A DNA stretch of 49,683 nt from Candidatus Latescibacterota bacterium (GCA_029547385.1 JAKPPK010000074.1:1-49683); one strand, 5' to 3'. Counted from the stretch's first letter, positions 1-49,683 are shown. The notes: generated from the letters alone by a model not told the origin. Made by a program: numbers and translations.

Positions 1-342
1 CGAGATTTCGCTCAGGTACGGGGTGACGGAACGGTGAGTCAGGAAATAGCGACGCACACCCTGAAGTTGCTCGATGTTGACGAACTCGGGCTTGACGACA
101 TGGACAAACGCATCCTGCTTACCATTATGGACAAATTCGGGGGCGGTCCTGTCGGACTCAACAGCATCGCAGCCTCTCTGAATGAGGAACCGGACACCAT
201 TGAAGAGGTGTATGAACCGTTCCTCATCCAGGAAGGCCTTCTCCACCGCACTCCGAGGGGCCGTGTGGTGACGGTTTCCGCATGCCGCCATTTTGGTCGT
301 GCGGGGCTCGCCCAGGGAGGTGCGCAGAGCGCATTATTCTGA
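1..342 (+). CDS. ruvB: Holliday junction branch migration DNA helicase RuvB, C-terminal part (5' truncated by window)
   Basis: Frame 1 reads [10 protein letters not shown]...[10 protein letters not shown]...FGGGPVGL...[23 protein letters not shown], the hallmark RuvB C-terminus. Confidence 0.97.
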
Positions 343-446
343 ATTCGGGGGAACTCTTTCGCGGTCGAGACACTCTACGAGATAACGACGAACGGCTTGT
401 TGCATCCAAATCCGGTGGCGGACAGTCTGGCAAGGAGCTCGCGATA

Positions 447-1493
447 ATGAATCGGCAGATTGTATGTCTGGTAGTCACTCTCGGTGTGTTTTTCCAGCCG
501 GTTTCCGCCGGGTCGATGCTCGAGACCTATCATCTGAGCACGCGGGGGAAGCTGGCTTCTTTTTCCGCCATTCCGGCACCGGTCGCGTCGCTTCAGAATG
601 AGTCATCCCCTCAGGTGACGTCCGAAGAACCTGTGGTCACGGGCAAGTCACCCGTGAAGGCATTTTTCCTGTCGCTGCTCCTGCCCGGTCTCGGGGAATG
701 GTACACCGGCCACAGGATCCGGAGCGCCGCGTTTCTGGCGGTGGAAGGAACGGCGTGGGGTCTCTGGTCGAATTTCCGGGGCAACGGGAAGGACTGGGAA
801 AACCGCTACATCGCCTTCCAGGCCGCTCACTGGAGCTTCCCGAGGTACGACGCGTACCGACACGCCGTGTGGGACCGCGTTGGCCAGCTCACCAATTTCT
901 GGGACCCTTCCCGTCCCCTGTCAGCCCGGCAGCAGGATAGCCTTTCGGTCCTTGTGGGTGCGCACCACTATGACGATTGCTGCGGGCAGCCCATGCCGTC
1001 TGAGGACGACAGGCTGGAGATGATCGGGAAATACTACGCGTTTTCGTATGGCTGGGATGACGCGACGGTATACAACAACCCGAATCAGCTCCTTCGGGAT
1101 GTGTTTCCGGCTCCCGCGCCGGGCGATAACGGGGTGTGGGGGCTCAACCGCTACGATTGGTTGACAGTTCTTGGCGGCGCTCTCGTAACTCCGGCGTACG
1201 ATACCTCGTCGTATGTGTTCCAGGTGCCAAACTTGAACCTTGTTCAGTCGGCGAACCGTGACGAATACATGAGCATGCGCCAGAAATCCAACAGCAGTTA
1301 CAGCAATGCGGAGAAAATGGTGACAGTCATTCTGTTCAACCACATTATCAGCGCAATTCATGCCGCGCGGCTGGCCAAATCCGGGAACGCGACAACCGGA
1401 GAAATGCCGCGCGTGAACACCAGCCTGCGGATGGCGCTTCAGCGGACTGATCGAGACATGGTGCCGATGGTGATGCTGTGGAGACGATTCTAA
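447..1493 (+). CDS. Exported hypothetical protein, DUF5683-like
   Basis: AAGGAG RBS (432-437) before ATG 447; signal peptide; KSPVKAFFLSLLLPGLGEWY motif; NHIISAIHA motif; C-terminal Phe. Confidence 0.7.
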   Translation: MNRQIVCLVVTLGVFFQPVSAGSMLETYHLSTRGKLASFSAIPAPVASLQNESSPQVTSEEPVVTGKSPVKAFFLSLLLPGLGEWYTGHRIRSAAFLAVEGTAWGLWSNFRGNGKDWENRYIAFQAAHWSFPRYDAYRHAVWDRVGQLTNFWDPSRPLSARQQDSLSVLVGAHHYDDCCGQPMPSEDDRLEMIGKYYAFSYGWDDATVYNNPNQLLRDVFPAPAPGDNGVWGLNRYDWLTVLGGALVTPAYDTSSYVFQVPNLNLVQSANRDEYMSMRQKSNSSYSNAEKMVTVILFNHIISAIHAARLAKSGNATTGEMPRVNTSLRMALQRTDRDMVPMVMLWRRF

Positions 1494-2134
1494 TGCGCAC
1501 ACGCTCTCCTTTGTGGGTATGGTGTGCATTCATGACGGTCGCGTGTGTGGCCCCTGCGCAAGCGGTCAGCCCCAGAGGTGCCTTCTTTCGTTCCCTCCTG
1601 GTGCCGGGGTGGGGCCAACTGGCAACAGACGCGCCGAAACGTGCCGCCGTGTTTGCGGCCGCGGAAGGTGCCCTGCTTGCAGGCGCCGCGGGAACCGCAA
1701 TAATGGGGAACATCTATCGTGACGATTACCGGGCGCTGGCAGCGGCCGTAGCCGGGGCGAATCTTGCCGGGAAAGGCGACGGATACTTCAGCGATCTGGC
1801 GTTTTACGAAACCCGTGCACACCACAATCAGGCAGCGCTCATCTACGACCAGCCAGACCCGACACTGTATGCGCCGGAGGATGACTGGCAATGGCCATCC
1901 ACAGAGGACCGGATGACCTACCGCCGGTACTGGAATCGCTCCAGGGCGATGGGCCAACGCCTTGATTACGTGTTGTTTGCAATGTCACTGAACCACCTTG
2001 CGTCTGCGGTCGACGCCGCAAAGCAGGCCTCGAGACGGAATCCTGGCACTTCCGCGTGGCAGAACGTTGTTCCGCGCGTTGGCACGGCAGCTGCGTCGGG
2101 CCGGGTGGACCTTCGGTGTGCATGGAGCTTCTGA
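1493..2134 (+). CDS. Exported hypothetical protein, DUF5683-like paralog
   Basis: TAATG stop/start overlap; signal peptide; SPRGAFFRSLLVPGWGQL and NHLASAVDA motifs matching the upstream gene; C-terminal Phe. Confidence 0.7.
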   Translation: MRTRSPLWVWCAFMTVACVAPAQAVSPRGAFFRSLLVPGWGQLATDAPKRAAVFAAAEGALLAGAAGTAIMGNIYRDDYRALAAAVAGANLAGKGDGYFSDLAFYETRAHHNQAALIYDQPDPTLYAPEDDWQWPSTEDRMTYRRYWNRSRAMGQRLDYVLFAMSLNHLASAVDAAKQASRRNPGTSAWQNVVPRVGTAAASGRVDLRCAWSF

Positions 2135-2149
2135 ACGAGCAGAACGCCC

Positions 2150-5100
2150 GTGAGGTGGACGTTAATGGGCGTCGGCAGGGGCGCTGGTGGTCGGGTGATT
2201 GCCGGGTGGATCGCCATGATCTGGGGGGTTGGCCTCCTCGCAACGCCGGCTTCTGCCCAGTGGTGGAACGAGATATCCCATTTCGGACGCAATAAGGTCA
2301 ATTACCAGGCGTTTGAATGGAAAGTAATCGAAACAGAGAACTTCCGGGTTTATTACTATCAAGGCGAGGGTGACATCGCGCGCGTGGCGTCGCAAATGGC
2401 GGAAGACGCGTACGCCCGAATCTCCCGCACGCTCGATTACCGCCTGTCCCAACCCGTTCCTCTCCTCGTCTACGACTCTCACAACGACTTTGAACAGACC
2501 AACGCCACGTGGGGATTGATCGACGAAAGCACGCTCGGTTTCACTGAGGCATTCAAGAACCGCGTAGTCGTTCCGTTCACGGGCTCCTATACCCAGTTCC
2601 GCCACGTGATCCACCACGAGCTTGTCCACGCCGTGATGTTTGACATGTTCTACCGGCGTCAGGGCGGGTTGAGCACTGCTTCCCAGCTCTGGTGGGGTCC
2701 TCCTCTCTGGTTCGCGGAAGGGCTGGCGGAGTACCTCTCGACGGATTGGACGACCGAAAAGAACATGTGGGTTCGAGGGGCAACGATCGATGGATACCTG
2801 CGGCTCGACGGGTACCAGGCATACACCGCGGGTTACTCACTCCTTCGCTGGATCGCGGACGAGTTTGGTGCGGACAAAATCCCCGCAATAACCCGCCGGA
2901 TGGCAATCACGAAAGAACCTGCGGCGTCGTTCCGGGCGGTCCTCGGTGTGAGCCTTGACGACCTCCAAACGCGCTGGGAACGGCATCTGAAACGTTTCTA
3001 CTGGCCGGAAATCGAACGGCGGGAACTGACCGATGAGATGGGAAGACGCCTCACTGACCACCGTAAAGACCGGAATCATTACAACTTCGCGCCGGCGTTC
3101 TCCCCGCACGGCGACAGGATCGCGTTCCTTTCCGATCGAGATGACTACGCCTCGATTTACATCATGTCGGCGATAGACGGGCGCATCCTCCGGAAGGTGG
3201 TCACGGGGGAACGTTCGAGCCATTTCGAAGAGATGCACTGGTCACGCGGGAGCCTCAGTTGGTCACCCGGCGGGTCTCATCTCGTGTTCGCGGCAAAGCA
3301 TCACGATCTCGACGCGTTGTATATCGTTTCCGCGGAAAATGGCCGGATACAGCGCATGTTCCGGTGGCGGCAGTTCAACGCGCTGTTTTCGCCTTCCTGG
3401 TCTCCGGACAGCCTGAATATCGTGTTCGTCGGTGTGAGAGAAGGGCGCAGCGACCTGTACCTGGTGAACACGCTCACGGGTGAACTGAGGCAGCTTACAG
3501 ATGACTTCTACGACGAGATTGCACCCAGGTGGTCGCCTGATGGCACGCGCATCGCATTCGCCAGCGACCGGGTACTGGACGGTGAAGACTCCAACGTCCT
3601 GCCCGTGGGATTTGATCGCAACGTGTTTGTCATGGATGTGTCTACCGGCGTGATCACACAGATCACGCGGGCGGAGGGGGAGGATTCATCTCCGTGTTGG
3701 TCACCTGATGGCCGCAGATTGGCCTTCACGAGTGATCGCAACGGAATCTACAACCTGTACGTCGCTGACCTCGACAGCGGCACTGAGCGACCACTGACGA
3801 ATGTGATCGACGGTGTCTTTCAGCCTGACTGGTCAAGGGACGGGAGGAAGATTGCGGTTGCCGCATTCAACGTAGCGGGATACGACATATTCACGTTGAC
3901 CGATCCTCTGGCTAAATGGCAGGCGGATGACCCGCTTCCGCCCGCCGAGTTTCTGGAACGCCGCAGAGAAGAAGCGCAGAGCGATTCCTCCCGTTATCTG
4001 GAGCGTCCCCCTGTTTCCGGTCTGGGGCACTGGAGGTTCTCGCTGCAACCGCACGATTCCTCCGGTAATCCTCTCACCTTCGTGTCAAAGCCTTACGATG
4101 TGCACTTCTCGCCGGACCTCGTCTCCGGACTTGTGATGTTCGATAACATCAACGGCCTGATGGCGCAGACGATGCTTCGCGTATCAGACACGATGGGCGA
4201 CCATCAGATCCAGATCTACACCCATATCTACCGGAATGTCGAAGACGCGGACTTCCAGTTTGCGTACTACAACCTCCGGAAGAGACCAAACTGGGGATTT
4301 TCGCTTTTCCAGTTTCACCAGTACTATCTCCAAAGCTTTGCGGCAACGGAATGGACGAGCGACCGCGTACTCGGCGGGGCGGTTCTTCTGAACTACCCTT
4401 TCAACAAGTTCACCCGCCTCGAAACGTCGCTGGAGCTTTCTGACCGCGAGCGCGCGAACTTCTCGTATGATACCTATCTCCGCACGCCGGTCCGGCGTCT
4501 TCCCGGTGTCCGAACGCTTCTTCCCTCGTTCGCGCTTATCAACGACAATACGCTTTGGGGGGTGACCGGCCCGACAAACGGCTCCCGATCAGCGTTTCAG
4601 GTCAAGTTCGCGCCCGAAATCGGTTTCAACACCTACGCGTATACGACGCTGATTGGCGATTACCGCAAGTACCTTCGAGTATCCGCGGACTACGCGCTGG
4701 CGTTACGTGTATCCAGCGGAATGAGTGTCGGTCGGAACCCGGGAAGGTTCCTGCTGGGGGGCACGAGCTACTGGATCAACTTCCACTACACTCCGACGTA
4801 CAGCGTTACGAACGACAGCCTCATACCGATCACCCAGTTCATTACGCCTCTTCGCGGGAGTCGCTTCGGTGAGCTTTCGGGAAGCAGATACGCCCTTGCG
4901 AACATCGAATTCAGGTACCCCCTTGTTCGTGAGCTCGCCTGGGGATGGCCCCTGCCGATCGTACTGCGGAACATCAGGGGAATCCTTTTTCTCGACCTGG
5001 GAACCGTGTGGGGCGACGGGAGAGGTTTTGCTCCCTTCGCGGGAAACGGAATCAAGCTGAATTACACATCTGCCGGCATGACGAACGCCCCGACACGCGG

Positions 5101-5245
5101 TCCACTGGCAGTTGGTGGATTCGGGTTCGGCTGGCGGATGAATCTCGGCGTTGCAGTTCTGCGCTGGGATATTGCGTGGCCGACGGACCTCGATCGGACG
5201 CTTGGCGGGTCGCGTCAGTACTGGTCCCTCGGGGCGGATTTCTGA
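2150..5245 (+). CDS. Peptidase MA-like (HEXXH) + PD40/TolB-like beta-propeller + Omp85 (BamA/TamA-family) barrel fusion protein
   Basis: FGRNKVNY N-terminus; HHELVH and WFAEGLAEY zincin motifs; repeated WSPDG..IAF.SDR PD40 repeats; Omp85-type LRG, NIEFRYPL, FLDLG, GFGFGWR; terminal SLGADF. Exact start uncertain. Confidence 0.88.
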   Translation: MRWTLMGVGRGAGGRVIAGWIAMIWGVGLLATPASAQWWNEISHFGRNKVNYQAFEWKVIETENFRVYYYQGEGDIARVASQMAEDAYARISRTLDYRLSQPVPLLVYDSHNDFEQTNATWGLIDESTLGFTEAFKNRVVVPFTGSYTQFRHVIHHELVHAVMFDMFYRRQGGLSTASQLWWGPPLWFAEGLAEYLSTDWTTEKNMWVRGATIDGYLRLDGYQAYTAGYSLLRWIADEFGADKIPAITRRMAITKEPAASFRAVLGVSLDDLQTRWERHLKRFYWPEIERRELTDEMGRRLTDHRKDRNHYNFAPAFSPHGDRIAFLSDRDDYASIYIMSAIDGRILRKVVTGERSSHFEEMHWSRGSLSWSPGGSHLVFAAKHHDLDALYIVSAENGRIQRMFRWRQFNALFSPSWSPDSLNIVFVGVREGRSDLYLVNTLTGELRQLTDDFYDEIAPRWSPDGTRIAFASDRVLDGEDSNVLPVGFDRNVFVMDVSTGVITQITRAEGEDSSPCWSPDGRRLAFTSDRNGIYNLYVADLDSGTERPLTNVIDGVFQPDWSRDGRKIAVAAFNVAGYDIFTLTDPLAKWQADDPLPPAEFLERRREEAQSDSSRYLERPPVSGLGHWRFSLQPHDSSGNPLTFVSKPYDVHFSPDLVSGLVMFDNINGLMAQTMLRVSDTMGDHQIQIYTHIYRNVEDADFQFAYYNLRKRPNWGFSLFQFHQYYLQSFAATEWTSDRVLGGAVLLNYPFNKFTRLETSLELSDRERANFSYDTYLRTPVRRLPGVRTLLPSFALINDNTLWGVTGPTNGSRSAFQVKFAPEIGFNTYAYTTLIGDYRKYLRVSADYALALRVSSGMSVGRNPGRFLLGGTSYWINFHYTPTYSVTNDSLIPITQFITPLRGSRFGELSGSRYALANIEFRYPLVRELAWGWPLPIVLRNIRGILFLDLGTVWGDGRGFAPFAGNGIKLNYTSAGMTNAPTRGPLAVGGFGFGWRMNLGVAVLRWDIAWPTDLDRTLGGSRQYWSLGADF

Positions 5246-5341
5246 ACGGGATGAAACTCCCGCGCACCCGTGGATGTAATGGTACCACATGTGTGAATCC
5301 ACCCGTTGGCATCACGACTCGCGGTAACAAGAACACGAACC

Positions 5342-7942
5342 ATGAGAGTCAGAACCAGCGCATACGTGGTCGCCCTGTGCGCAGCCGGATTTGCCTCCGC
5401 TGATGCTGCCGCGCCCATACCGTGTGGCTCGCACCTCTTCACGGCGCTGCCCGAATCGTTCTTCCGCGAAGACGTGTCCCGCGCAAAACCCGCTCGCAAT
5501 CCCGTCGTGGGGGCAAAGGAAACCCTCTGGATTCAGAATTTCGCGGCGGGGCAGCTTGAGGAGGTGTCGGTCACGTGTCGTGCAGTGAACCGGCGGAGCG
5601 TCATCCTCGTTGCAGACGCGTGCTGGTCTGCCTTGCCCAGCGCCACAGCGATTGATCCGGCGGATGTGACACGCCTGAGTGCAGCGTTCGAGGAGAACGC
5701 GGGATCGCCGGCGCCGGTGGGCAAGGGTATCTACGACGTGCTTACTACCGCGTTCGCTCCGGTCAATCCCGTTGGCGGGGATTCACTGGTGTACATCGCT
5801 CTCACCGAAATCAAATCGAATTACACCGGCGGCTACATCGTTGGCTACGTAAGCCCGAACGACCGTGTTGATCCCTCGTTGTACGACCGTTCCAACTTCA
5901 GGAACCTTGTCGTTTTGGACGGGTTGTCGCGCACGACCGCCGTTCAGCGGGAACGCACGCTCGCTCACGAATTCCTCCACGTGATTCACATGGGCATCGA
6001 TCGGTACGAGGAGAGGTGGATCGACGAGGGAATCGCCGTGCTGGCGCAGGTTCTCTGCGGGTACCAGGGAAACACAGGGCGCGAGTTCTTTGCGAATACA
6101 GATATCGGCCTGTTCAACGATGGAACCGCGACTCCAAGCCTGGGTGATTATGATAAGTCTTACATGATCATGCAATACCTCGCAGATCAGTTCGGAGTGC
6201 AGACAATTGGCGAAATCGTTCGCTCGCCCCAGCATGGGATCTCAGGAATCGACGCGGTTCTGGCTTCCCGCGGTTTTTCCTCGCGGTTTGAGCGCGATGT
6301 GTTTCCCGACTGGACGGTAGCGAATTTGTTACCCCCGGCGCGAAACACACCCGGCCGCTACGCATGGTTCGACGCCCGCGCGGCGTTTCCGGGGGACTTT
6401 GGAAGAACAGCGTTCCCGTGCTCCCTCCGCGATACCCTTGCCAGTTATGGCGTCCGTTATCTGCGCGCTGCCGAACAGACAGCCCAGGGGACTATCACCG
6501 TAAGTTCCGGAGGCGTGTGGAACATCCGGTCGGTGGAGAACTCTGAGGCGGTAACCAACGAGCCGGTTATCCGATCGTGGTTTCCGTCCGGCACAAAAGT
6601 GTTCCGGGATTGCTCCCTCCGGCAGCCCTGGCTTGTGATCGCTCCCACAGGCATGGTTACCGTGAACCATGTGATGGATCTTTCGTGGCAGGCGCCCGGA
6701 ACGCTGAACCCGGTAGCGGAGCAACGCGAGCCTCTGGGAACGGGGACCGACATCTACCGCGCACGGATCAAATTGATCGTTTCGAACGTGGACCCGGGAC
6801 AGGATGTACGAGTCGTCGTGTCGAGCGCCCGCACAGGTGTCCTCGACCGCGATTTGCGCGTCTTGAGAAGCGGCCTGAAAGGCACGTGCGGCGAAACGCT
6901 CGAGATGATTGACTCAAGCGATGCGCCGTTACCCGCCGATGATGTGATTCGGGTGACGGTAAGCGATCTCCACAGCCCTTTCGGCGGCGTACTGTCCTCA
7001 GAGGAACTTTCCTGGAGTTTCGGTACGGGGGAGGCGGACCTCGCCGCCCCGAACGTCGTCATTAACCTGCTGGGAAACCCCGTGTTGCCCGCGTACGTCA
7101 CCGCCCTGGTACTTTCCGACGAACCATTGTACCGAAATGGGACAATTCCAGTGAGTCTCCTGTTGAACGGCACCACGGTTGTCGAGCTTGTTCCGCGAGA
7201 TTCCACGGGCATGTGCTGGGTTGGCAACGTTGCGCTCACGTCAACGGGCGCGTTCGATTTCGTGCTTCGCGCCGTTGATCTGGCGGGCAATTCACCGGCA
7301 CAGCCCTCTGCCACCTATGCCGCCCTTACGCCGGGAGGAGGTGTGGCGCGCGTGGTCTCCGGTTCCGGAGGAGAGCCCGTGGAGTTCACCCTCGCACCGG
7401 GAACCGGGGGCGGCATGATCGTTCTGGCAAGGGTGTTCGCCGACGGCTCAATCTGGCTTGGGCCGGACGGGGCCCGGTGGACGATCCCGGTGCGCGTGGC
7501 ATTGCCGCGCGCGTGGGGCTCACGGGGAAACGCGCTCCAGTCAGTCACCACCGGCCACACGGAGCCATTTTCCTTTGACCCGACACGTGGGCGATACTGG
7601 GTTGTCCTCGCCGAACCCGGAACGTACCGAATCACAAACGCGGCGGGGCGCCCGGTCGAGTTCTCACTGGGCCAGAATGCGCCGAACCCGTTCAATCCAT
7701 CCACCCGCATTCCCGTGAGTATCCCGGCACGGTACGAAGGGGGTCGGCTGGAGGTGTTCACCGTTGAGGGACAACTCGTGCGATCCTTTGCCGTTGCTCC
7801 CGGGAGGTCCTCCGTGGAATGGGACGGACTTGATGAGACGGGCAAAGGCGTGGCCAGCGGGATCTTCCTCGCTCGACTGACGGCAATCCGGGACGGTCTC
7901 CCCGCGGAAACGCGCGTGCGCCGCATGGTGGTGGTTCGATGA
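5342..7942 (+). CDS. Secreted zinc metallopeptidase-like protein with FlgD-Ig/T9SS-type C-terminal domain
   Basis: Signal peptide; TLAHEFLHVIH and WIDEG zincin motifs; C-terminal QNAPNPFNPST...WDGLDETGKGVASGIFLARL. Confidence 0.8.
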   Translation: MRVRTSAYVVALCAAGFASADAAAPIPCGSHLFTALPESFFREDVSRAKPARNPVVGAKETLWIQNFAAGQLEEVSVTCRAVNRRSVILVADACWSALPSATAIDPADVTRLSAAFEENAGSPAPVGKGIYDVLTTAFAPVNPVGGDSLVYIALTEIKSNYTGGYIVGYVSPNDRVDPSLYDRSNFRNLVVLDGLSRTTAVQRERTLAHEFLHVIHMGIDRYEERWIDEGIAVLAQVLCGYQGNTGREFFANTDIGLFNDGTATPSLGDYDKSYMIMQYLADQFGVQTIGEIVRSPQHGISGIDAVLASRGFSSRFERDVFPDWTVANLLPPARNTPGRYAWFDARAAFPGDFGRTAFPCSLRDTLASYGVRYLRAAEQTAQGTITVSSGGVWNIRSVENSEAVTNEPVIRSWFPSGTKVFRDCSLRQPWLVIAPTGMVTVNHVMDLSWQAPGTLNPVAEQREPLGTGTDIYRARIKLIVSNVDPGQDVRVVVSSARTGVLDRDLRVLRSGLKGTCGETLEMIDSSDAPLPADDVIRVTVSDLHSPFGGVLSSEELSWSFGTGEADLAAPNVVINLLGNPVLPAYVTALVLSDEPLYRNGTIPVSLLLNGTTVVELVPRDSTGMCWVGNVALTSTGAFDFVLRAVDLAGNSPAQPSATYAALTPGGGVARVVSGSGGEPVEFTLAPGTGGGMIVLARVFADGSIWLGPDGARWTIPVRVALPRAWGSRGNALQSVTTGHTEPFSFDPTRGRYWVVLAEPGTYRITNAAGRPVEFSLGQNAPNPFNPSTRIPVSIPARYEGGRLEVFTVEGQLVRSFAVAPGRSSVEWDGLDETGKGVASGIFLARLTAIRDGLPAETRVRRMVVVR

Positions 7943-8583
7943 AACCGCACGTCTCAGCGATGTGTGTCCTGATGCTGGCTCTGGTCGGGTGCTCCAGGCC
8001 GCTGTCTCCCGATCAACAACGGGAGCGGTATCGAGAAGAGGGATGGACAGCCTATCGGGCGGGAAACTTTACAGAGGCGGAGACGAAATTCCGCCAGGCG
8101 GCGGAACTGGATTCCCGGGACGGTGAAGCGCAACTCGGGGTGGCGTGGTCCCTCATCCGCCAGGATAGACTGGCGTCGGCCCTCACTGCGATTGGACGGA
8201 TCTCGTCTCAGGACCCCGCGTACATTCACGCAACGGCGGCAGGCGCCATAATCTTCGACGCGCAGGGCCAGCATGGCGAGGCGCTCCTCGCGGCCCGCAC
8301 TGTTCTCTCGCAGGACTCACTGTACGTGTTTCCCCACGACGACAGAATCACGTGGCGGACGCTGTGTTATATCGCGGGGAAAAGCACATTGATACTCGCT
8401 CCGGTCGCTGATCCGGATCTTTCCCGCACGATGGCGTTCCTCGCGAGGGTTGACGTGGAACCCCCGGTAGTTCCAGACGATCCCACCACGTGGTACGCAG
8501 CGGGCGTACGTTACGCCACGCTGATGGAGGTACTGGCAAAACGTCTGGAAGGCGTTTTCTACGCACAGGTCGCGCAAAGGTGA
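7939..8583 (+). CDS. TPR-containing lipoprotein
   Basis: Lipobox LVGC; TPR-like helices (EGWTAYRAGNFTEAETKFRQA, EAQLGVAWS); ATGA overlap with upstream gene. Confidence 0.75.
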   Translation: MKPHVSAMCVLMLALVGCSRPLSPDQQRERYREEGWTAYRAGNFTEAETKFRQAAELDSRDGEAQLGVAWSLIRQDRLASALTAIGRISSQDPAYIHATAAGAIIFDAQGQHGEALLAARTVLSQDSLYVFPHDDRITWRTLCYIAGKSTLILAPVADPDLSRTMAFLARVDVEPPVVPDDPTTWYAAGVRYATLMEVLAKRLEGVFYAQVAQR

Positions 8584-8596
8584 CCCTGTAGAGCCA

Positions 8597-9187
8597 TCAC
8601 CGCCAGTCCTTCCACACTCCCCCCCTGGCGATTTCGGACACCGACTTCCTCGTGTTCGGCCGCTCTCTTTCGCGAAGATCCGGTGGCAATATCTCCGGTG
8701 GTCCCTGCCGTCCGACCGCAATCATGACCTCAATCGCGAAATCCTCTGGAACTCCGAGAACCTGCTGGGCTTTGTTCGCGTTGAAACCGGCCATGGCGTG
8801 TGCTGCGAGCCCGCGCAGAGAGGCTTCAAGTGCGAAACTCATCCACGCCGCTCCCGTGTCGAACGAGTGAGTGCGGGAAGGCTGGCCGTTGTGGTCCAGG
8901 GTCCTTTTTGAGACGAGCAGAATCAGCGCGCCGGCGTTTTTCGCCCACGCCTTGTTGCCCTCCACAAGGAGGTCGGAGAATACGTCCCACTCGGGGCTGC
9001 CTCTGTGCGCGTACAAAAAACGCCATGGCTGATTATTGAAAGCCGAAGGTGCCCACTTGGCCGCCTCGAAAAGCCCGTTGAGCTCATCTTCGGTGATGGG
9101 CTCTCCCGTCAGCGCACGCGGAGACCACCTCTGGAGAAACGGCTCGCTGACGAGGTGTTCCGGTTGCCGGAAATCTCTCACATTCAT
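8597..9187 (-). CDS. Nitroreductase family protein
   Basis: RWSPRA, LFEAAKWAPSAFNNQPWRF, FDTGAAW, HAMAGF motifs. Confidence 0.93.
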   Translation of the reverse strand: MNVRDFRQPEHLVSEPFLQRWSPRALTGEPITEDELNGLFEAAKWAPSAFNNQPWRFLYAHRGSPEWDVFSDLLVEGNKAWAKNAGALILLVSKRTLDHNGQPSRTHSFDTGAAWMSFALEASLRGLAAHAMAGFNANKAQQVLGVPEDFAIEVMIAVGRQGPPEILPPDLRERERPNTRKSVSEIARGGVWKDWR

Positions 9188-9204
9188 GCCACGCCCCCTC
9201 TGCA

Positions 9205-9253
9205 GAGAAAAGACGAAGAAGCCCGAAAAGGGTAGTTCCGATTCGGGCTTCTT
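9205..9253 (-). terminator. Probable intrinsic terminator/processing hairpin downstream of tRNA-Thr
   Basis: 12-bp inverted repeat aagaagcccgaa (9216-9227)/ttcgggcttctt (9242-9253), followed on the minus strand by cgtcttttctct. Confidence 0.55.
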
Positions 9254-9259
9254 TCTCTA

Positions 9260-9335
9260 TGGAGCCAACGCGCGGAATCGAACCGCGGACCTGCTCATTA
9301 CGAGTGAGCTGCTCTACCTGCTGAGCTACGTTGGC
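9260..9335 (-). tRNA. tRNA-Thr(CGT)
   Basis: Reverse complement GCCAACGTAGCTCAGCAGGTAGAGCAGCTCACT-CGT-AATGAGCAGGTCCGCGGTTCGATTCCGCGCGTTGGCTCCA; 76 nt cloverleaf with encoded CCA. Confidence 0.96.
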
Positions 9336-9346
9336 CTGATCCTGAT

Positions 9347-9673
9347 TTACCCCAACTGCGCTTTGATCTTCGTTTCCAGCGTTCCTTTTGGCACGGCGCC
9401 CACAACCTGATCTACGACTTTTCCGCCCTTGAAAAACAGAAGGGACGGAATGCTGCGGATGCCGTACTGGCCCGCATGCTGCTGGTTCTCGTCCACGTCG
9501 ACCTTGGCGAACTTCACCTTGCCGTCGTACGCTGCGGCGAGTTCTTCCACCACAGGTGCGATCATCCGGCACGGTCCACACCATGTTGCCCAGAAATCCA
9601 CCACGGTGAGGATGTCGCTTTTCAACACCTCCTGGTCGAATGTGGCGTCCGTTACGACGACAGGTTTCGCCAT
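9347..9673 (-). CDS. trxA: Thioredoxin
   Basis: [10 protein letters not shown] active site, IRSIPSL cis-Pro motif, 108 aa from MAKPVV. Confidence 0.96.
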
Positions 9674-9770
9674 CTTCCAGATCCTTTCCCGCGCCGCCAC
9701 GCCGTCATCAAACGACACCGCGGTGCGTCTGCATGGAGTAATTAAGAGTACGACCGGGTATTTCGGTCAG

Positions 9771-10847
9771 TCAAGTCTTGCCTCGCGCGTACGCTGAATG
9801 GCCACGAGGAGCACGGCCCCCTGGTGGCACTGAAAGCTGGAGAATCAGCGCGTCGAGTCCCACCGATTTGTCGGCGAGCCACGAGCTTTTCATCGCGCTT
9901 TCGGCGGCCAGAGCAAGCCTCACTCCCCGTCGAATGCGGTCCCGCCCCAGCGCACGAGCGGAGTCCGTCAGCTTCTTGAGTACAAAATCCCGATTCTCCC
10001 CGATAAGTTCCTTCAACGGGATCTCATCCGGGTTCTGCTGCACGTCAGCAGCCGCCCGAAGCTGCATCCAGTGCTGCAGGATCAACCCGGCAATTGTGGC
10101 CGCCTGCATCGAGTGCTCCTGCAACCGATGTGCAATCTGAAGGGCCCGTTCAGAGTGGCCACCGTCGATCGCATCGTTCAACTGGTACACGGTGTCGGTG
10201 CGTGCGATTCCGGCTACTGCCTCAACATCCTCCGCACTGATAGTCTTCCTCGGCTGCACGAACAGCGTGAGCTTTTCGATTTCGTCGGCGGCGCGGAACA
10301 CGTTGGTTCCGACAAAGTCACTCAACAACTCCGCTGCATCGTCATCAAACGTGAACCCGCGCGATTTCGCGCGCTGTCGGATCCACGGGGTCACGTTTCG
10401 CGGAACGGCGAATGTGAAGACGGTGCAACGTTTCTTCAGAACTGAGGCCCACTTCGTCCGCTCATCAAGCTTTTCGCCGCTCATGACCAGAACAACTGCC
10501 GGCGGGAGGTTCTCAACGAGCAGCACGAGCTCGTTACCAAATGCGGCGTTTGCGCCTTCGATACCACGGACAATGACGACCCGGACCTCGGCAAGCACGG
10601 GATAGGAGCGCACGGAATTGACAACGGCTTCTGCCGTGCATTCAGCCTCTCCGACGTGAAAAACGTCGCAATTGAACGCCCGGGTTGCTTCGTCAGTGAA
10701 ATGGGCGACAACGCCGGCTACCGTCTCCTCGATATCTACTCCGTTGTCGCCAAGCAGCAGGTACGCGCCCGCGCCCTGACCGCAGATCGAATCGCGGACG
10801 TCGGCGGAGTCCGTAAGCGGAGCGTTGTATCGAGTTCTGGCCTGCAT
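9771..10847 (-). CDS. holA: DNA polymerase III subunit delta
   Basis: YLLLGD, AFNCDVF, RVVIVR, VGTNVFRAADEIEKLTLF..ISAEDVE..VYQLNDAI pattern; start uncertain (ORF open to 10886). Confidence 0.85.
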   Translation of the reverse strand: MQARTRYNAPLTDSADVRDSICGQGAGAYLLLGDNGVDIEETVAGVVAHFTDEATRAFNCDVFHVGEAECTAEAVVNSVRSYPVLAEVRVVIVRGIEGANAAFGNELVLLVENLPPAVVLVMSGEKLDERTKWASVLKKRCTVFTFAVPRNVTPWIRQRAKSRGFTFDDDAAELLSDFVGTNVFRAADEIEKLTLFVQPRKTISAEDVEAVAGIARTDTVYQLNDAIDGGHSERALQIAHRLQEHSMQAATIAGLILQHWMQLRAAADVQQNPDEIPLKELIGENRDFVLKKLTDSARALGRDRIRRGVRLALAAESAMKSSWLADKSVGLDALILQLSVPPGGRAPRGHSAYARGKT

Positions 10848-11037
10848 GGCTGGTCCCGTGCCGTGGCATTTGACGTTGATGATCACAAAAAATACGCAGT
10901 GACCTCGCGGCGAACCACGGTCGGAATGGACTACCGTTTGGGCGCCCGATCATTTTTCGTTAGGTATTCTGTGGCGATCTGTTGCAGTGCGATCAGCAAC
11001 ACAACCGTGAAACGATACGGTTGCGGGAGGTGGGAAA

Positions 11038-14000
11038 ATGAACGTGTTCATGCTTGCTGCTGTATTCTGCATGCTGTGTGGTGCTGCGGACGAAACGCGA
11101 GCCGCAGGCGGAGAGTGGCCGATGTATCGCCAGAACCCGCATCAGACCGGGCATACAAACGCGGTCAGTCGTATGCGGCAGGCACCGGTCCTTCGTTCAG
11201 AAACCTATCTGGGCGGCCCGGTTCCCGATCTTGCAGGATCTGACGAAACCGACAGTTCGTGGGTGTTTGATTTCGACGGCGACGGACGGCGAGAGCAATT
11301 GCTGTTCGGGACCCTGAGGATCCGCCGAATCGACGATGGCGCGCTGTTGTGGCAAGACAACACGACCGGGAAGACATTCTCGTCGGCACTGTCACAGGTT
11401 GCCGATTTCCTTCCTGATAGCTCCGGGCTTGAGGTGGTTGCCTTCACCGCGGACATGGGCACCGGTGAGGGGCGGGGATACATGTTCAGTTTCCACGGCG
11501 GGATCTCGAACGGCCGTCTTGCGTGGAGTACGCCGAATCTGGGCGACATGTACAGCCCGGAAGTCGTGGCGGGCGACTTCAACAATGATGGCAAGATGGA
11601 GATTTGCCTGGCTCCGCACTACAAAATTCAGGTCCTTGACGCGGCAACAGGTTTCACGCGGTACGTCGCTACCTGGGATGTCGGAAGGAATTACGGGCAC
11701 TTCGCGGCAGCAGATGTAGATGGAGACGGTATCAGAGATTTCGTGGTGATATCTGACTTCGCGACTCATCTGTCGGTAATCAAAAACGCCGGTTCCAGCG
11801 CATCCCTCCTGTGGAAGCACACCTATGCGCTCGTGGACGGTAGCGAACGTGACGTTATAGTCCTCCCCAATCCTCATTCCGTTGGTGATCTGGATGGCGA
11901 TGGCACGTGCGAAGTGACACTCAGCCTTTTCAACCGCCCGGTCCAGGACCTGAAGTGGCACGCAACTGCGTACCGAGGTGCGGACGGAACCGTCGCGATG
12001 AATATTCCTGATCGCTACATCTACGGCATTCGCGACGCAGATAACGACGGCATCAAAGAACTTTTCACGATCGAGTGCTTTGGTACCACTCCCCCGTTGT
12101 TCGGCAAGTTGCAGGTGTTCAACTGGACTGCTACCTCCGGAGCGCAGGCGCGTCTCACGGTGGAACACGCCACATTCGTGCGCACGCGAATCGGTGCCGA
12201 TACCACATGGAACACTATCGCCGCACATGGGGATGAGACGGTTCTCCTGAATGATCTCGATGGAGACGGTGTCGAAGAATTCCTGACACTGGAGGACACC
12301 GACGGAGATTTCAGGGGTGAAAGGTTGCGATCGTGGCAGGTTGCTGCGGCCGGAATCTCGCAGCGGATGGAGTACGTCTCCTCCGCGCCCATTGCGGTCG
12401 TAAGCGTTCATGGCTCCGGCGCGGAGTGCCGGATCGCCCTGCGAAACCTCAGCACCAATGCTCTTGTGACACTGGATGCCGCGGGGAATGTGCTGAGCGA
12501 GGACCCGAACGACAGGCCGAAAGGGTACCGGCCCACCCCCGTCGTAAGCGATCTCGATGGCGATGGGAGAAACGAGATCCTCGTTACGTCAGCGGGCGGG
12601 GACATCCTGTGCTATGACACAAGTGGCCCTGAACTCGCCATTCGGTGGCGCAGGCCCGGATACGCGATGATCGAAATGCCGGCCTACACGCTCGAACCAC
12701 TCAGTGTACTGACAGACGACCTCGACGGAGACGGCAAAAAGGAGGTCATTGCCCGAAACCGGACTCAACAGGGGTTCGCCTCCCTGATAGTGTACAACTA
12801 CGACGGAACAACTCGATGGGAGCACCCGTTCCCGGAGATCACCGACGGACAGGTGGAAGCCGCAATTGATAACTGGCTGAGTGGGTATTTCGTCGGCGAT
12901 GACAGAATCCGTGACATCGTGGTGCAACTCCACGCCAGGGCGCGCGGGTCTGGAGAACTCCTGGTTCTGAATGGAGCCACCGGTGCAGAAGTCTGGCGGA
13001 AAACACAGGTAACAACCGCCACAGGGGCCACCTCACTGACGATGGGTGGTTACATACCCGCCATACACGACGTGAACGGCGATGGAATCGACGACATCGT
13101 CCACATCGCGTACACGCTCCTTGCGGCGTACGACGGTCAGACAGGAAACCCGATATACCCGATAAAGAATCTCGCCTATGAGATCTTTCCCAAATGGGTT
13201 TCGTACGCAACTCCGACCGTGGCGGATTTCCGGGGAACAGGCCAGCACCAGATCTTCATGAACAGCCCTTCGTATGCTGCCGGTGCGGTCACGGTGATGG
13301 AGTTCGACGGCACGCCGCGATGGTGGTACCCCCTGGAGAACCCACAAGGGTTCCGGAGCTTCGGTGCCATAGGGGACGGAGACGGAGATGGCGTGAAGGA
13401 AATCGTCGTCGGCCATCTTGACGGAAGGGTAGTATGCTATCAGGGCACAGACGGCGCGATTGAATGGACTGAGAGCGTAACAGAAGGCGGCACATGGGAT
13501 TTCGTTGCCGCAGATATAGACGGTGACGGGCGCGACGAATTCATCACTGTTTTGCAGGGGAACACCCTGGTCGCGTACAATGGAACGAACGATGCGAGCG
13601 AGCCGCGTGTCCAGTGGAGCCTGCCGTTGGGGGCCGGGGGGAACAACCCTGTCGTTGCCGACGTGGACAACGATGGTATCGCAGAAATCCTTATCTGTGT
13701 GCGTAGCGGCCATATGCGCATTTACGAAGCACCCCCGCGCACCACAGGCCTTCTGAAAACGGAGCCTCACAACGGTGCGGTCAACGTGGAAAGAAACGCC
13801 CCGATTGAATTCGTGTTCGATGAGCTCATGGACTCCGCCTCCGTGGCTTCGTCTCTTTCTGTTGTGCCGGCGATCCCGTTTCATTGTCGGTGGGAGGCCA
13901 CGAGGCTGATCCTCGGTACGGATACCCCGATGGATTCGAACACGACGTATCGGGTTACCATTTGCGCTGCCGCGTGCAACCGGTGGGGGATGCCCCTGGG

Positions 14001-15021
14001 AGCAGACGCGTCACTGGAATTCACGACAGGGACAGAAGTCCGTTGCGCGCGGTTTCGCGGTATATGGCCGCACCACCGGTCAGTGGAGATGCAGGCCACC
14101 GATTTCATAAGGGTTGATTACTCCCGCGGAGTCGAGCCCGCAAGCGTGGCGGAGGCCGTACGCGTGGATCCGCCGGTGGCGGGCCGTTGGCAGCTTGGCG
14201 ATACGACTGCCAGTTTCATTCCGCTCAATTTCTGGAAGGCCGGAAGATACCGTCTGACAGTCTTTCCAACCGCGCACGATGGATCGGGGCAGAACTGGGA
14301 TGTAAACGGCGATGGCTCGGCCGGGGTGGGCGACACGCTGATCAGCGAGTTCGTCGTAGCTGGCGGTGTGGAGAAACGATACGTGTTCCGGAACCTGTCT
14401 GTCATCCTGAACGCCCAGCGGCCCGACTCGACGTTCATCATAACCATTCCCGACAGGCTCGATAGTTCGCTCGTGGGGAGGATCGAGCTCACACCCAGTT
14501 CCGTGGATTCCGCGGACGAGGTCTGGCTCAGGGTGAATGACGGCGACACCTTGAGACTCGCTGCGGATGCTGCCCGACCGTGGGCGTACCGGTTCGATGC
14601 GAGGTTGTTCGTCCGGGGTGAGAACAGGATTACCGTGGGCACCAATTCTTCTTCAAATGGCGTTCAGCTCATGAGATATGGTGTCTGGGTTTCCTTCACT
14701 CAGTTGCCTGTTGCCGTAGAACAATCGCAATCGGTTCTGCCGGTTCGATTTGAACTGGAACACCCGCGTCCAAACCCTGCGAACCCCGCCACAACAATAG
14801 GATGGGTGCAACCGGAGGCGTGTCTCGTGCATGTAGAGGTCTACGATGTTCTTGGCCGTCGGATTCGCATCCTCGCGGACCGCCACTTCTCCGCCGGACG
14901 GCACACGGTAGTCTGGGATGGACGAGACGACTCAGGACGGGCAGTGGGTTCCTCTGTCTATCTCGTGAAAGCGCGCGCCGGGAATGCCGCGCAATGCCAC
15001 AAAGTGGTCATCTCCCGCTAG
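11038..15021 (+). CDS. Large secreted FG-GAP/VCBS-repeat protein with Ig-like (Big_5-type) domains and FlgD/T9SS-like C-terminal domain
   Basis: Signal peptide; WPMYRQN N-terminal motif; about 14 Dx(D/N)(G/N)DG Ca-binding loops; PHNGAVNV..IEFVFDELMD Ig motif; HPRPNPANP...WDGRDDSGRAVGSSVYLVKA tail. Confidence 0.82.
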   Translation: MNVFMLAAVFCMLCGAADETRAAGGEWPMYRQNPHQTGHTNAVSRMRQAPVLRSETYLGGPVPDLAGSDETDSSWVFDFDGDGRREQLLFGTLRIRRIDDGALLWQDNTTGKTFSSALSQVADFLPDSSGLEVVAFTADMGTGEGRGYMFSFHGGISNGRLAWSTPNLGDMYSPEVVAGDFNNDGKMEICLAPHYKIQVLDAATGFTRYVATWDVGRNYGHFAAADVDGDGIRDFVVISDFATHLSVIKNAGSSASLLWKHTYALVDGSERDVIVLPNPHSVGDLDGDGTCEVTLSLFNRPVQDLKWHATAYRGADGTVAMNIPDRYIYGIRDADNDGIKELFTIECFGTTPPLFGKLQVFNWTATSGAQARLTVEHATFVRTRIGADTTWNTIAAHGDETVLLNDLDGDGVEEFLTLEDTDGDFRGERLRSWQVAAAGISQRMEYVSSAPIAVVSVHGSGAECRIALRNLSTNALVTLDAAGNVLSEDPNDRPKGYRPTPVVSDLDGDGRNEILVTSAGGDILCYDTSGPELAIRWRRPGYAMIEMPAYTLEPLSVLTDDLDGDGKKEVIARNRTQQGFASLIVYNYDGTTRWEHPFPEITDGQVEAAIDNWLSGYFVGDDRIRDIVVQLHARARGSGELLVLNGATGAEVWRKTQVTTATGATSLTMGGYIPAIHDVNGDGIDDIVHIAYTLLAAYDGQTGNPIYPIKNLAYEIFPKWVSYATPTVADFRGTGQHQIFMNSPSYAAGAVTVMEFDGTPRWWYPLENPQGFRSFGAIGDGDGDGVKEIVVGHLDGRVVCYQGTDGAIEWTESVTEGGTWDFVAADIDGDGRDEFITVLQGNTLVAYNGTNDASEPRVQWSLPLGAGGNNPVVADVDNDGIAEILICVRSGHMRIYEAPPRTTGLLKTEPHNGAVNVERNAPIEFVFDELMDSASVASSLSVVPAIPFHCRWEATRLILGTDTPMDSNTTYRVTICAAACNRWGMPLGADASLEFTTGTEVRCARFRGIWPHHRSVEMQATDFIRVDYSRGVEPASVAEAVRVDPPVAGRWQLGDTTASFIPLNFWKAGRYRLTVFPTAHDGSGQNWDVNGDGSAGVGDTLISEFVVAGGVEKRYVFRNLSVILNAQRPDSTFIITIPDRLDSSLVGRIELTPSSVDSADEVWLRVNDGDTLRLAADAARPWAYRFDARLFVRGENRITVGTNSSSNGVQLMRYGVWVSFTQLPVAVEQSQSVLPVRFELEHPRPNPANPATTIGWVQPEACLVHVEVYDVLGRRIRILADRHFSAGRHTVVWDGRDDSGRAVGSSVYLVKARAGNAAQCHKVVISR

Positions 15022-15101
15022 AAGCCTTCAAGGTGTCCATCATCTCTCTCCCAGACAACATCGTCTGAATGCCTGACGGGGAACCGACGAGTCGCGAGAT
15101 T

Positions 15102-15129
15102 TTGACGAGCGTCAGGAACGAGATACATT
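15102..15129 (+). promoter_or_regulatory. Putative sigma70-type promoter
   Basis: TTGACG-N16-TACATT upstream of AAGGAG RBS and ATG 15186. Confidence 0.4.
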
Positions 15130-15185
15130 TGGGGTAATCAGGGGTTTGGCCGCGGACAGAATCCAGTAACCTGAAGGAGCGCATT

Positions 15186-17540
15186 ATGAACACCAACCGG
15201 GCGCGATCCGGGATGCTCTTGTTCGCCCTTGCAGTCGCGCTGTCGGGATGCGACGTCCCGAAAACGCTCACCCCTTCGGTGGAGCTTTCCACGAGCGTAC
15301 CGCTCATGGACGAGCGCATCGAAATTGGCGAAGAGGTCGCCAAGGTTGATTCGGTGCAAACCGTTGGCTCGAACCCTGCCCGGTTCGTCATCAGCTTGAA
15401 CCGCGACCGGGTGGATCTGACTGACGGTGGCCGCATCGGAAGTGATCAGTTGCGGGTTGATGACCAGACGCCGCAGTCCATAACGGCCGAAATGGGGCTG
15501 ATCAGCGTTGCGGATGTCCCGCCGACAACCACCCCGCCGGTAGTGCTGGCGGATTTGGTCCCGGATATTGCGTCGATGCCCCCGGGCAACGTCCCCCTTG
15601 CCATCCCGGCTTATCATCTTCCAACAGTAAAAAGGGCGGTGGATTTTTCGAATTTCCAGCAGGCCACTTTCTCCAGTTCGTCTGACCAGACGCTCAACCG
15701 AGTGGTGATTTCGCTTGCCAACGACGGGCCTTTGCCCATGGGGCCTGTAACCATCTACGTGAGCACGTCTGGCGACACAATGGTTACCTCCGATGGGTCC
15801 TTCGGAACCATCAAAGACGCGATTGCGCAGGCCGATTTTCCAGTCATCCAACCAGGGGATTCCGTCTCCTCGACTCCGCTCGACCTTTCTGGAGCAACGC
15901 TTCGCAGTCCGGCTCATGTCTTTACACGAGCCCAGACGCAGGCTGGCACCGCGACGGGCAACCAGATGCTTGCCGCGTCGTTTACGGTTACCGTGGACAT
16001 TTCTGCGCTGGAGGTGGAATCGGCCCGCGCGAAAATACCCCGGCAAACTTTTTCACGCTCGCGAGAAGTGAATTTTGCCAGCGACAGGATTCAGATTTAC
16101 TCGGTGAAGCTTGCCCGTTCTGTCGTTGCCGACACCAACCGCTTCACTTTGAACATCGTGAATAACCTCAACACTCCCCTGGAAGTGTCCTACGATCTGC
16201 CCGATTTTACCATCCCGCGCACGCCGGTTACCGGAGCGCAGCATCTTCAGAATGTGAGCGTCGGCTCCGGGGGTGCCTCGGATTACGCTCGAGCAATGAT
16301 CGCGCTCGGCGCACGCGAAACCAAAACTGTCGTGTTCGATCTCAGTGACGCGGTCATCGAGAACCCGACTGCGCCAAAAACGCCTATCGACCGTGTTCGC
16401 GTGAACCTCACCACCACAGTGCTCGGCACGGGGGACACCTTTGTAGACATCGTTTCCACGGACTACGTGCAGGTAGGTGCCGATATGAGCGCGTTGGCGG
16501 TGCAACGTGTGGAAGGGAATGTCGCGCCCTCGCAACCTCCAATCAACGTCACGATCCAGCCGGTCGATTTCGACGTAACCCAAAATCTGCCTGCCGGGTT
16601 GACAGGTCTGGCGGCCGAGGAGATCACTGTAGAACTCGACGTAACCGCGTACGAAACGCAGGTGGATGCCGACATCGGGTTGGTGTTGACCGTGGCAAAC
16701 CCTGCGGGCGGAGCACCCGCGGCGCAGTATACCAAAACGTTTTCGCAGCAGTTTCGACCCGGAGTGAACCGCCACATCCGTGTGACGCAGGACAGTCTTG
16801 ACGCGTTTGGCAACTCCCCGGTTGATATCATTAATGCCGCCCTCAACAATCTGTTTGCCAGCGGCCAGACCAAAGTCGAGGTCTCAGGAAATGTGAATAT
16901 TCGCGGCGAAATAGTACTGGTCCGAGATTCCAGTCGCGTAGACGTTAAGGACGTACGTGTCGAATCCCCCCTCAAATTCACGGTTCCTCAACTCACCTTC
17001 GATGCAAAAGCGGAGACCGAGGAAGGGTTTGAAATCGACATAGACGAATCTGTGCGAAACGATCTGGTTCCTCGCGCCCGGAGCGCGACCCTCGTGGCGG
17101 ACGTGGAGAACCATTTCCCTATGGGGGCCACCCTCGTCGTGTTCGCAAGTCCTGACCCTCTGTTCTCAACCCTGAGGGCCTTGTACCCGGCAAGCGCGAA
17201 AACTCCGGTGGCACAAATTCCTGACACACTCAGGATTCCGCAGGGTGGACCTGTTACGGGGGAAGCCGACGCCATAGCCAGAAAGGCCGTGTTCAAGCTC
17301 TTTACCGTCAGCCTCCCGAACCCGCAACGCTTGAGTGACGGGAGGGTAGACCACGCCAATCCCGGCCGGGCGACGGTGGAGGTTCGGCTCGACGACCAGT
17401 TGCAGTTGTTCTCCTACGAAAAACTTTATCTGATGCCGCGTATCCAGCTTCTCGATGCACCGGGTCTCGTTCAGTTGTCTCCTTCTGATTATGTGAAGGT
17501 TGCAATCTGGATGCAGATCGCCGGCGCGACCAAGAGGTAA
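15186..17540 (+). CDS. Large beta-rich lipoprotein of unknown function
   Basis: Lipobox LSGC; 784 aa rich in V/T/D alternating strands; good RBS. Confidence 0.72.
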   Translation: MNTNRARSGMLLFALAVALSGCDVPKTLTPSVELSTSVPLMDERIEIGEEVAKVDSVQTVGSNPARFVISLNRDRVDLTDGGRIGSDQLRVDDQTPQSITAEMGLISVADVPPTTTPPVVLADLVPDIASMPPGNVPLAIPAYHLPTVKRAVDFSNFQQATFSSSSDQTLNRVVISLANDGPLPMGPVTIYVSTSGDTMVTSDGSFGTIKDAIAQADFPVIQPGDSVSSTPLDLSGATLRSPAHVFTRAQTQAGTATGNQMLAASFTVTVDISALEVESARAKIPRQTFSRSREVNFASDRIQIYSVKLARSVVADTNRFTLNIVNNLNTPLEVSYDLPDFTIPRTPVTGAQHLQNVSVGSGGASDYARAMIALGARETKTVVFDLSDAVIENPTAPKTPIDRVRVNLTTTVLGTGDTFVDIVSTDYVQVGADMSALAVQRVEGNVAPSQPPINVTIQPVDFDVTQNLPAGLTGLAAEEITVELDVTAYETQVDADIGLVLTVANPAGGAPAAQYTKTFSQQFRPGVNRHIRVTQDSLDAFGNSPVDIINAALNNLFASGQTKVEVSGNVNIRGEIVLVRDSSRVDVKDVRVESPLKFTVPQLTFDAKAETEEGFEIDIDESVRNDLVPRARSATLVADVENHFPMGATLVVFASPDPLFSTLRALYPASAKTPVAQIPDTLRIPQGGPVTGEADAIARKAVFKLFTVSLPNPQRLSDGRVDHANPGRATVEVRLDDQLQLFSYEKLYLMPRIQLLDAPGLVQLSPSDYVKVAIWMQIAGATKR

Positions 17541-17545
17541 CGCCC

Positions 17546-19003
17546 ATGGATTGCAGGAAAGGCGCGTATTCGTGTGCTGGCTTTTTGCTGACGGCACTGT
17601 CGATCGCGGTGCTGCCACGGTGCTCCAGCGCGGCCACCATGTCCTTCGGGCAAGCCCGCGCAACCGCCATGGGGGGCGCGTACACGGCAGTTGCCTCGGG
17701 CGTTCATGCGCCCGCGTGGAATCCGGCCAACCTCGCATTCTTCGCCGCGCCGTCAGCCGAAATCAGCCTGGGGAACCTGGGCTTCTTCGCGGCGAATGAC
17801 GGTTTCTCGTACGGTGATTTTGTCGGTTGGCTGGATGACGAAGTGCTCACCACGGCGGAAATCCAGTCGGCCCTCGGGATGTTTCCTGGCGGCGCCATCA
17901 GCATCCGGCAGACGATGAATGTGGGGATACCATTTTCCGTGAGGGTGAAACAGTTTGCCGTCACTGGCGAGTTCATGGAATTCGTGTCCGTCGGTCTGCC
18001 TCGAGGGTTGTTTGACGCGATTGCTGAGGACCGCGACGCCACGACTGCGTACAACGACGCCCGTACTTCCGGCATTCCGTATTCGTTGTCGGGGATAGTC
18101 GGTGACGTGTGGGCCGTCGGTGTAACAAAGTTTTCCTACGCGCGCCGTGTGCCGCTGCGTTACGCCGACGCGTTCTCCGTCGGCGCGACGCTGAACTACT
18201 ACCGTGCGTCTCCCCGGGTCCGCGTGGTGGAATCAGTTGGCGAGGTGCTTGTCCGTCCGAACACTTGGCAGACGGATGCGCGGCTGGTGGTGGAAACAGG
18301 AGGGCTTTCTGTAAAACGGACCACGGACGCGTTCGGCGACAAGCAAACGGACGTTGAGTTCGAAGCGGCAAACGCCTGGGGGCTCGGTTGTACGCTTGGC
18401 GCTGCGGGGAAACTGGACGACAAAACCGCAATCAGCGCGGCGTTGCACAATCTTCCGCTGCGTTCCATTACCTGGAACATGGCGGAGCGGCGAACCTACA
18501 CGCTGGATAGCGGATCGCGGATCATCAATGCAAAATCGCTCATCGACGACAAACCCGAAGGGGTAAACACGCTCGATTACCTCGATACGCTGTTTGCCGC
18601 GCCGGGAAGCACCGTCGAACGGTACGAACGGATCAATTCCATGAAAGCGAACGTACCGGCTTATCTGCGCGTGGGTATGGCGCGGTCGGTGGACCTGTTC
18701 CCCGCGATCTGGACGGTTGATTTCGAGCAGGGCTTCTCCAGAAGCGCCCTGACCAGCACCACTCCGCGGATAGCCGCCGGAATAGAATACTTGCCCGTCG
18801 GTCCGTGGATCCCGTTGCGCGCAGGAATGTCACTGGGAGGCCGATCGGGCCATTTCGCGTCCCTTGGAATGGGCTTCCATCTGCGATGGTTCCACTGGGA
18901 TCTCGCGCTTGCCAACGAAGGCGCGTACACCCCGTTTGAGGTACCCTTCTCCAAACGGGCGCGGGGACTCGGTTTCGCGAGCGAAATGAAACTGGCCTTC
19001 TGA
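17546..19003 (+). CDS. Outer-membrane beta-barrel, FadL/PorV/DUF5723-like
   Basis: ARATAMGGAYTAVASGVHAPAWNPANLA plug motif; IPLRAGMSLGG; amphipathic strands; terminal MKLAF. Confidence 0.75.
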   Translation: MDCRKGAYSCAGFLLTALSIAVLPRCSSAATMSFGQARATAMGGAYTAVASGVHAPAWNPANLAFFAAPSAEISLGNLGFFAANDGFSYGDFVGWLDDEVLTTAEIQSALGMFPGGAISIRQTMNVGIPFSVRVKQFAVTGEFMEFVSVGLPRGLFDAIAEDRDATTAYNDARTSGIPYSLSGIVGDVWAVGVTKFSYARRVPLRYADAFSVGATLNYYRASPRVRVVESVGEVLVRPNTWQTDARLVVETGGLSVKRTTDAFGDKQTDVEFEAANAWGLGCTLGAAGKLDDKTAISAALHNLPLRSITWNMAERRTYTLDSGSRIINAKSLIDDKPEGVNTLDYLDTLFAAPGSTVERYERINSMKANVPAYLRVGMARSVDLFPAIWTVDFEQGFSRSALTSTTPRIAAGIEYLPVGPWIPLRAGMSLGGRSGHFASLGMGFHLRWFHWDLALANEGAYTPFEVPFSKRARGLGFASEMKLAF

Positions 19004-19026
19004 TACGGGGCGCTGCCAGGGCACCC

Positions 19027-20271
19027 TCAGCGTGGAGCCTGGGTGCCCTGAGATGCTCCGTGTTCCATCGCGCGGATACAACGCTCCGCACCGCGCACAT
19101 CTTGTACACCCATGAAACCGACCTCTTCCTCGGCGAGCTGAACCTCGGGACCCGGCCCTTTGGCGCCGCGTTTCGCTTTCTCCAGACGCAGGCGTCTCTG
19201 CAACACGAGATCTCCGGAACCATCCGGTCGCTGCCTTCGGTAGTGGTCACGAACGTCGCCCGCGGAAAACGTGCGTACAACCGCGGACGAGGAGCCTGCC
19301 TCGAGGATGTAGGCATTTCGGTTGCTCACCGCGTACACCGTTCTTCGCAATCTCCTGTATTCCCGAACGGGAAGGAGACCCAAGCCGAACGCAGCGATGG
19401 CAAAACCGACGCCGAAGACCCGCACGACCACGGGGTAATTCGAAAGGAATACGCCAGACTGCGCGAAGATTTCCGGGGCGAAGGCCACGGCAATCCCCAC
19501 TGCGGCAAGCGCTCCCCCGAGCACCATCAAGGGAGACCATCTGATGAGAACCGGCGACGCAGCAGGGGTCCCGGTCCACAACACCTTCTCGCCGGTGGCG
19601 ATGGCGTTTCGAATCGCGTCGCTTCCCACACGGGAAAGGGAGGCGGCTCGCAGGTCAACTTCCTCGCACGGCGCCGCTCTGCCCTGCGCCGGTCGTGTTG
19701 AGACCTGCGTGATAAGCGCGTTGACATGCTCCACATCCCTGATTCCGCGAAATCCCCGGCGCGCGAGAGCTGCGGGCGCTTGCCTGCGGTTGAACTGCCC
19801 GGTTTTCCTCGACGGCAGGAACACATGCGCCGGGAACAAAATGTCGCCAAGCCCATCCCTGCCAGCATTCGCCTCCGCCTCCGCCAGAAGACCGGCGTCG
19901 AACGACTGGACGCGCATGCTTCGCTCCTGGTCAAACACGATTGCCCGCCTGTCCGTGAGAACACAGATTGAGTTCCCCGCCCTGTGCCGTCGCCGAAACG
20001 GGGTACCCATCCACCACACGGCCGTGCAGGTCGCGGGTACGCCTGCCACGACGAGAAACACCAGCAGCGCAAGATCGTGGGTCGCAGACAGGAGGAAATA
20101 CGTCAGGAGGGCAGAAAAACCGAACAAGACGACCGAACCGGCGACGAAATAGGCAAGGCCCGACCGGAACGCGGTCTCCGGAGAAGGAGCCCCCGACCAG
20201 AGAACGACCTCGCCCGGATCAAGCTCACGGCGAACGAGCTCTTCAGGCGAACTGCGATCCCCCTCCGCCAC
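19027..20271 (-). CDS. Membrane protein with two tandem copies of a 2-TM + PH-like module
   Basis: Repeated GE.VLW.G.P / TM-TM / (T/S).R.A / DG.GD(I/L) / GF.G(I/V).DV motifs; GTG start at 20271 chosen after a purine-rich RBS. Confidence 0.7.
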   Translation of the reverse strand: MAEGDRSSPEELVRRELDPGEVVLWSGAPSPETAFRSGLAYFVAGSVVLFGFSALLTYFLLSATHDLALLVFLVVAGVPATCTAVWWMGTPFRRRHRAGNSICVLTDRRAIVFDQERSMRVQSFDAGLLAEAEANAGRDGLGDILFPAHVFLPSRKTGQFNRRQAPAALARRGFRGIRDVEHVNALITQVSTRPAQGRAAPCEEVDLRAASLSRVGSDAIRNAIATGEKVLWTGTPAASPVLIRWSPLMVLGGALAAVGIAVAFAPEIFAQSGVFLSNYPVVVRVFGVGFAIAAFGLGLLPVREYRRLRRTVYAVSNRNAYILEAGSSSAVVRTFSAGDVRDHYRRQRPDGSGDLVLQRRLRLEKAKRGAKGPGPEVQLAEEEVGFMGVQDVRGAERCIRAMEHGASQGTQAPR

Positions 20272-20294
20272 GGGTGCTTCCCCTTTTCCGAATC

Positions 20295-20960
20295 TCAGTT
20301 CGCAAGTCCGGCCTCCTTGACGGGGTCGGTTGCAGATGCCTGGTTTTTGTGAATCTCGAATCGGCAGTAGTGCTGGCCGTCCGCCATGTGGTGCGTTTGA
20401 TGAATCGAAACGCCGAGCAACCGTTCCATCAAGGCAATTTCCTGAGCGCACATTTCGGGATGGTTTTTCGCGATGCGGTATATGGGGCAGTTGTGTTCAC
20501 GGATCGCAGATTTTGTTTCTCCTTCCTCCACAACTGCCATGTAGCCATCTCCATCGCGCAGCTCTCGCAGTTGCGCCAGCTTTTCAGCAAGCGAGCGCCC
20601 TTTCATAAGTTTCCGATAGCGCTCCTCTTTTTTGCTGACCTGCTTTGCGACGAGATCCTGAATCATTTCCTCCCCGCCGATTTCTCGCACGGTTTCCAAC
20701 AGCTCTATCGCCAGCGAATCGTACGCCTCAGGGAAAAGATCATGACCCTTTTCGGTCAACGTGTACACGTAACAAGGGCGCCCCTGGGGCTGCCGTTCAG
20801 TCCTTGTGTCGATCAGGCCTTCCGCTTGCAGCACATTGAGAATCTGCCTGACGGCAGTACTGGAAATACCCAGAAGTCCGGCCAGGTCTTTCGTACTCAG
20901 GCTTCCCGCCCTCTTTAGTTCCAGTATGACGTGCTCTCGGGTATTCCTCGGTGCATCCAT
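20295..20960 (-). CDS. SufR-like helix-turn-helix transcriptional regulator (predicted Fe-S binding)
   Basis: HTH LAGLLGISSTAVRQILNVL, GRP..VYTLTEKG..LFP..Y, GYMA, EHNCPI-X-C (CX12C) plus distal Cys. Confidence 0.8.
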   Translation of the reverse strand: MDAPRNTREHVILELKRAGSLSTKDLAGLLGISSTAVRQILNVLQAEGLIDTRTERQPQGRPCYVYTLTEKGHDLFPEAYDSLAIELLETVREIGGEEMIQDLVAKQVSKKEERYRKLMKGRSLAEKLAQLRELRDGDGYMAVVEEGETKSAIREHNCPIYRIAKNHPEMCAQEIALMERLLGVSIHQTHHMADGQHYCRFEIHKNQASATDPVKEAGLAN

Positions 20961-21235
20961 GCGGTTTCCTTGCGGCTTTGGAATGGGAAAGCTCTGAGAC
21001 AATATTCTACTTGCGAAAATGTGCTGAGTCCAGTTCCGCCAAAGGGATTCACCCGGAGGAAACCGGCGCACGGCACTCATAACACCTATACCGTTCTTGG
21101 CCGCCGAAAATTCCGTTGTCCGCGTTTACGCCGATTTAACACACGCGCAAAAACGGCGAAACACATAACACGTATCCTTTTATAACGAGATCGCAGGGGC
21201 GGGTTCGCCTCATGGTTCTGCCGGTGGTGGCCAAA

Positions 21236-21250
21236 TGGCGCGAAAGCTGC
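21236..21250 (+). promoter_or_regulatory. Putative sigma54 (-24/-12) promoter of glnA
   Basis: TGGCGCGAAAGCTGC gives GG-N10-GC, ending 42 nt before the glnA ATG. Confidence 0.55.
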
Positions 21251-21292
21251 CGGGGCTGAGATGACACAGTTCATAAAAAGGAGACAAAACCG

Positions 21293-22711
21293 ATGGGAAT
21301 GACGCCCGGTGACGTGATCAAAATGGCGCATGACAACGGTGCGGAAGTAGTTGATCTGAAGTTCATCGATTTCCCCGGAATGTGGCAGCACTTCAGTATA
21401 CCCGTCAAGTTCCTTGAGCCTGACCTTTTCGAGGACGGGTTGGGCTTTGATGGCTCGTCAATCCGCGGATGGCAGGCGATCAACGAGAGCGATATGCTCG
21501 TGGTGCCTGATCCGAATACCGCGGTCATGGACCCCTTCACTGCCGTTCCCACCATAAGCATGATCTGCGACATTCACGACCCGATCACAAAGGAACGTTA
21601 CTCGCGCAATCCGCGGAATGTTGCGAAAAAGGCGGAAGCGTACCTGAAGTCAACAGGGCTGGCCGACACCGCCTACATCGGCCCGGAGGCGGAGTTTTTC
21701 ATCTTCGATGACATTCGGTACGGCCAGACCATCAATTCCGGTTTCTATCACATAGACTCCGTCGAGGGTAACTGGAACACCGGGCGTGACGAGAAACCCA
21801 ACTTGGGGTACAAACCGCGCCTTAAGGAAGGGTACTTCCCCGTGCCTCCTGTTGATCACCAGATGGATATCCGCACGGAAATGATGTTGACAATGCTGAA
21901 ATGCGGCATCGAGGTGGAAGCGCAGCACCACGAAGTTGCAACAGCGGGACAGGCGGAAATCGACATGAAATTCTGCCCGCTGGTGGAGATTGCAGACAAG
22001 CTGATGATGTTCAAATACATCGTGAAGAACGTTGCGGCGAAGAATGGGAAGACCGCCACGTTCATGCCAAAACCCTTGTTTGGGGATAACGGGTCAGGCA
22101 TGCATGTGCATGTCAGCCTCTGGAAAGAGGGGAAGCCGCTCTTCGGTGGGAATCAGTACGCGGGCCTGAGTGAAATGGCGCTCTACTTCATCGGGGGCCT
22201 TATCAAGCACGCGCCTTCGCTTCTGGCAATCACCAGCCCGACGACGAACTCGTACAAGCGGCTCGTTCCGGGCTACGAAGCGCCGGTGAATCTTGCGTAC
22301 TCTTCGCGGAATCGCTCCGCTGCGTGCCGTATACCGATGTATTCGGCGTCACCGAAGTCAAAGCGCGTGGAATTCAGGTGTCCCGATCCGTCCTGCAACC
22401 CCTATCTCGCGTTTGCCGGGATACTCATGGCGGGGCTCGATGGCATTCTGAACAAAATCCACCCGGGAGAACCGCTCGACAAAGACCTGTACGATCTCCC
22501 GAAAGAAGAACTGGCCAAGGTCCCGAAAACGCCCGCGGACCTCGCGGCGGCGCTTGATGCGCTCGAAGCCGATCACGACTACCTGCTCAAAGGGGACGTG
22601 TTCACTTCCGATGTCATCGAAACCTGGATCTCATACAAGCGGAAAAATGAGGTCGACGCGCTGCGCCTTCGGCCCCATCCCCATGAGTTTGCGTTGTACT
22701 TCGACATCTGA
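21293..22711 (+). CDS. glnA: Glutamine synthetase type I
   Basis: [59 protein letters not shown] adenylylation-site Tyr. Confidence 0.98.
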
Positions 22712-22753
22712 TACAGACGGGTGTTTGCGGCGGCGGGCCGTTCCTGGCCTTGA

Positions 22754-23107
<354 letters not shown>

Positions 23108-23128
23108 GAGTCACCAATGAAGAACATG

Positions 23129-23167
23129 AGCCGGGGAGGGACTCTGCGCCCTCTCCGGCTTCTTGTT
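23129..23167 (+). terminator. Probable intrinsic terminator after glnB
   Basis: agccggggaggg/ccctctccggct hairpin followed by tcttgtt. Confidence 0.6.
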
Positions 23168-23290
23168 GAGAGCCTTCCCGCGGTAACCGACCACCGGACC
23201 TGCTGAGGGAACCCGAACTCCGCGCGGCGGTCGTACCCTTGCCTGCCTGCGGTTGCCTCGTATCTTTTATTCATACGTCAAGGATTTTTC

Positions 23291-23364
23291 GCCCCCATAG
23301 CTCAGTTGGTTAGAGCCCCCGGCTCATAACCGGTCTGTCCCAGGTTCAAGTCCTGGTGGGGGCA
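23291..23364 (+). tRNA. tRNA with CAT anticodon, probably tRNA-Ile2 (lysidine); CCA not encoded
   Basis: GCCCCCATAGCTCAGTTGGTTAGAGC-CCCCGGCT-CAT-AACCGG-TCTGTCCCAGGTTCAAGTCCTGGTGGGGGCA; paired 1:72 and no triple G-C in the anticodon stem (so not initiator); C4-G69/C5-G68 and CGGCTCATAACCG typical of Ile2. Confidence 0.9.
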
Positions 23365-23384
23365 TTAGTAAACATTTGTTTTTT

Positions 23385-23461
23385 GGGCGGTTAGCTCAGC
23401 TGGTTAGAGCGCTGGTCTCACATACCAGAGGTCACAGGTTCAATTCCTGTACTGCCCACCA
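23385..23461 (+). tRNA. tRNA-Val(CAC)
   Basis: GGGCGGTTAGCTCAGCTGGTTAGAGCGCTGGTCT-CAC-ATACCAGAGGTCACAGGTTCAATTCCTGTACTGCCCACCA. Confidence 0.96.
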
Positions 23462-23478
23462 ACTCTTTGTGGATGATA

Positions 23479-23577
23479 CTCGGTGAGGCGGACTCCCGGA
23501 AGCAGTTGTCGCCCGTTGCGGCTTGGAAAAAGCGAGCCGAAACGGGCGACACCGGCGATGTATGATCCGGAACCGAG
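23479..23577 (+). ncRNA. Candidate structured RNA or palindromic element in the tRNA operon trailer
   Basis: Nested complementary segments CTCGGT/ACCGAG, CCGGA/TCCGG, TGTCGCCCGTT/AACGGGCGACA, CGGCTT/GAGCCG; no family recognised. Confidence 0.3.
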
Positions 23578-23585
23578 GGGACGCG

Positions 23586-23630
23586 GAAAACGGGGTGGTA
23601 TTCTCGATACCACCCCGTTTTCTGTTTGAT
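23586..23630 (+). terminator. Intrinsic terminator closing the tRNA operon
   Basis: Perfect 16-bp inverted repeat gaaaacggggtggtat/ataccaccccgttttc followed by tgtttgat. Confidence 0.8.
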
Positions 23631-23679
23631 TCGCCGCCTCGCGCAAGGTGCTCTTGGCAATGGAGGATAGAAAGCGAAG

Positions 23680-24396
23680 ATGAAACAAGGATTGTTCGAC
23701 CTCTTGGGATTACAGGACGTAGACAACGAGATCGATGCACTTCAGAAGAACAAGAGCGCGTATCCTCGACGTGCTGCCGAATTGCGCGCCGAGATGGAGG
23801 ATTTGAAACAGGATCGGTCCGCCAAGGAAAATCAGCTCAAGCAGCACGAATCGGGGTTCAACCATTTCCTTCAGCAGTTGAACATCGCGGAAGAAAATCT
23901 CAAGAAGCACCAGACGCGCCTGCAGGAAATAAAAACCAATCGCGAATACGACGCGGTTCAGCAGGAAATCATCGCGCTTGAGCACGCGATTGAGGAGTAC
24001 TTCGCGGAGCGCGATAGAGAAGATGAGGAAGTCCGCAGGTTGAGAAACCTCCTGGACGAAGAGCGCGAGCGCTTCGAAGCGAGGATTGCGGAACTGGAGA
24101 GCGAAATTGCCGACCTTGATGAGAAAGCGGCTACCATTGATAGCGAAATTGCCAAGGTCATGGAAAAGCGGAAGGCAGTCGCCGAAACAGTACCTCCCCG
24201 GATACTGGCGGTCTACGAAAGAGTTCGGCGTGGCAAAACCAACGCGGTGGTAAGGGTTTCGCGGGGTGCCTGCGGCGGGTGTTGGCGGAGCCTCTCTCCT
24301 CAAAAACTGAACGAATTGCGCATGTACAACCGAATTATTGCCTGTGACGGCTGTGGCCGTATCGTCGTGTGGGATGACAGGGAGTCCGCCGGATAG
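23680..24396 (+). CDS. Coiled-coil protein with C4-type zinc ribbon (DUF164-like)
   Basis: LQDVDNEI, KTNREYDA, YERVRR, CGGC...CDGCGRI. Confidence 0.9.
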   Translation: MKQGLFDLLGLQDVDNEIDALQKNKSAYPRRAAELRAEMEDLKQDRSAKENQLKQHESGFNHFLQQLNIAEENLKKHQTRLQEIKTNREYDAVQQEIIALEHAIEEYFAERDREDEEVRRLRNLLDEERERFEARIAELESEIADLDEKAATIDSEIAKVMEKRKAVAETVPPRILAVYERVRRGKTNAVVRVSRGACGGCWRSLSPQKLNELRMYNRIIACDGCGRIVVWDDRESAG

Positions 24397-24493
24397 TTCT
24401 GGATGACTCCGCGCGAAAAACGATGAGATCTCAGAGCGCCAACGTGAGCAGCGGTGCTGTTTACGCCGGTGCTTTCTATCGGTGGGCGTGGCC

Positions 24494-25564
24494 ATGAACG
24501 GCGTTCAGATGGACAATGCCAGCGAGATTGTGCGCGGTGATTCGACGCAACCGGCGTGCAACGAAGTCCTGGTTCCTCCCTCTGCAGACGGTATTCGGCT
24601 CGATCGCGCCATCGCGGCTCTCCTCCCCGGGATCAGTCGTTCGCAAGCGTCGGTGGCGATCCGCGATGGACGGGTGCAGCTCTTTTCTCCGAAAGGGAAG
24701 GTCGTCTCGCATCTCAAAGCCGGCACTCCTGTTGCGGCAGGCCAGACCGTGCGCATTGTGGTTGCCCGGAAAGATCCGTTGTCCGTAGAGCCTGAGGGTA
24801 TTGACCTGGACATCAGGTACGAAGACGACGACCTTCTGGTTGTGAACAAACCTGCGGGATTGGTAGTCCACCCGGCCCCCGGCCATTCCGGCGGAACCCT
24901 CGTGAATGCGCTGGCGGGTTACAGCGCCGAACTTTCCCGGGTGGGCGGAACTTTCAGGCCGGGGATTGTACACAGGCTGGACAAAAACACCTCCGGCCTT
25001 CTTCTTGTGGCGAAGAACGATCGCGCCCACGCGGCTCTCGCAACCCAGCTCAAAAATCGCACGATTTCACGCGAGTACATCGCCCTTGTGTGGGGACATC
25101 CGTCGCCAGGTTCCGGGCGCATAGAGGCTGCCATCGGACGCGACCGGGCGGGTGGCAAAACCATGTCGATCTGCGGCAGAGCGAGCCGCGCGGCCGCAAC
25201 GAGATACGAGACCATCTCTGTTTTTTCCTATACAAGTCTGCTGCTGCTCCACCTGGAAACGGGAAGAACTCATCAGATCCGCGTTCATCTGAAGGCGATC
25301 GGACACCCTGTGGTAGGGGACCCAGAATACGGCGGAAGGGAAGCTGCAATTCGAGGGATCGCCCCCGCTCACAGATCTTCTGCGCGGTTCCTTCTCACTG
25401 TGATCGGGAGGCAGGCGCTTCACGCGAGGAAACTGTCTTTTCTGCATCCTGCCACAGGTAAGGCGCTCGTGGTGGAATCCGATCCTCCGGAGGATTTCCG
25501 GCGCGCGTTGAGTATTGTTGCAGGCGCTGTTCCACAAGCCGCGGATTTATCTTATTTTCGATAG
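24494..25564 (+). CDS. rluD: RluA-family pseudouridine synthase (RluD-like)
   Basis: S4-like RLDRAIA..SRSQ, VVNKPAGLVVHPAPGH, RPGIVHRLDKNTSG, LETGRTHQIRVH, RQALHA; start uncertain (24482-24509). Confidence 0.92.
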   Translation: MNGVQMDNASEIVRGDSTQPACNEVLVPPSADGIRLDRAIAALLPGISRSQASVAIRDGRVQLFSPKGKVVSHLKAGTPVAAGQTVRIVVARKDPLSVEPEGIDLDIRYEDDDLLVVNKPAGLVVHPAPGHSGGTLVNALAGYSAELSRVGGTFRPGIVHRLDKNTSGLLLVAKNDRAHAALATQLKNRTISREYIALVWGHPSPGSGRIEAAIGRDRAGGKTMSICGRASRAAATRYETISVFSYTSLLLLHLETGRTHQIRVHLKAIGHPVVGDPEYGGREAAIRGIAPAHRSSARFLLTVIGRQALHARKLSFLHPATGKALVVESDPPEDFRRALSIVAGAVPQAADLSYFR

Positions 25565-25613
25565 GGAGTACCGAATCGAGGAGCGAATACTGACACCCCG
25601 CACAACCCGTCAG

Positions 25614-25642
25614 TTGACAAGAGATTGTCGTTCAAGTAATTT
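25614..25642 (+). promoter_or_regulatory. Putative sigma70-type promoter of the TPR gene cluster
   Basis: TTGACA-N17-TAATTT. Confidence 0.6.
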
Positions 25643-25725
25643 GTGTGCATGCCTACGCGCAAAATCTTGGTAGGTTTGCTGCTTCGCCACGATAGCGCGG
25701 TTCCTACCGCGGAAAGACGACGGGA

Positions 25726-27984
25726 ATGCTGACACTGAGGAATTTGTGGTGCCGCAGGGGCTTCTCGGCGATCTGTGCGATTGGCCTTTGTGCCTCCTCA
25801 TTTTCTGCAGTGTTCGCGCAGGATGACCGCGAAGGCGAACCGGCAACGCCCTACCGAGATGCCTACATCGCGTACGTCGACCGGCAACTCTCCGAAATTC
25901 AGTCCCAGATCGCCTTCCAACGGAGCATTCTCAACGAGCGGGGCGGCGAACTCCTCGATGAAATTGGAATTCGCCTTCAGGAGAAACTCGCGCTCCTTCC
26001 TCCGGAAATGCGCCAACCGGGGATTCCGGAACCTCCAGAAATCGTTGCTTTGAGGGAATATGAACAAACTCTCAGCAACGAGGTGGTCCAGATTGAGGAC
26101 AGGATCCTGTCCTCGGCCGACATGATCTCAGAGCAACGCGATTCTGTTGCCGGTGAACTGAAATCGGCAGATGCCGTGCGCGCCACGGTGACAGAACTGG
26201 ATCGGTCCATAACGACAGATCTCGAACTCTGGAAAACGAAGGTCGATCTTGTGAGATCGCGCCTGATCGGTTCAGGCAGCGCCGGTGAAGGCCGGCGCAT
26301 GTTCGTCACCGAATACAACGCGCTGGTATCCCATTACGATGCCGGTGATTATCGCTCCGCCCGCGCTCGATTGACCGCCCTGGCCACGGCATATGGCGAC
26401 ATTCCGCTTCCTGAGTGGCGCGAGAGGCTGCTGTTCTACCGTGCGGAAATCGATTACGCGATGGGCGACTGGGATAACGCCTTCAGGGGCTACATGGAGG
26501 TGTGGCAACGGCCGCGGAATGAGTTCGCTTCGGTTGCCCTCCTGAACTGGACGGAGCTGGCGTTTGCAGCGGGTGAACACCGCAAGATCGCAACCATGTG
26601 GACCGCACAACCTCGGCTGCCCGAAGACGTGGTGGATGCCAACCGCATTCGCGTGTTGGTTGCGGAAAGCTTCCTGCGCCTCAACGAGCCGCAGGTTGCC
26701 CTTTCGGTGTTGAATCTTGTGCAGACGGCATTGCCACCCGCGGCAGAGGATGCCGTGGACGACGAGGAAACAAAACTCGCGAACGATCGCCTGGTAGTCT
26801 ATTCACGGCTTTTGAGAGCCGAAGCGCACTTGGGCGGCGATAGCGGCGTGGCGACACTGCAAGGTGCTGCCAGCGAGGAAACGCTTCCCGAAGTCACGGA
26901 TTCGGCTCTGGATTCGATGCTGGCGGCGACGGGAGGCACTCCCCAGAGGGGAGACCCGAACTACTATTCACGCATGGCGTACCTGATCGCCAGCGGGCAG
27001 GTACAGGCGGAGCGCCCCGGGCGTGAAGCCGGGACTCGCGTCGCGGCCGCCGTGAAAGAACTTGAGGATGTCGTTCCCCTCGTCGGTCCAATCGATCCTG
27101 AGGGAACGTTGATGGCTCGTGTTTCCATGTCCCTTGGCCACGCGTATTTTCAGGCCAACCGCATGGAGGACGCTGCCAGGGCATACGGGGCGGTTCCGAA
27201 TACGTCTGTGTGGTACCCGGAAGCGCAGCTGGGGCGCGCGTGGGCGTTTATCGAGACAGGAAACTATCTTGACGCGAAAATCGCAGTGAACACAGCCCAG
27301 CGTTGGCCACTGAGCCCCCCTGCGGCTCTGGAGGCCGCCGCTCTGAACAGCTATGTGTTATCGCTGATCGGAGAAACTGAGCTTGCGGCTGAGCAGATGC
27401 GCGAGATGAAGTCCATGGTGGACATCCAGCAGCGTCGCGCCGCGCGCGTGTGGGTGAATCAGCAACTCCAAAAGATTGATGGTTCTCTGCACCTTGTCGG
27501 CATCATCGCGCTGGAACGCCAGAATGAAGCACTCTACCGTTCCGCGATAGAGGAACAGGCGAGTCTCCTGGCACTGCGCGAACAGGTTCAACGGGTGGAG
27601 CAATACCTCCAGTCTTATACGCCGAACGCGACCGGTCTTCAAGACAGCCTCACCGTCGCGATCCGCGCAGAACAAGAGGCATTGCGAGGGCTTGAGCAGA
27701 AGGTTGCGAACCTGAGACGTGCGGCGGGTCAGACTCCCGCGGCCGCTGCGAATTTGCCTGAGATTACGTACGAACAGCGTAGAGAGCAGCTCCAGCGTTG
27801 GCTGCAGGGTGTCCAACCCCAGATGACTCCTCAGGGATCCCAGGTGTACGGCAAGTGGGTGCAATATGCGGAATTCGCGTATTCTCGGCGGGTTTTTGAT
27901 GAGAACCAACGGCGCCGTTACGAAGCGGACAGGCTGAAGGACGTTCGTACCCGCATCCAAAAACTGCTTTCGGAGTCGCCATGA
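25726..27984 (+). CDS. Exported TPR/coiled-coil protein (GltC-like)
   Basis: Signal peptide (AVFA-Q); TPR helices, e.g. SLGHAYFQANRMEDAARAYGAVPNTSVWYPEAQLGRAWA. Confidence 0.75.
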   Translation: MLTLRNLWCRRGFSAICAIGLCASSFSAVFAQDDREGEPATPYRDAYIAYVDRQLSEIQSQIAFQRSILNERGGELLDEIGIRLQEKLALLPPEMRQPGIPEPPEIVALREYEQTLSNEVVQIEDRILSSADMISEQRDSVAGELKSADAVRATVTELDRSITTDLELWKTKVDLVRSRLIGSGSAGEGRRMFVTEYNALVSHYDAGDYRSARARLTALATAYGDIPLPEWRERLLFYRAEIDYAMGDWDNAFRGYMEVWQRPRNEFASVALLNWTELAFAAGEHRKIATMWTAQPRLPEDVVDANRIRVLVAESFLRLNEPQVALSVLNLVQTALPPAAEDAVDDEETKLANDRLVVYSRLLRAEAHLGGDSGVATLQGAASEETLPEVTDSALDSMLAATGGTPQRGDPNYYSRMAYLIASGQVQAERPGREAGTRVAAAVKELEDVVPLVGPIDPEGTLMARVSMSLGHAYFQANRMEDAARAYGAVPNTSVWYPEAQLGRAWAFIETGNYLDAKIAVNTAQRWPLSPPAALEAAALNSYVLSLIGETELAAEQMREMKSMVDIQQRRAARVWVNQQLQKIDGSLHLVGIIALERQNEALYRSAIEEQASLLALREQVQRVEQYLQSYTPNATGLQDSLTVAIRAEQEALRGLEQKVANLRRAAGQTPAAAANLPEITYEQRREQLQRWLQGVQPQMTPQGSQVYGKWVQYAEFAYSRRVFDENQRRRYEADRLKDVRTRIQKLLSESP

Positions 27985-30179
27985 CCCACCGCTTTCGATG
28001 TGCCTTTCAGGCGCCCCTCGTGCGACTGTCGCGTTCGATTGCGGTCTGGCGGGGAATCTGTGGTGTTCGCGCACAGATTTCCAGCACAGTGTGCGTGATC
28101 GCGCTTGCAGGCCTCTGCGCGTCGAGCGTGAAGGCGGAGAGCGCTTCTCCGACGGATACGAGTTCTCTGCCAGCGCTCTTGCAGTCCAGCCTCGACGGAG
28201 CGATGACGGTGGAATCTGTCCTGCTGGGTGACCGCCGGGCTCTTCCGCCAATTCCGCGCCGGCAATTCAGTGTGGGTACCATTCCCCTGCCCCCGGTTTC
28301 GCCCGGCGATACGATCATCGTTCCGCAGGTAACGGGTGAGATTACGGATCCTGAACTGAAGGAGCGGGCGGACTCCCTGAACAGGAGTCTGCGGCTGCTT
28401 GCGATCGAAGAACGCCTGCTTGGGTCGGAATTGTGGGGTGGCGCGCCGCGAACGGGCGTGATTCCTCGCAAAGACTTCCTTGAGGCGAGGATCAATCTCC
28501 TGCGTGACATGGAGAACGTTCTCCAGATACGGCTCCGGGAAAAACTGGCGCAGCTTGATACCACCATTGCCCGGGTCGAATCCGAAATTGAGGCGAACAG
28601 GACAGCGGAAATTGCGTCGCTTGAGGATTACCTCGACAAGTACCCGAGCTCCGCGTCCGTTGCAGACGCCAAGTTCATACTCGGCCAGCTCTATTACGAC
28701 AAGGAACGAAAGCGCTACACGGATGCGATGCTGCGGTACACGACCGAATTCCAGAGGTACCGCATGGGGCTTCTGCCCGTCGCACCAGCGCCTCCAGTTC
28801 TGAACGAAGCAGTATCCGTCCCCTTTTACAAATCGGTGGTGGAACTCGGTACGAACCCCGATTTGGTGCCGTACTCACTCTACTCATTAGGCAAGTTTCA
28901 TCTTGAACAGGCACGTGATCTGAAGGCGCGATCCGATGAAAGCCGGTTGACGGGACGCCGTGAAGAAGCCCAGCATTTCACACACCTGAGCGAAATGGAA
29001 ACGGATTCCGCCAAAACCTATTTCGCGCGCCTCGTGGTGGAGTTTCCCGACGATTCGGTGAATGTTCCGGAAGCGTTCTACGTCCTGGCCTCGCACTACA
29101 ATATGCTCGGCGGACCGGTGAACCGCGATACCGCCGCGGTGTACTGCAACGCGTTGATCAAGAATTTCTGGTACTCACCGCGGTATCAGAACGCGCTCGT
29201 AATGCTGGGGCAGATCAACTACTACAACGGTGTCGGAACCAGGGAACGCGCCGCGCGGAATCGTTACTTTTCGAACGCACTTGCCTACATGGCCTGGTTG
29301 GCACGCGATGTTGACGCGTTCACAGAGTCCCAGATACCCGGTGTGTCTCCGGATCCACCGCGGATGATGGATATTACGAGACGCGATTATGCCGTGCAGT
29401 TCATGACGCAGATTATCACGCGCCAAAGTCCGCTTCCCGGAACGGAACCTCCTCCTCCTGTTGAAACGGCGGTGAAACTGGTTACTGCGGCAGGCAATCC
29501 TCCGTTCGGAGCGGACCTGTTGAGACAGGTCGGAGACAAGAAGAACAGCGACTACAACACCAGTGGCAATCCCGTGGACCTCGTTGCTGCGCTCACCGCG
29601 TACGACAGCCTGTTGTCCCGCTATCCTACCTACAAAGAAGGTCCACAGATTCAGCAGGTGGTAATCGACGGTGCGACGTACCTCTCGGACGATCCCGCGG
29701 AACGGTACCGCATCTACGTTCGGCAGAAACTGCTGTTCTTCGAACGATTCAATCGAAACAGCGAATGGGCGCGACAAAATCAGGACTCGCCTGCGGTGGT
29801 CAAAGCGGCGGACGATTCCGCCGCCGCGTATCTTGAAACAGGCGCGCGATGGTTATACAGCACCGCACGCGCCGCGAATGACCGCGAGGGCGTGCGGAGG
29901 AGTCTGGATTACTTCGTGAAATTCTTCCAGACGTATCCGGAACGTCCACAGGCGTACGAACTGAACTGGAGCCTTGCGACAGAATTGCGTGATCTCGGCG
30001 ACTATGAGCGCGCGTACGAGGAATTCATGCGGGTTTCGAATGCCGATCGGAGCCAGTACCGCGAGGATGCTGCGTTGGAAGCCGTGGCTGCGGCACAAGC
30101 GTTGGTCGAGATGGAACAGTCCGGTTCCCGGTCACCCGGACGGGCTCAGGAAACTCAACCGCCCGGTGGAGGACGCTAG
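27981..30179 (+). CDS. Exported TPR protein (resembles the N-terminal half of GltD/AgmU-type proteins)
   Basis: ATGA overlap; hydrophobic leader; LEDYLDKYPSSASVADAKFILGQLYY and repeated F/Y..+..YP TPR turns. Confidence 0.75.
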   Translation: MTHRFRCAFQAPLVRLSRSIAVWRGICGVRAQISSTVCVIALAGLCASSVKAESASPTDTSSLPALLQSSLDGAMTVESVLLGDRRALPPIPRRQFSVGTIPLPPVSPGDTIIVPQVTGEITDPELKERADSLNRSLRLLAIEERLLGSELWGGAPRTGVIPRKDFLEARINLLRDMENVLQIRLREKLAQLDTTIARVESEIEANRTAEIASLEDYLDKYPSSASVADAKFILGQLYYDKERKRYTDAMLRYTTEFQRYRMGLLPVAPAPPVLNEAVSVPFYKSVVELGTNPDLVPYSLYSLGKFHLEQARDLKARSDESRLTGRREEAQHFTHLSEMETDSAKTYFARLVVEFPDDSVNVPEAFYVLASHYNMLGGPVNRDTAAVYCNALIKNFWYSPRYQNALVMLGQINYYNGVGTRERAARNRYFSNALAYMAWLARDVDAFTESQIPGVSPDPPRMMDITRRDYAVQFMTQIITRQSPLPGTEPPPPVETAVKLVTAAGNPPFGADLLRQVGDKKNSDYNTSGNPVDLVAALTAYDSLLSRYPTYKEGPQIQQVVIDGATYLSDDPAERYRIYVRQKLLFFERFNRNSEWARQNQDSPAVVKAADDSAAAYLETGARWLYSTARAANDREGVRRSLDYFVKFFQTYPERPQAYELNWSLATELRDLGDYERAYEEFMRVSNADRSQYREDAALEAVAAAQALVEMEQSGSRSPGRAQETQPPGGGR

Positions 30180-30181
30180 GC

Positions 30182-33100
30182 ATGATGACGTTCTCACGCC
30201 TTCCGAAATTCCGCGTCCTCCGTTCACTCGTCGGCGTGGGTCTGGTGAGCCTTCTCATCGGCTTTCTGGTGATCGGAGGTAAACCCTCTCCCGCTCCCGC
30301 CCAGTTTTCGGCTGAGGAGCTGGAACGGAATCCGAATCTTACGCCGTCAGTCCGCAGGCTCATTCTCGCCTACGAAAACTACCTCAAGCATTTTCCGGAC
30401 AGCCCGCAGGGCAAGGAATTTGTGATCGACATCGCCGAACGTTTCCGCTCGGCGGGCGATAATGAGACGGCGATAGTCGCGCAGAAACGCGTGCTGGCCC
30501 GTCCTGATATCACGCAGGCGGAACGCGCGTACGCGTATGAACAGATAATGGAATGTTACCGCCTGCTCGGAAAGTTTGACGAACAGGAGGAATGGGCGCG
30601 CCGGATGGCGGCAGCCGATGTCGGCCGCGAGAAACAACAGCAGGCGAAGGACTTCATCTTCGCGGCCGGATACAACCGGGCAAAGGCACTCGAGGACAGC
30701 TCACGGCTTATGGATGCCGCCGAAGCGTATGAACGTCTGGCGGTCATGAATCCCGACCACGGGCAGGCGTCGGAAGCCATGCTCAAAGCCGCGGACCTGT
30801 ACGACACCGCAGGTGACAAGGCACGTGCGGCGAGGACGTTCGAACGATTCTACTATACGTACCCCGATTACCGCGATCCTGCCAGTGGAAAGGGTGCGCT
30901 TGTCGCTCTCGAGAACGCGGCCAACCTGTACGCGGAGATCAACGATTACCGCCACACGGCCGATGCCGCGGAACGGATTCTTGCCGCAGCGCCGGACCAT
31001 CCGAACCGCCAGATGTACATGAACAACCTGGCGGCGATCTACAGCCTCCTGAAGGACTACAACAACGCGATTCGTGTGCGGCAGCAGTACGTTGCGTTGT
31101 ACCCCAACGATCCCAAATCAGGGACATACCAGTGGGATATCGCTCAATTCCGGGGCCTTGCGGGTCAGCGGCAGCAGCAGCTCGCCGAATACGAGGCATT
31201 TATCCGGAGCTATCCTAACGATTTCCGCGCCATCGAAGCGAATTTGATCGTCGGACAGGACAAGCTTGCGCAGCGTGATCGAGCCTTGGCACGAGGCGCC
31301 AGAGACGAGGCGGAACGGTTGCAGGCGCTGGCACGGGCCAACTTCGAGAAAGCGTTCACACTGCATGATTCCCTCGAAGCCTTGAGGCAAGGTTCGGGGG
31401 ATCTTCTGCACGCGCTTCCCGCCGCAGTCGAAGTGGCGAAAATGGACAGTGCCGCGTATTACTCGATCTCATTACGCGGTTCACCCAGCTTCTCGCAGGA
31501 CAGCACAAGAAAATGGGAGTCGTTGCGGCAAGCCGAAGGGATGTACCGCAAGATCGCAAACTACGCCTATCCGCCGACGACGTTTGCTGCGTTGTATCAA
31601 CGTGGTCGCCTGTTTGAGGACTTCTCTGCCGAGTACCTGAAACAACCGCGTCCCGATTCGGCCGTCACGTACGACGAAATCAACAAGGTGTTTTTCATAA
31701 ACGAGGTATCAAAGCAGTTCCTGCAGGTCCTCGCAATTCCTGCGTATCAGACTCAGATGCTGGAATTCTACGAGACGAACCGTGCCTCGATAGACACCGC
31801 GGCGGCGACGCTCCCGGATACATCACTCAGAACGGCGCATTTGCCGTGGCTTGACATGGCGCGCGAGCGACTTGCCGCCATACCGAGAACGTTGGACAGC
31901 CTTACCCTGAATACGATCGCGTACGACGCTGACCTGACGGTGCTTAAGGCGCAGGAGAAAATTCCGCAAACCATCGCCGAGAAATGGCCGGCGTTCGAGC
32001 GGCAACAACAGGAACGCTATCGCACGGACCCGCGCCTGCGTTTCGGAGACAAACAGGAGATTTTCGACCGCGGTGTGGCACCCGTTGTCTACGGGTCGGG
32101 GCCCCAGGATTCTCTGGCGCTCGTGAACTACTTCCAGCGGATTATTGCGGATGGCGAACGCCTTGGCGCCTCACGGGACTGGGTGCTGTACAACAAGGGC
32201 CGTCTCCGCCTCGTGTACGGAGCTCGAAGCTCGTACTTCTCGACGGTTACGCGGGAGGGCATGGAAAACCTGGGATTCCAGCTTGATACGTTGCGGCAGG
32301 AATCGAACGGCCTGACAAATATCATAGCGCGCCTCCCGAAACTGGATCTCGCGGCGATCGGCCCGCCGCCGGAGCGCCCGGACCTGACGCCGCCGGCCCA
32401 GCCGGTGAGGCCGAATGTGGACCTCCGCGCTCCGGAAAACCGGGCCATAGCGCTGCGCTTCATCGAGGATTTCAACCGCTTCAAACGGCAGGTCGAGGAC
32501 CTGAAATATCGTGCTGTCCGATACCAGCGCGAAGTGGAACGGTACCGGGCGCGCGTTGCCGAGCTGCAGGCAAGCACGGCGGCGCAGTTCCGGGGGATAC
32601 TCGAAGAAGCGAGAACACAATCGCAGGAGTTTTCCCGGGTGGCGACCGAAACGCAGAGGTATCGGATGGCCATCGAACTGGTGGCTGATCGGACGCGGAA
32701 CGCATACGAGCGCGATATTGCGTTCGGCGATTCCGTGGGTTACGCCGAGAAGGACCGCCGTGCCGTCAGGGACAGTGCGCTGGCCGCAAATCACAGGATT
32801 TCCCTTACCTTGGATTCGTTGTACAGCGAAGCTGTGGCAACAAGACGGTACTGGGAAGAACGGCGCGATTCAACGGAAGGCGGCGAGGCCTCACCTGCAT
32901 TCCAGGTGATCAATAATCTCGTTACGCAGTACGCGGCAGTCGCTGATTCGTTCCGGGTGACGGCAGTTCGAAGCTACATGTACACGTACAAAGGACGCGA
33001 TTCAATCTTCACCGTCGGCCTCGATCATCCGATTGTTCAGTACGCGATCCAGCGTCTCCGGGTGATTGATCCGACCTTTGGCGTCCAGACGGTGCCGTTG

Positions 33101-34219
33101 ACGTTCACCTACGTCACCGAGGACTCCACAGGTCTGTGGCGGGTCAGCAGCACCATCGACCGCCAGAACCCGGATGCGTGGAGGCAGGTCGCGTTCAATG
33201 ACAGCACGTGGGTCCCTGCCGTCAAGGGAACGATGCCGCGCGTTGAGTTTGTTCAGGCTGCCGATACAACCGCCGGTGCAGCGGGACAGCCAGAACCGGC
33301 GGCCGGCGAAGGCGCTGTCACAGCGGAAGGCGATACGACGGCCGAGGCTGCTCCGCAGGTGGCGGAAGTTCCCAAGATCGTCGGTTTCCCGCCTGACAAC
33401 CTGAACATGACGGACCTCTGGTCGCCGACGTATGCCGACACGGTGTATTTCCGTTACAAGCTGCAGTTGCCTCCACGGTGGGATGAGCTGCCCGACTCGT
33501 TGTCCGAACCGGGGCGGAAGCGGCCGGTGGTGCGCAAAGCAAGTATCACGATTACTGCGGACGACGATTATGTGGTCTACGTGAACGGCGAGGTGACGCC
33601 GGCGCGCGACACTGATGCACGGGTAGACTGGAAAACCGCGCGCACGTATGAGGTGTTGAAAGACCAGTGGACAGTCGGCGACACCGCAAACATTATTGCG
33701 ATACGCGCGCGCAACGAGAAGCGCCTGAATCGTATTCCCGACACGGATACCACGACGTACGGCGTCATGGCACGTATCGACATCGAGATGGACGTGCCGC
33801 TGTATATTTACGAAGCGCTGTACCGCCCACCGGAACCGGAACCAACCTTCGTGCTGGCGTTTACGCCGGACGACTCGGTGAAAATGGCCGATACCACCGG
33901 TACCTACTTCCGAACGGCTGCTGAGCGCGAGCGGTGGCAGGAATGCCGCACGCGTACCCTCCGGGCTGCGTGGGAGGACACGGTGCTGATTCCATGGCGC
34001 GCTCAACGCGATGCCCTGAAGAAGGCGCAACTGGACTCCGAAATCGTTCGGCTCACCCGCTGGATCCGTCAGCGGCAGGAGGAAGCACGCGGTCGTATCG
34101 CAACCGCGGCGGCCCGCGAAGCCGGGTTGGAAGAATCGGGTGAATCCCCCGCTCCCGACGCGGGTGCTGATTCCCCGCAGGAAACCCCGGCGCGGCCCGA
34201 AGACACAGGCGGACCATAG
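30182..34219 (+). CDS. Giant TPR protein with coiled coil and C-terminal beta-sandwich (lectin/galactose-binding-like) domain
   Basis: N-terminal signal/anchor; many TPRs (AYENYLKHFPDS, AAEAYERLA..NPDH); C-terminal WRQVAFNDSTW, YFRYKLQL, ITADDDYVVYVNG, NIIAIRARN. Confidence 0.75.
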   Translation: MMTFSRLPKFRVLRSLVGVGLVSLLIGFLVIGGKPSPAPAQFSAEELERNPNLTPSVRRLILAYENYLKHFPDSPQGKEFVIDIAERFRSAGDNETAIVAQKRVLARPDITQAERAYAYEQIMECYRLLGKFDEQEEWARRMAAADVGREKQQQAKDFIFAAGYNRAKALEDSSRLMDAAEAYERLAVMNPDHGQASEAMLKAADLYDTAGDKARAARTFERFYYTYPDYRDPASGKGALVALENAANLYAEINDYRHTADAAERILAAAPDHPNRQMYMNNLAAIYSLLKDYNNAIRVRQQYVALYPNDPKSGTYQWDIAQFRGLAGQRQQQLAEYEAFIRSYPNDFRAIEANLIVGQDKLAQRDRALARGARDEAERLQALARANFEKAFTLHDSLEALRQGSGDLLHALPAAVEVAKMDSAAYYSISLRGSPSFSQDSTRKWESLRQAEGMYRKIANYAYPPTTFAALYQRGRLFEDFSAEYLKQPRPDSAVTYDEINKVFFINEVSKQFLQVLAIPAYQTQMLEFYETNRASIDTAAATLPDTSLRTAHLPWLDMARERLAAIPRTLDSLTLNTIAYDADLTVLKAQEKIPQTIAEKWPAFERQQQERYRTDPRLRFGDKQEIFDRGVAPVVYGSGPQDSLALVNYFQRIIADGERLGASRDWVLYNKGRLRLVYGARSSYFSTVTREGMENLGFQLDTLRQESNGLTNIIARLPKLDLAAIGPPPERPDLTPPAQPVRPNVDLRAPENRAIALRFIEDFNRFKRQVEDLKYRAVRYQREVERYRARVAELQASTAAQFRGILEEARTQSQEFSRVATETQRYRMAIELVADRTRNAYERDIAFGDSVGYAEKDRRAVRDSALAANHRISLTLDSLYSEAVATRRYWEERRDSTEGGEASPAFQVINNLVTQYAAVADSFRVTAVRSYMYTYKGRDSIFTVGLDHPIVQYAIQRLRVIDPTFGVQTVPLTFTYVTEDSTGLWRVSSTIDRQNPDAWRQVAFNDSTWVPAVKGTMPRVEFVQAADTTAGAAGQPEPAAGEGAVTAEGDTTAEAAPQVAEVPKIVGFPPDNLNMTDLWSPTYADTVYFRYKLQLPPRWDELPDSLSEPGRKRPVVRKASITITADDDYVVYVNGEVTPARDTDARVDWKTARTYEVLKDQWTVGDTANIIAIRARNEKRLNRIPDTDTTTYGVMARIDIEMDVPLYIYEALYRPPEPEPTFVLAFTPDDSVKMADTTGTYFRTAAERERWQECRTRTLRAAWEDTVLIPWRAQRDALKKAQLDSEIVRLTRWIRQRQEEARGRIATAAAREAGLEESGESPAPDAGADSPQETPARPEDTGGP

Positions 34220-34231
34220 GAGTTGAACGTC

Positions 34232-34546
34232 ATGAAAAATCCACGCCTGGTTGCGTTGTCCATCTCCGCGCTGTGTACGGTTGTGTTGATAGCTCCCTTC
34301 GTGGGCGCGCAGGAAGCTGTGCGAACCGTTCGGGGGGCGGGGACAATCCGGGAAAAACCCCCGGGTGAATTGGCGACAGTGGTGCGACGGGATCCAGATT
34401 TCCGCACGATCAAATACCTCGGGATGCAGCGGGATTACCGCGATGAATTGCGCTCCAAGTTGATGCTTGGCCACGCGGTTATCCGACACGGACGTCCCGT
34501 CCTGCCTATGGAGCCAATCGTGTGGCCGCCCGAACCGGCGCAGTAA
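34232..34546 (+). CDS. Small exported protein, GltF/CglF-like
   Basis: GGAG RBS; signal peptide (VGA-Q); TIREKPPG..VVRR.PDF..R.DY..EL; position between the TPR genes and exbB. Start 34223 or 34232. Confidence 0.6.
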   Translation: MKNPRLVALSISALCTVVLIAPFVGAQEAVRTVRGAGTIREKPPGELATVVRRDPDFRTIKYLGMQRDYRDELRSKLMLGHAVIRHGRPVLPMEPIVWPPEPAQ

Positions 34547-34562
34547 CGCGCGGAGAAGCGTC

Positions 34563-34591
34563 TTGACGTGCGGGGGGTGACAGGCTAATTT
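34563..34591 (+). promoter_or_regulatory. Putative sigma70-type promoter of the exbB-exbD-exbD-tonB-like genes
   Basis: TTGACG-N17-TAATTT, same architecture as 25614-25642. Confidence 0.6.
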
Positions 34592-34737
34592 CAGTTCGTC
34601 GCGGTAAGGTGAAAAGGATCTTGCCAGAACTCGAGTGTGGTAGCGGGCAGGTGTATCAGAAGTCGGTCGGGCGCGGTCAAACGGGTCGGCGGCTCGCCGG
34701 GTGTCTTTCATAAGTTTCAGTATCTACGGAGGATACG

Positions 34738-35562
34738 ATGGGGATGCAGTCCTTCCGAAAACGGGCGAGGAAAATCGCCTATTTTGGTGTCGTGGCGGGA
34801 ATGTTCATGGTGTCGTACGCATTTGGCCAGGCGGCGGCTCCTGCGGAAGGCGCCGCAGCCCCTGCGGCTGGCGGCGCCCCGACCGAGCAGACGATTGACC
34901 CGAACATCGTCGTGAAGAAGGTTGTTACGGGGTTCATGAGCGATTTCAAACCCAAAGCCACCGGTGCGTGGTTGTTCCAGTGGCCGATCGTGATTTCGTT
35001 TGCGTGCGGTATCGGCATCGCCGCGGAACGCTACTACACGATCGTAATGAAATCGAAAGTGAACATGAAGAAGTTCACCGATCAGATTATCAAGTTCGTC
35101 GAAGTAAAGGATTACGACAAAGCGATCGCGTTGTGCAACGCATCGCCTTCGGGAGCCCTGCCGCAGCTTGTAAAGGCCGGTTTGGAGGCCGCGAAACGCA
35201 ACATGGGAACGCGCGCGGTGCAGGATGCGATTGACGAGAAAACCCTCTCGATCCTGCCGAAGATCACATCGCGGACCTCCTGGGTGAGTGTTTTGGCAAA
35301 CGTCTCGACACTTCTGGGTCTTATGGGAACCATCTTCGGTCTGATGTATACGTTTGCCGGACTTGAACTGGTACTGAACCCGAAGGGCAAGGCGGACCTT
35401 CTGACTTCAGGCATTGCAACAGCTATGAACACGACGCTGCTGGGTCTGGTGTGCGCGATTCCGCTCACCCTGCTTTTCCAGTACCTGTCGCAGGCCAGCA
35501 AAGCGATCGTGGATGACATTGACGAAAGCTCTGTGCGAATTATCAACGCGCTGAGCAGGTGA
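34738..35562 (+). CDS. MotA/TolQ/ExbB proton-channel protein (AglR-like)
   Basis: GGAGG RBS; IAAERY, ANVSTLLGLMGTIFGLMYTF, GIATAMNTTLLGLVCAIP. Confidence 0.92.
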   Translation: MGMQSFRKRARKIAYFGVVAGMFMVSYAFGQAAAPAEGAAAPAAGGAPTEQTIDPNIVVKKVVTGFMSDFKPKATGAWLFQWPIVISFACGIGIAAERYYTIVMKSKVNMKKFTDQIIKFVEVKDYDKAIALCNASPSGALPQLVKAGLEAAKRNMGTRAVQDAIDEKTLSILPKITSRTSWVSVLANVSTLLGLMGTIFGLMYTFAGLELVLNPKGKADLLTSGIATAMNTTLLGLVCAIPLTLLFQYLSQASKAIVDDIDESSVRIINALSR

Positions 35563-35589
35563 TTTGGCATCTGATTTGATCTCTGCGTG

Positions 35590-35623
35590 CCCGGCATCCT
35601 TTCCTCGAAAAAAGGATGCCGGG
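35590..35623 (+). other. Strong intergenic hairpin between exbB and the first exbD
   Basis: Perfect 13-bp inverted repeat cccggcatccttt/aaaggatgccggg; no U-tract. Confidence 0.7.
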
Positions 35624-35702
35624 GGGAAAGACGCCCACGGGTAATGCGTTGTTCCCGGAGCGGATCGAGATTTCGACCTTTTAGACGTGTCGAGGAACAG
35701 CA

Positions 35703-36281
35703 ATGCCAGGCTTTGCGCCATCGAAGAGATCGCGTGCAGAAGAGAAAGAGACGCCGCTGAATCTGCAGGTTGTTATGAACCTTATCTGCATTCTCATTCC
35801 GGCGCTCCTCTCCATGCAGGTCCAGGATTACTACCGGCACGACGTGGAATTGCCTACGCGGGGCGGCGGCGGTGGCGGCCCAAGTTCTGGTCCCACGAAC
35901 CCTCCCTTCAACCTGAAAATGACGATCATGGAAGACGGGTCCTTCGTGATCGTGAACGCCAAGACACTCTCCCCTGCCGACGGTCTGATTCCGGCCGGGG
36001 CGGGCCTGGCCGTTCCTCCCATCAATGGCGAGCCCGATTACCAGAAGCTTCAGCTTGTGATGATGAAAGAGCACAAAGAGCGGCTCGGCGGCCAGCCACC
36101 GGAAGCGTTTCCAGATCCTGACCAGATCACCGTATCCGCACCCGGCGACCTCGATTTCCAGCACGTGATCAAGGCGCTGGATCGCCTTCGGTTCGAAAAA
36201 CCGGCCAGTGAGCTTGATTGGTCGAGCGCAAAACAAATGTTTACCGTGATAAGTCTTTCTCCCGGTAGCGTCGGTGGTTGA
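35703..36281 (+). CDS. ExbD/TolR-family protein (AglQ-like), Asn at the conserved Asp position
   Basis: LNLQVVMNLICILIPALL TM; D.ITVSAPGDLDFQHVIKALDRLR periplasmic motif. Confidence 0.82.
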   Translation: MPGFAPSKRSRAEEKETPLNLQVVMNLICILIPALLSMQVQDYYRHDVELPTRGGGGGGPSSGPTNPPFNLKMTIMEDGSFVIVNAKTLSPADGLIPAGAGLAVPPINGEPDYQKLQLVMMKEHKERLGGQPPEAFPDPDQITVSAPGDLDFQHVIKALDRLRFEKPASELDWSSAKQMFTVISLSPGSVGG

Positions 36282-36311
36282 GGAATACCTCACAGCGTAA
36301 GGGGTTAGCGA

Positions 36312-36788
36312 ATGCCAGGCTTCCCACCATCAAAACGGAAAGCAAAAGAGGAAGAGGGCGGCGACATCAACATCACGTCGTTGATGGACGCCTTCACCAT
36401 CATCCTCGTGTTCCTCATCAAGCAGTTCGGTACGAGCGCCGTGGAGATATCCGCGGGGTATCGTCCCCCGGTCTCCAACACCCGTCTGGCCATTGATCGC
36501 ATCCTGCCGCTTCAGGTCCGTCAGATCGGTCCGGACGCGATTTCTTACCAGATTTCCGACAAGCCGGAAAAGGCGGAACGCAAGGACCCGAATGTCGGAT
36601 ACGCTCAACTACGTGCGGACCTGAAGGCCCAGAAGCCTCTGGTGGATGCCGCGGTGGTTGACGAAGAACTCAAAGGCGCAATCAATATCGTGTGTGACAA
36701 AAGTGTTACCTACGCGACGTTGATGGATGTGATGAAGAGTGTTGCTGGTTCCGGCTTTTTCAAACTGAAACTCATAGCCGAACCATAA
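36312..36788 (+). CDS. ExbD/TolR-family protein (AglS-like)
   Basis: DINITSLMDAFTIILVFLIKQF TM with conserved Asp; INIVCDKSVTYATLMDVMKS..GF. Confidence 0.88.
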   Translation: MPGFPPSKRKAKEEEGGDINITSLMDAFTIILVFLIKQFGTSAVEISAGYRPPVSNTRLAIDRILPLQVRQIGPDAISYQISDKPEKAERKDPNVGYAQLRADLKAQKPLVDAAVVDEELKGAINIVCDKSVTYATLMDVMKSVAGSGFFKLKLIAEP

Positions 36789-36823
36789 AGTCCGGTGCAA
36801 ACGTTGCTTTCTGAGGTGCAACC

Positions 36824-37981
36824 ATGGCAGACAACCACGTTCCTCCACCGGCGCAAGCAAAAGCAGTGGCAGCTCCGATGGTATTTCCGCCCGAGCTTCG
36901 CAGGCATTTCTACGACACGGCCGACTGGACCAGCATCATCTTCCTGTTGGTATCGCTCACCATCAACATGCTGGGCATTGGAATTGCCGCGTCGCGGGAG
37001 TGGAAAGACCCCGCTGCAGGTCTGACCGACGAGCAGCTCATGGCGATGCAGGATCGCATCATGGCGACGTTCAAACCGGTTGAAGTGAAGCCGGAGGAGA
37101 TGTCGGCGGCGGAACAGCTCGAAAACCTTGTCAATAACCCTGAGTTCGAACAGGCACTCGCTCAACAGCAGGCAAACCTCGCGGCAAGTCTTCAGAGCAC
37201 CTTGGCCGAAGCCCAGGCGACACTCGCCTCGCTTGACGCCCAGACCTCGGCTGGCGCTGCAGGCGGCGCTGACGTGCAGGGGCAGCTTGACGACATACTG
37301 GGGAGCCTCGGCGACATTGGAGCGGTCGGTGCCGCAGACGCAGGTGGTCCTTCGCTTGACCTCGCCCCGACGGATGTAGCGATCTTCGCAGAGGGCGCTG
37401 GCTCGGGAAGCCGCGTGGTTTCGGGGGCGATTGACGTGGCAGCGCTCGGTTCGTCGGCGAAGATATCCTCTGCGTTTACCCGCGGAGGCCTTTCCTCCGG
37501 CGAAGCTGCGCGTCTTTCACAGCAGATTGCCTTTGCGCGCGAACGACTGGGTGGAAATGTGCAGGTGCGCGTCGGAACGGGTACCGGCGGCAGCGCGCGT
37601 CGTGCGCTGTTGCGTGTCGCGTCCGGAGGGAAAACCGGCCAGCGCATCGCCGTTGAACAGCTGGCACTCCCGCCCGCGCGTGCGGCAGGACCCGGCGGCC
37701 GGGATCAAGATGCGGTTGAGGTCCAGGCCTCCCGTACTCGTCAGCTCATTGGCGGTTGCTACTCGATCGGTCTGGCTGCAGATCGGAATCTTTCCGGGGT
37801 AGTGGTGGTCCGGTTCACTATCAACCCCAACGGCTCGGTGAGCGGCGTCCGGGTTTCCAAATCCAACCTTGGCAACCGTGACGTCGAAGAGTGCATCGTC
37901 GCTGCTGTCCAGACGTGGAAGTTCGCGCCCGGCTCAACGACCGACACGTTCGAGTATCCGTTCAGCTTCGAGCCCGGCTAA
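36824..37981 (+). CDS. TonB-like energy transducer with AgmX/PglI-type C-terminal domain (GltG-like)
   Basis: Single TM; Ala/Gly/Gln-rich spacer; CY..GLAADRNLSGVVVVRFTINPNGSV...LGNRDVEECI...WKF...YPFSF. Confidence 0.85.
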   Translation: MADNHVPPPAQAKAVAAPMVFPPELRRHFYDTADWTSIIFLLVSLTINMLGIGIAASREWKDPAAGLTDEQLMAMQDRIMATFKPVEVKPEEMSAAEQLENLVNNPEFEQALAQQQANLAASLQSTLAEAQATLASLDAQTSAGAAGGADVQGQLDDILGSLGDIGAVGAADAGGPSLDLAPTDVAIFAEGAGSGSRVVSGAIDVAALGSSAKISSAFTRGGLSSGEAARLSQQIAFARERLGGNVQVRVGTGTGGSARRALLRVASGGKTGQRIAVEQLALPPARAAGPGGRDQDAVEVQASRTRQLIGGCYSIGLAADRNLSGVVVVRFTINPNGSVSGVRVSKSNLGNRDVEECIVAAVQTWKFAPGSTTDTFEYPFSFEPG

Positions 37982-38001
37982 TCTCACGCACCAGAATAGA
38001 A

Positions 38002-38046
38002 AAACGCGTCCGCGGGAAGAAACACCTGCGGACGCGTTTCATTTTG
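38002..38046. terminator. Probable bidirectional intrinsic terminator between convergent operons
   Basis: aaacgcgtccgcggg/cctgcggacgcgttt hairpin with an A-run before and T-rich sequence after. Confidence 0.75.
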
Positions 38047-38078
38047 TAATCTGCCCTTTTGTCCGACCGCCACGCAGA

Positions 38079-39371
38079 TCACGGGATGCGGGGGATATCC
38101 ACAACGCGCCTTTCCTCACGCGCAATGTCCGCACAGAATCCGATCATATGGCCGTTAATTGAGTCGTCGAGCGTCGTGGCGGCTATGGAGCGCGGTTCGC
38201 CGCGAATGAAACGAACGAAATCCTCAACAAGCAGCCTGTCGCCGCCCCCGTGCCCTCCGCGCTCCAGTTCCGGGGTGGCCACATTCAGATCCACCGTTTC
38301 CTCTGAGTATTCGTGCGCTGGGCGGGGATCGATGTGCCGAATGACGAAGCGGTTGTCTTCCAGAACTCCCTGGATTTCTCCCTGCGTTCCCACAAGGTGG
38401 ATTGAGCGAACAGGCCTTGCCGTGCCGCCCACCATGCTGTGAACGGCAGTCGATCCGTCTGCGAACTCCACGCTCACGGTCTGATGGTCCACCACATCGT
38501 TGTCACAGCGCCACACGCAGAGCCCGTAAGGGTTCGTGGTTCGGAGAGACTCAATCTTGTCTTCGATGGTTGGTTCTGCGATGTGCTCGATGCTGTCCCA
38601 GACGTAGAAACGCCACCGATCTGGGTGATCAATGTAATGCTTGCGCGCAGAATACATGCACCCTTCTTCTATGGGGCAATCAACGAGGCACCTCGTTCCA
38701 GCTCCCTCCGGCATTTTGTCGCGACGGAAATACATCAGTGAACCATGACTTGCCACGGAAACCGGCGCCACCCCGCTCTTCATCCACGCGATAAGATCGA
38801 GATCATGGCAACATTTCGCCATAAGCATGGAGGACCCGCATGTGTCCTTCCTGCGCCATTTGCCGCGCACAAAGCCCACAGCCATGTGATGGTAACTTAC
38901 GTGTTCAACGGTTTGCACGCTCATGATGTCGCCGATTTCGCCCGCCGCCACGCGTGTGCGGATGGCGGTGTAGAACGGGGCGTACCTCAGAACGTGACAG
39001 ATCATCACGGTTCGTCTCAGTCGGCGGGCCGCCTCGTACAGCCGGAGAAGGTCTTCAATATTCGTAGATATCGGCTTTTCCAGCAGAATGTCGTACCCTG
39101 CTTCCAGAAGCGGCAGCGAGGTGGGTACATGCAGCGAATCCATGGTGGCATTAATCGCAACATCCGCACATTTGGGATATGCGACCAGTTCCTCCACCGT
39201 TGAGAAGCAGCGCTCCGCCGGTATGTCGTACAACGACGCGGCTCGCTCTCGACGCAACGGCGAGGGGTCCACCACGCCAGTGATTGCGAACTCCTCCGGA
39301 CGGTGTTTGGCGTACGAAGCGGCTCCCAGACCTCTGTGGCCGGCTCCGACAATGATGGCTCGCACCTGCAT
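38079..39371 (-). CDS. Gfo/Idh/MocA family oxidoreductase
   Basis: IIVGAGHRG, LLEKPI, CHVLRY, KCCHDLD, HGGGD. Confidence 0.92.
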   Translation of the reverse strand: MQVRAIIVGAGHRGLGAASYAKHRPEEFAITGVVDPSPLRRERAASLYDIPAERCFSTVEELVAYPKCADVAINATMDSLHVPTSLPLLEAGYDILLEKPISTNIEDLLRLYEAARRLRRTVMICHVLRYAPFYTAIRTRVAAGEIGDIMSVQTVEHVSYHHMAVGFVRGKWRRKDTCGSSMLMAKCCHDLDLIAWMKSGVAPVSVASHGSLMYFRRDKMPEGAGTRCLVDCPIEEGCMYSARKHYIDHPDRWRFYVWDSIEHIAEPTIEDKIESLRTTNPYGLCVWRCDNDVVDHQTVSVEFADGSTAVHSMVGGTARPVRSIHLVGTQGEIQGVLEDNRFVIRHIDPRPAHEYSEETVDLNVATPELERGGHGGGDRLLVEDFVRFIRGEPRSIAATTLDDSINGHMIGFCADIAREERRVVDIPRIP

Positions 39372-39376
39372 GTTCC

Positions 39377-40348
39377 CTACCTGCTTTCGGAGCGAAGGTC
39401 AAGCCAGGCGATTTCCGCGGTGGTCAAACGGACTGTGCTCGCTTCCACACACGCTCCGAGTTCGCTCGCGTCCGCAGCGCCGACACAGGCGAACACGTTC
39501 ATCGGTTGGCTCATGACGTATGCCAGGGCGATCTGCGGGATCGTGAGGTGCTTCTCGCGCGCAAGCGTTTCCACCCGGTCAAGGCGCTCGAGATTCTCCT
39601 CGTGGCAGTACGCCCTGCGGCACGCACCGTCCAGCGAGTCTTTGAATGCGTCATACGTCTTCCGAGTGAACCTCCCGGAAAAAAAGCCACGGGCGAGGCT
39701 GGACCATGCGAACACGGGAATCTGATTCCCGGCGTACCAGGCACGCGCATCCGCGTGTTGCGGACCACTCAGGGTAACCGATCCGCTTCCCCACGGATCC
39801 TCGACCTGTGCCGCAAGACTGAAATTCGGACTGCTCACGACAAACGGAACAAGGCCGTGCGCTTCCGCATACTCATTCGCTTCGGCAATGCGGTGGTGAG
39901 TCCAGTTGGATCCGCCAAAAGCGTGGATTCTGCCCGCCGCCCTGTGTTCATTCAGTGCCTCTACGATCGGCCCGACCGGCTGCGCGGGGTCATCCCGGTG
40001 GAGAAGGTAGATATCCACGTAGTCCGTTCGCAGTCGGGCAAGCGAATCGGCAAGATCGGACGCGATGTCGAAAGGTGTTACCCTTCGGCGGTCCGCATTC
40101 GGGTGGGCGCCCTTTGTAAGGATGACGACGTTCTCCCGAACATCCCGCTCAGCCATCCACTGGCCTATCGCCCGTTCACTGTTACCACCCGCATATACGT
40201 GCGCCGTGTCCAGCGTTGTGCAACCGAGCGCGAGGGCGTCATCCAGCAGGCGGTAACTCCGTTCTTTTTCCTCTGTCGTAACGATCATCGTACCGAGGAC
40301 AATACGGCTTACGGGCTTCTCGACGCCGGGAACCGACCCGAATTCCAT
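39377..40348 (-). CDS. Aldo/keto reductase
   Basis: SRIVLGT, DTAHVY, ILTKG, SLARLRTDYVDIYLLHRDD, FGGSNW. Confidence 0.92.
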   Translation of the reverse strand: MEFGSVPGVEKPVSRIVLGTMIVTTEEKERSYRLLDDALALGCTTLDTAHVYAGGNSERAIGQWMAERDVRENVVILTKGAHPNADRRRVTPFDIASDLADSLARLRTDYVDIYLLHRDDPAQPVGPIVEALNEHRAAGRIHAFGGSNWTHHRIAEANEYAEAHGLVPFVVSSPNFSLAAQVEDPWGSGSVTLSGPQHADARAWYAGNQIPVFAWSSLARGFFSGRFTRKTYDAFKDSLDGACRRAYCHEENLERLDRVETLAREKHLTIPQIALAYVMSQPMNVFACVGAADASELGACVEASTVRLTTAEIAWLDLRSESR

Positions 40349-40362
40349 GCGGTGAATCTCCA

Positions 40363-41364
40363 TCATTCTGTGGGGTATCTCAGGCCCCATTCCGAACGGA
40401 ACGCATCCATCGTCTCCATGATCGCAAGGGATTCGTCCAGCGGCATCAGGGCACTCTCTTTTCTTCCCGACCGGATACACCGCATGACCTCGACCGCCTC
40501 GCAGTTGTACCCGTTCCCGACAAATGGATGGGACATCTGCACGTCGGGTTTGCCGTTCACGGAAAGCGTCATCTCGCTCCCGTGCCAGAACGGGTGATGG
40601 ATCCGAATCATGCCCTCAGTTCCGAAAATGGCGGCCTCGTGTGGTGTGGTGGTACGAACCGCGCATGTCAATACCGCCAGTTTGTCGCCGGGGTAACTCA
40701 ACAGCAGCCCCGCCTGTTCGTCAACACCCGTCGTGCCGATGTGCGCGAGAGATGCCATCCGTTCGGGCTTCGGACCGCAGATCATGTTCGCGAACGAAAT
40801 CGTGTATACGCCAATATCCAGAAGCCCGCCGCCACCGAGTGCCAGATTGAACAGGCGACCTTCGGGCTTCAGATCCGCGCGGAAACAGAAATCGGCTTTC
40901 ACCATGCGTACGTCACCGATCACGCCGTTCGAAAGAAGCTCCCTGACCTTCGCGTACAGCGGCAGATAGCGCGTCCACATGGCTTCCATCAGGAACACGT
41001 TGTTCTGTCGTGCGCACGCGATCATTTCCCGTGCCTCGCGCGCATTGATCGCAAAGGGCTTTTCACAAAGAACAGCCTTCCCCGCGTTCAGGCAGAGAAT
41101 CGTGTTCTCCCTGTGGAAAGGGTGCGGCGTTGCGACATAAACCGCATCCACGTCCGGGTCGCTTGCCAACGCCTCGTAAGATGCATGGACATTGGGGACG
41201 TTGAACTCCTTGGCGAACGCCTCCGCCCCTTTTCTCGTTCTGGAACCAACCGCGACAAGCCGCGCATCGGGGATTACCTGCAGGCCGCGCGCAAATTGCT
41301 TCGCGATGTTACCGGTTGCCAGTATGCCCCAGCGCACCGGTTTGTCGTCCGTCTTTTTCTTCAT
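40363..41364 (-). CDS. Gfo/Idh/MocA oxidoreductase (dihydrodiol/aldose dehydrogenase-like)
   Basis: WGILATGNIA, YVATPH, VLCEKP, LMEAMWTR, GGGLLDIGVY. Confidence 0.93.
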   Translation of the reverse strand: MKKKTDDKPVRWGILATGNIAKQFARGLQVIPDARLVAVGSRTRKGAEAFAKEFNVPNVHASYEALASDPDVDAVYVATPHPFHRENTILCLNAGKAVLCEKPFAINAREAREMIACARQNNVFLMEAMWTRYLPLYAKVRELLSNGVIGDVRMVKADFCFRADLKPEGRLFNLALGGGGLLDIGVYTISFANMICGPKPERMASLAHIGTTGVDEQAGLLLSYPGDKLAVLTCAVRTTTPHEAAIFGTEGMIRIHHPFWHGSEMTLSVNGKPDVQMSHPFVGNGYNCEAVEVMRCIRSGRKESALMPLDESLAIMETMDAFRSEWGLRYPTE

Positions 41365-41442
41365 GTGTTGACCTCAGAATCGCATAGATGCCGGCAATGA
41401 AACAGGGAACCGAAAATCATCAAACAGGGAAGAACCATCGTT

Positions 41443-42516
41443 TCACTTCTTCACATTCGCGTGTTCGCTCCGTCCCGGGCCAATCTCTCCAGAAGCCATC
41501 ATGCTGTGGAGGGGGTTATCGTCAATATCGAGCGGGAATTCTACACGTGCCCGGCGGCGGCTGGACTCGTACGCCCCGAAAATGAGCTGGGTTCCTGCCA
41601 GCGCCTTTCGAGCCGAAAGCTCCGGCTCGCGTCCCGTCCGCAGTCCGTGAACCAGGTCCCATATGCCGAACGTGATTGCCGACCACGCGCCGATATTCTT
41701 CTGCTCGGGGAAGGTGATCGTGCGCATTTCCGTGTCGCCTCTTCCACGGACTTTCACCACCGGCATGTGCGCTTCAATGATGCCGTCTGTTCCGAGAATG
41801 CGGTGCTCCGCCCAGATCGTCGCACCGTAACCGCTCACGAAAAAGCCATACACGCCATTCGCGTAACGGAAACTCGCGATTCCCTGGTTCTCGATCGGCA
41901 CGCCGAACACTTTGTTATCGGTCCGGCTGTCAACCTGTCCGATAATCCACTCTGCCGGAACGTCGTTGTTGTAGAAGTTGATCATGTCAAACCAATGGGT
42001 GCCCCAGTCGAACATGTCCCCACAGGCGGCCTCTATGCGCAGCACTTTGCCCACAACTCCCCGGTTGGCAAGTTCTCTGACCGTGCGATACTGCGGTTCG
42101 AAGCGTCGCTGGTGGTTGAACGTGAGCTGCACGCCCAGTTCGTCGCATGTTTCCTTCATTCTGCGTGCTTCACCGAAGGTCGGTGCCATCGGCTTTTCGC
42201 AATGAATCGCCCGCACGCCGGCCTTTGCGCAGTGGATCACCATCTCCGCGTGCAGGTGCGGCCAGGTGCACACGCTCACGATATCCGGTTTCTCCGCGGC
42301 AATCATCTCCCGGTAGTCGAGATAGTACTTGGGTAACCCGTAGAGAGCGGCATAGCTGGCCGCGTATTCCTCCACGATATCCGCGCATGCGGTAACTTTG
42401 CAGCCTTCCGTCGCCTGGTACCCCTGCACGTGGCAATGGCTGATTCCGTGTTCCTTGGCGCCGGCAGTTCGCGTTGACTTGCCGCAGCCAATAATCACTG
42501 CTCGAAGTTCTGTCAT
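41443..42516 (-). CDS. Gfo/Idh/MocA family oxidoreductase
   Basis: IIGCG, HCEKPMA, FNHQRRF, DWGTHWFD. Confidence 0.92.
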   Translation of the reverse strand: MTELRAVIIGCGKSTRTAGAKEHGISHCHVQGYQATEGCKVTACADIVEEYAASYAALYGLPKYYLDYREMIAAEKPDIVSVCTWPHLHAEMVIHCAKAGVRAIHCEKPMAPTFGEARRMKETCDELGVQLTFNHQRRFEPQYRTVRELANRGVVGKVLRIEAACGDMFDWGTHWFDMINFYNNDVPAEWIIGQVDSRTDNKVFGVPIENQGIASFRYANGVYGFFVSGYGATIWAEHRILGTDGIIEAHMPVVKVRGRGDTEMRTITFPEQKNIGAWSAITFGIWDLVHGLRTGREPELSARKALAGTQLIFGAYESSRRRARVEFPLDIDDNPLHSMMASGEIGPGRSEHANVKK

Positions 42517-42581
42517 TGTGTCTCGTCTCCGTCACTGGTGGAACTGGGTAACCATTCTTGTCTCATCACAGCCAACCGCCG

Positions 42582-43607
42582 TCACCCTATCTGGCCATTG
42601 GCGATCATCGAATGCAGCGGGTTGTCGTCAATCGTGAGCGGCAATTCCACCCGGCCCCGCCGCCTGCTGGACTCGTACGTCGCGAATATCACTTCAGTCG
42701 CCGCAAAGGCCTTCTTCGCGCTCAGCGCGGATTCCTTCCCCGAGCTCAGACTCGCCACGACATCCTGAATGCCCCGTGTTACCGACCCCTCGGTAGCGCC
42801 TTTGTCGAAAACCTGCCACGATGCATCGCCTTTTGTTCGAATTCTCACACGCGGCCAATCCACTTCGATGATGCCTTCACTTCCCAGAATGCGGTGCTCT
42901 GCGCCAATGGAATGCCCCTGCCCCATCAGCAGGAGCCCGTACACATCATTCGCACAATGGAAATAGCACAGCGCCTGGCTTTCCACATCGACACCGAACG
43001 CTTTCTGGTCTCCGGCGCGGTATACCTGGCCAATAACCCAGTCCGCCGGAGTATCGTCATTGTAGAAGTTCAGCAGGTCGATCCAGTGTGTGCCGACGTC
43101 CAGCATGTTGCCCCAGGATCCTTCGAGCCGTCGCAATTGTCCGACGGCACCCGCCTTGATCATATCGCGCGCGAAGATGAACCGCTCCTCGAAACGGCGT
43201 TGATGATTGAACGTAAGCTGTGTTCCCGTTTTCTCGCAGGTATCCTTCATCAAGCGCGCTTCGCCGAAGGTTGGAGCCATAGGCTTCTCACAGTGAACCG
43301 CTTTCGCGCCGGCGTTGGCGCAATCAACTACCATCTGGGCGTGAAGCTGGGGCCATGTGCATACGCTCACTATGTCCGGTTGTTCTTTGCTGAGCATCTC
43401 ACGGTAGTCCACGTACACATGCGGGATGTTGTACATCTCCGCGAATGCGCGTGCATTTTCCGGAACGATGTCTGCGCACGCAATCAGCGTGCATCCGGGT
43501 GCCGCAAGGTAACCCTGGGCGTGCCAGTGTGCGGTTCCATACCCGGTGGCCCCATCAGATCGGTGTGCTTTTCCTGTGCCTATGATGGCTACGGAGTATT
43601 GTGGCAT
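42582..43607 (-). CDS. Gfo/Idh/MocA family oxidoreductase (paralog of adjacent gene)
   Basis: IIGTG, HCEKPMA, FNHQRRF, DVGTHWID. Confidence 0.92.
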   Translation of the reverse strand: MPQYSVAIIGTGKAHRSDGATGYGTAHWHAQGYLAAPGCTLIACADIVPENARAFAEMYNIPHVYVDYREMLSKEQPDIVSVCTWPQLHAQMVVDCANAGAKAVHCEKPMAPTFGEARLMKDTCEKTGTQLTFNHQRRFEERFIFARDMIKAGAVGQLRRLEGSWGNMLDVGTHWIDLLNFYNDDTPADWVIGQVYRAGDQKAFGVDVESQALCYFHCANDVYGLLLMGQGHSIGAEHRILGSEGIIEVDWPRVRIRTKGDASWQVFDKGATEGSVTRGIQDVVASLSSGKESALSAKKAFAATEVIFATYESSRRRGRVELPLTIDDNPLHSMIANGQIG

Positions 43608-43658
43608 AGTGTGGTCCTTTGTGCTCGTGTGGTGCCCGATGGACAGCCCTGGAGGGAA

Positions 43659-44780
43659 TCAGCATGTGGAATCGCGTTCTAGTCGTGGGGGCAAAGGCGT
43701 TCTGAAAAGATCCAGTGTGTCCTCGGAGGTCCGGTGCGCGCGAGGAAAAGGAAGCCAGGCCACCTGTGCGCCCTTCCTCTCATTGCATCGGACGCACAGA
43801 ACCTGAACGTTTGCGACCGTTGATGCCCCGCCCTGGGACTTCGGGATGATGTGGTCGAATTCGAGATCGGTGGTCCCTCCGCACATCGCGCATTTGCCGT
43901 TATCCCGGCGCCACACGATGGACCGCACACGATCCGGAATGGAGGCGGGTTGCTCGGCTTCTGCCGCCTGCCTGAAAAGGTCCCGGTCAATCGCTGCCGC
44001 GGTGAACCGTTTCTCCAGGTCAGCCATGTATTCCGAGATCAACACGTGCATCTCCGCCGCCGGGTATTCCCCGTCGAAAACGAAAAGCGTGTCTCCCCGG
44101 AACGCCATGCGCTGTTCCGGCAGGCAAAAGCCCACGGCGGTCTGAGCCCGGAACTCGTCGAGCGCCTTCGCGGGTGCCTCTGCGATCTGCCGTTCGGTTT
44201 CCTGGCGCAAAAGAGCGCGATCTTCGTCAATCCGCATGCGAAGACGATAGGCCACATCGGCGATATCACACATCGCCGGACGATCCACCCACGCGCCCAG
44301 GTGATCAATCACGGCAAGACAGCGTTCGAGATTGCCAGCGTCCTCCGGAAGGGCAAGCACTTTTTCCACTTGCTGGCCAAAGCGCAGGACTTGTTCGTCT
44401 TCGGCTGCCAAATATTGATGCACGATCGACGAGAGTGTCTTCCTGGGCACCGCGGTTATCAGGTGCGCGACAACAGTGCCCCACCGCTGCGCAATGCCGT
44501 CAAGTTCCTCGAGACTCACGCGCAGATCTTCGGTAAGCGTGTCATCAGGCACAAGAACGGCGTCAACGGTGGTTACCGGAATTGCCTCTGAATCTGACAA
44601 AATCCGCCCAAAATCAGAGGCCCAGGCAGGTGACACGCCTTCACGTGGGAGAAGATGCTGCAACACTCTCGCTTCAATTGCAATAGGGAATCGCGTCTGT
44701 TCTGCCACGGCGTCGCCGGAAAAATCCGGAGGCTCACACAACGCCCGGTAATCCACCACGGCGGCACGAGTGCATTCCAT
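43659..44780 (-). CDS. Protein with C-terminal HNH endonuclease domain
   Basis: IPDRVRSIVWRRDNGKCAMCGG..LEFDHIIPKSQGG...NVQVLCVRCNERK. Confidence 0.85.
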   Translation of the reverse strand: MECTRAAVVDYRALCEPPDFSGDAVAEQTRFPIAIEARVLQHLLPREGVSPAWASDFGRILSDSEAIPVTTVDAVLVPDDTLTEDLRVSLEELDGIAQRWGTVVAHLITAVPRKTLSSIVHQYLAAEDEQVLRFGQQVEKVLALPEDAGNLERCLAVIDHLGAWVDRPAMCDIADVAYRLRMRIDEDRALLRQETERQIAEAPAKALDEFRAQTAVGFCLPEQRMAFRGDTLFVFDGEYPAAEMHVLISEYMADLEKRFTAAAIDRDLFRQAAEAEQPASIPDRVRSIVWRRDNGKCAMCGGTTDLEFDHIIPKSQGGASTVANVQVLCVRCNERKGAQVAWLPFPRAHRTSEDTLDLFRTPLPPRLERDSTC

Positions 44781-44947
44781 TCTCTCGCCCTTCCCGGAAA
44801 CGTGCCAGTTTCATAGCGGCGCAAAGAGCGCAGCCGGCGTGCGATGCCCCCCATCAATTAGTACTTTTTTTCCGGCAAGGGGGCGAGGGGGTGCGTCTCT
44901 GCGCCGCGCCGAATCTCGCACGAGGAAAAACGCTCCGCCGGACGCTG

Positions 44948-44975
44948 TTGACCGGTCGCCGATGTGCGGTATCTT
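44948..44975 (+). promoter_or_regulatory. Putative sigma70-type promoter of the fur-family gene
   Basis: TTGACC-N16-TATCTT. Confidence 0.35.
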
Positions 44976-45011
44976 CAATTTGACGAAGAACCTGAGACGG
45001 ATGGACGACCA

Positions 45012-45506
45012 ATGAATACGCAGGCGCTTGTCACCGAGTTCGTTGCCTATTTGCGCTCGCGGGGAATGAGAATGACGCCCGAGCGGCGTCATATTCTCCA
45101 GCACATCTTCTCCGCCCACACGCACTTCGAAGTGGATGACCTGCATGTTCGCCTGCGGGATGCAGGGCACAGGATATCCAAAGCCACCGTGTACCGCACC
45201 GTCGCCTTGCTTGCTAATTGCGGAATACTGCGCTCCTCCATCGCCCCCAGCGGATCTGCCTCGGAATACTACGAACTCGTCTACGGGCTGGAAACCCCCC
45301 ACGAGCATCTGCAATGCCAGCAGTGCGGGCGCGTGTTCGAGGTTGCCGATCCGGTTCTTCTCGGGCACCTCCGACGGATTGCCGTCACCATGGGATACGA
45401 ACTCGTGGATCACTCCGTCAAAATAGTCGGCAGGTGCGTGGAGCTCGAGAACAAAGGTGTGTGCTCCAAATCCGGCCTTCAACGCCCTCCGGACAAGCCT
45501 CAATAG
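45012..45506 (+). CDS. Fur-family transcriptional regulator
   Basis: RMTPERR, HF, ISKATVYRT, HEHLQCQQCG, C-terminal CxxC-like region. Confidence 0.92.
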   Translation: MNTQALVTEFVAYLRSRGMRMTPERRHILQHIFSAHTHFEVDDLHVRLRDAGHRISKATVYRTVALLANCGILRSSIAPSGSASEYYELVYGLETPHEHLQCQQCGRVFEVADPVLLGHLRRIAVTMGYELVDHSVKIVGRCVELENKGVCSKSGLQRPPDKPQ

Positions 45507-47659
45507 TTACGCCGCAATGCTTCACGGCGTGAAGCCGGTGAGCTTCTGCCCCAGCGATGAATTGTACACGGCTCAGGGATTTCTGCAGAACGGAAGTATT
45601 CCGTGTAGGTGCTCGGGCAATTCGGAGTCGCGGCAAGATAGCTCTCGTCACAGATCTCTACTGCCTCAATTTCTGGAGGTTTTGGAAAATCCTGTGCCGG
45701 CAGATTGAGTACGTCGTGGGCCTCCTTCATGAACTGCGCCCAGATCGGTAGTGCTGCTCCGGCACCCGTGTTTCCCCGTCCCATGTTCACTCGTTGATCG
45801 AACCCTACCCACACGCCACAGCAGATCTGAGGAGTGAAGCCGACGAACCACGCGTCACCATAATCGTTTGTGGTGCCGGTCTTGCCACCGGCAGGCCGAA
45901 GCAGCCCGAATTGAGAGCGTGCACCGGCACCCGTACCTCGGACAACCACATTCTCGAGCAGTTTTGTCATGATGAACGCGGTTCCCGGATTCAACGCTTC
46001 GTGCTGTCGACCGGAAATCTGCCGCTCCACAAGCTGAATCCCGTCCCTGGAAATAATGCGCGAAATGGCGAAAGGCTCCACATAGATGCCCTGGTGCGGG
46101 AACACGGAATACGCCGCAGTAAGCTCAACCAGCCGCACTTCACCCACGCCCAGCGCCAGCGAAGGGTACGGCGGAAGATTGCTTTTTATGCCCATGTTCT
46201 GGGCATACTGAATCACGAGCCGTGGAGTTGTCTGGAGAAGGAGACGAATTGCGACCAGGTTCACCGACTTGGCAAGCGCCTCCCTGAGCGTCATCGGGCC
46301 GCCGATACTCCCATCGTAGTTCTCTGGACGCCATTCACCCCGCTGAGGATCCGACAGAGTAACCGGTTGGTTGGGAATTTCCGTGACAGGACTGAAACCG
46401 TTGTCGATTGCCGCCGTGTAGACAAACGGTTTGAAACTGCTTCCCGGTTGTCGCAATGCCTGAACCGCCCGGTTGAACTTCGTCGCGTCAAAATCACGGC
46501 CACCGACCATGGCAAGAATTGCGCCCGTGCGCACGTCCATCGCGAGAAGCGCGGCCTGCACACGCTTTGCTACGATGGAGCCCGTCGCAAGGCTTCGTTC
46601 CCGGTCTACCCACGGGCTGTTGATGTTGTTCTGGGCGCGCACGGCACGATCGTAATACGCCTGCATCGAGTCGATCCGCGCAAACAGAACGCGCTCCGCT
46701 ATTTGCTGCAATCGGCTGTCCAGGGTGGTTTCGATCACGAAGCCACCTTCGTAGATGAGCTGGTCTGCCGAGGCGGTGTCGGGAAGTCCTGCAACCTGCG
46801 CAAAACGGATGCGGAGCGAATCAGACTTCTGAAGTTGTTCTGACAACCTGATGCGAATGTATTCCGTGAAATACGGAGCGATGCCCAGTTCTTCGAGCCC
46901 CGGGGTAGTCACCAGCGGAAGTGCTTGCAGGCGGGCAACTTCGGATTTCGGCAGTTTCCTGGTTGCTCCCATGGCTCCCAGAACAACGTTTCTCCGCGCC
47001 AGTGCGCGTTCCGGGTTCCTGATAGGGTTGTAGTAATTCGGAGCCGGCAACATTCCCACCAGCGTGGCGCACTGCTCGGTGGTAAGGTCTCTCGCGTCGC
47101 AGCCGAAATAGGTCCTCGCTGCGGCCTGAACACCGTACGCACCCGCACCGAAATAGACCTGGTTGAGGTAGAGCTGAATGATCTCTTTCTTTGTATACGT
47201 ACGCTCAATTCGGGTCGCGACAATCGCCTCTTTTATCTTCCTGATCAGACTGCGCTCCTTTGTCAGGAAAAGATCGCGCGCAAGCTGTTGCGTGAGGGTG
47301 CTTGTGGCTCTCGGCGGGCTCAGTGTGACCAGGCTGATGAGAGAAGCGCGAACGAAGCTGATCGGATTCACTCCCCAGTGCGACCAGAATTCGCGATCCT
47401 CGCTCGCCAGCAGAGCATCAGTCAGGGCGGGTGGAAGATCATCGAAAGCGACCAGCGTGCGCTTCTGTATGGCGAAAGTCTTCAGAATCTGGCCATCGGC
47501 GGATGTGATTACGGTGGAAAGCTTCGGCCGTATCTGCTCAACTGCTGCCAGGTCAGGGAGATCACGGCTCAGAAGGTGCACTGTTATCGCGATAATCGAC
47601 GTGAAAACTACGAGGAACACAAGCGTGAAAAGAGCCACATTGCGCCAGAACGCTTTCAT
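45500..47659 (-). CDS. Class A penicillin-binding protein (PBP1A family)
   Basis: Transglycosylase EDREF..H.G, STLTQQLAR, RKIKE, YLNQVYFG; transpeptidase SSFK, SVN, KTGT. Confidence 0.95.
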   Translation of the reverse strand: MKAFWRNVALFTLVFLVVFTSIIAITVHLLSRDLPDLAAVEQIRPKLSTVITSADGQILKTFAIQKRTLVAFDDLPPALTDALLASEDREFWSHWGVNPISFVRASLISLVTLSPPRATSTLTQQLARDLFLTKERSLIRKIKEAIVATRIERTYTKKEIIQLYLNQVYFGAGAYGVQAAARTYFGCDARDLTTEQCATLVGMLPAPNYYNPIRNPERALARRNVVLGAMGATRKLPKSEVARLQALPLVTTPGLEELGIAPYFTEYIRIRLSEQLQKSDSLRIRFAQVAGLPDTASADQLIYEGGFVIETTLDSRLQQIAERVLFARIDSMQAYYDRAVRAQNNINSPWVDRERSLATGSIVAKRVQAALLAMDVRTGAILAMVGGRDFDATKFNRAVQALRQPGSSFKPFVYTAAIDNGFSPVTEIPNQPVTLSDPQRGEWRPENYDGSIGGPMTLREALAKSVNLVAIRLLLQTTPRLVIQYAQNMGIKSNLPPYPSLALGVGEVRLVELTAAYSVFPHQGIYVEPFAISRIISRDGIQLVERQISGRQHEALNPGTAFIMTKLLENVVVRGTGAGARSQFGLLRPAGGKTGTTNDYGDAWFVGFTPQICCGVWVGFDQRVNMGRGNTGAGAALPIWAQFMKEAHDVLNLPAQDFPKPPEIEAVEICDESYLAATPNCPSTYTEYFRSAEIPEPCTIHRWGRSSPASRREALRRNY

Positions 47660-47719
47660 CCCTTGCTTAACCTCGAATAGCCATTCAGCACACGATTATG
47701 AGTTCTCTACGGAGGTGAA

Positions 47720-48298
47720 ATGGCAGACCAGTTGAAAATGCGTCGTCGTTCCAACGCGGACGTGCCCGAGGTCGCATTGCCTTCGGGGTACCGCCTCAGG
47801 CATTACGTTCAGGGCGACGAAGGCGTGTGGGCCGACATCATAAACCGTGCTGGAGCCTTAGGAGAATATACGGAAGAGAAGGTGGTAGATACTCTGACGG
47901 GACAACCGAGGTTTCACCCTGAAGGCCTGCTTTTCGTGACAACGGATGCAGACGAACCGGTCGCCACGGCCTGTGCGTGGCTCGGAACGCACGATGACTG
48001 GCGCGCCGGATCGGTCCACATGGTCGCGGTTGTTCCGGAACACCAGGGGAAACGGCTCTCCTACTGGGTGTGTGCCGCCGTGCTCCATGTGTTCCGGGAT
48101 TGGGGAGTCCCGGACGTCTATCTCACTACCGACGAATTCCGTACGGCTGCGGTGAAGGTGTACATCCAGCTGGATTTCGAACCGGTGATACGTACCCCCG
48201 AGCACTACCAGCGGTGGTGCGCCGTCTATCGCTCGTACGGCATGGAAGAGCGCGCGACGGCTCTGGAAAAGGAAGCTGCGCTCGGAGCATGCTGGTAA
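47720..48298 (+). CDS. GNAT family N-acetyltransferase
   Basis: GGAGG RBS; VAVVPEHQGKRL motif A; AVKVYIQLDF. Confidence 0.85.
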   Translation: MADQLKMRRRSNADVPEVALPSGYRLRHYVQGDEGVWADIINRAGALGEYTEEKVVDTLTGQPRFHPEGLLFVTTDADEPVATACAWLGTHDDWRAGSVHMVAVVPEHQGKRLSYWVCAAVLHVFRDWGVPDVYLTTDEFRTAAVKVYIQLDFEPVIRTPEHYQRWCAVYRSYGMEERATALEKEAALGACW

Positions 48299-48341
48299 CC
48301 GGCACCGCGGGTCAGGTCCCCGGCGAGGAACGATTGGTGGA

Positions 48342-48369
48342 TGTAACATTTCCCGCGCACATCCGGTCT
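48342..48369 (+). promoter_or_regulatory. Possible ECF sigma-factor promoter
   Basis: TGTAAC-N16-CGGTCT upstream of the GGAGG RBS of the next gene. Confidence 0.3.
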
Positions 48370-48431
48370 TACCATCTGAAGCGCGAAACTACAACGTGCG
48401 CAGGTGGGCATTTCCAAGGGAGGTCGAACCT

Positions 48432-49136
48432 ATGAGGGGCCGAATTGCATTCGTGTTTGCCGCGCTGCTGGCGCTCTGTATCCCGGCGCGATCCGCCGTC
48501 ACGGTCAAGGTGGACATGGATTCTATCACCGTGGGCCGTGATTCGAACATCGTGAAGATGATCAAAATCCTGAGGGGAGACAGCGCCCGGGTCGATGTCC
48601 AGAACCCGCTGGCCGCGGTGCCGCCGGAAGCCTGGGCCAAGCTGACGCCTGAGCAGGTACAGGAGCTGATCGAAACCTCACTGGTTTTCCAGAAAGGGGC
48701 GCACGGAAATCGCCTGCCGGAACAGCGATCCAGCGAACGCGTCGAGATTATCGTCCCCGTGGCATTCTTCGCCGCGTGCGTCCTTGCCCTGTTCTTTCTC
48801 ATGCGGTGGCGGATACACCAGTCCAAACTGGTCCACGAGCAGCGGCTGGCCATGATCGCGCAGGGAATTGTTCCGCCTGATATGGCGACTCAGCCCAAAC
48901 CCGCCGCGCCTCGCGTTCAGAAGATGATCATCTGGGGATGGATCATGGCGCTCGGCGGCGTGGGGCTGTCCATCGCCAACGTGCTTGAGGACGGCTGGAG
49001 CGAGATCGGTTGGGGGTTGGTGATCATGCTTGTGGGCGTAGGTCTGCTCATGGCGGCGCGGTATATCGGCGGACAACCGGTGACCGGCCCGAAAGAGGGC
49101 GATGTTCCGCCATCGCAGGACAGCGGTACCACGTAA
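48432..49136 (+). CDS. Membrane protein, DUF6249-like C-terminal domain
   Basis: Signal peptide; IVPVAFF TM; HEQRLAMIAQG; two C-terminal TMs (GVGLS, GVGLL). Confidence 0.7.
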   Translation: MRGRIAFVFAALLALCIPARSAVTVKVDMDSITVGRDSNIVKMIKILRGDSARVDVQNPLAAVPPEAWAKLTPEQVQELIETSLVFQKGAHGNRLPEQRSSERVEIIVPVAFFAACVLALFFLMRWRIHQSKLVHEQRLAMIAQGIVPPDMATQPKPAAPRVQKMIIWGWIMALGGVGLSIANVLEDGWSEIGWGLVIMLVGVGLLMAARYIGGQPVTGPKEGDVPPSQDSGTT

Positions 49137-49159
49137 GGTAAAATCATGGAGCCAAGAAC

Positions 49160-49201
49160 AAGAGGAGCGCGGCTTGTAGCTGCGCTCCTCTTCCTGTTTC
49201 A
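49160..49201. terminator. Probable bidirectional terminator
   Basis: aagaggagcgcggct/agctgcgctcctctt hairpin between convergent genes. Confidence 0.7.
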
Positions 49202-49217
49202 TACAGCACGGTACGCG

Positions 49218-49683
49218 TTAGCTTTTCAGTAACGCTTCCACGACAAGGTCCCCGACCTGGCTGGTCGAGTACCCCATCTTACCCGCGGACATGCTCTTCA
49301 TCTTCGTTCCGACTACCTCGATGATCGCCTTTTCCAGGCACTCTGCGGCCTTCGTTTCTCCGACTGTGTCGAGCAGCATCTGAGCGGCACCAATCGCCGC
49401 GATTGGGTTTATCACCCCCTGACCCGTGTATTTCGGTGCCGAGCCACCGATCGGCTCGAACATACTCACGCCTTCCGGGTTGATGTTCCCACCCGCGGCG
49501 ACGCCCATCCCGCCCTGAATCATCGCGCCGAGGTCAGTGATTATGTCCCCGAACATGTTGTCGGTCACAATTACATCGAACCACTCGGGGTTCTTCACCA
49601 TCCACATCGTCGTGGCGTCTACGTGTGCGTATTCGCGTTTGATGTCCGGGTATTCCGCACCCACTTCGTGAAACGTGCGCTCC
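49218..49683 (-). CDS. leuB: 3-isopropylmalate dehydrogenase family protein, C-terminal part (5' truncated)
   Basis: [44 protein letters not shown]; substrate specificity within the isocitrate/isopropylmalate dehydrogenase family not certain. Confidence 0.85.

Follow-up and report, generated by a model that had tools for sequence, protein, structure and literature searches.

Eight co-oriented genes in an uncultured wastewater bacterium combine an ExbB/ExbD-type motor and a TonB-like protein with very large exported TPR proteins, raising the question of whether they encode a machine of their own or a version of one already described. The locus lies in a 49,683-nucleotide stretch of DNA from a Candidatus Latescibacterota bacterium, called the window below. 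A first-pass annotation of the window had proposed kinship with the Agl-Glt system of Myxococcus, which the ExbB clade, the colinear profile similarity to GltC and GltD, and the gene order all support. According to Luciano et al. (2011; PMC3169522), the Agl-Glt core complex (Group B) comprises gltC, D, E and G, aglR, Q and S, and one additional gene. Non-Deltaproteobacteria, Geobacter and Fibrobacter carry these genes in one cluster, and reported occurrences of the complex span the Gamma-, Beta- and Deltaproteobacteria and Fibrobacter. A second study (PMC3858216) calls the core a 'basal transport machinery' whose function is unknown. Our results indicate that the operon is very probably a standalone Agl-Glt core complex in an FCB-lineage form. 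It is a variant of the complex published in 2011, which already included the FCB member Fibrobacter, and not a new machine.

Organization and boundaries of the operon

ORF calling and translation recovered all eight genes where the first-pass annotation had placed them, as contiguous plus-strand ORFs between positions 25,726 and 37,981 (Table 1; signal peptides were assigned by eye only). The proposed promoter and terminator bounds fared unequally. The hairpin is present, followed by convergent genes, although terminator-like sites in the region are not above chance (15 found versus 14.6 expected); the promoter is readable but was not called by a sigma-70 scan, and is a possible, unproven candidate. 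RNA-library contigs from four runs in three studies cover parts of all eight genes and span the P0003/P0004 and P0007/P0008 junctions, and one starts at 25,665, although contigs cannot show a transcript start. Because DNA can occur in RNA libraries, these contigs give a weak hint of expression of the operon. As claimed at first pass, no TonB-dependent receptor, TolB or Pal was found among the 20 flanking ORFs scanned, and the operon has no barrel gene of the GltA, GltB or GltH kind.

Table 1. Features of the operon, with positions counted from the first letter of the window.
Feature	Position	Strand	Basis or remark
Possible promoter (TTGACA, 17-nt spacer, TAATTT)	25614..25642	+	Read from sequence; 84 nt 5' of first ATG
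P0001, 752 aa, exported TPR protein, GltC-like	25726..27984	+	hhalign
P0002, 732 aa, exported TPR protein, putative GltD N-terminal half	27981..30179	+	hhalign; 4-nt overlap with P0001
P0003, 1345 aa, putative GltD C-terminal half plus extensions	30182..34219	+	hhalign
Predicted jelly-roll (galactose-binding-like) domain, P0003 ~aa 970-1205, low-complexity loop inside	33089..33796	+	AlphaFold2, Foldseek, VIA-align
P0004, 107 aa (TTG start), small exported protein	34223..34546	+	Family just upstream of ExbB
P0005, 274 aa, AglR-type ExbB/TolQ channel subunit, N-terminal signal-like extension	34738..35562	+	MotA_ExbB 75.8 bits (cut-off 22.9)
P0006, 192 aa, divergent ExbD/TolR, Asn replacing transmembrane Asp, Gly-rich insert after helix	35703..36281	+	71-member profile
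P0007, 158 aa, ExbD/TolR, transmembrane Asp retained	36312..36788	+	Pfam ExbD 41.2 bits (cut-off 25.4)
P0008, 385 aa, GltG-type TonB-like transducer	36824..37981	+	NF033768, TonB_C
Intrinsic-terminator-like hairpin	38002..38039	+	15-pair stem, then CATTTTG

The channel subunit groups with Agl-type and core-cluster ExbBs

In a tree of 45 ExbBs, whose rows were picked by similarity to the query and include only a handful of Ton/Tol outgroups and no M. xanthus AglR, P0005 falls inside a 38-row clade (100/97) that unites core-cluster ExbBs of many phyla with the ExbB-ExbD-ExbD sets of Myxococcota-group genomes carrying full-length GltG. The outgroup consists of E. coli TolQ and ExbB, two paralogues from the same genome (on C332 and C484) and two further paralogues, with the paralogue L124 as the sister row to the clade. 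Within the clade, the closest grouping (12 rows, 100/99) is that with the ExbBs of the unsplit FCB-type clusters described below. A quick tree of 111 rows was concordant, and the TolQ equivalog model reached 51 bits on P0005 against a cut-off of 221. Both trees therefore agree with the first-pass expectation that P0005 belongs with Agl-type and core-cluster ExbBs and not with those of Ton or Tol. By itself, the set of one ExbB and two ExbDs is not diagnostic, as the ordinary Ton locus of the same genome (C484) has it too.

The scaffolds comprise a GltC-like protein and a putatively divided GltD

We assigned the three TPR proteins by how long and how colinear their hhalign matches are, because TPR profiles match one another and iterated profiles drifted. 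The NCBIfam GltC and GltE models have no direct match on P0001-P0003 (for GltC, P0001 included), all Pfam TPR matches stay under their cut-offs, and direct pairwise searches against Myxococcota Glt proteins returned one weak match (P0003 residues 231-524 on GltD-like 692-1019, E ~1e-6). The 'Agl/Glt' references are Myxococcota-group genomes whose GltG scores of 413-472 bits lie below the equivalog cut-off of 650, M. xanthus proteins not being among them; the reference families were anchored to the NCBIfam GltC, GltE, GltG and CglF models, the GltC-like one through gliding_GltC (295 bits in L115 and 52 bits in L129).

Profile comparisons with these families gave long colinear matches. The P0001 family matches the GltC-like family over 422 columns (prob 99.6, E 1e-23), with residues 160-691 aligned to positions 30-454 of 764, so that only the first 454 positions are covered. 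P0002 (residues 26-728) follows GltD-like positions 12-645 of 1221 (prob 100, E 1e-42), and P0003 (residues 43-567) continues along positions 665-1175 of the same family (prob 99.9, E 3e-36). An unsplit protein of 1534 aa from a KSB1-labelled MAG (L025) repeats the pattern: P0002 aligns to its residues 50-552, and P0003 residues 47-1202 to its residues 582-1514. The similarity to GltC and GltD expected at first pass is thus specific. The accompanying reading of the trio as GltC, GltD and GltE gave way to another: judged from these alignments, the proteins are one GltC-like protein plus a GltD homologue divided over two genes, a split common to L024, L131, L132, L133 and L134. The operon has no separate gene of GltE size, and the GltE-like family matches the TPR proteins at TPR level only (prob 90-97, E 2e-6 to 2e-10), more weakly than the GltC and GltD assignments.

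TPR similarity also bears on an alternative that we consider unlikely, namely a Tol-Pal-like envelope-integrity or division system with P0008 as TolA and YbgF/CpoB-like TPR proteins as cell-wall coordinators. The tol_pal_ybgF model scores 26-52 bits on the TPR regions here (cut-off 90) and as many as 150 on a GltD-like protein from Myxococcota, the best named models for P0005 are those of TolQ, and no TolB exceeds the cut-off in the 95%-complete host genome; this last point says little, because the TolB model stays under the cut-off in a Bacteroides control as well. By contrast, P0005 is not within the TolQ group of the 45-ExbB tree, a separate TolQ-like and TolR-like pair lies on C332, and TolB and Pal genes are neither in the cluster nor among the 20 flanking ORFs scanned. 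Gammaproteobacteria retain the canonical Tol-Pal system. Core clusters are nonetheless reported in this class (PMC3169522).

P0003 consists of an N-terminal hydrophobic segment, the putative GltD C-half (aa 43-567), a helical region, the predicted jelly roll and a long C-terminal helix. The AlphaFold2 model of the jelly roll (15 sequences; mean pLDDT 77.7) resembles GH2 N-terminal domains and BcsB in Foldseek (E 5e-5 to 1e-3) and superimposes on residues 32-184 of 5uj6_A with a VIA-align Z of 11.9 (rmsd 3.6 over 139 residues, 19% identity). The model points to a GH2-type, sugar-binding-like fold, but a shared fold does not show sugar binding. Among the loci examined, the domain was detected in FCB-type clusters only.

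A GltG-type transducer, an asymmetric ExbD pair and a small protein

In P0008, a short cytoplasmic end precedes a single hydrophobic helix, and a long linker rich in Ala, Gly and Gln leads on to a C-terminal TonB_C domain of the AgmX/PglI type (NF033768, 74.2 bits, cut-off 40; TonB_C, 41.3 bits; TIGR01352, 50.7 bits). The profile searches suggested at first pass succeeded for the AgmX/PglI C-terminal model and not for the NCBIfam GltC and GltE models. The GltG model matches P0008 at model positions 565-646 only, an iterated P0008 profile reaches full-length GltG-like proteins at 206-235 bits, and C312, Y313 and C357 are unchanged across 23 relatives. Pfam and NCBIfam scans found no FHA domain on P0008, as first noted, and its absence is normal in standalone core clusters.

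The TonB_C domain would also fit a specialised Ton system, in which ExbB and both ExbDs, together with a TonB paralogue, would power a TonB-dependent outer-membrane transporter encoded elsewhere, with the TPR proteins as accessories, and the C484 Ton locus has the same layout of ExbB, ExbD, ExbD and TonB with a TPR gene. We judge this very unlikely: P0005 stands outside the group of E. coli ExbB, TolQ and the C484 ExbB, the genome is already equipped with a Ton set, P0008 ends in an AgmX/PglI-type domain, scaffolds resembling GltC and GltD accompany the motor across phyla, and no TonB-dependent receptor occurs in the flanking ORFs scanned.

The two ExbDs differ at the proton-carrying position. 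P0006 reaches only E=0.08 on Pfam ExbD; a profile of 71 first-position ExbDs matches it at 1e-29, E. coli ExbD at 9e-13 and E. coli TolR at 1e-11. At the column of E. coli ExbD D25, the first ExbD has Asn in 46 of the 71 clusters, Asp in 16 and Ser, Gly or Ala in 9, while the second has Asp in 70 of 71. In some Fibrobacterota the Asn-type ('dead') ExbD is fused to an ExbB.

For P0004, relatives start at the ATG at 34,232, giving 104 aa, and the 12 close homologues share the conserved motif IREKPPGELATxxRRDPDF. Its own family matches a core small-protein family (prob 95, E 4e-8; hhalign) to which 52 of 95 small ORFs gathered immediately 5' of ExbB belong. That family in turn matches a GltF/CglF-like protein (prob 75, E 2.5e-5). 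Modelled alone, P0004 gives a low-confidence fold (pLDDT 63.9). By these profile links P0004 belongs to the pre-ExbB small-protein family and is distantly GltF/CglF-like.

The cluster is conserved as a unit within and beyond the lineage

Three relatives (L024, L131 and L132) carry the identical eight genes in identical order, the truncated contigs L133-L135 and L137 show the same order, and it is kept within the family, the order and three more families of the phylum. The flanking genes are not common to relatives, so the eight genes travel as a unit. Across 80 loci from other species, at least two ExbDs follow ExbB in 67, a TonB-like gene is present in 63 and a large upstream TPR gene in 56, all three features occurring together in 46. 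Gene order, for which the first-pass annotation had proposed a check across related MAGs, recurs in the lineage and, across many phyla, in 46 of these 80 loci.

By ExbB clade, the nearest clusters are FCB-type ones with an unsplit GltD, found in MAGs that carry the labels KSB1, Deferribacteres or Bacteroidota (L025, L026, L030, L031, L044 and L059). They share the jelly-roll C-terminal extension on the GltD-like protein, and in them too a small gene is followed by ExbB, ExbD(Asn), ExbD(Asp) and a TonB-like gene of the AgmX/PglI type. They differ in having a single GltD of ~1530-1770 aa and a first TPR protein of ~1000 aa, whereas in the operon the break in GltD falls between the positions that match residues 552 and 582 of the L025 protein, and an export signal of its own precedes the second half.

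The core clusters are followed by Wza-like genes in 19 loci, by a barrel gene in 20 loci and by Wzc in 9 loci (calls checked with Pfam on five of these proteins). Such polysaccharide export genes trail Myxococcota-type and two Fibrobacterota sister clusters; the three Poly_export genes of the host genome are located away from the cluster.

A putative periplasmic transducer, possibly acting on glycan

Drawing on the Ton, Tol and Agl literature, we infer a PMF-driven periplasmic transducer, possibly acting on glycan. An ExbB pentamer with an ExbD1-ExbD2 heterodimer with a single proton-carrying Asp would convert proton flow into movement, which the membrane helix of P0008 would take up and its long linker would convey across the cell wall to a scaffold of GltD-N, GltD-C and GltC beneath the outer membrane, with P0004 as a presumed connector. 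'Self-contained', as the first-pass annotation described the putative trafficking, secretion or motility device, is an assumption, because no outer-membrane partner was identified.

Since the putative GltD C-half has a sugar-binding-like jelly roll and sister clusters directly precede Wza, Wzc and barrel export genes, the target of the motor output may be a glycan, whether the cell wall or a polysaccharide that is secreted, a suggestion that we hold only tentatively. The arrangement of the sister clusters recalls Agl-Nfs, which handles the Exo spore-coat glycan. Against the glycan reading, neither Wza nor Wzc adjoins the cluster in the host's lineage, and likeness of fold does not equal sugar binding. 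Equally speculative, and rather doubtful, is the broader idea that the Glt core, where it stands alone, represents an ancestral PMF-driven machine handling periplasmic glycan and not a motility part, to which three observations point: the asymmetric stator with one proton-carrying and one Asn-bearing 'dead' ExbD, the sugar-binding-type jelly roll on the FCB GltD shaft, and the Wza, Wzc and barrel exporters adjoining Myxococcota and Fibrobacterota cores. If so, a motor that organises polysaccharide would have been elaborated later into the gliding and spore-coat machinery of Myxococcus, and GltF would descend from the small protein 5' of ExbB.

The host genome encodes 28 T9SS-type C-terminal sorting domains over the cut-off, and lineages with such domains often glide, via a different motor. 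That the operon, despite its kinship with the Agl-Glt core, is the complete gliding motor of a non-myxobacterial glider is highly improbable, as it lacks every Group A part found essential for gliding in PMC3169522, P0008 has no FHA domain, and the operon contains no outer-membrane barrel or adhesin. That study confines these parts to Myxococcales and Bdellovibrionales and argues against motility being driven by the core alone; we do not expect this cluster to drive gliding by itself. Within the operon, the one trace of Group A is the distant GltF/CglF-like link, with neither an FHA domain on P0008 nor a barrel gene.

Comparison with known systems

With the Ton and Tol-Pal (CpoB/YbgF) systems, the operon shares the MotA/ExbB/TolQ and ExbD/TolR families, TonB_C, YbgF-type TPR and presumably the 5:2 proton-motor principle. 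It differs from them in its separate ExbB clade, its unlike ExbD pair with one Asp, its very large scaffolds and the lack of an adjacent TonB-dependent receptor, TolB or Pal.

The M. xanthus Agl-Glt and Agl-Nfs machines have the same motor, transducer C-terminal domain, and GltC and GltD families. They probably work on the same principle, in which, according to a model outlined in PMC11761067, a PMF-driven inner-membrane motor acts through a TonB-like protein on a periplasmic TPR shaft. Unlike them, the cluster is without GltA, B, H and K, CglB, GltI and GltJ, and its GltG-like protein is without FHA. AglQ and AglS are both described with the conserved Asp (PMC9389320), versus one of the two ExbDs here.

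The operon departs from the core complex in making GltD as two exported proteins, in the absence of a separate GltE, in the helical region and jelly roll added to the GltD C-half, and in the Asn that replaces the proton-carrying Asp of the first ExbD, as in most other core clusters examined. Common to both are the gathering of the genes in one cluster, a TolQ/ExbB with a pair of TolR/ExbD proteins, an FHA-less GltG-type TonB-like protein, TPR scaffolds of the GltC and GltD kinds, and one small additional gene 5' of the motor, and P0005 shares its clade with the cluster ExbBs of Myxococcota, Fibrobacterota, Gammaproteobacteria and others.

Organization of the operon and its host genome

The first-pass annotation had read eight co-oriented genes as one block bounded by a promoter and a terminator, and the ORFs are found where it placed them. 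P0001 and P0002 overlap by 4 nt, and P0002 and P0003 are separated by 2 nt. A 15-pair hairpin stands at the proposed terminator; the proposed promoter can be read by eye in the sequence but was not called by the promoter scan. Two comparatively long intergenic gaps, one ahead of ExbB and one ahead of the first ExbD, contain weak hairpins and are possible sites of internal promoters or of processing. None of the 20 flanking ORFs scanned encodes a TonB-dependent receptor, TolB or Pal, as initially noted; all have housekeeping or unrelated functions. The genome assembly (3.54 Mb, 588 contigs, 95% complete; the window is contig C41) contains 28 T9SS-type C-terminal sorting domains above the model cut-off, in agreement with the earlier 'FCB-like' label.

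Near-identical DNA occurs in runs labelled activated sludge, wastewater and digester and in one soil metagenome. RNA-library contigs of at least 95% likeness (four libraries from three studies of activated sludge) cover parts of all eight genes and span the P0003/P0004 and P0007/P0008 junctions; cover is absent in bins 25000-25450 and 38079-38500 and patchy elsewhere, gaps that carry no proof. These contigs give a weak hint of transcription, weak because RNA libraries may contain DNA and contigs are unable to show transcripts.

Coordinates of the operon, its boundaries, other genes of the window and loci used for comparison
Feature	Location	Strand	Description
Candidate promoter	starts 25614		TTGACA + 17 nt + TAATTT
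Operon, P0001-P0008	25726-37981	+	752, 732, 1345, 107, 274, 192, 158 and 385 aa
Gap before ExbB	34547-34737		191 nt
Gap before first ExbD	35563-35702		140 nt
First ExbD, P0006	35703-36281	+	
Hairpin	38002-38039		closes the operon block; genes beyond are convergent
Fusion ORF	2150-5245	+	1031 aa; Peptidase_MA, PD40 (TolB-like propeller) repeats and Omp85 barrel domain; unusual
Large proteins	5306-7942, 11038-15021, 17546-19003	+	FlgD_ig-type C-terminal ends, T9SS-cargo-like; one with FG-GAP repeats and Big_5; a DUF5723 protein nearby
ORF without family	15186-17540		784 aa, near the FlgD_ig-type genes
Oxidoreductase run	38079-43607	-	four genes for GFO/IDH/MocA oxidoreductases plus one for an aldo-keto reductase; convergent with the operon
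HNH endonuclease gene	43659-44780		past the oxidoreductase run
Ordinary Ton locus (L145), same genome	C484 (G000), 2452-6684	-	TPR 419 aa, long ExbB 438 aa, ExbD 154 and 142 aa, TonB 221 aa
Double ExbB locus, L128	G225:C2, 6931-10763		two divergent ExbB-ExbD-ExbD sets, back to back
Putative ExbB-ExbD fusion, L037 (Fibrobacterota)	10761-12059		
Sister clusters with export genes downstream	L027, L028, L032-L034, L039, L046-L048, L050, L053, L058, L061, L064, L065, L070, L076, L095, L129		

The eight genes behave as a conserved module

The eight genes occur in identical order at the family level (L024 and L132) and at the order level (L131, eight of eight), and the order is kept on cut contigs from three more of the phylum's families (L133, L134, L135 and L137). 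The window's flanking genes do not recur in these relatives; the operon therefore behaves as a module. Across the phylum, an AglR-type ExbB was found at E <=1e-20 in 11 of 168 genomes, this one included; one (G074, 31% identity) is doubtful, and the other ten belong to four families, with no match in any other family of the 168 genomes. A genome scan with a query of five sequences returned 80 loci from other species: at least two ExbD genes follow ExbB in 67, a TonB-like gene is present in 63, a large upstream TPR gene in 56, and all three features in 46, many of the remaining 34 being cut at contig ends or carrying Fibrobacterota or Bdellovibrionota rearrangements. The synteny expected of an Agl-Glt-like device is thus conserved both in relatives and in these 46 other-phylum loci.

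The TonB-like protein P0008 matches TonB_C (41.3 bits) and NF033768, the AgmX/PglI C-terminal domain model (74.2 bits, cut-off 40).

The ExbB belongs to the Agl-type clade

The operon's ExbB, P0005 (MotA_ExbB, 75.8 bits), is one of three MotA/ExbB genes in the genome, the others being part of a TolQ-like and TolR-like pair on contig C332 and of an ordinary Ton locus on contig C484. Because the latter also combines one ExbB with two ExbDs, this composition alone is no marker of an Agl-type motor. Among 1.84 billion representatives, all of them scanned, 7503 ExbB relatives reached E <=1e-3 and 26 reached <=1e-30. The nearest ExbBs of other species share 35-47% identity and come from MAGs labelled KSB1, Myxococcota or Deltaproteobacteria, Fibrobacterota, Bdellovibrionota, Calditrichota, Gemmatimonadaceae and Gammaproteobacteria.

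Searches for M. xanthus (GltG model over cut-off in 0 of 151 genomes and, at order level, 0 of 9; GltC at E 1e-130 in none of 301 genomes, four candidates scored per genome) did not reach it, so Myxococcota-group genomes serve as the Agl/Glt references. In a careful 45-row tree, whose rows were picked by similarity to the query and do not include M. xanthus AglR, a 38-row clade (100/97) contains P0005, the core-cluster ExbBs and ExbB-ExbD-ExbD sets from Myxococcota-group genomes whose clusters include a full-length GltG. E. coli TolQ and ExbB, the paralogues on C332 and C484 and two further paralogues make up the outgroup, and an additional paralogue, that of L124, branches as sister to the clade. 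This placement bears out the Agl-type affinity first assigned to the motor, and a quick 111-row tree gave the same picture. The window's lineage (100/100) lies inside a 12-row group (100/99) with rows labelled Fibrobacterota, KSB1, Deferribacteres and Bacteroidota. As a separate observation, the two ExbB sets of L128, from a 2.7-Mb Myxococcota-group genome that also carries a GltC-D-E-F-G cluster, occupy separate parts of the Agl-type clade.

One aspartate in the ExbD pair

P0007 matches Pfam ExbD at 41.2 bits and P0006 only at E=0.08; a profile of 71 positional homologues retrieves P0006 at 1e-29 and E. coli ExbD at 9e-13, which places P0006 firmly in the ExbD/TolR family by sequence. We inspected the column of E. 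coli ExbD D25 and TolR D23, the essential proton-carrying transmembrane Asp, in 71 ExbB-ExbD-ExbD clusters (L024-L103, L128-L130). Of the ExbDs encoded nearest to ExbB, 46 carry Asn, 16 Asp and 9 Ser, Gly or Ala; among the second ExbDs, 70 of 71 retain Asp. The window pair follows this pattern, with Asn in P0006 and Asp in P0007. Both ExbDs carry Asp in the genome's own Ton locus, in the Agl-like sets of a genome that has a gliding cluster, in clusters of the Bdellovibrionota type and of Gemmatimonadaceae, and in clusters from genomes that contain gliding genes. A one-Asp stator pair bears on the stepping of 5:2 motors.

Six Fibrobacterota loci (L037, L038, L040, L043, L056 and L057) have a second ORF of ~430 aa that matches both ExbB and the first ExbD and looks like a fusion of the two, followed by one ExbD and then the TonB-like gene; a large same-strand upstream TPR gene is missing in five of the six, that of L038 encoding 587 aa.

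GltC-like and split GltD-like scaffolds

Family scans of P0001-P0003 gave TPR and YbgF-type matches, all sub-threshold. Two Myxococcota-group loci served as references: L115, a G1-type cluster (NCBIfam GltC 295 bits, GltE 106, CglF 70 and GltG 434, the last a full-length match with FHA), and L129, a canonical core with proteins of 764, 1221 and 429 aa followed by ExbB, ExbD, ExbD and a 473-aa TonB-like protein (GltC 52 bits, GltE 118, GltG positions 225-648 126 and NF033768 81). By hhalign, P0001 160-691 aligns to residues 30-454 of the 764-aa GltC-like protein (prob 99.6, E 1e-23), P0002 26-728 to residues 12-645 of the 1221-aa GltD-like protein (prob 100, E 1e-42) and P0003 43-567 to residues 665-1175 of the latter (prob 99.9, E 3e-36). 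A 1534-aa protein of a KSB1-labelled MAG matches P0002 over residues 50-552 and P0003 over 582-1514, which argues that GltD is represented here by two proteins, a natural cut that divides it into two modules. A frameshift artefact was rejected as the cause of the split, which four families share and whose second product, P0003, starts with a hydrophobic segment of its own.

Counting against the GltC and GltD assignments, direct pairwise searches of the scaffolds against canonical Glt clusters were almost blank (phmmer of P0001 and P0002 gave no match), the NCBIfam GltC and GltE models found no match among the window's proteins, and iterated TPR profiles drift. No GltE equivalent emerged from hhalign of the three window families against the reference families. 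The proposal of three scaffolds corresponding to GltC, GltD and GltE therefore survives for a GltC-like and a GltD-like component, but with GltD in two pieces and GltE not found. The precomputed Pfam label PF28559 is attached to P0182 and P0186, close homologues of P0003.

Residues 940-1300 of P0003 are predicted to form a beta sandwich that leads into a long helix (15 sequences, pLDDT 77.7). Foldseek matched this jelly roll to GH2 N-terminal sugar-binding domains, BcsB and a rhamnosidase module (E 5e-5 to 1e-3), and VIA-align superposed it on 5uj6_A residues 32-184 (Z 11.9, rmsd 3.6 over 139 residues). The predicted domain is sugar-binding-like by fold, a likeness that does not show binding. 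Among the loci examined, it was detected solely in FCB-type clusters: those of the window's phylum, MAG loci labelled KSB1, Deferribacteres or Bacteroidota that carry it on a large unsplit GltD-like protein, and two Fibrobacterota loci.

The small protein P0004

P0004 (107 aa) has no family match in scans and 12 close homologues, which share the motif IREKPPGELATxxRRDPDF. Of 95 small ORFs collected directly upstream of ExbB, one family accounts for 52; the P0004 lineage family aligns to it (prob 95, E 4e-8), and this larger family in turn shows a weak match with the GltF/CglF-like L115 protein (prob 75, E 2.5e-5). Through this two-step hhalign chain, the core complex's 'additional gene' may be a distant GltF. 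Phmmer of P0004 against canonical Glt clusters gave no match, and NCBIfam CglF reached no better than E 0.04-0.12 on ten small proteins. An AlphaFold model presented in PMC11761067 pairs a GltF strand with the GltG TonB-like domain. Folded alone, P0004 (pLDDT 63.9, one confident helix) is little informative, and a complex prediction of P0008 200-385 with P0004 28-107 (scores 0.26 and 0.00, mark 0.32) weighs neither way.

Polysaccharide-export genes in sister clusters

After the TonB-like gene, sister clusters carry a Wza-like gene (19 loci), a putative beta-barrel gene (20) and a Wzc-like gene (9). In a typical run, which directly follows the core cluster, a ~200-aa protein and a BBP2_2-type barrel are joined by a short Wza with Poly_export and SLBB domains, often together with a Wzc-like gene; the five neighbour proteins checked have the Pfam identities Poly_export + SLBB, BBP2_2, and Wzz + GNVR + AAA_31. 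The loci concerned bear mostly Myxococcota or 'delta' labels, with two Fibrobacterota, and this adjacency suggests that the Glt core and polysaccharide export are connected. None of the loci of the window's own phylum has such neighbours, and the genome's three Poly_export genes lie away from the operon. The main text of Luciano et al. 2011 (PMC3169522) does not mention polysaccharide or Wza.

A probable member of the Glt core-complex family

A T9SS motor was rejected as the identity of the operon, as the protein families differ. Our results instead make it very probable that the operon belongs to the known Glt core-complex family, which is already in print, so that a single locus adds one more member; it is the family-wide features of the complex that are worth following. 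Most likely, ExbB5-ExbD1-ExbD2 would act as a PMF-driven motor moving P0008, a GltG-type transducer, which would in turn engage the GltD and GltC shaft beneath the outer membrane. Our favoured guess for the output, a doubtful one, is glycan handling. The one-Asp stator, split GltD, sugar-binding-like shaft domain and Wza/Wzc adjacency in sisters are testable handles on core function, and together direct experiments to the handling of surface polysaccharide or of the cell wall, away from motility.

The core complex was described as gltC, D, E and G with aglR, Q and S and one additional gene in a single cluster, found in Gamma- and Betaproteobacteria, Geobacter and Fibrobacter succinogenes (Luciano et al. 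2011, PMC3169522), and was later considered a possible 'basal transport machinery' of unknown function (Wartel et al. 2013, PMC3858216); we found no literature after 2011 testing its function outside myxobacteria. M. xanthus AglQ and AglS both carry the conserved aspartate, according to a review (PMC9389320), whereas the operon's ExbD pair has one only. Compared with the core complex of Luciano et al., the operon has no recognised GltE, its GltD is split, its shaft bears a jelly roll and its ExbD pair has a single Asp; the remaining gene set and the single-cluster layout agree with that complex.
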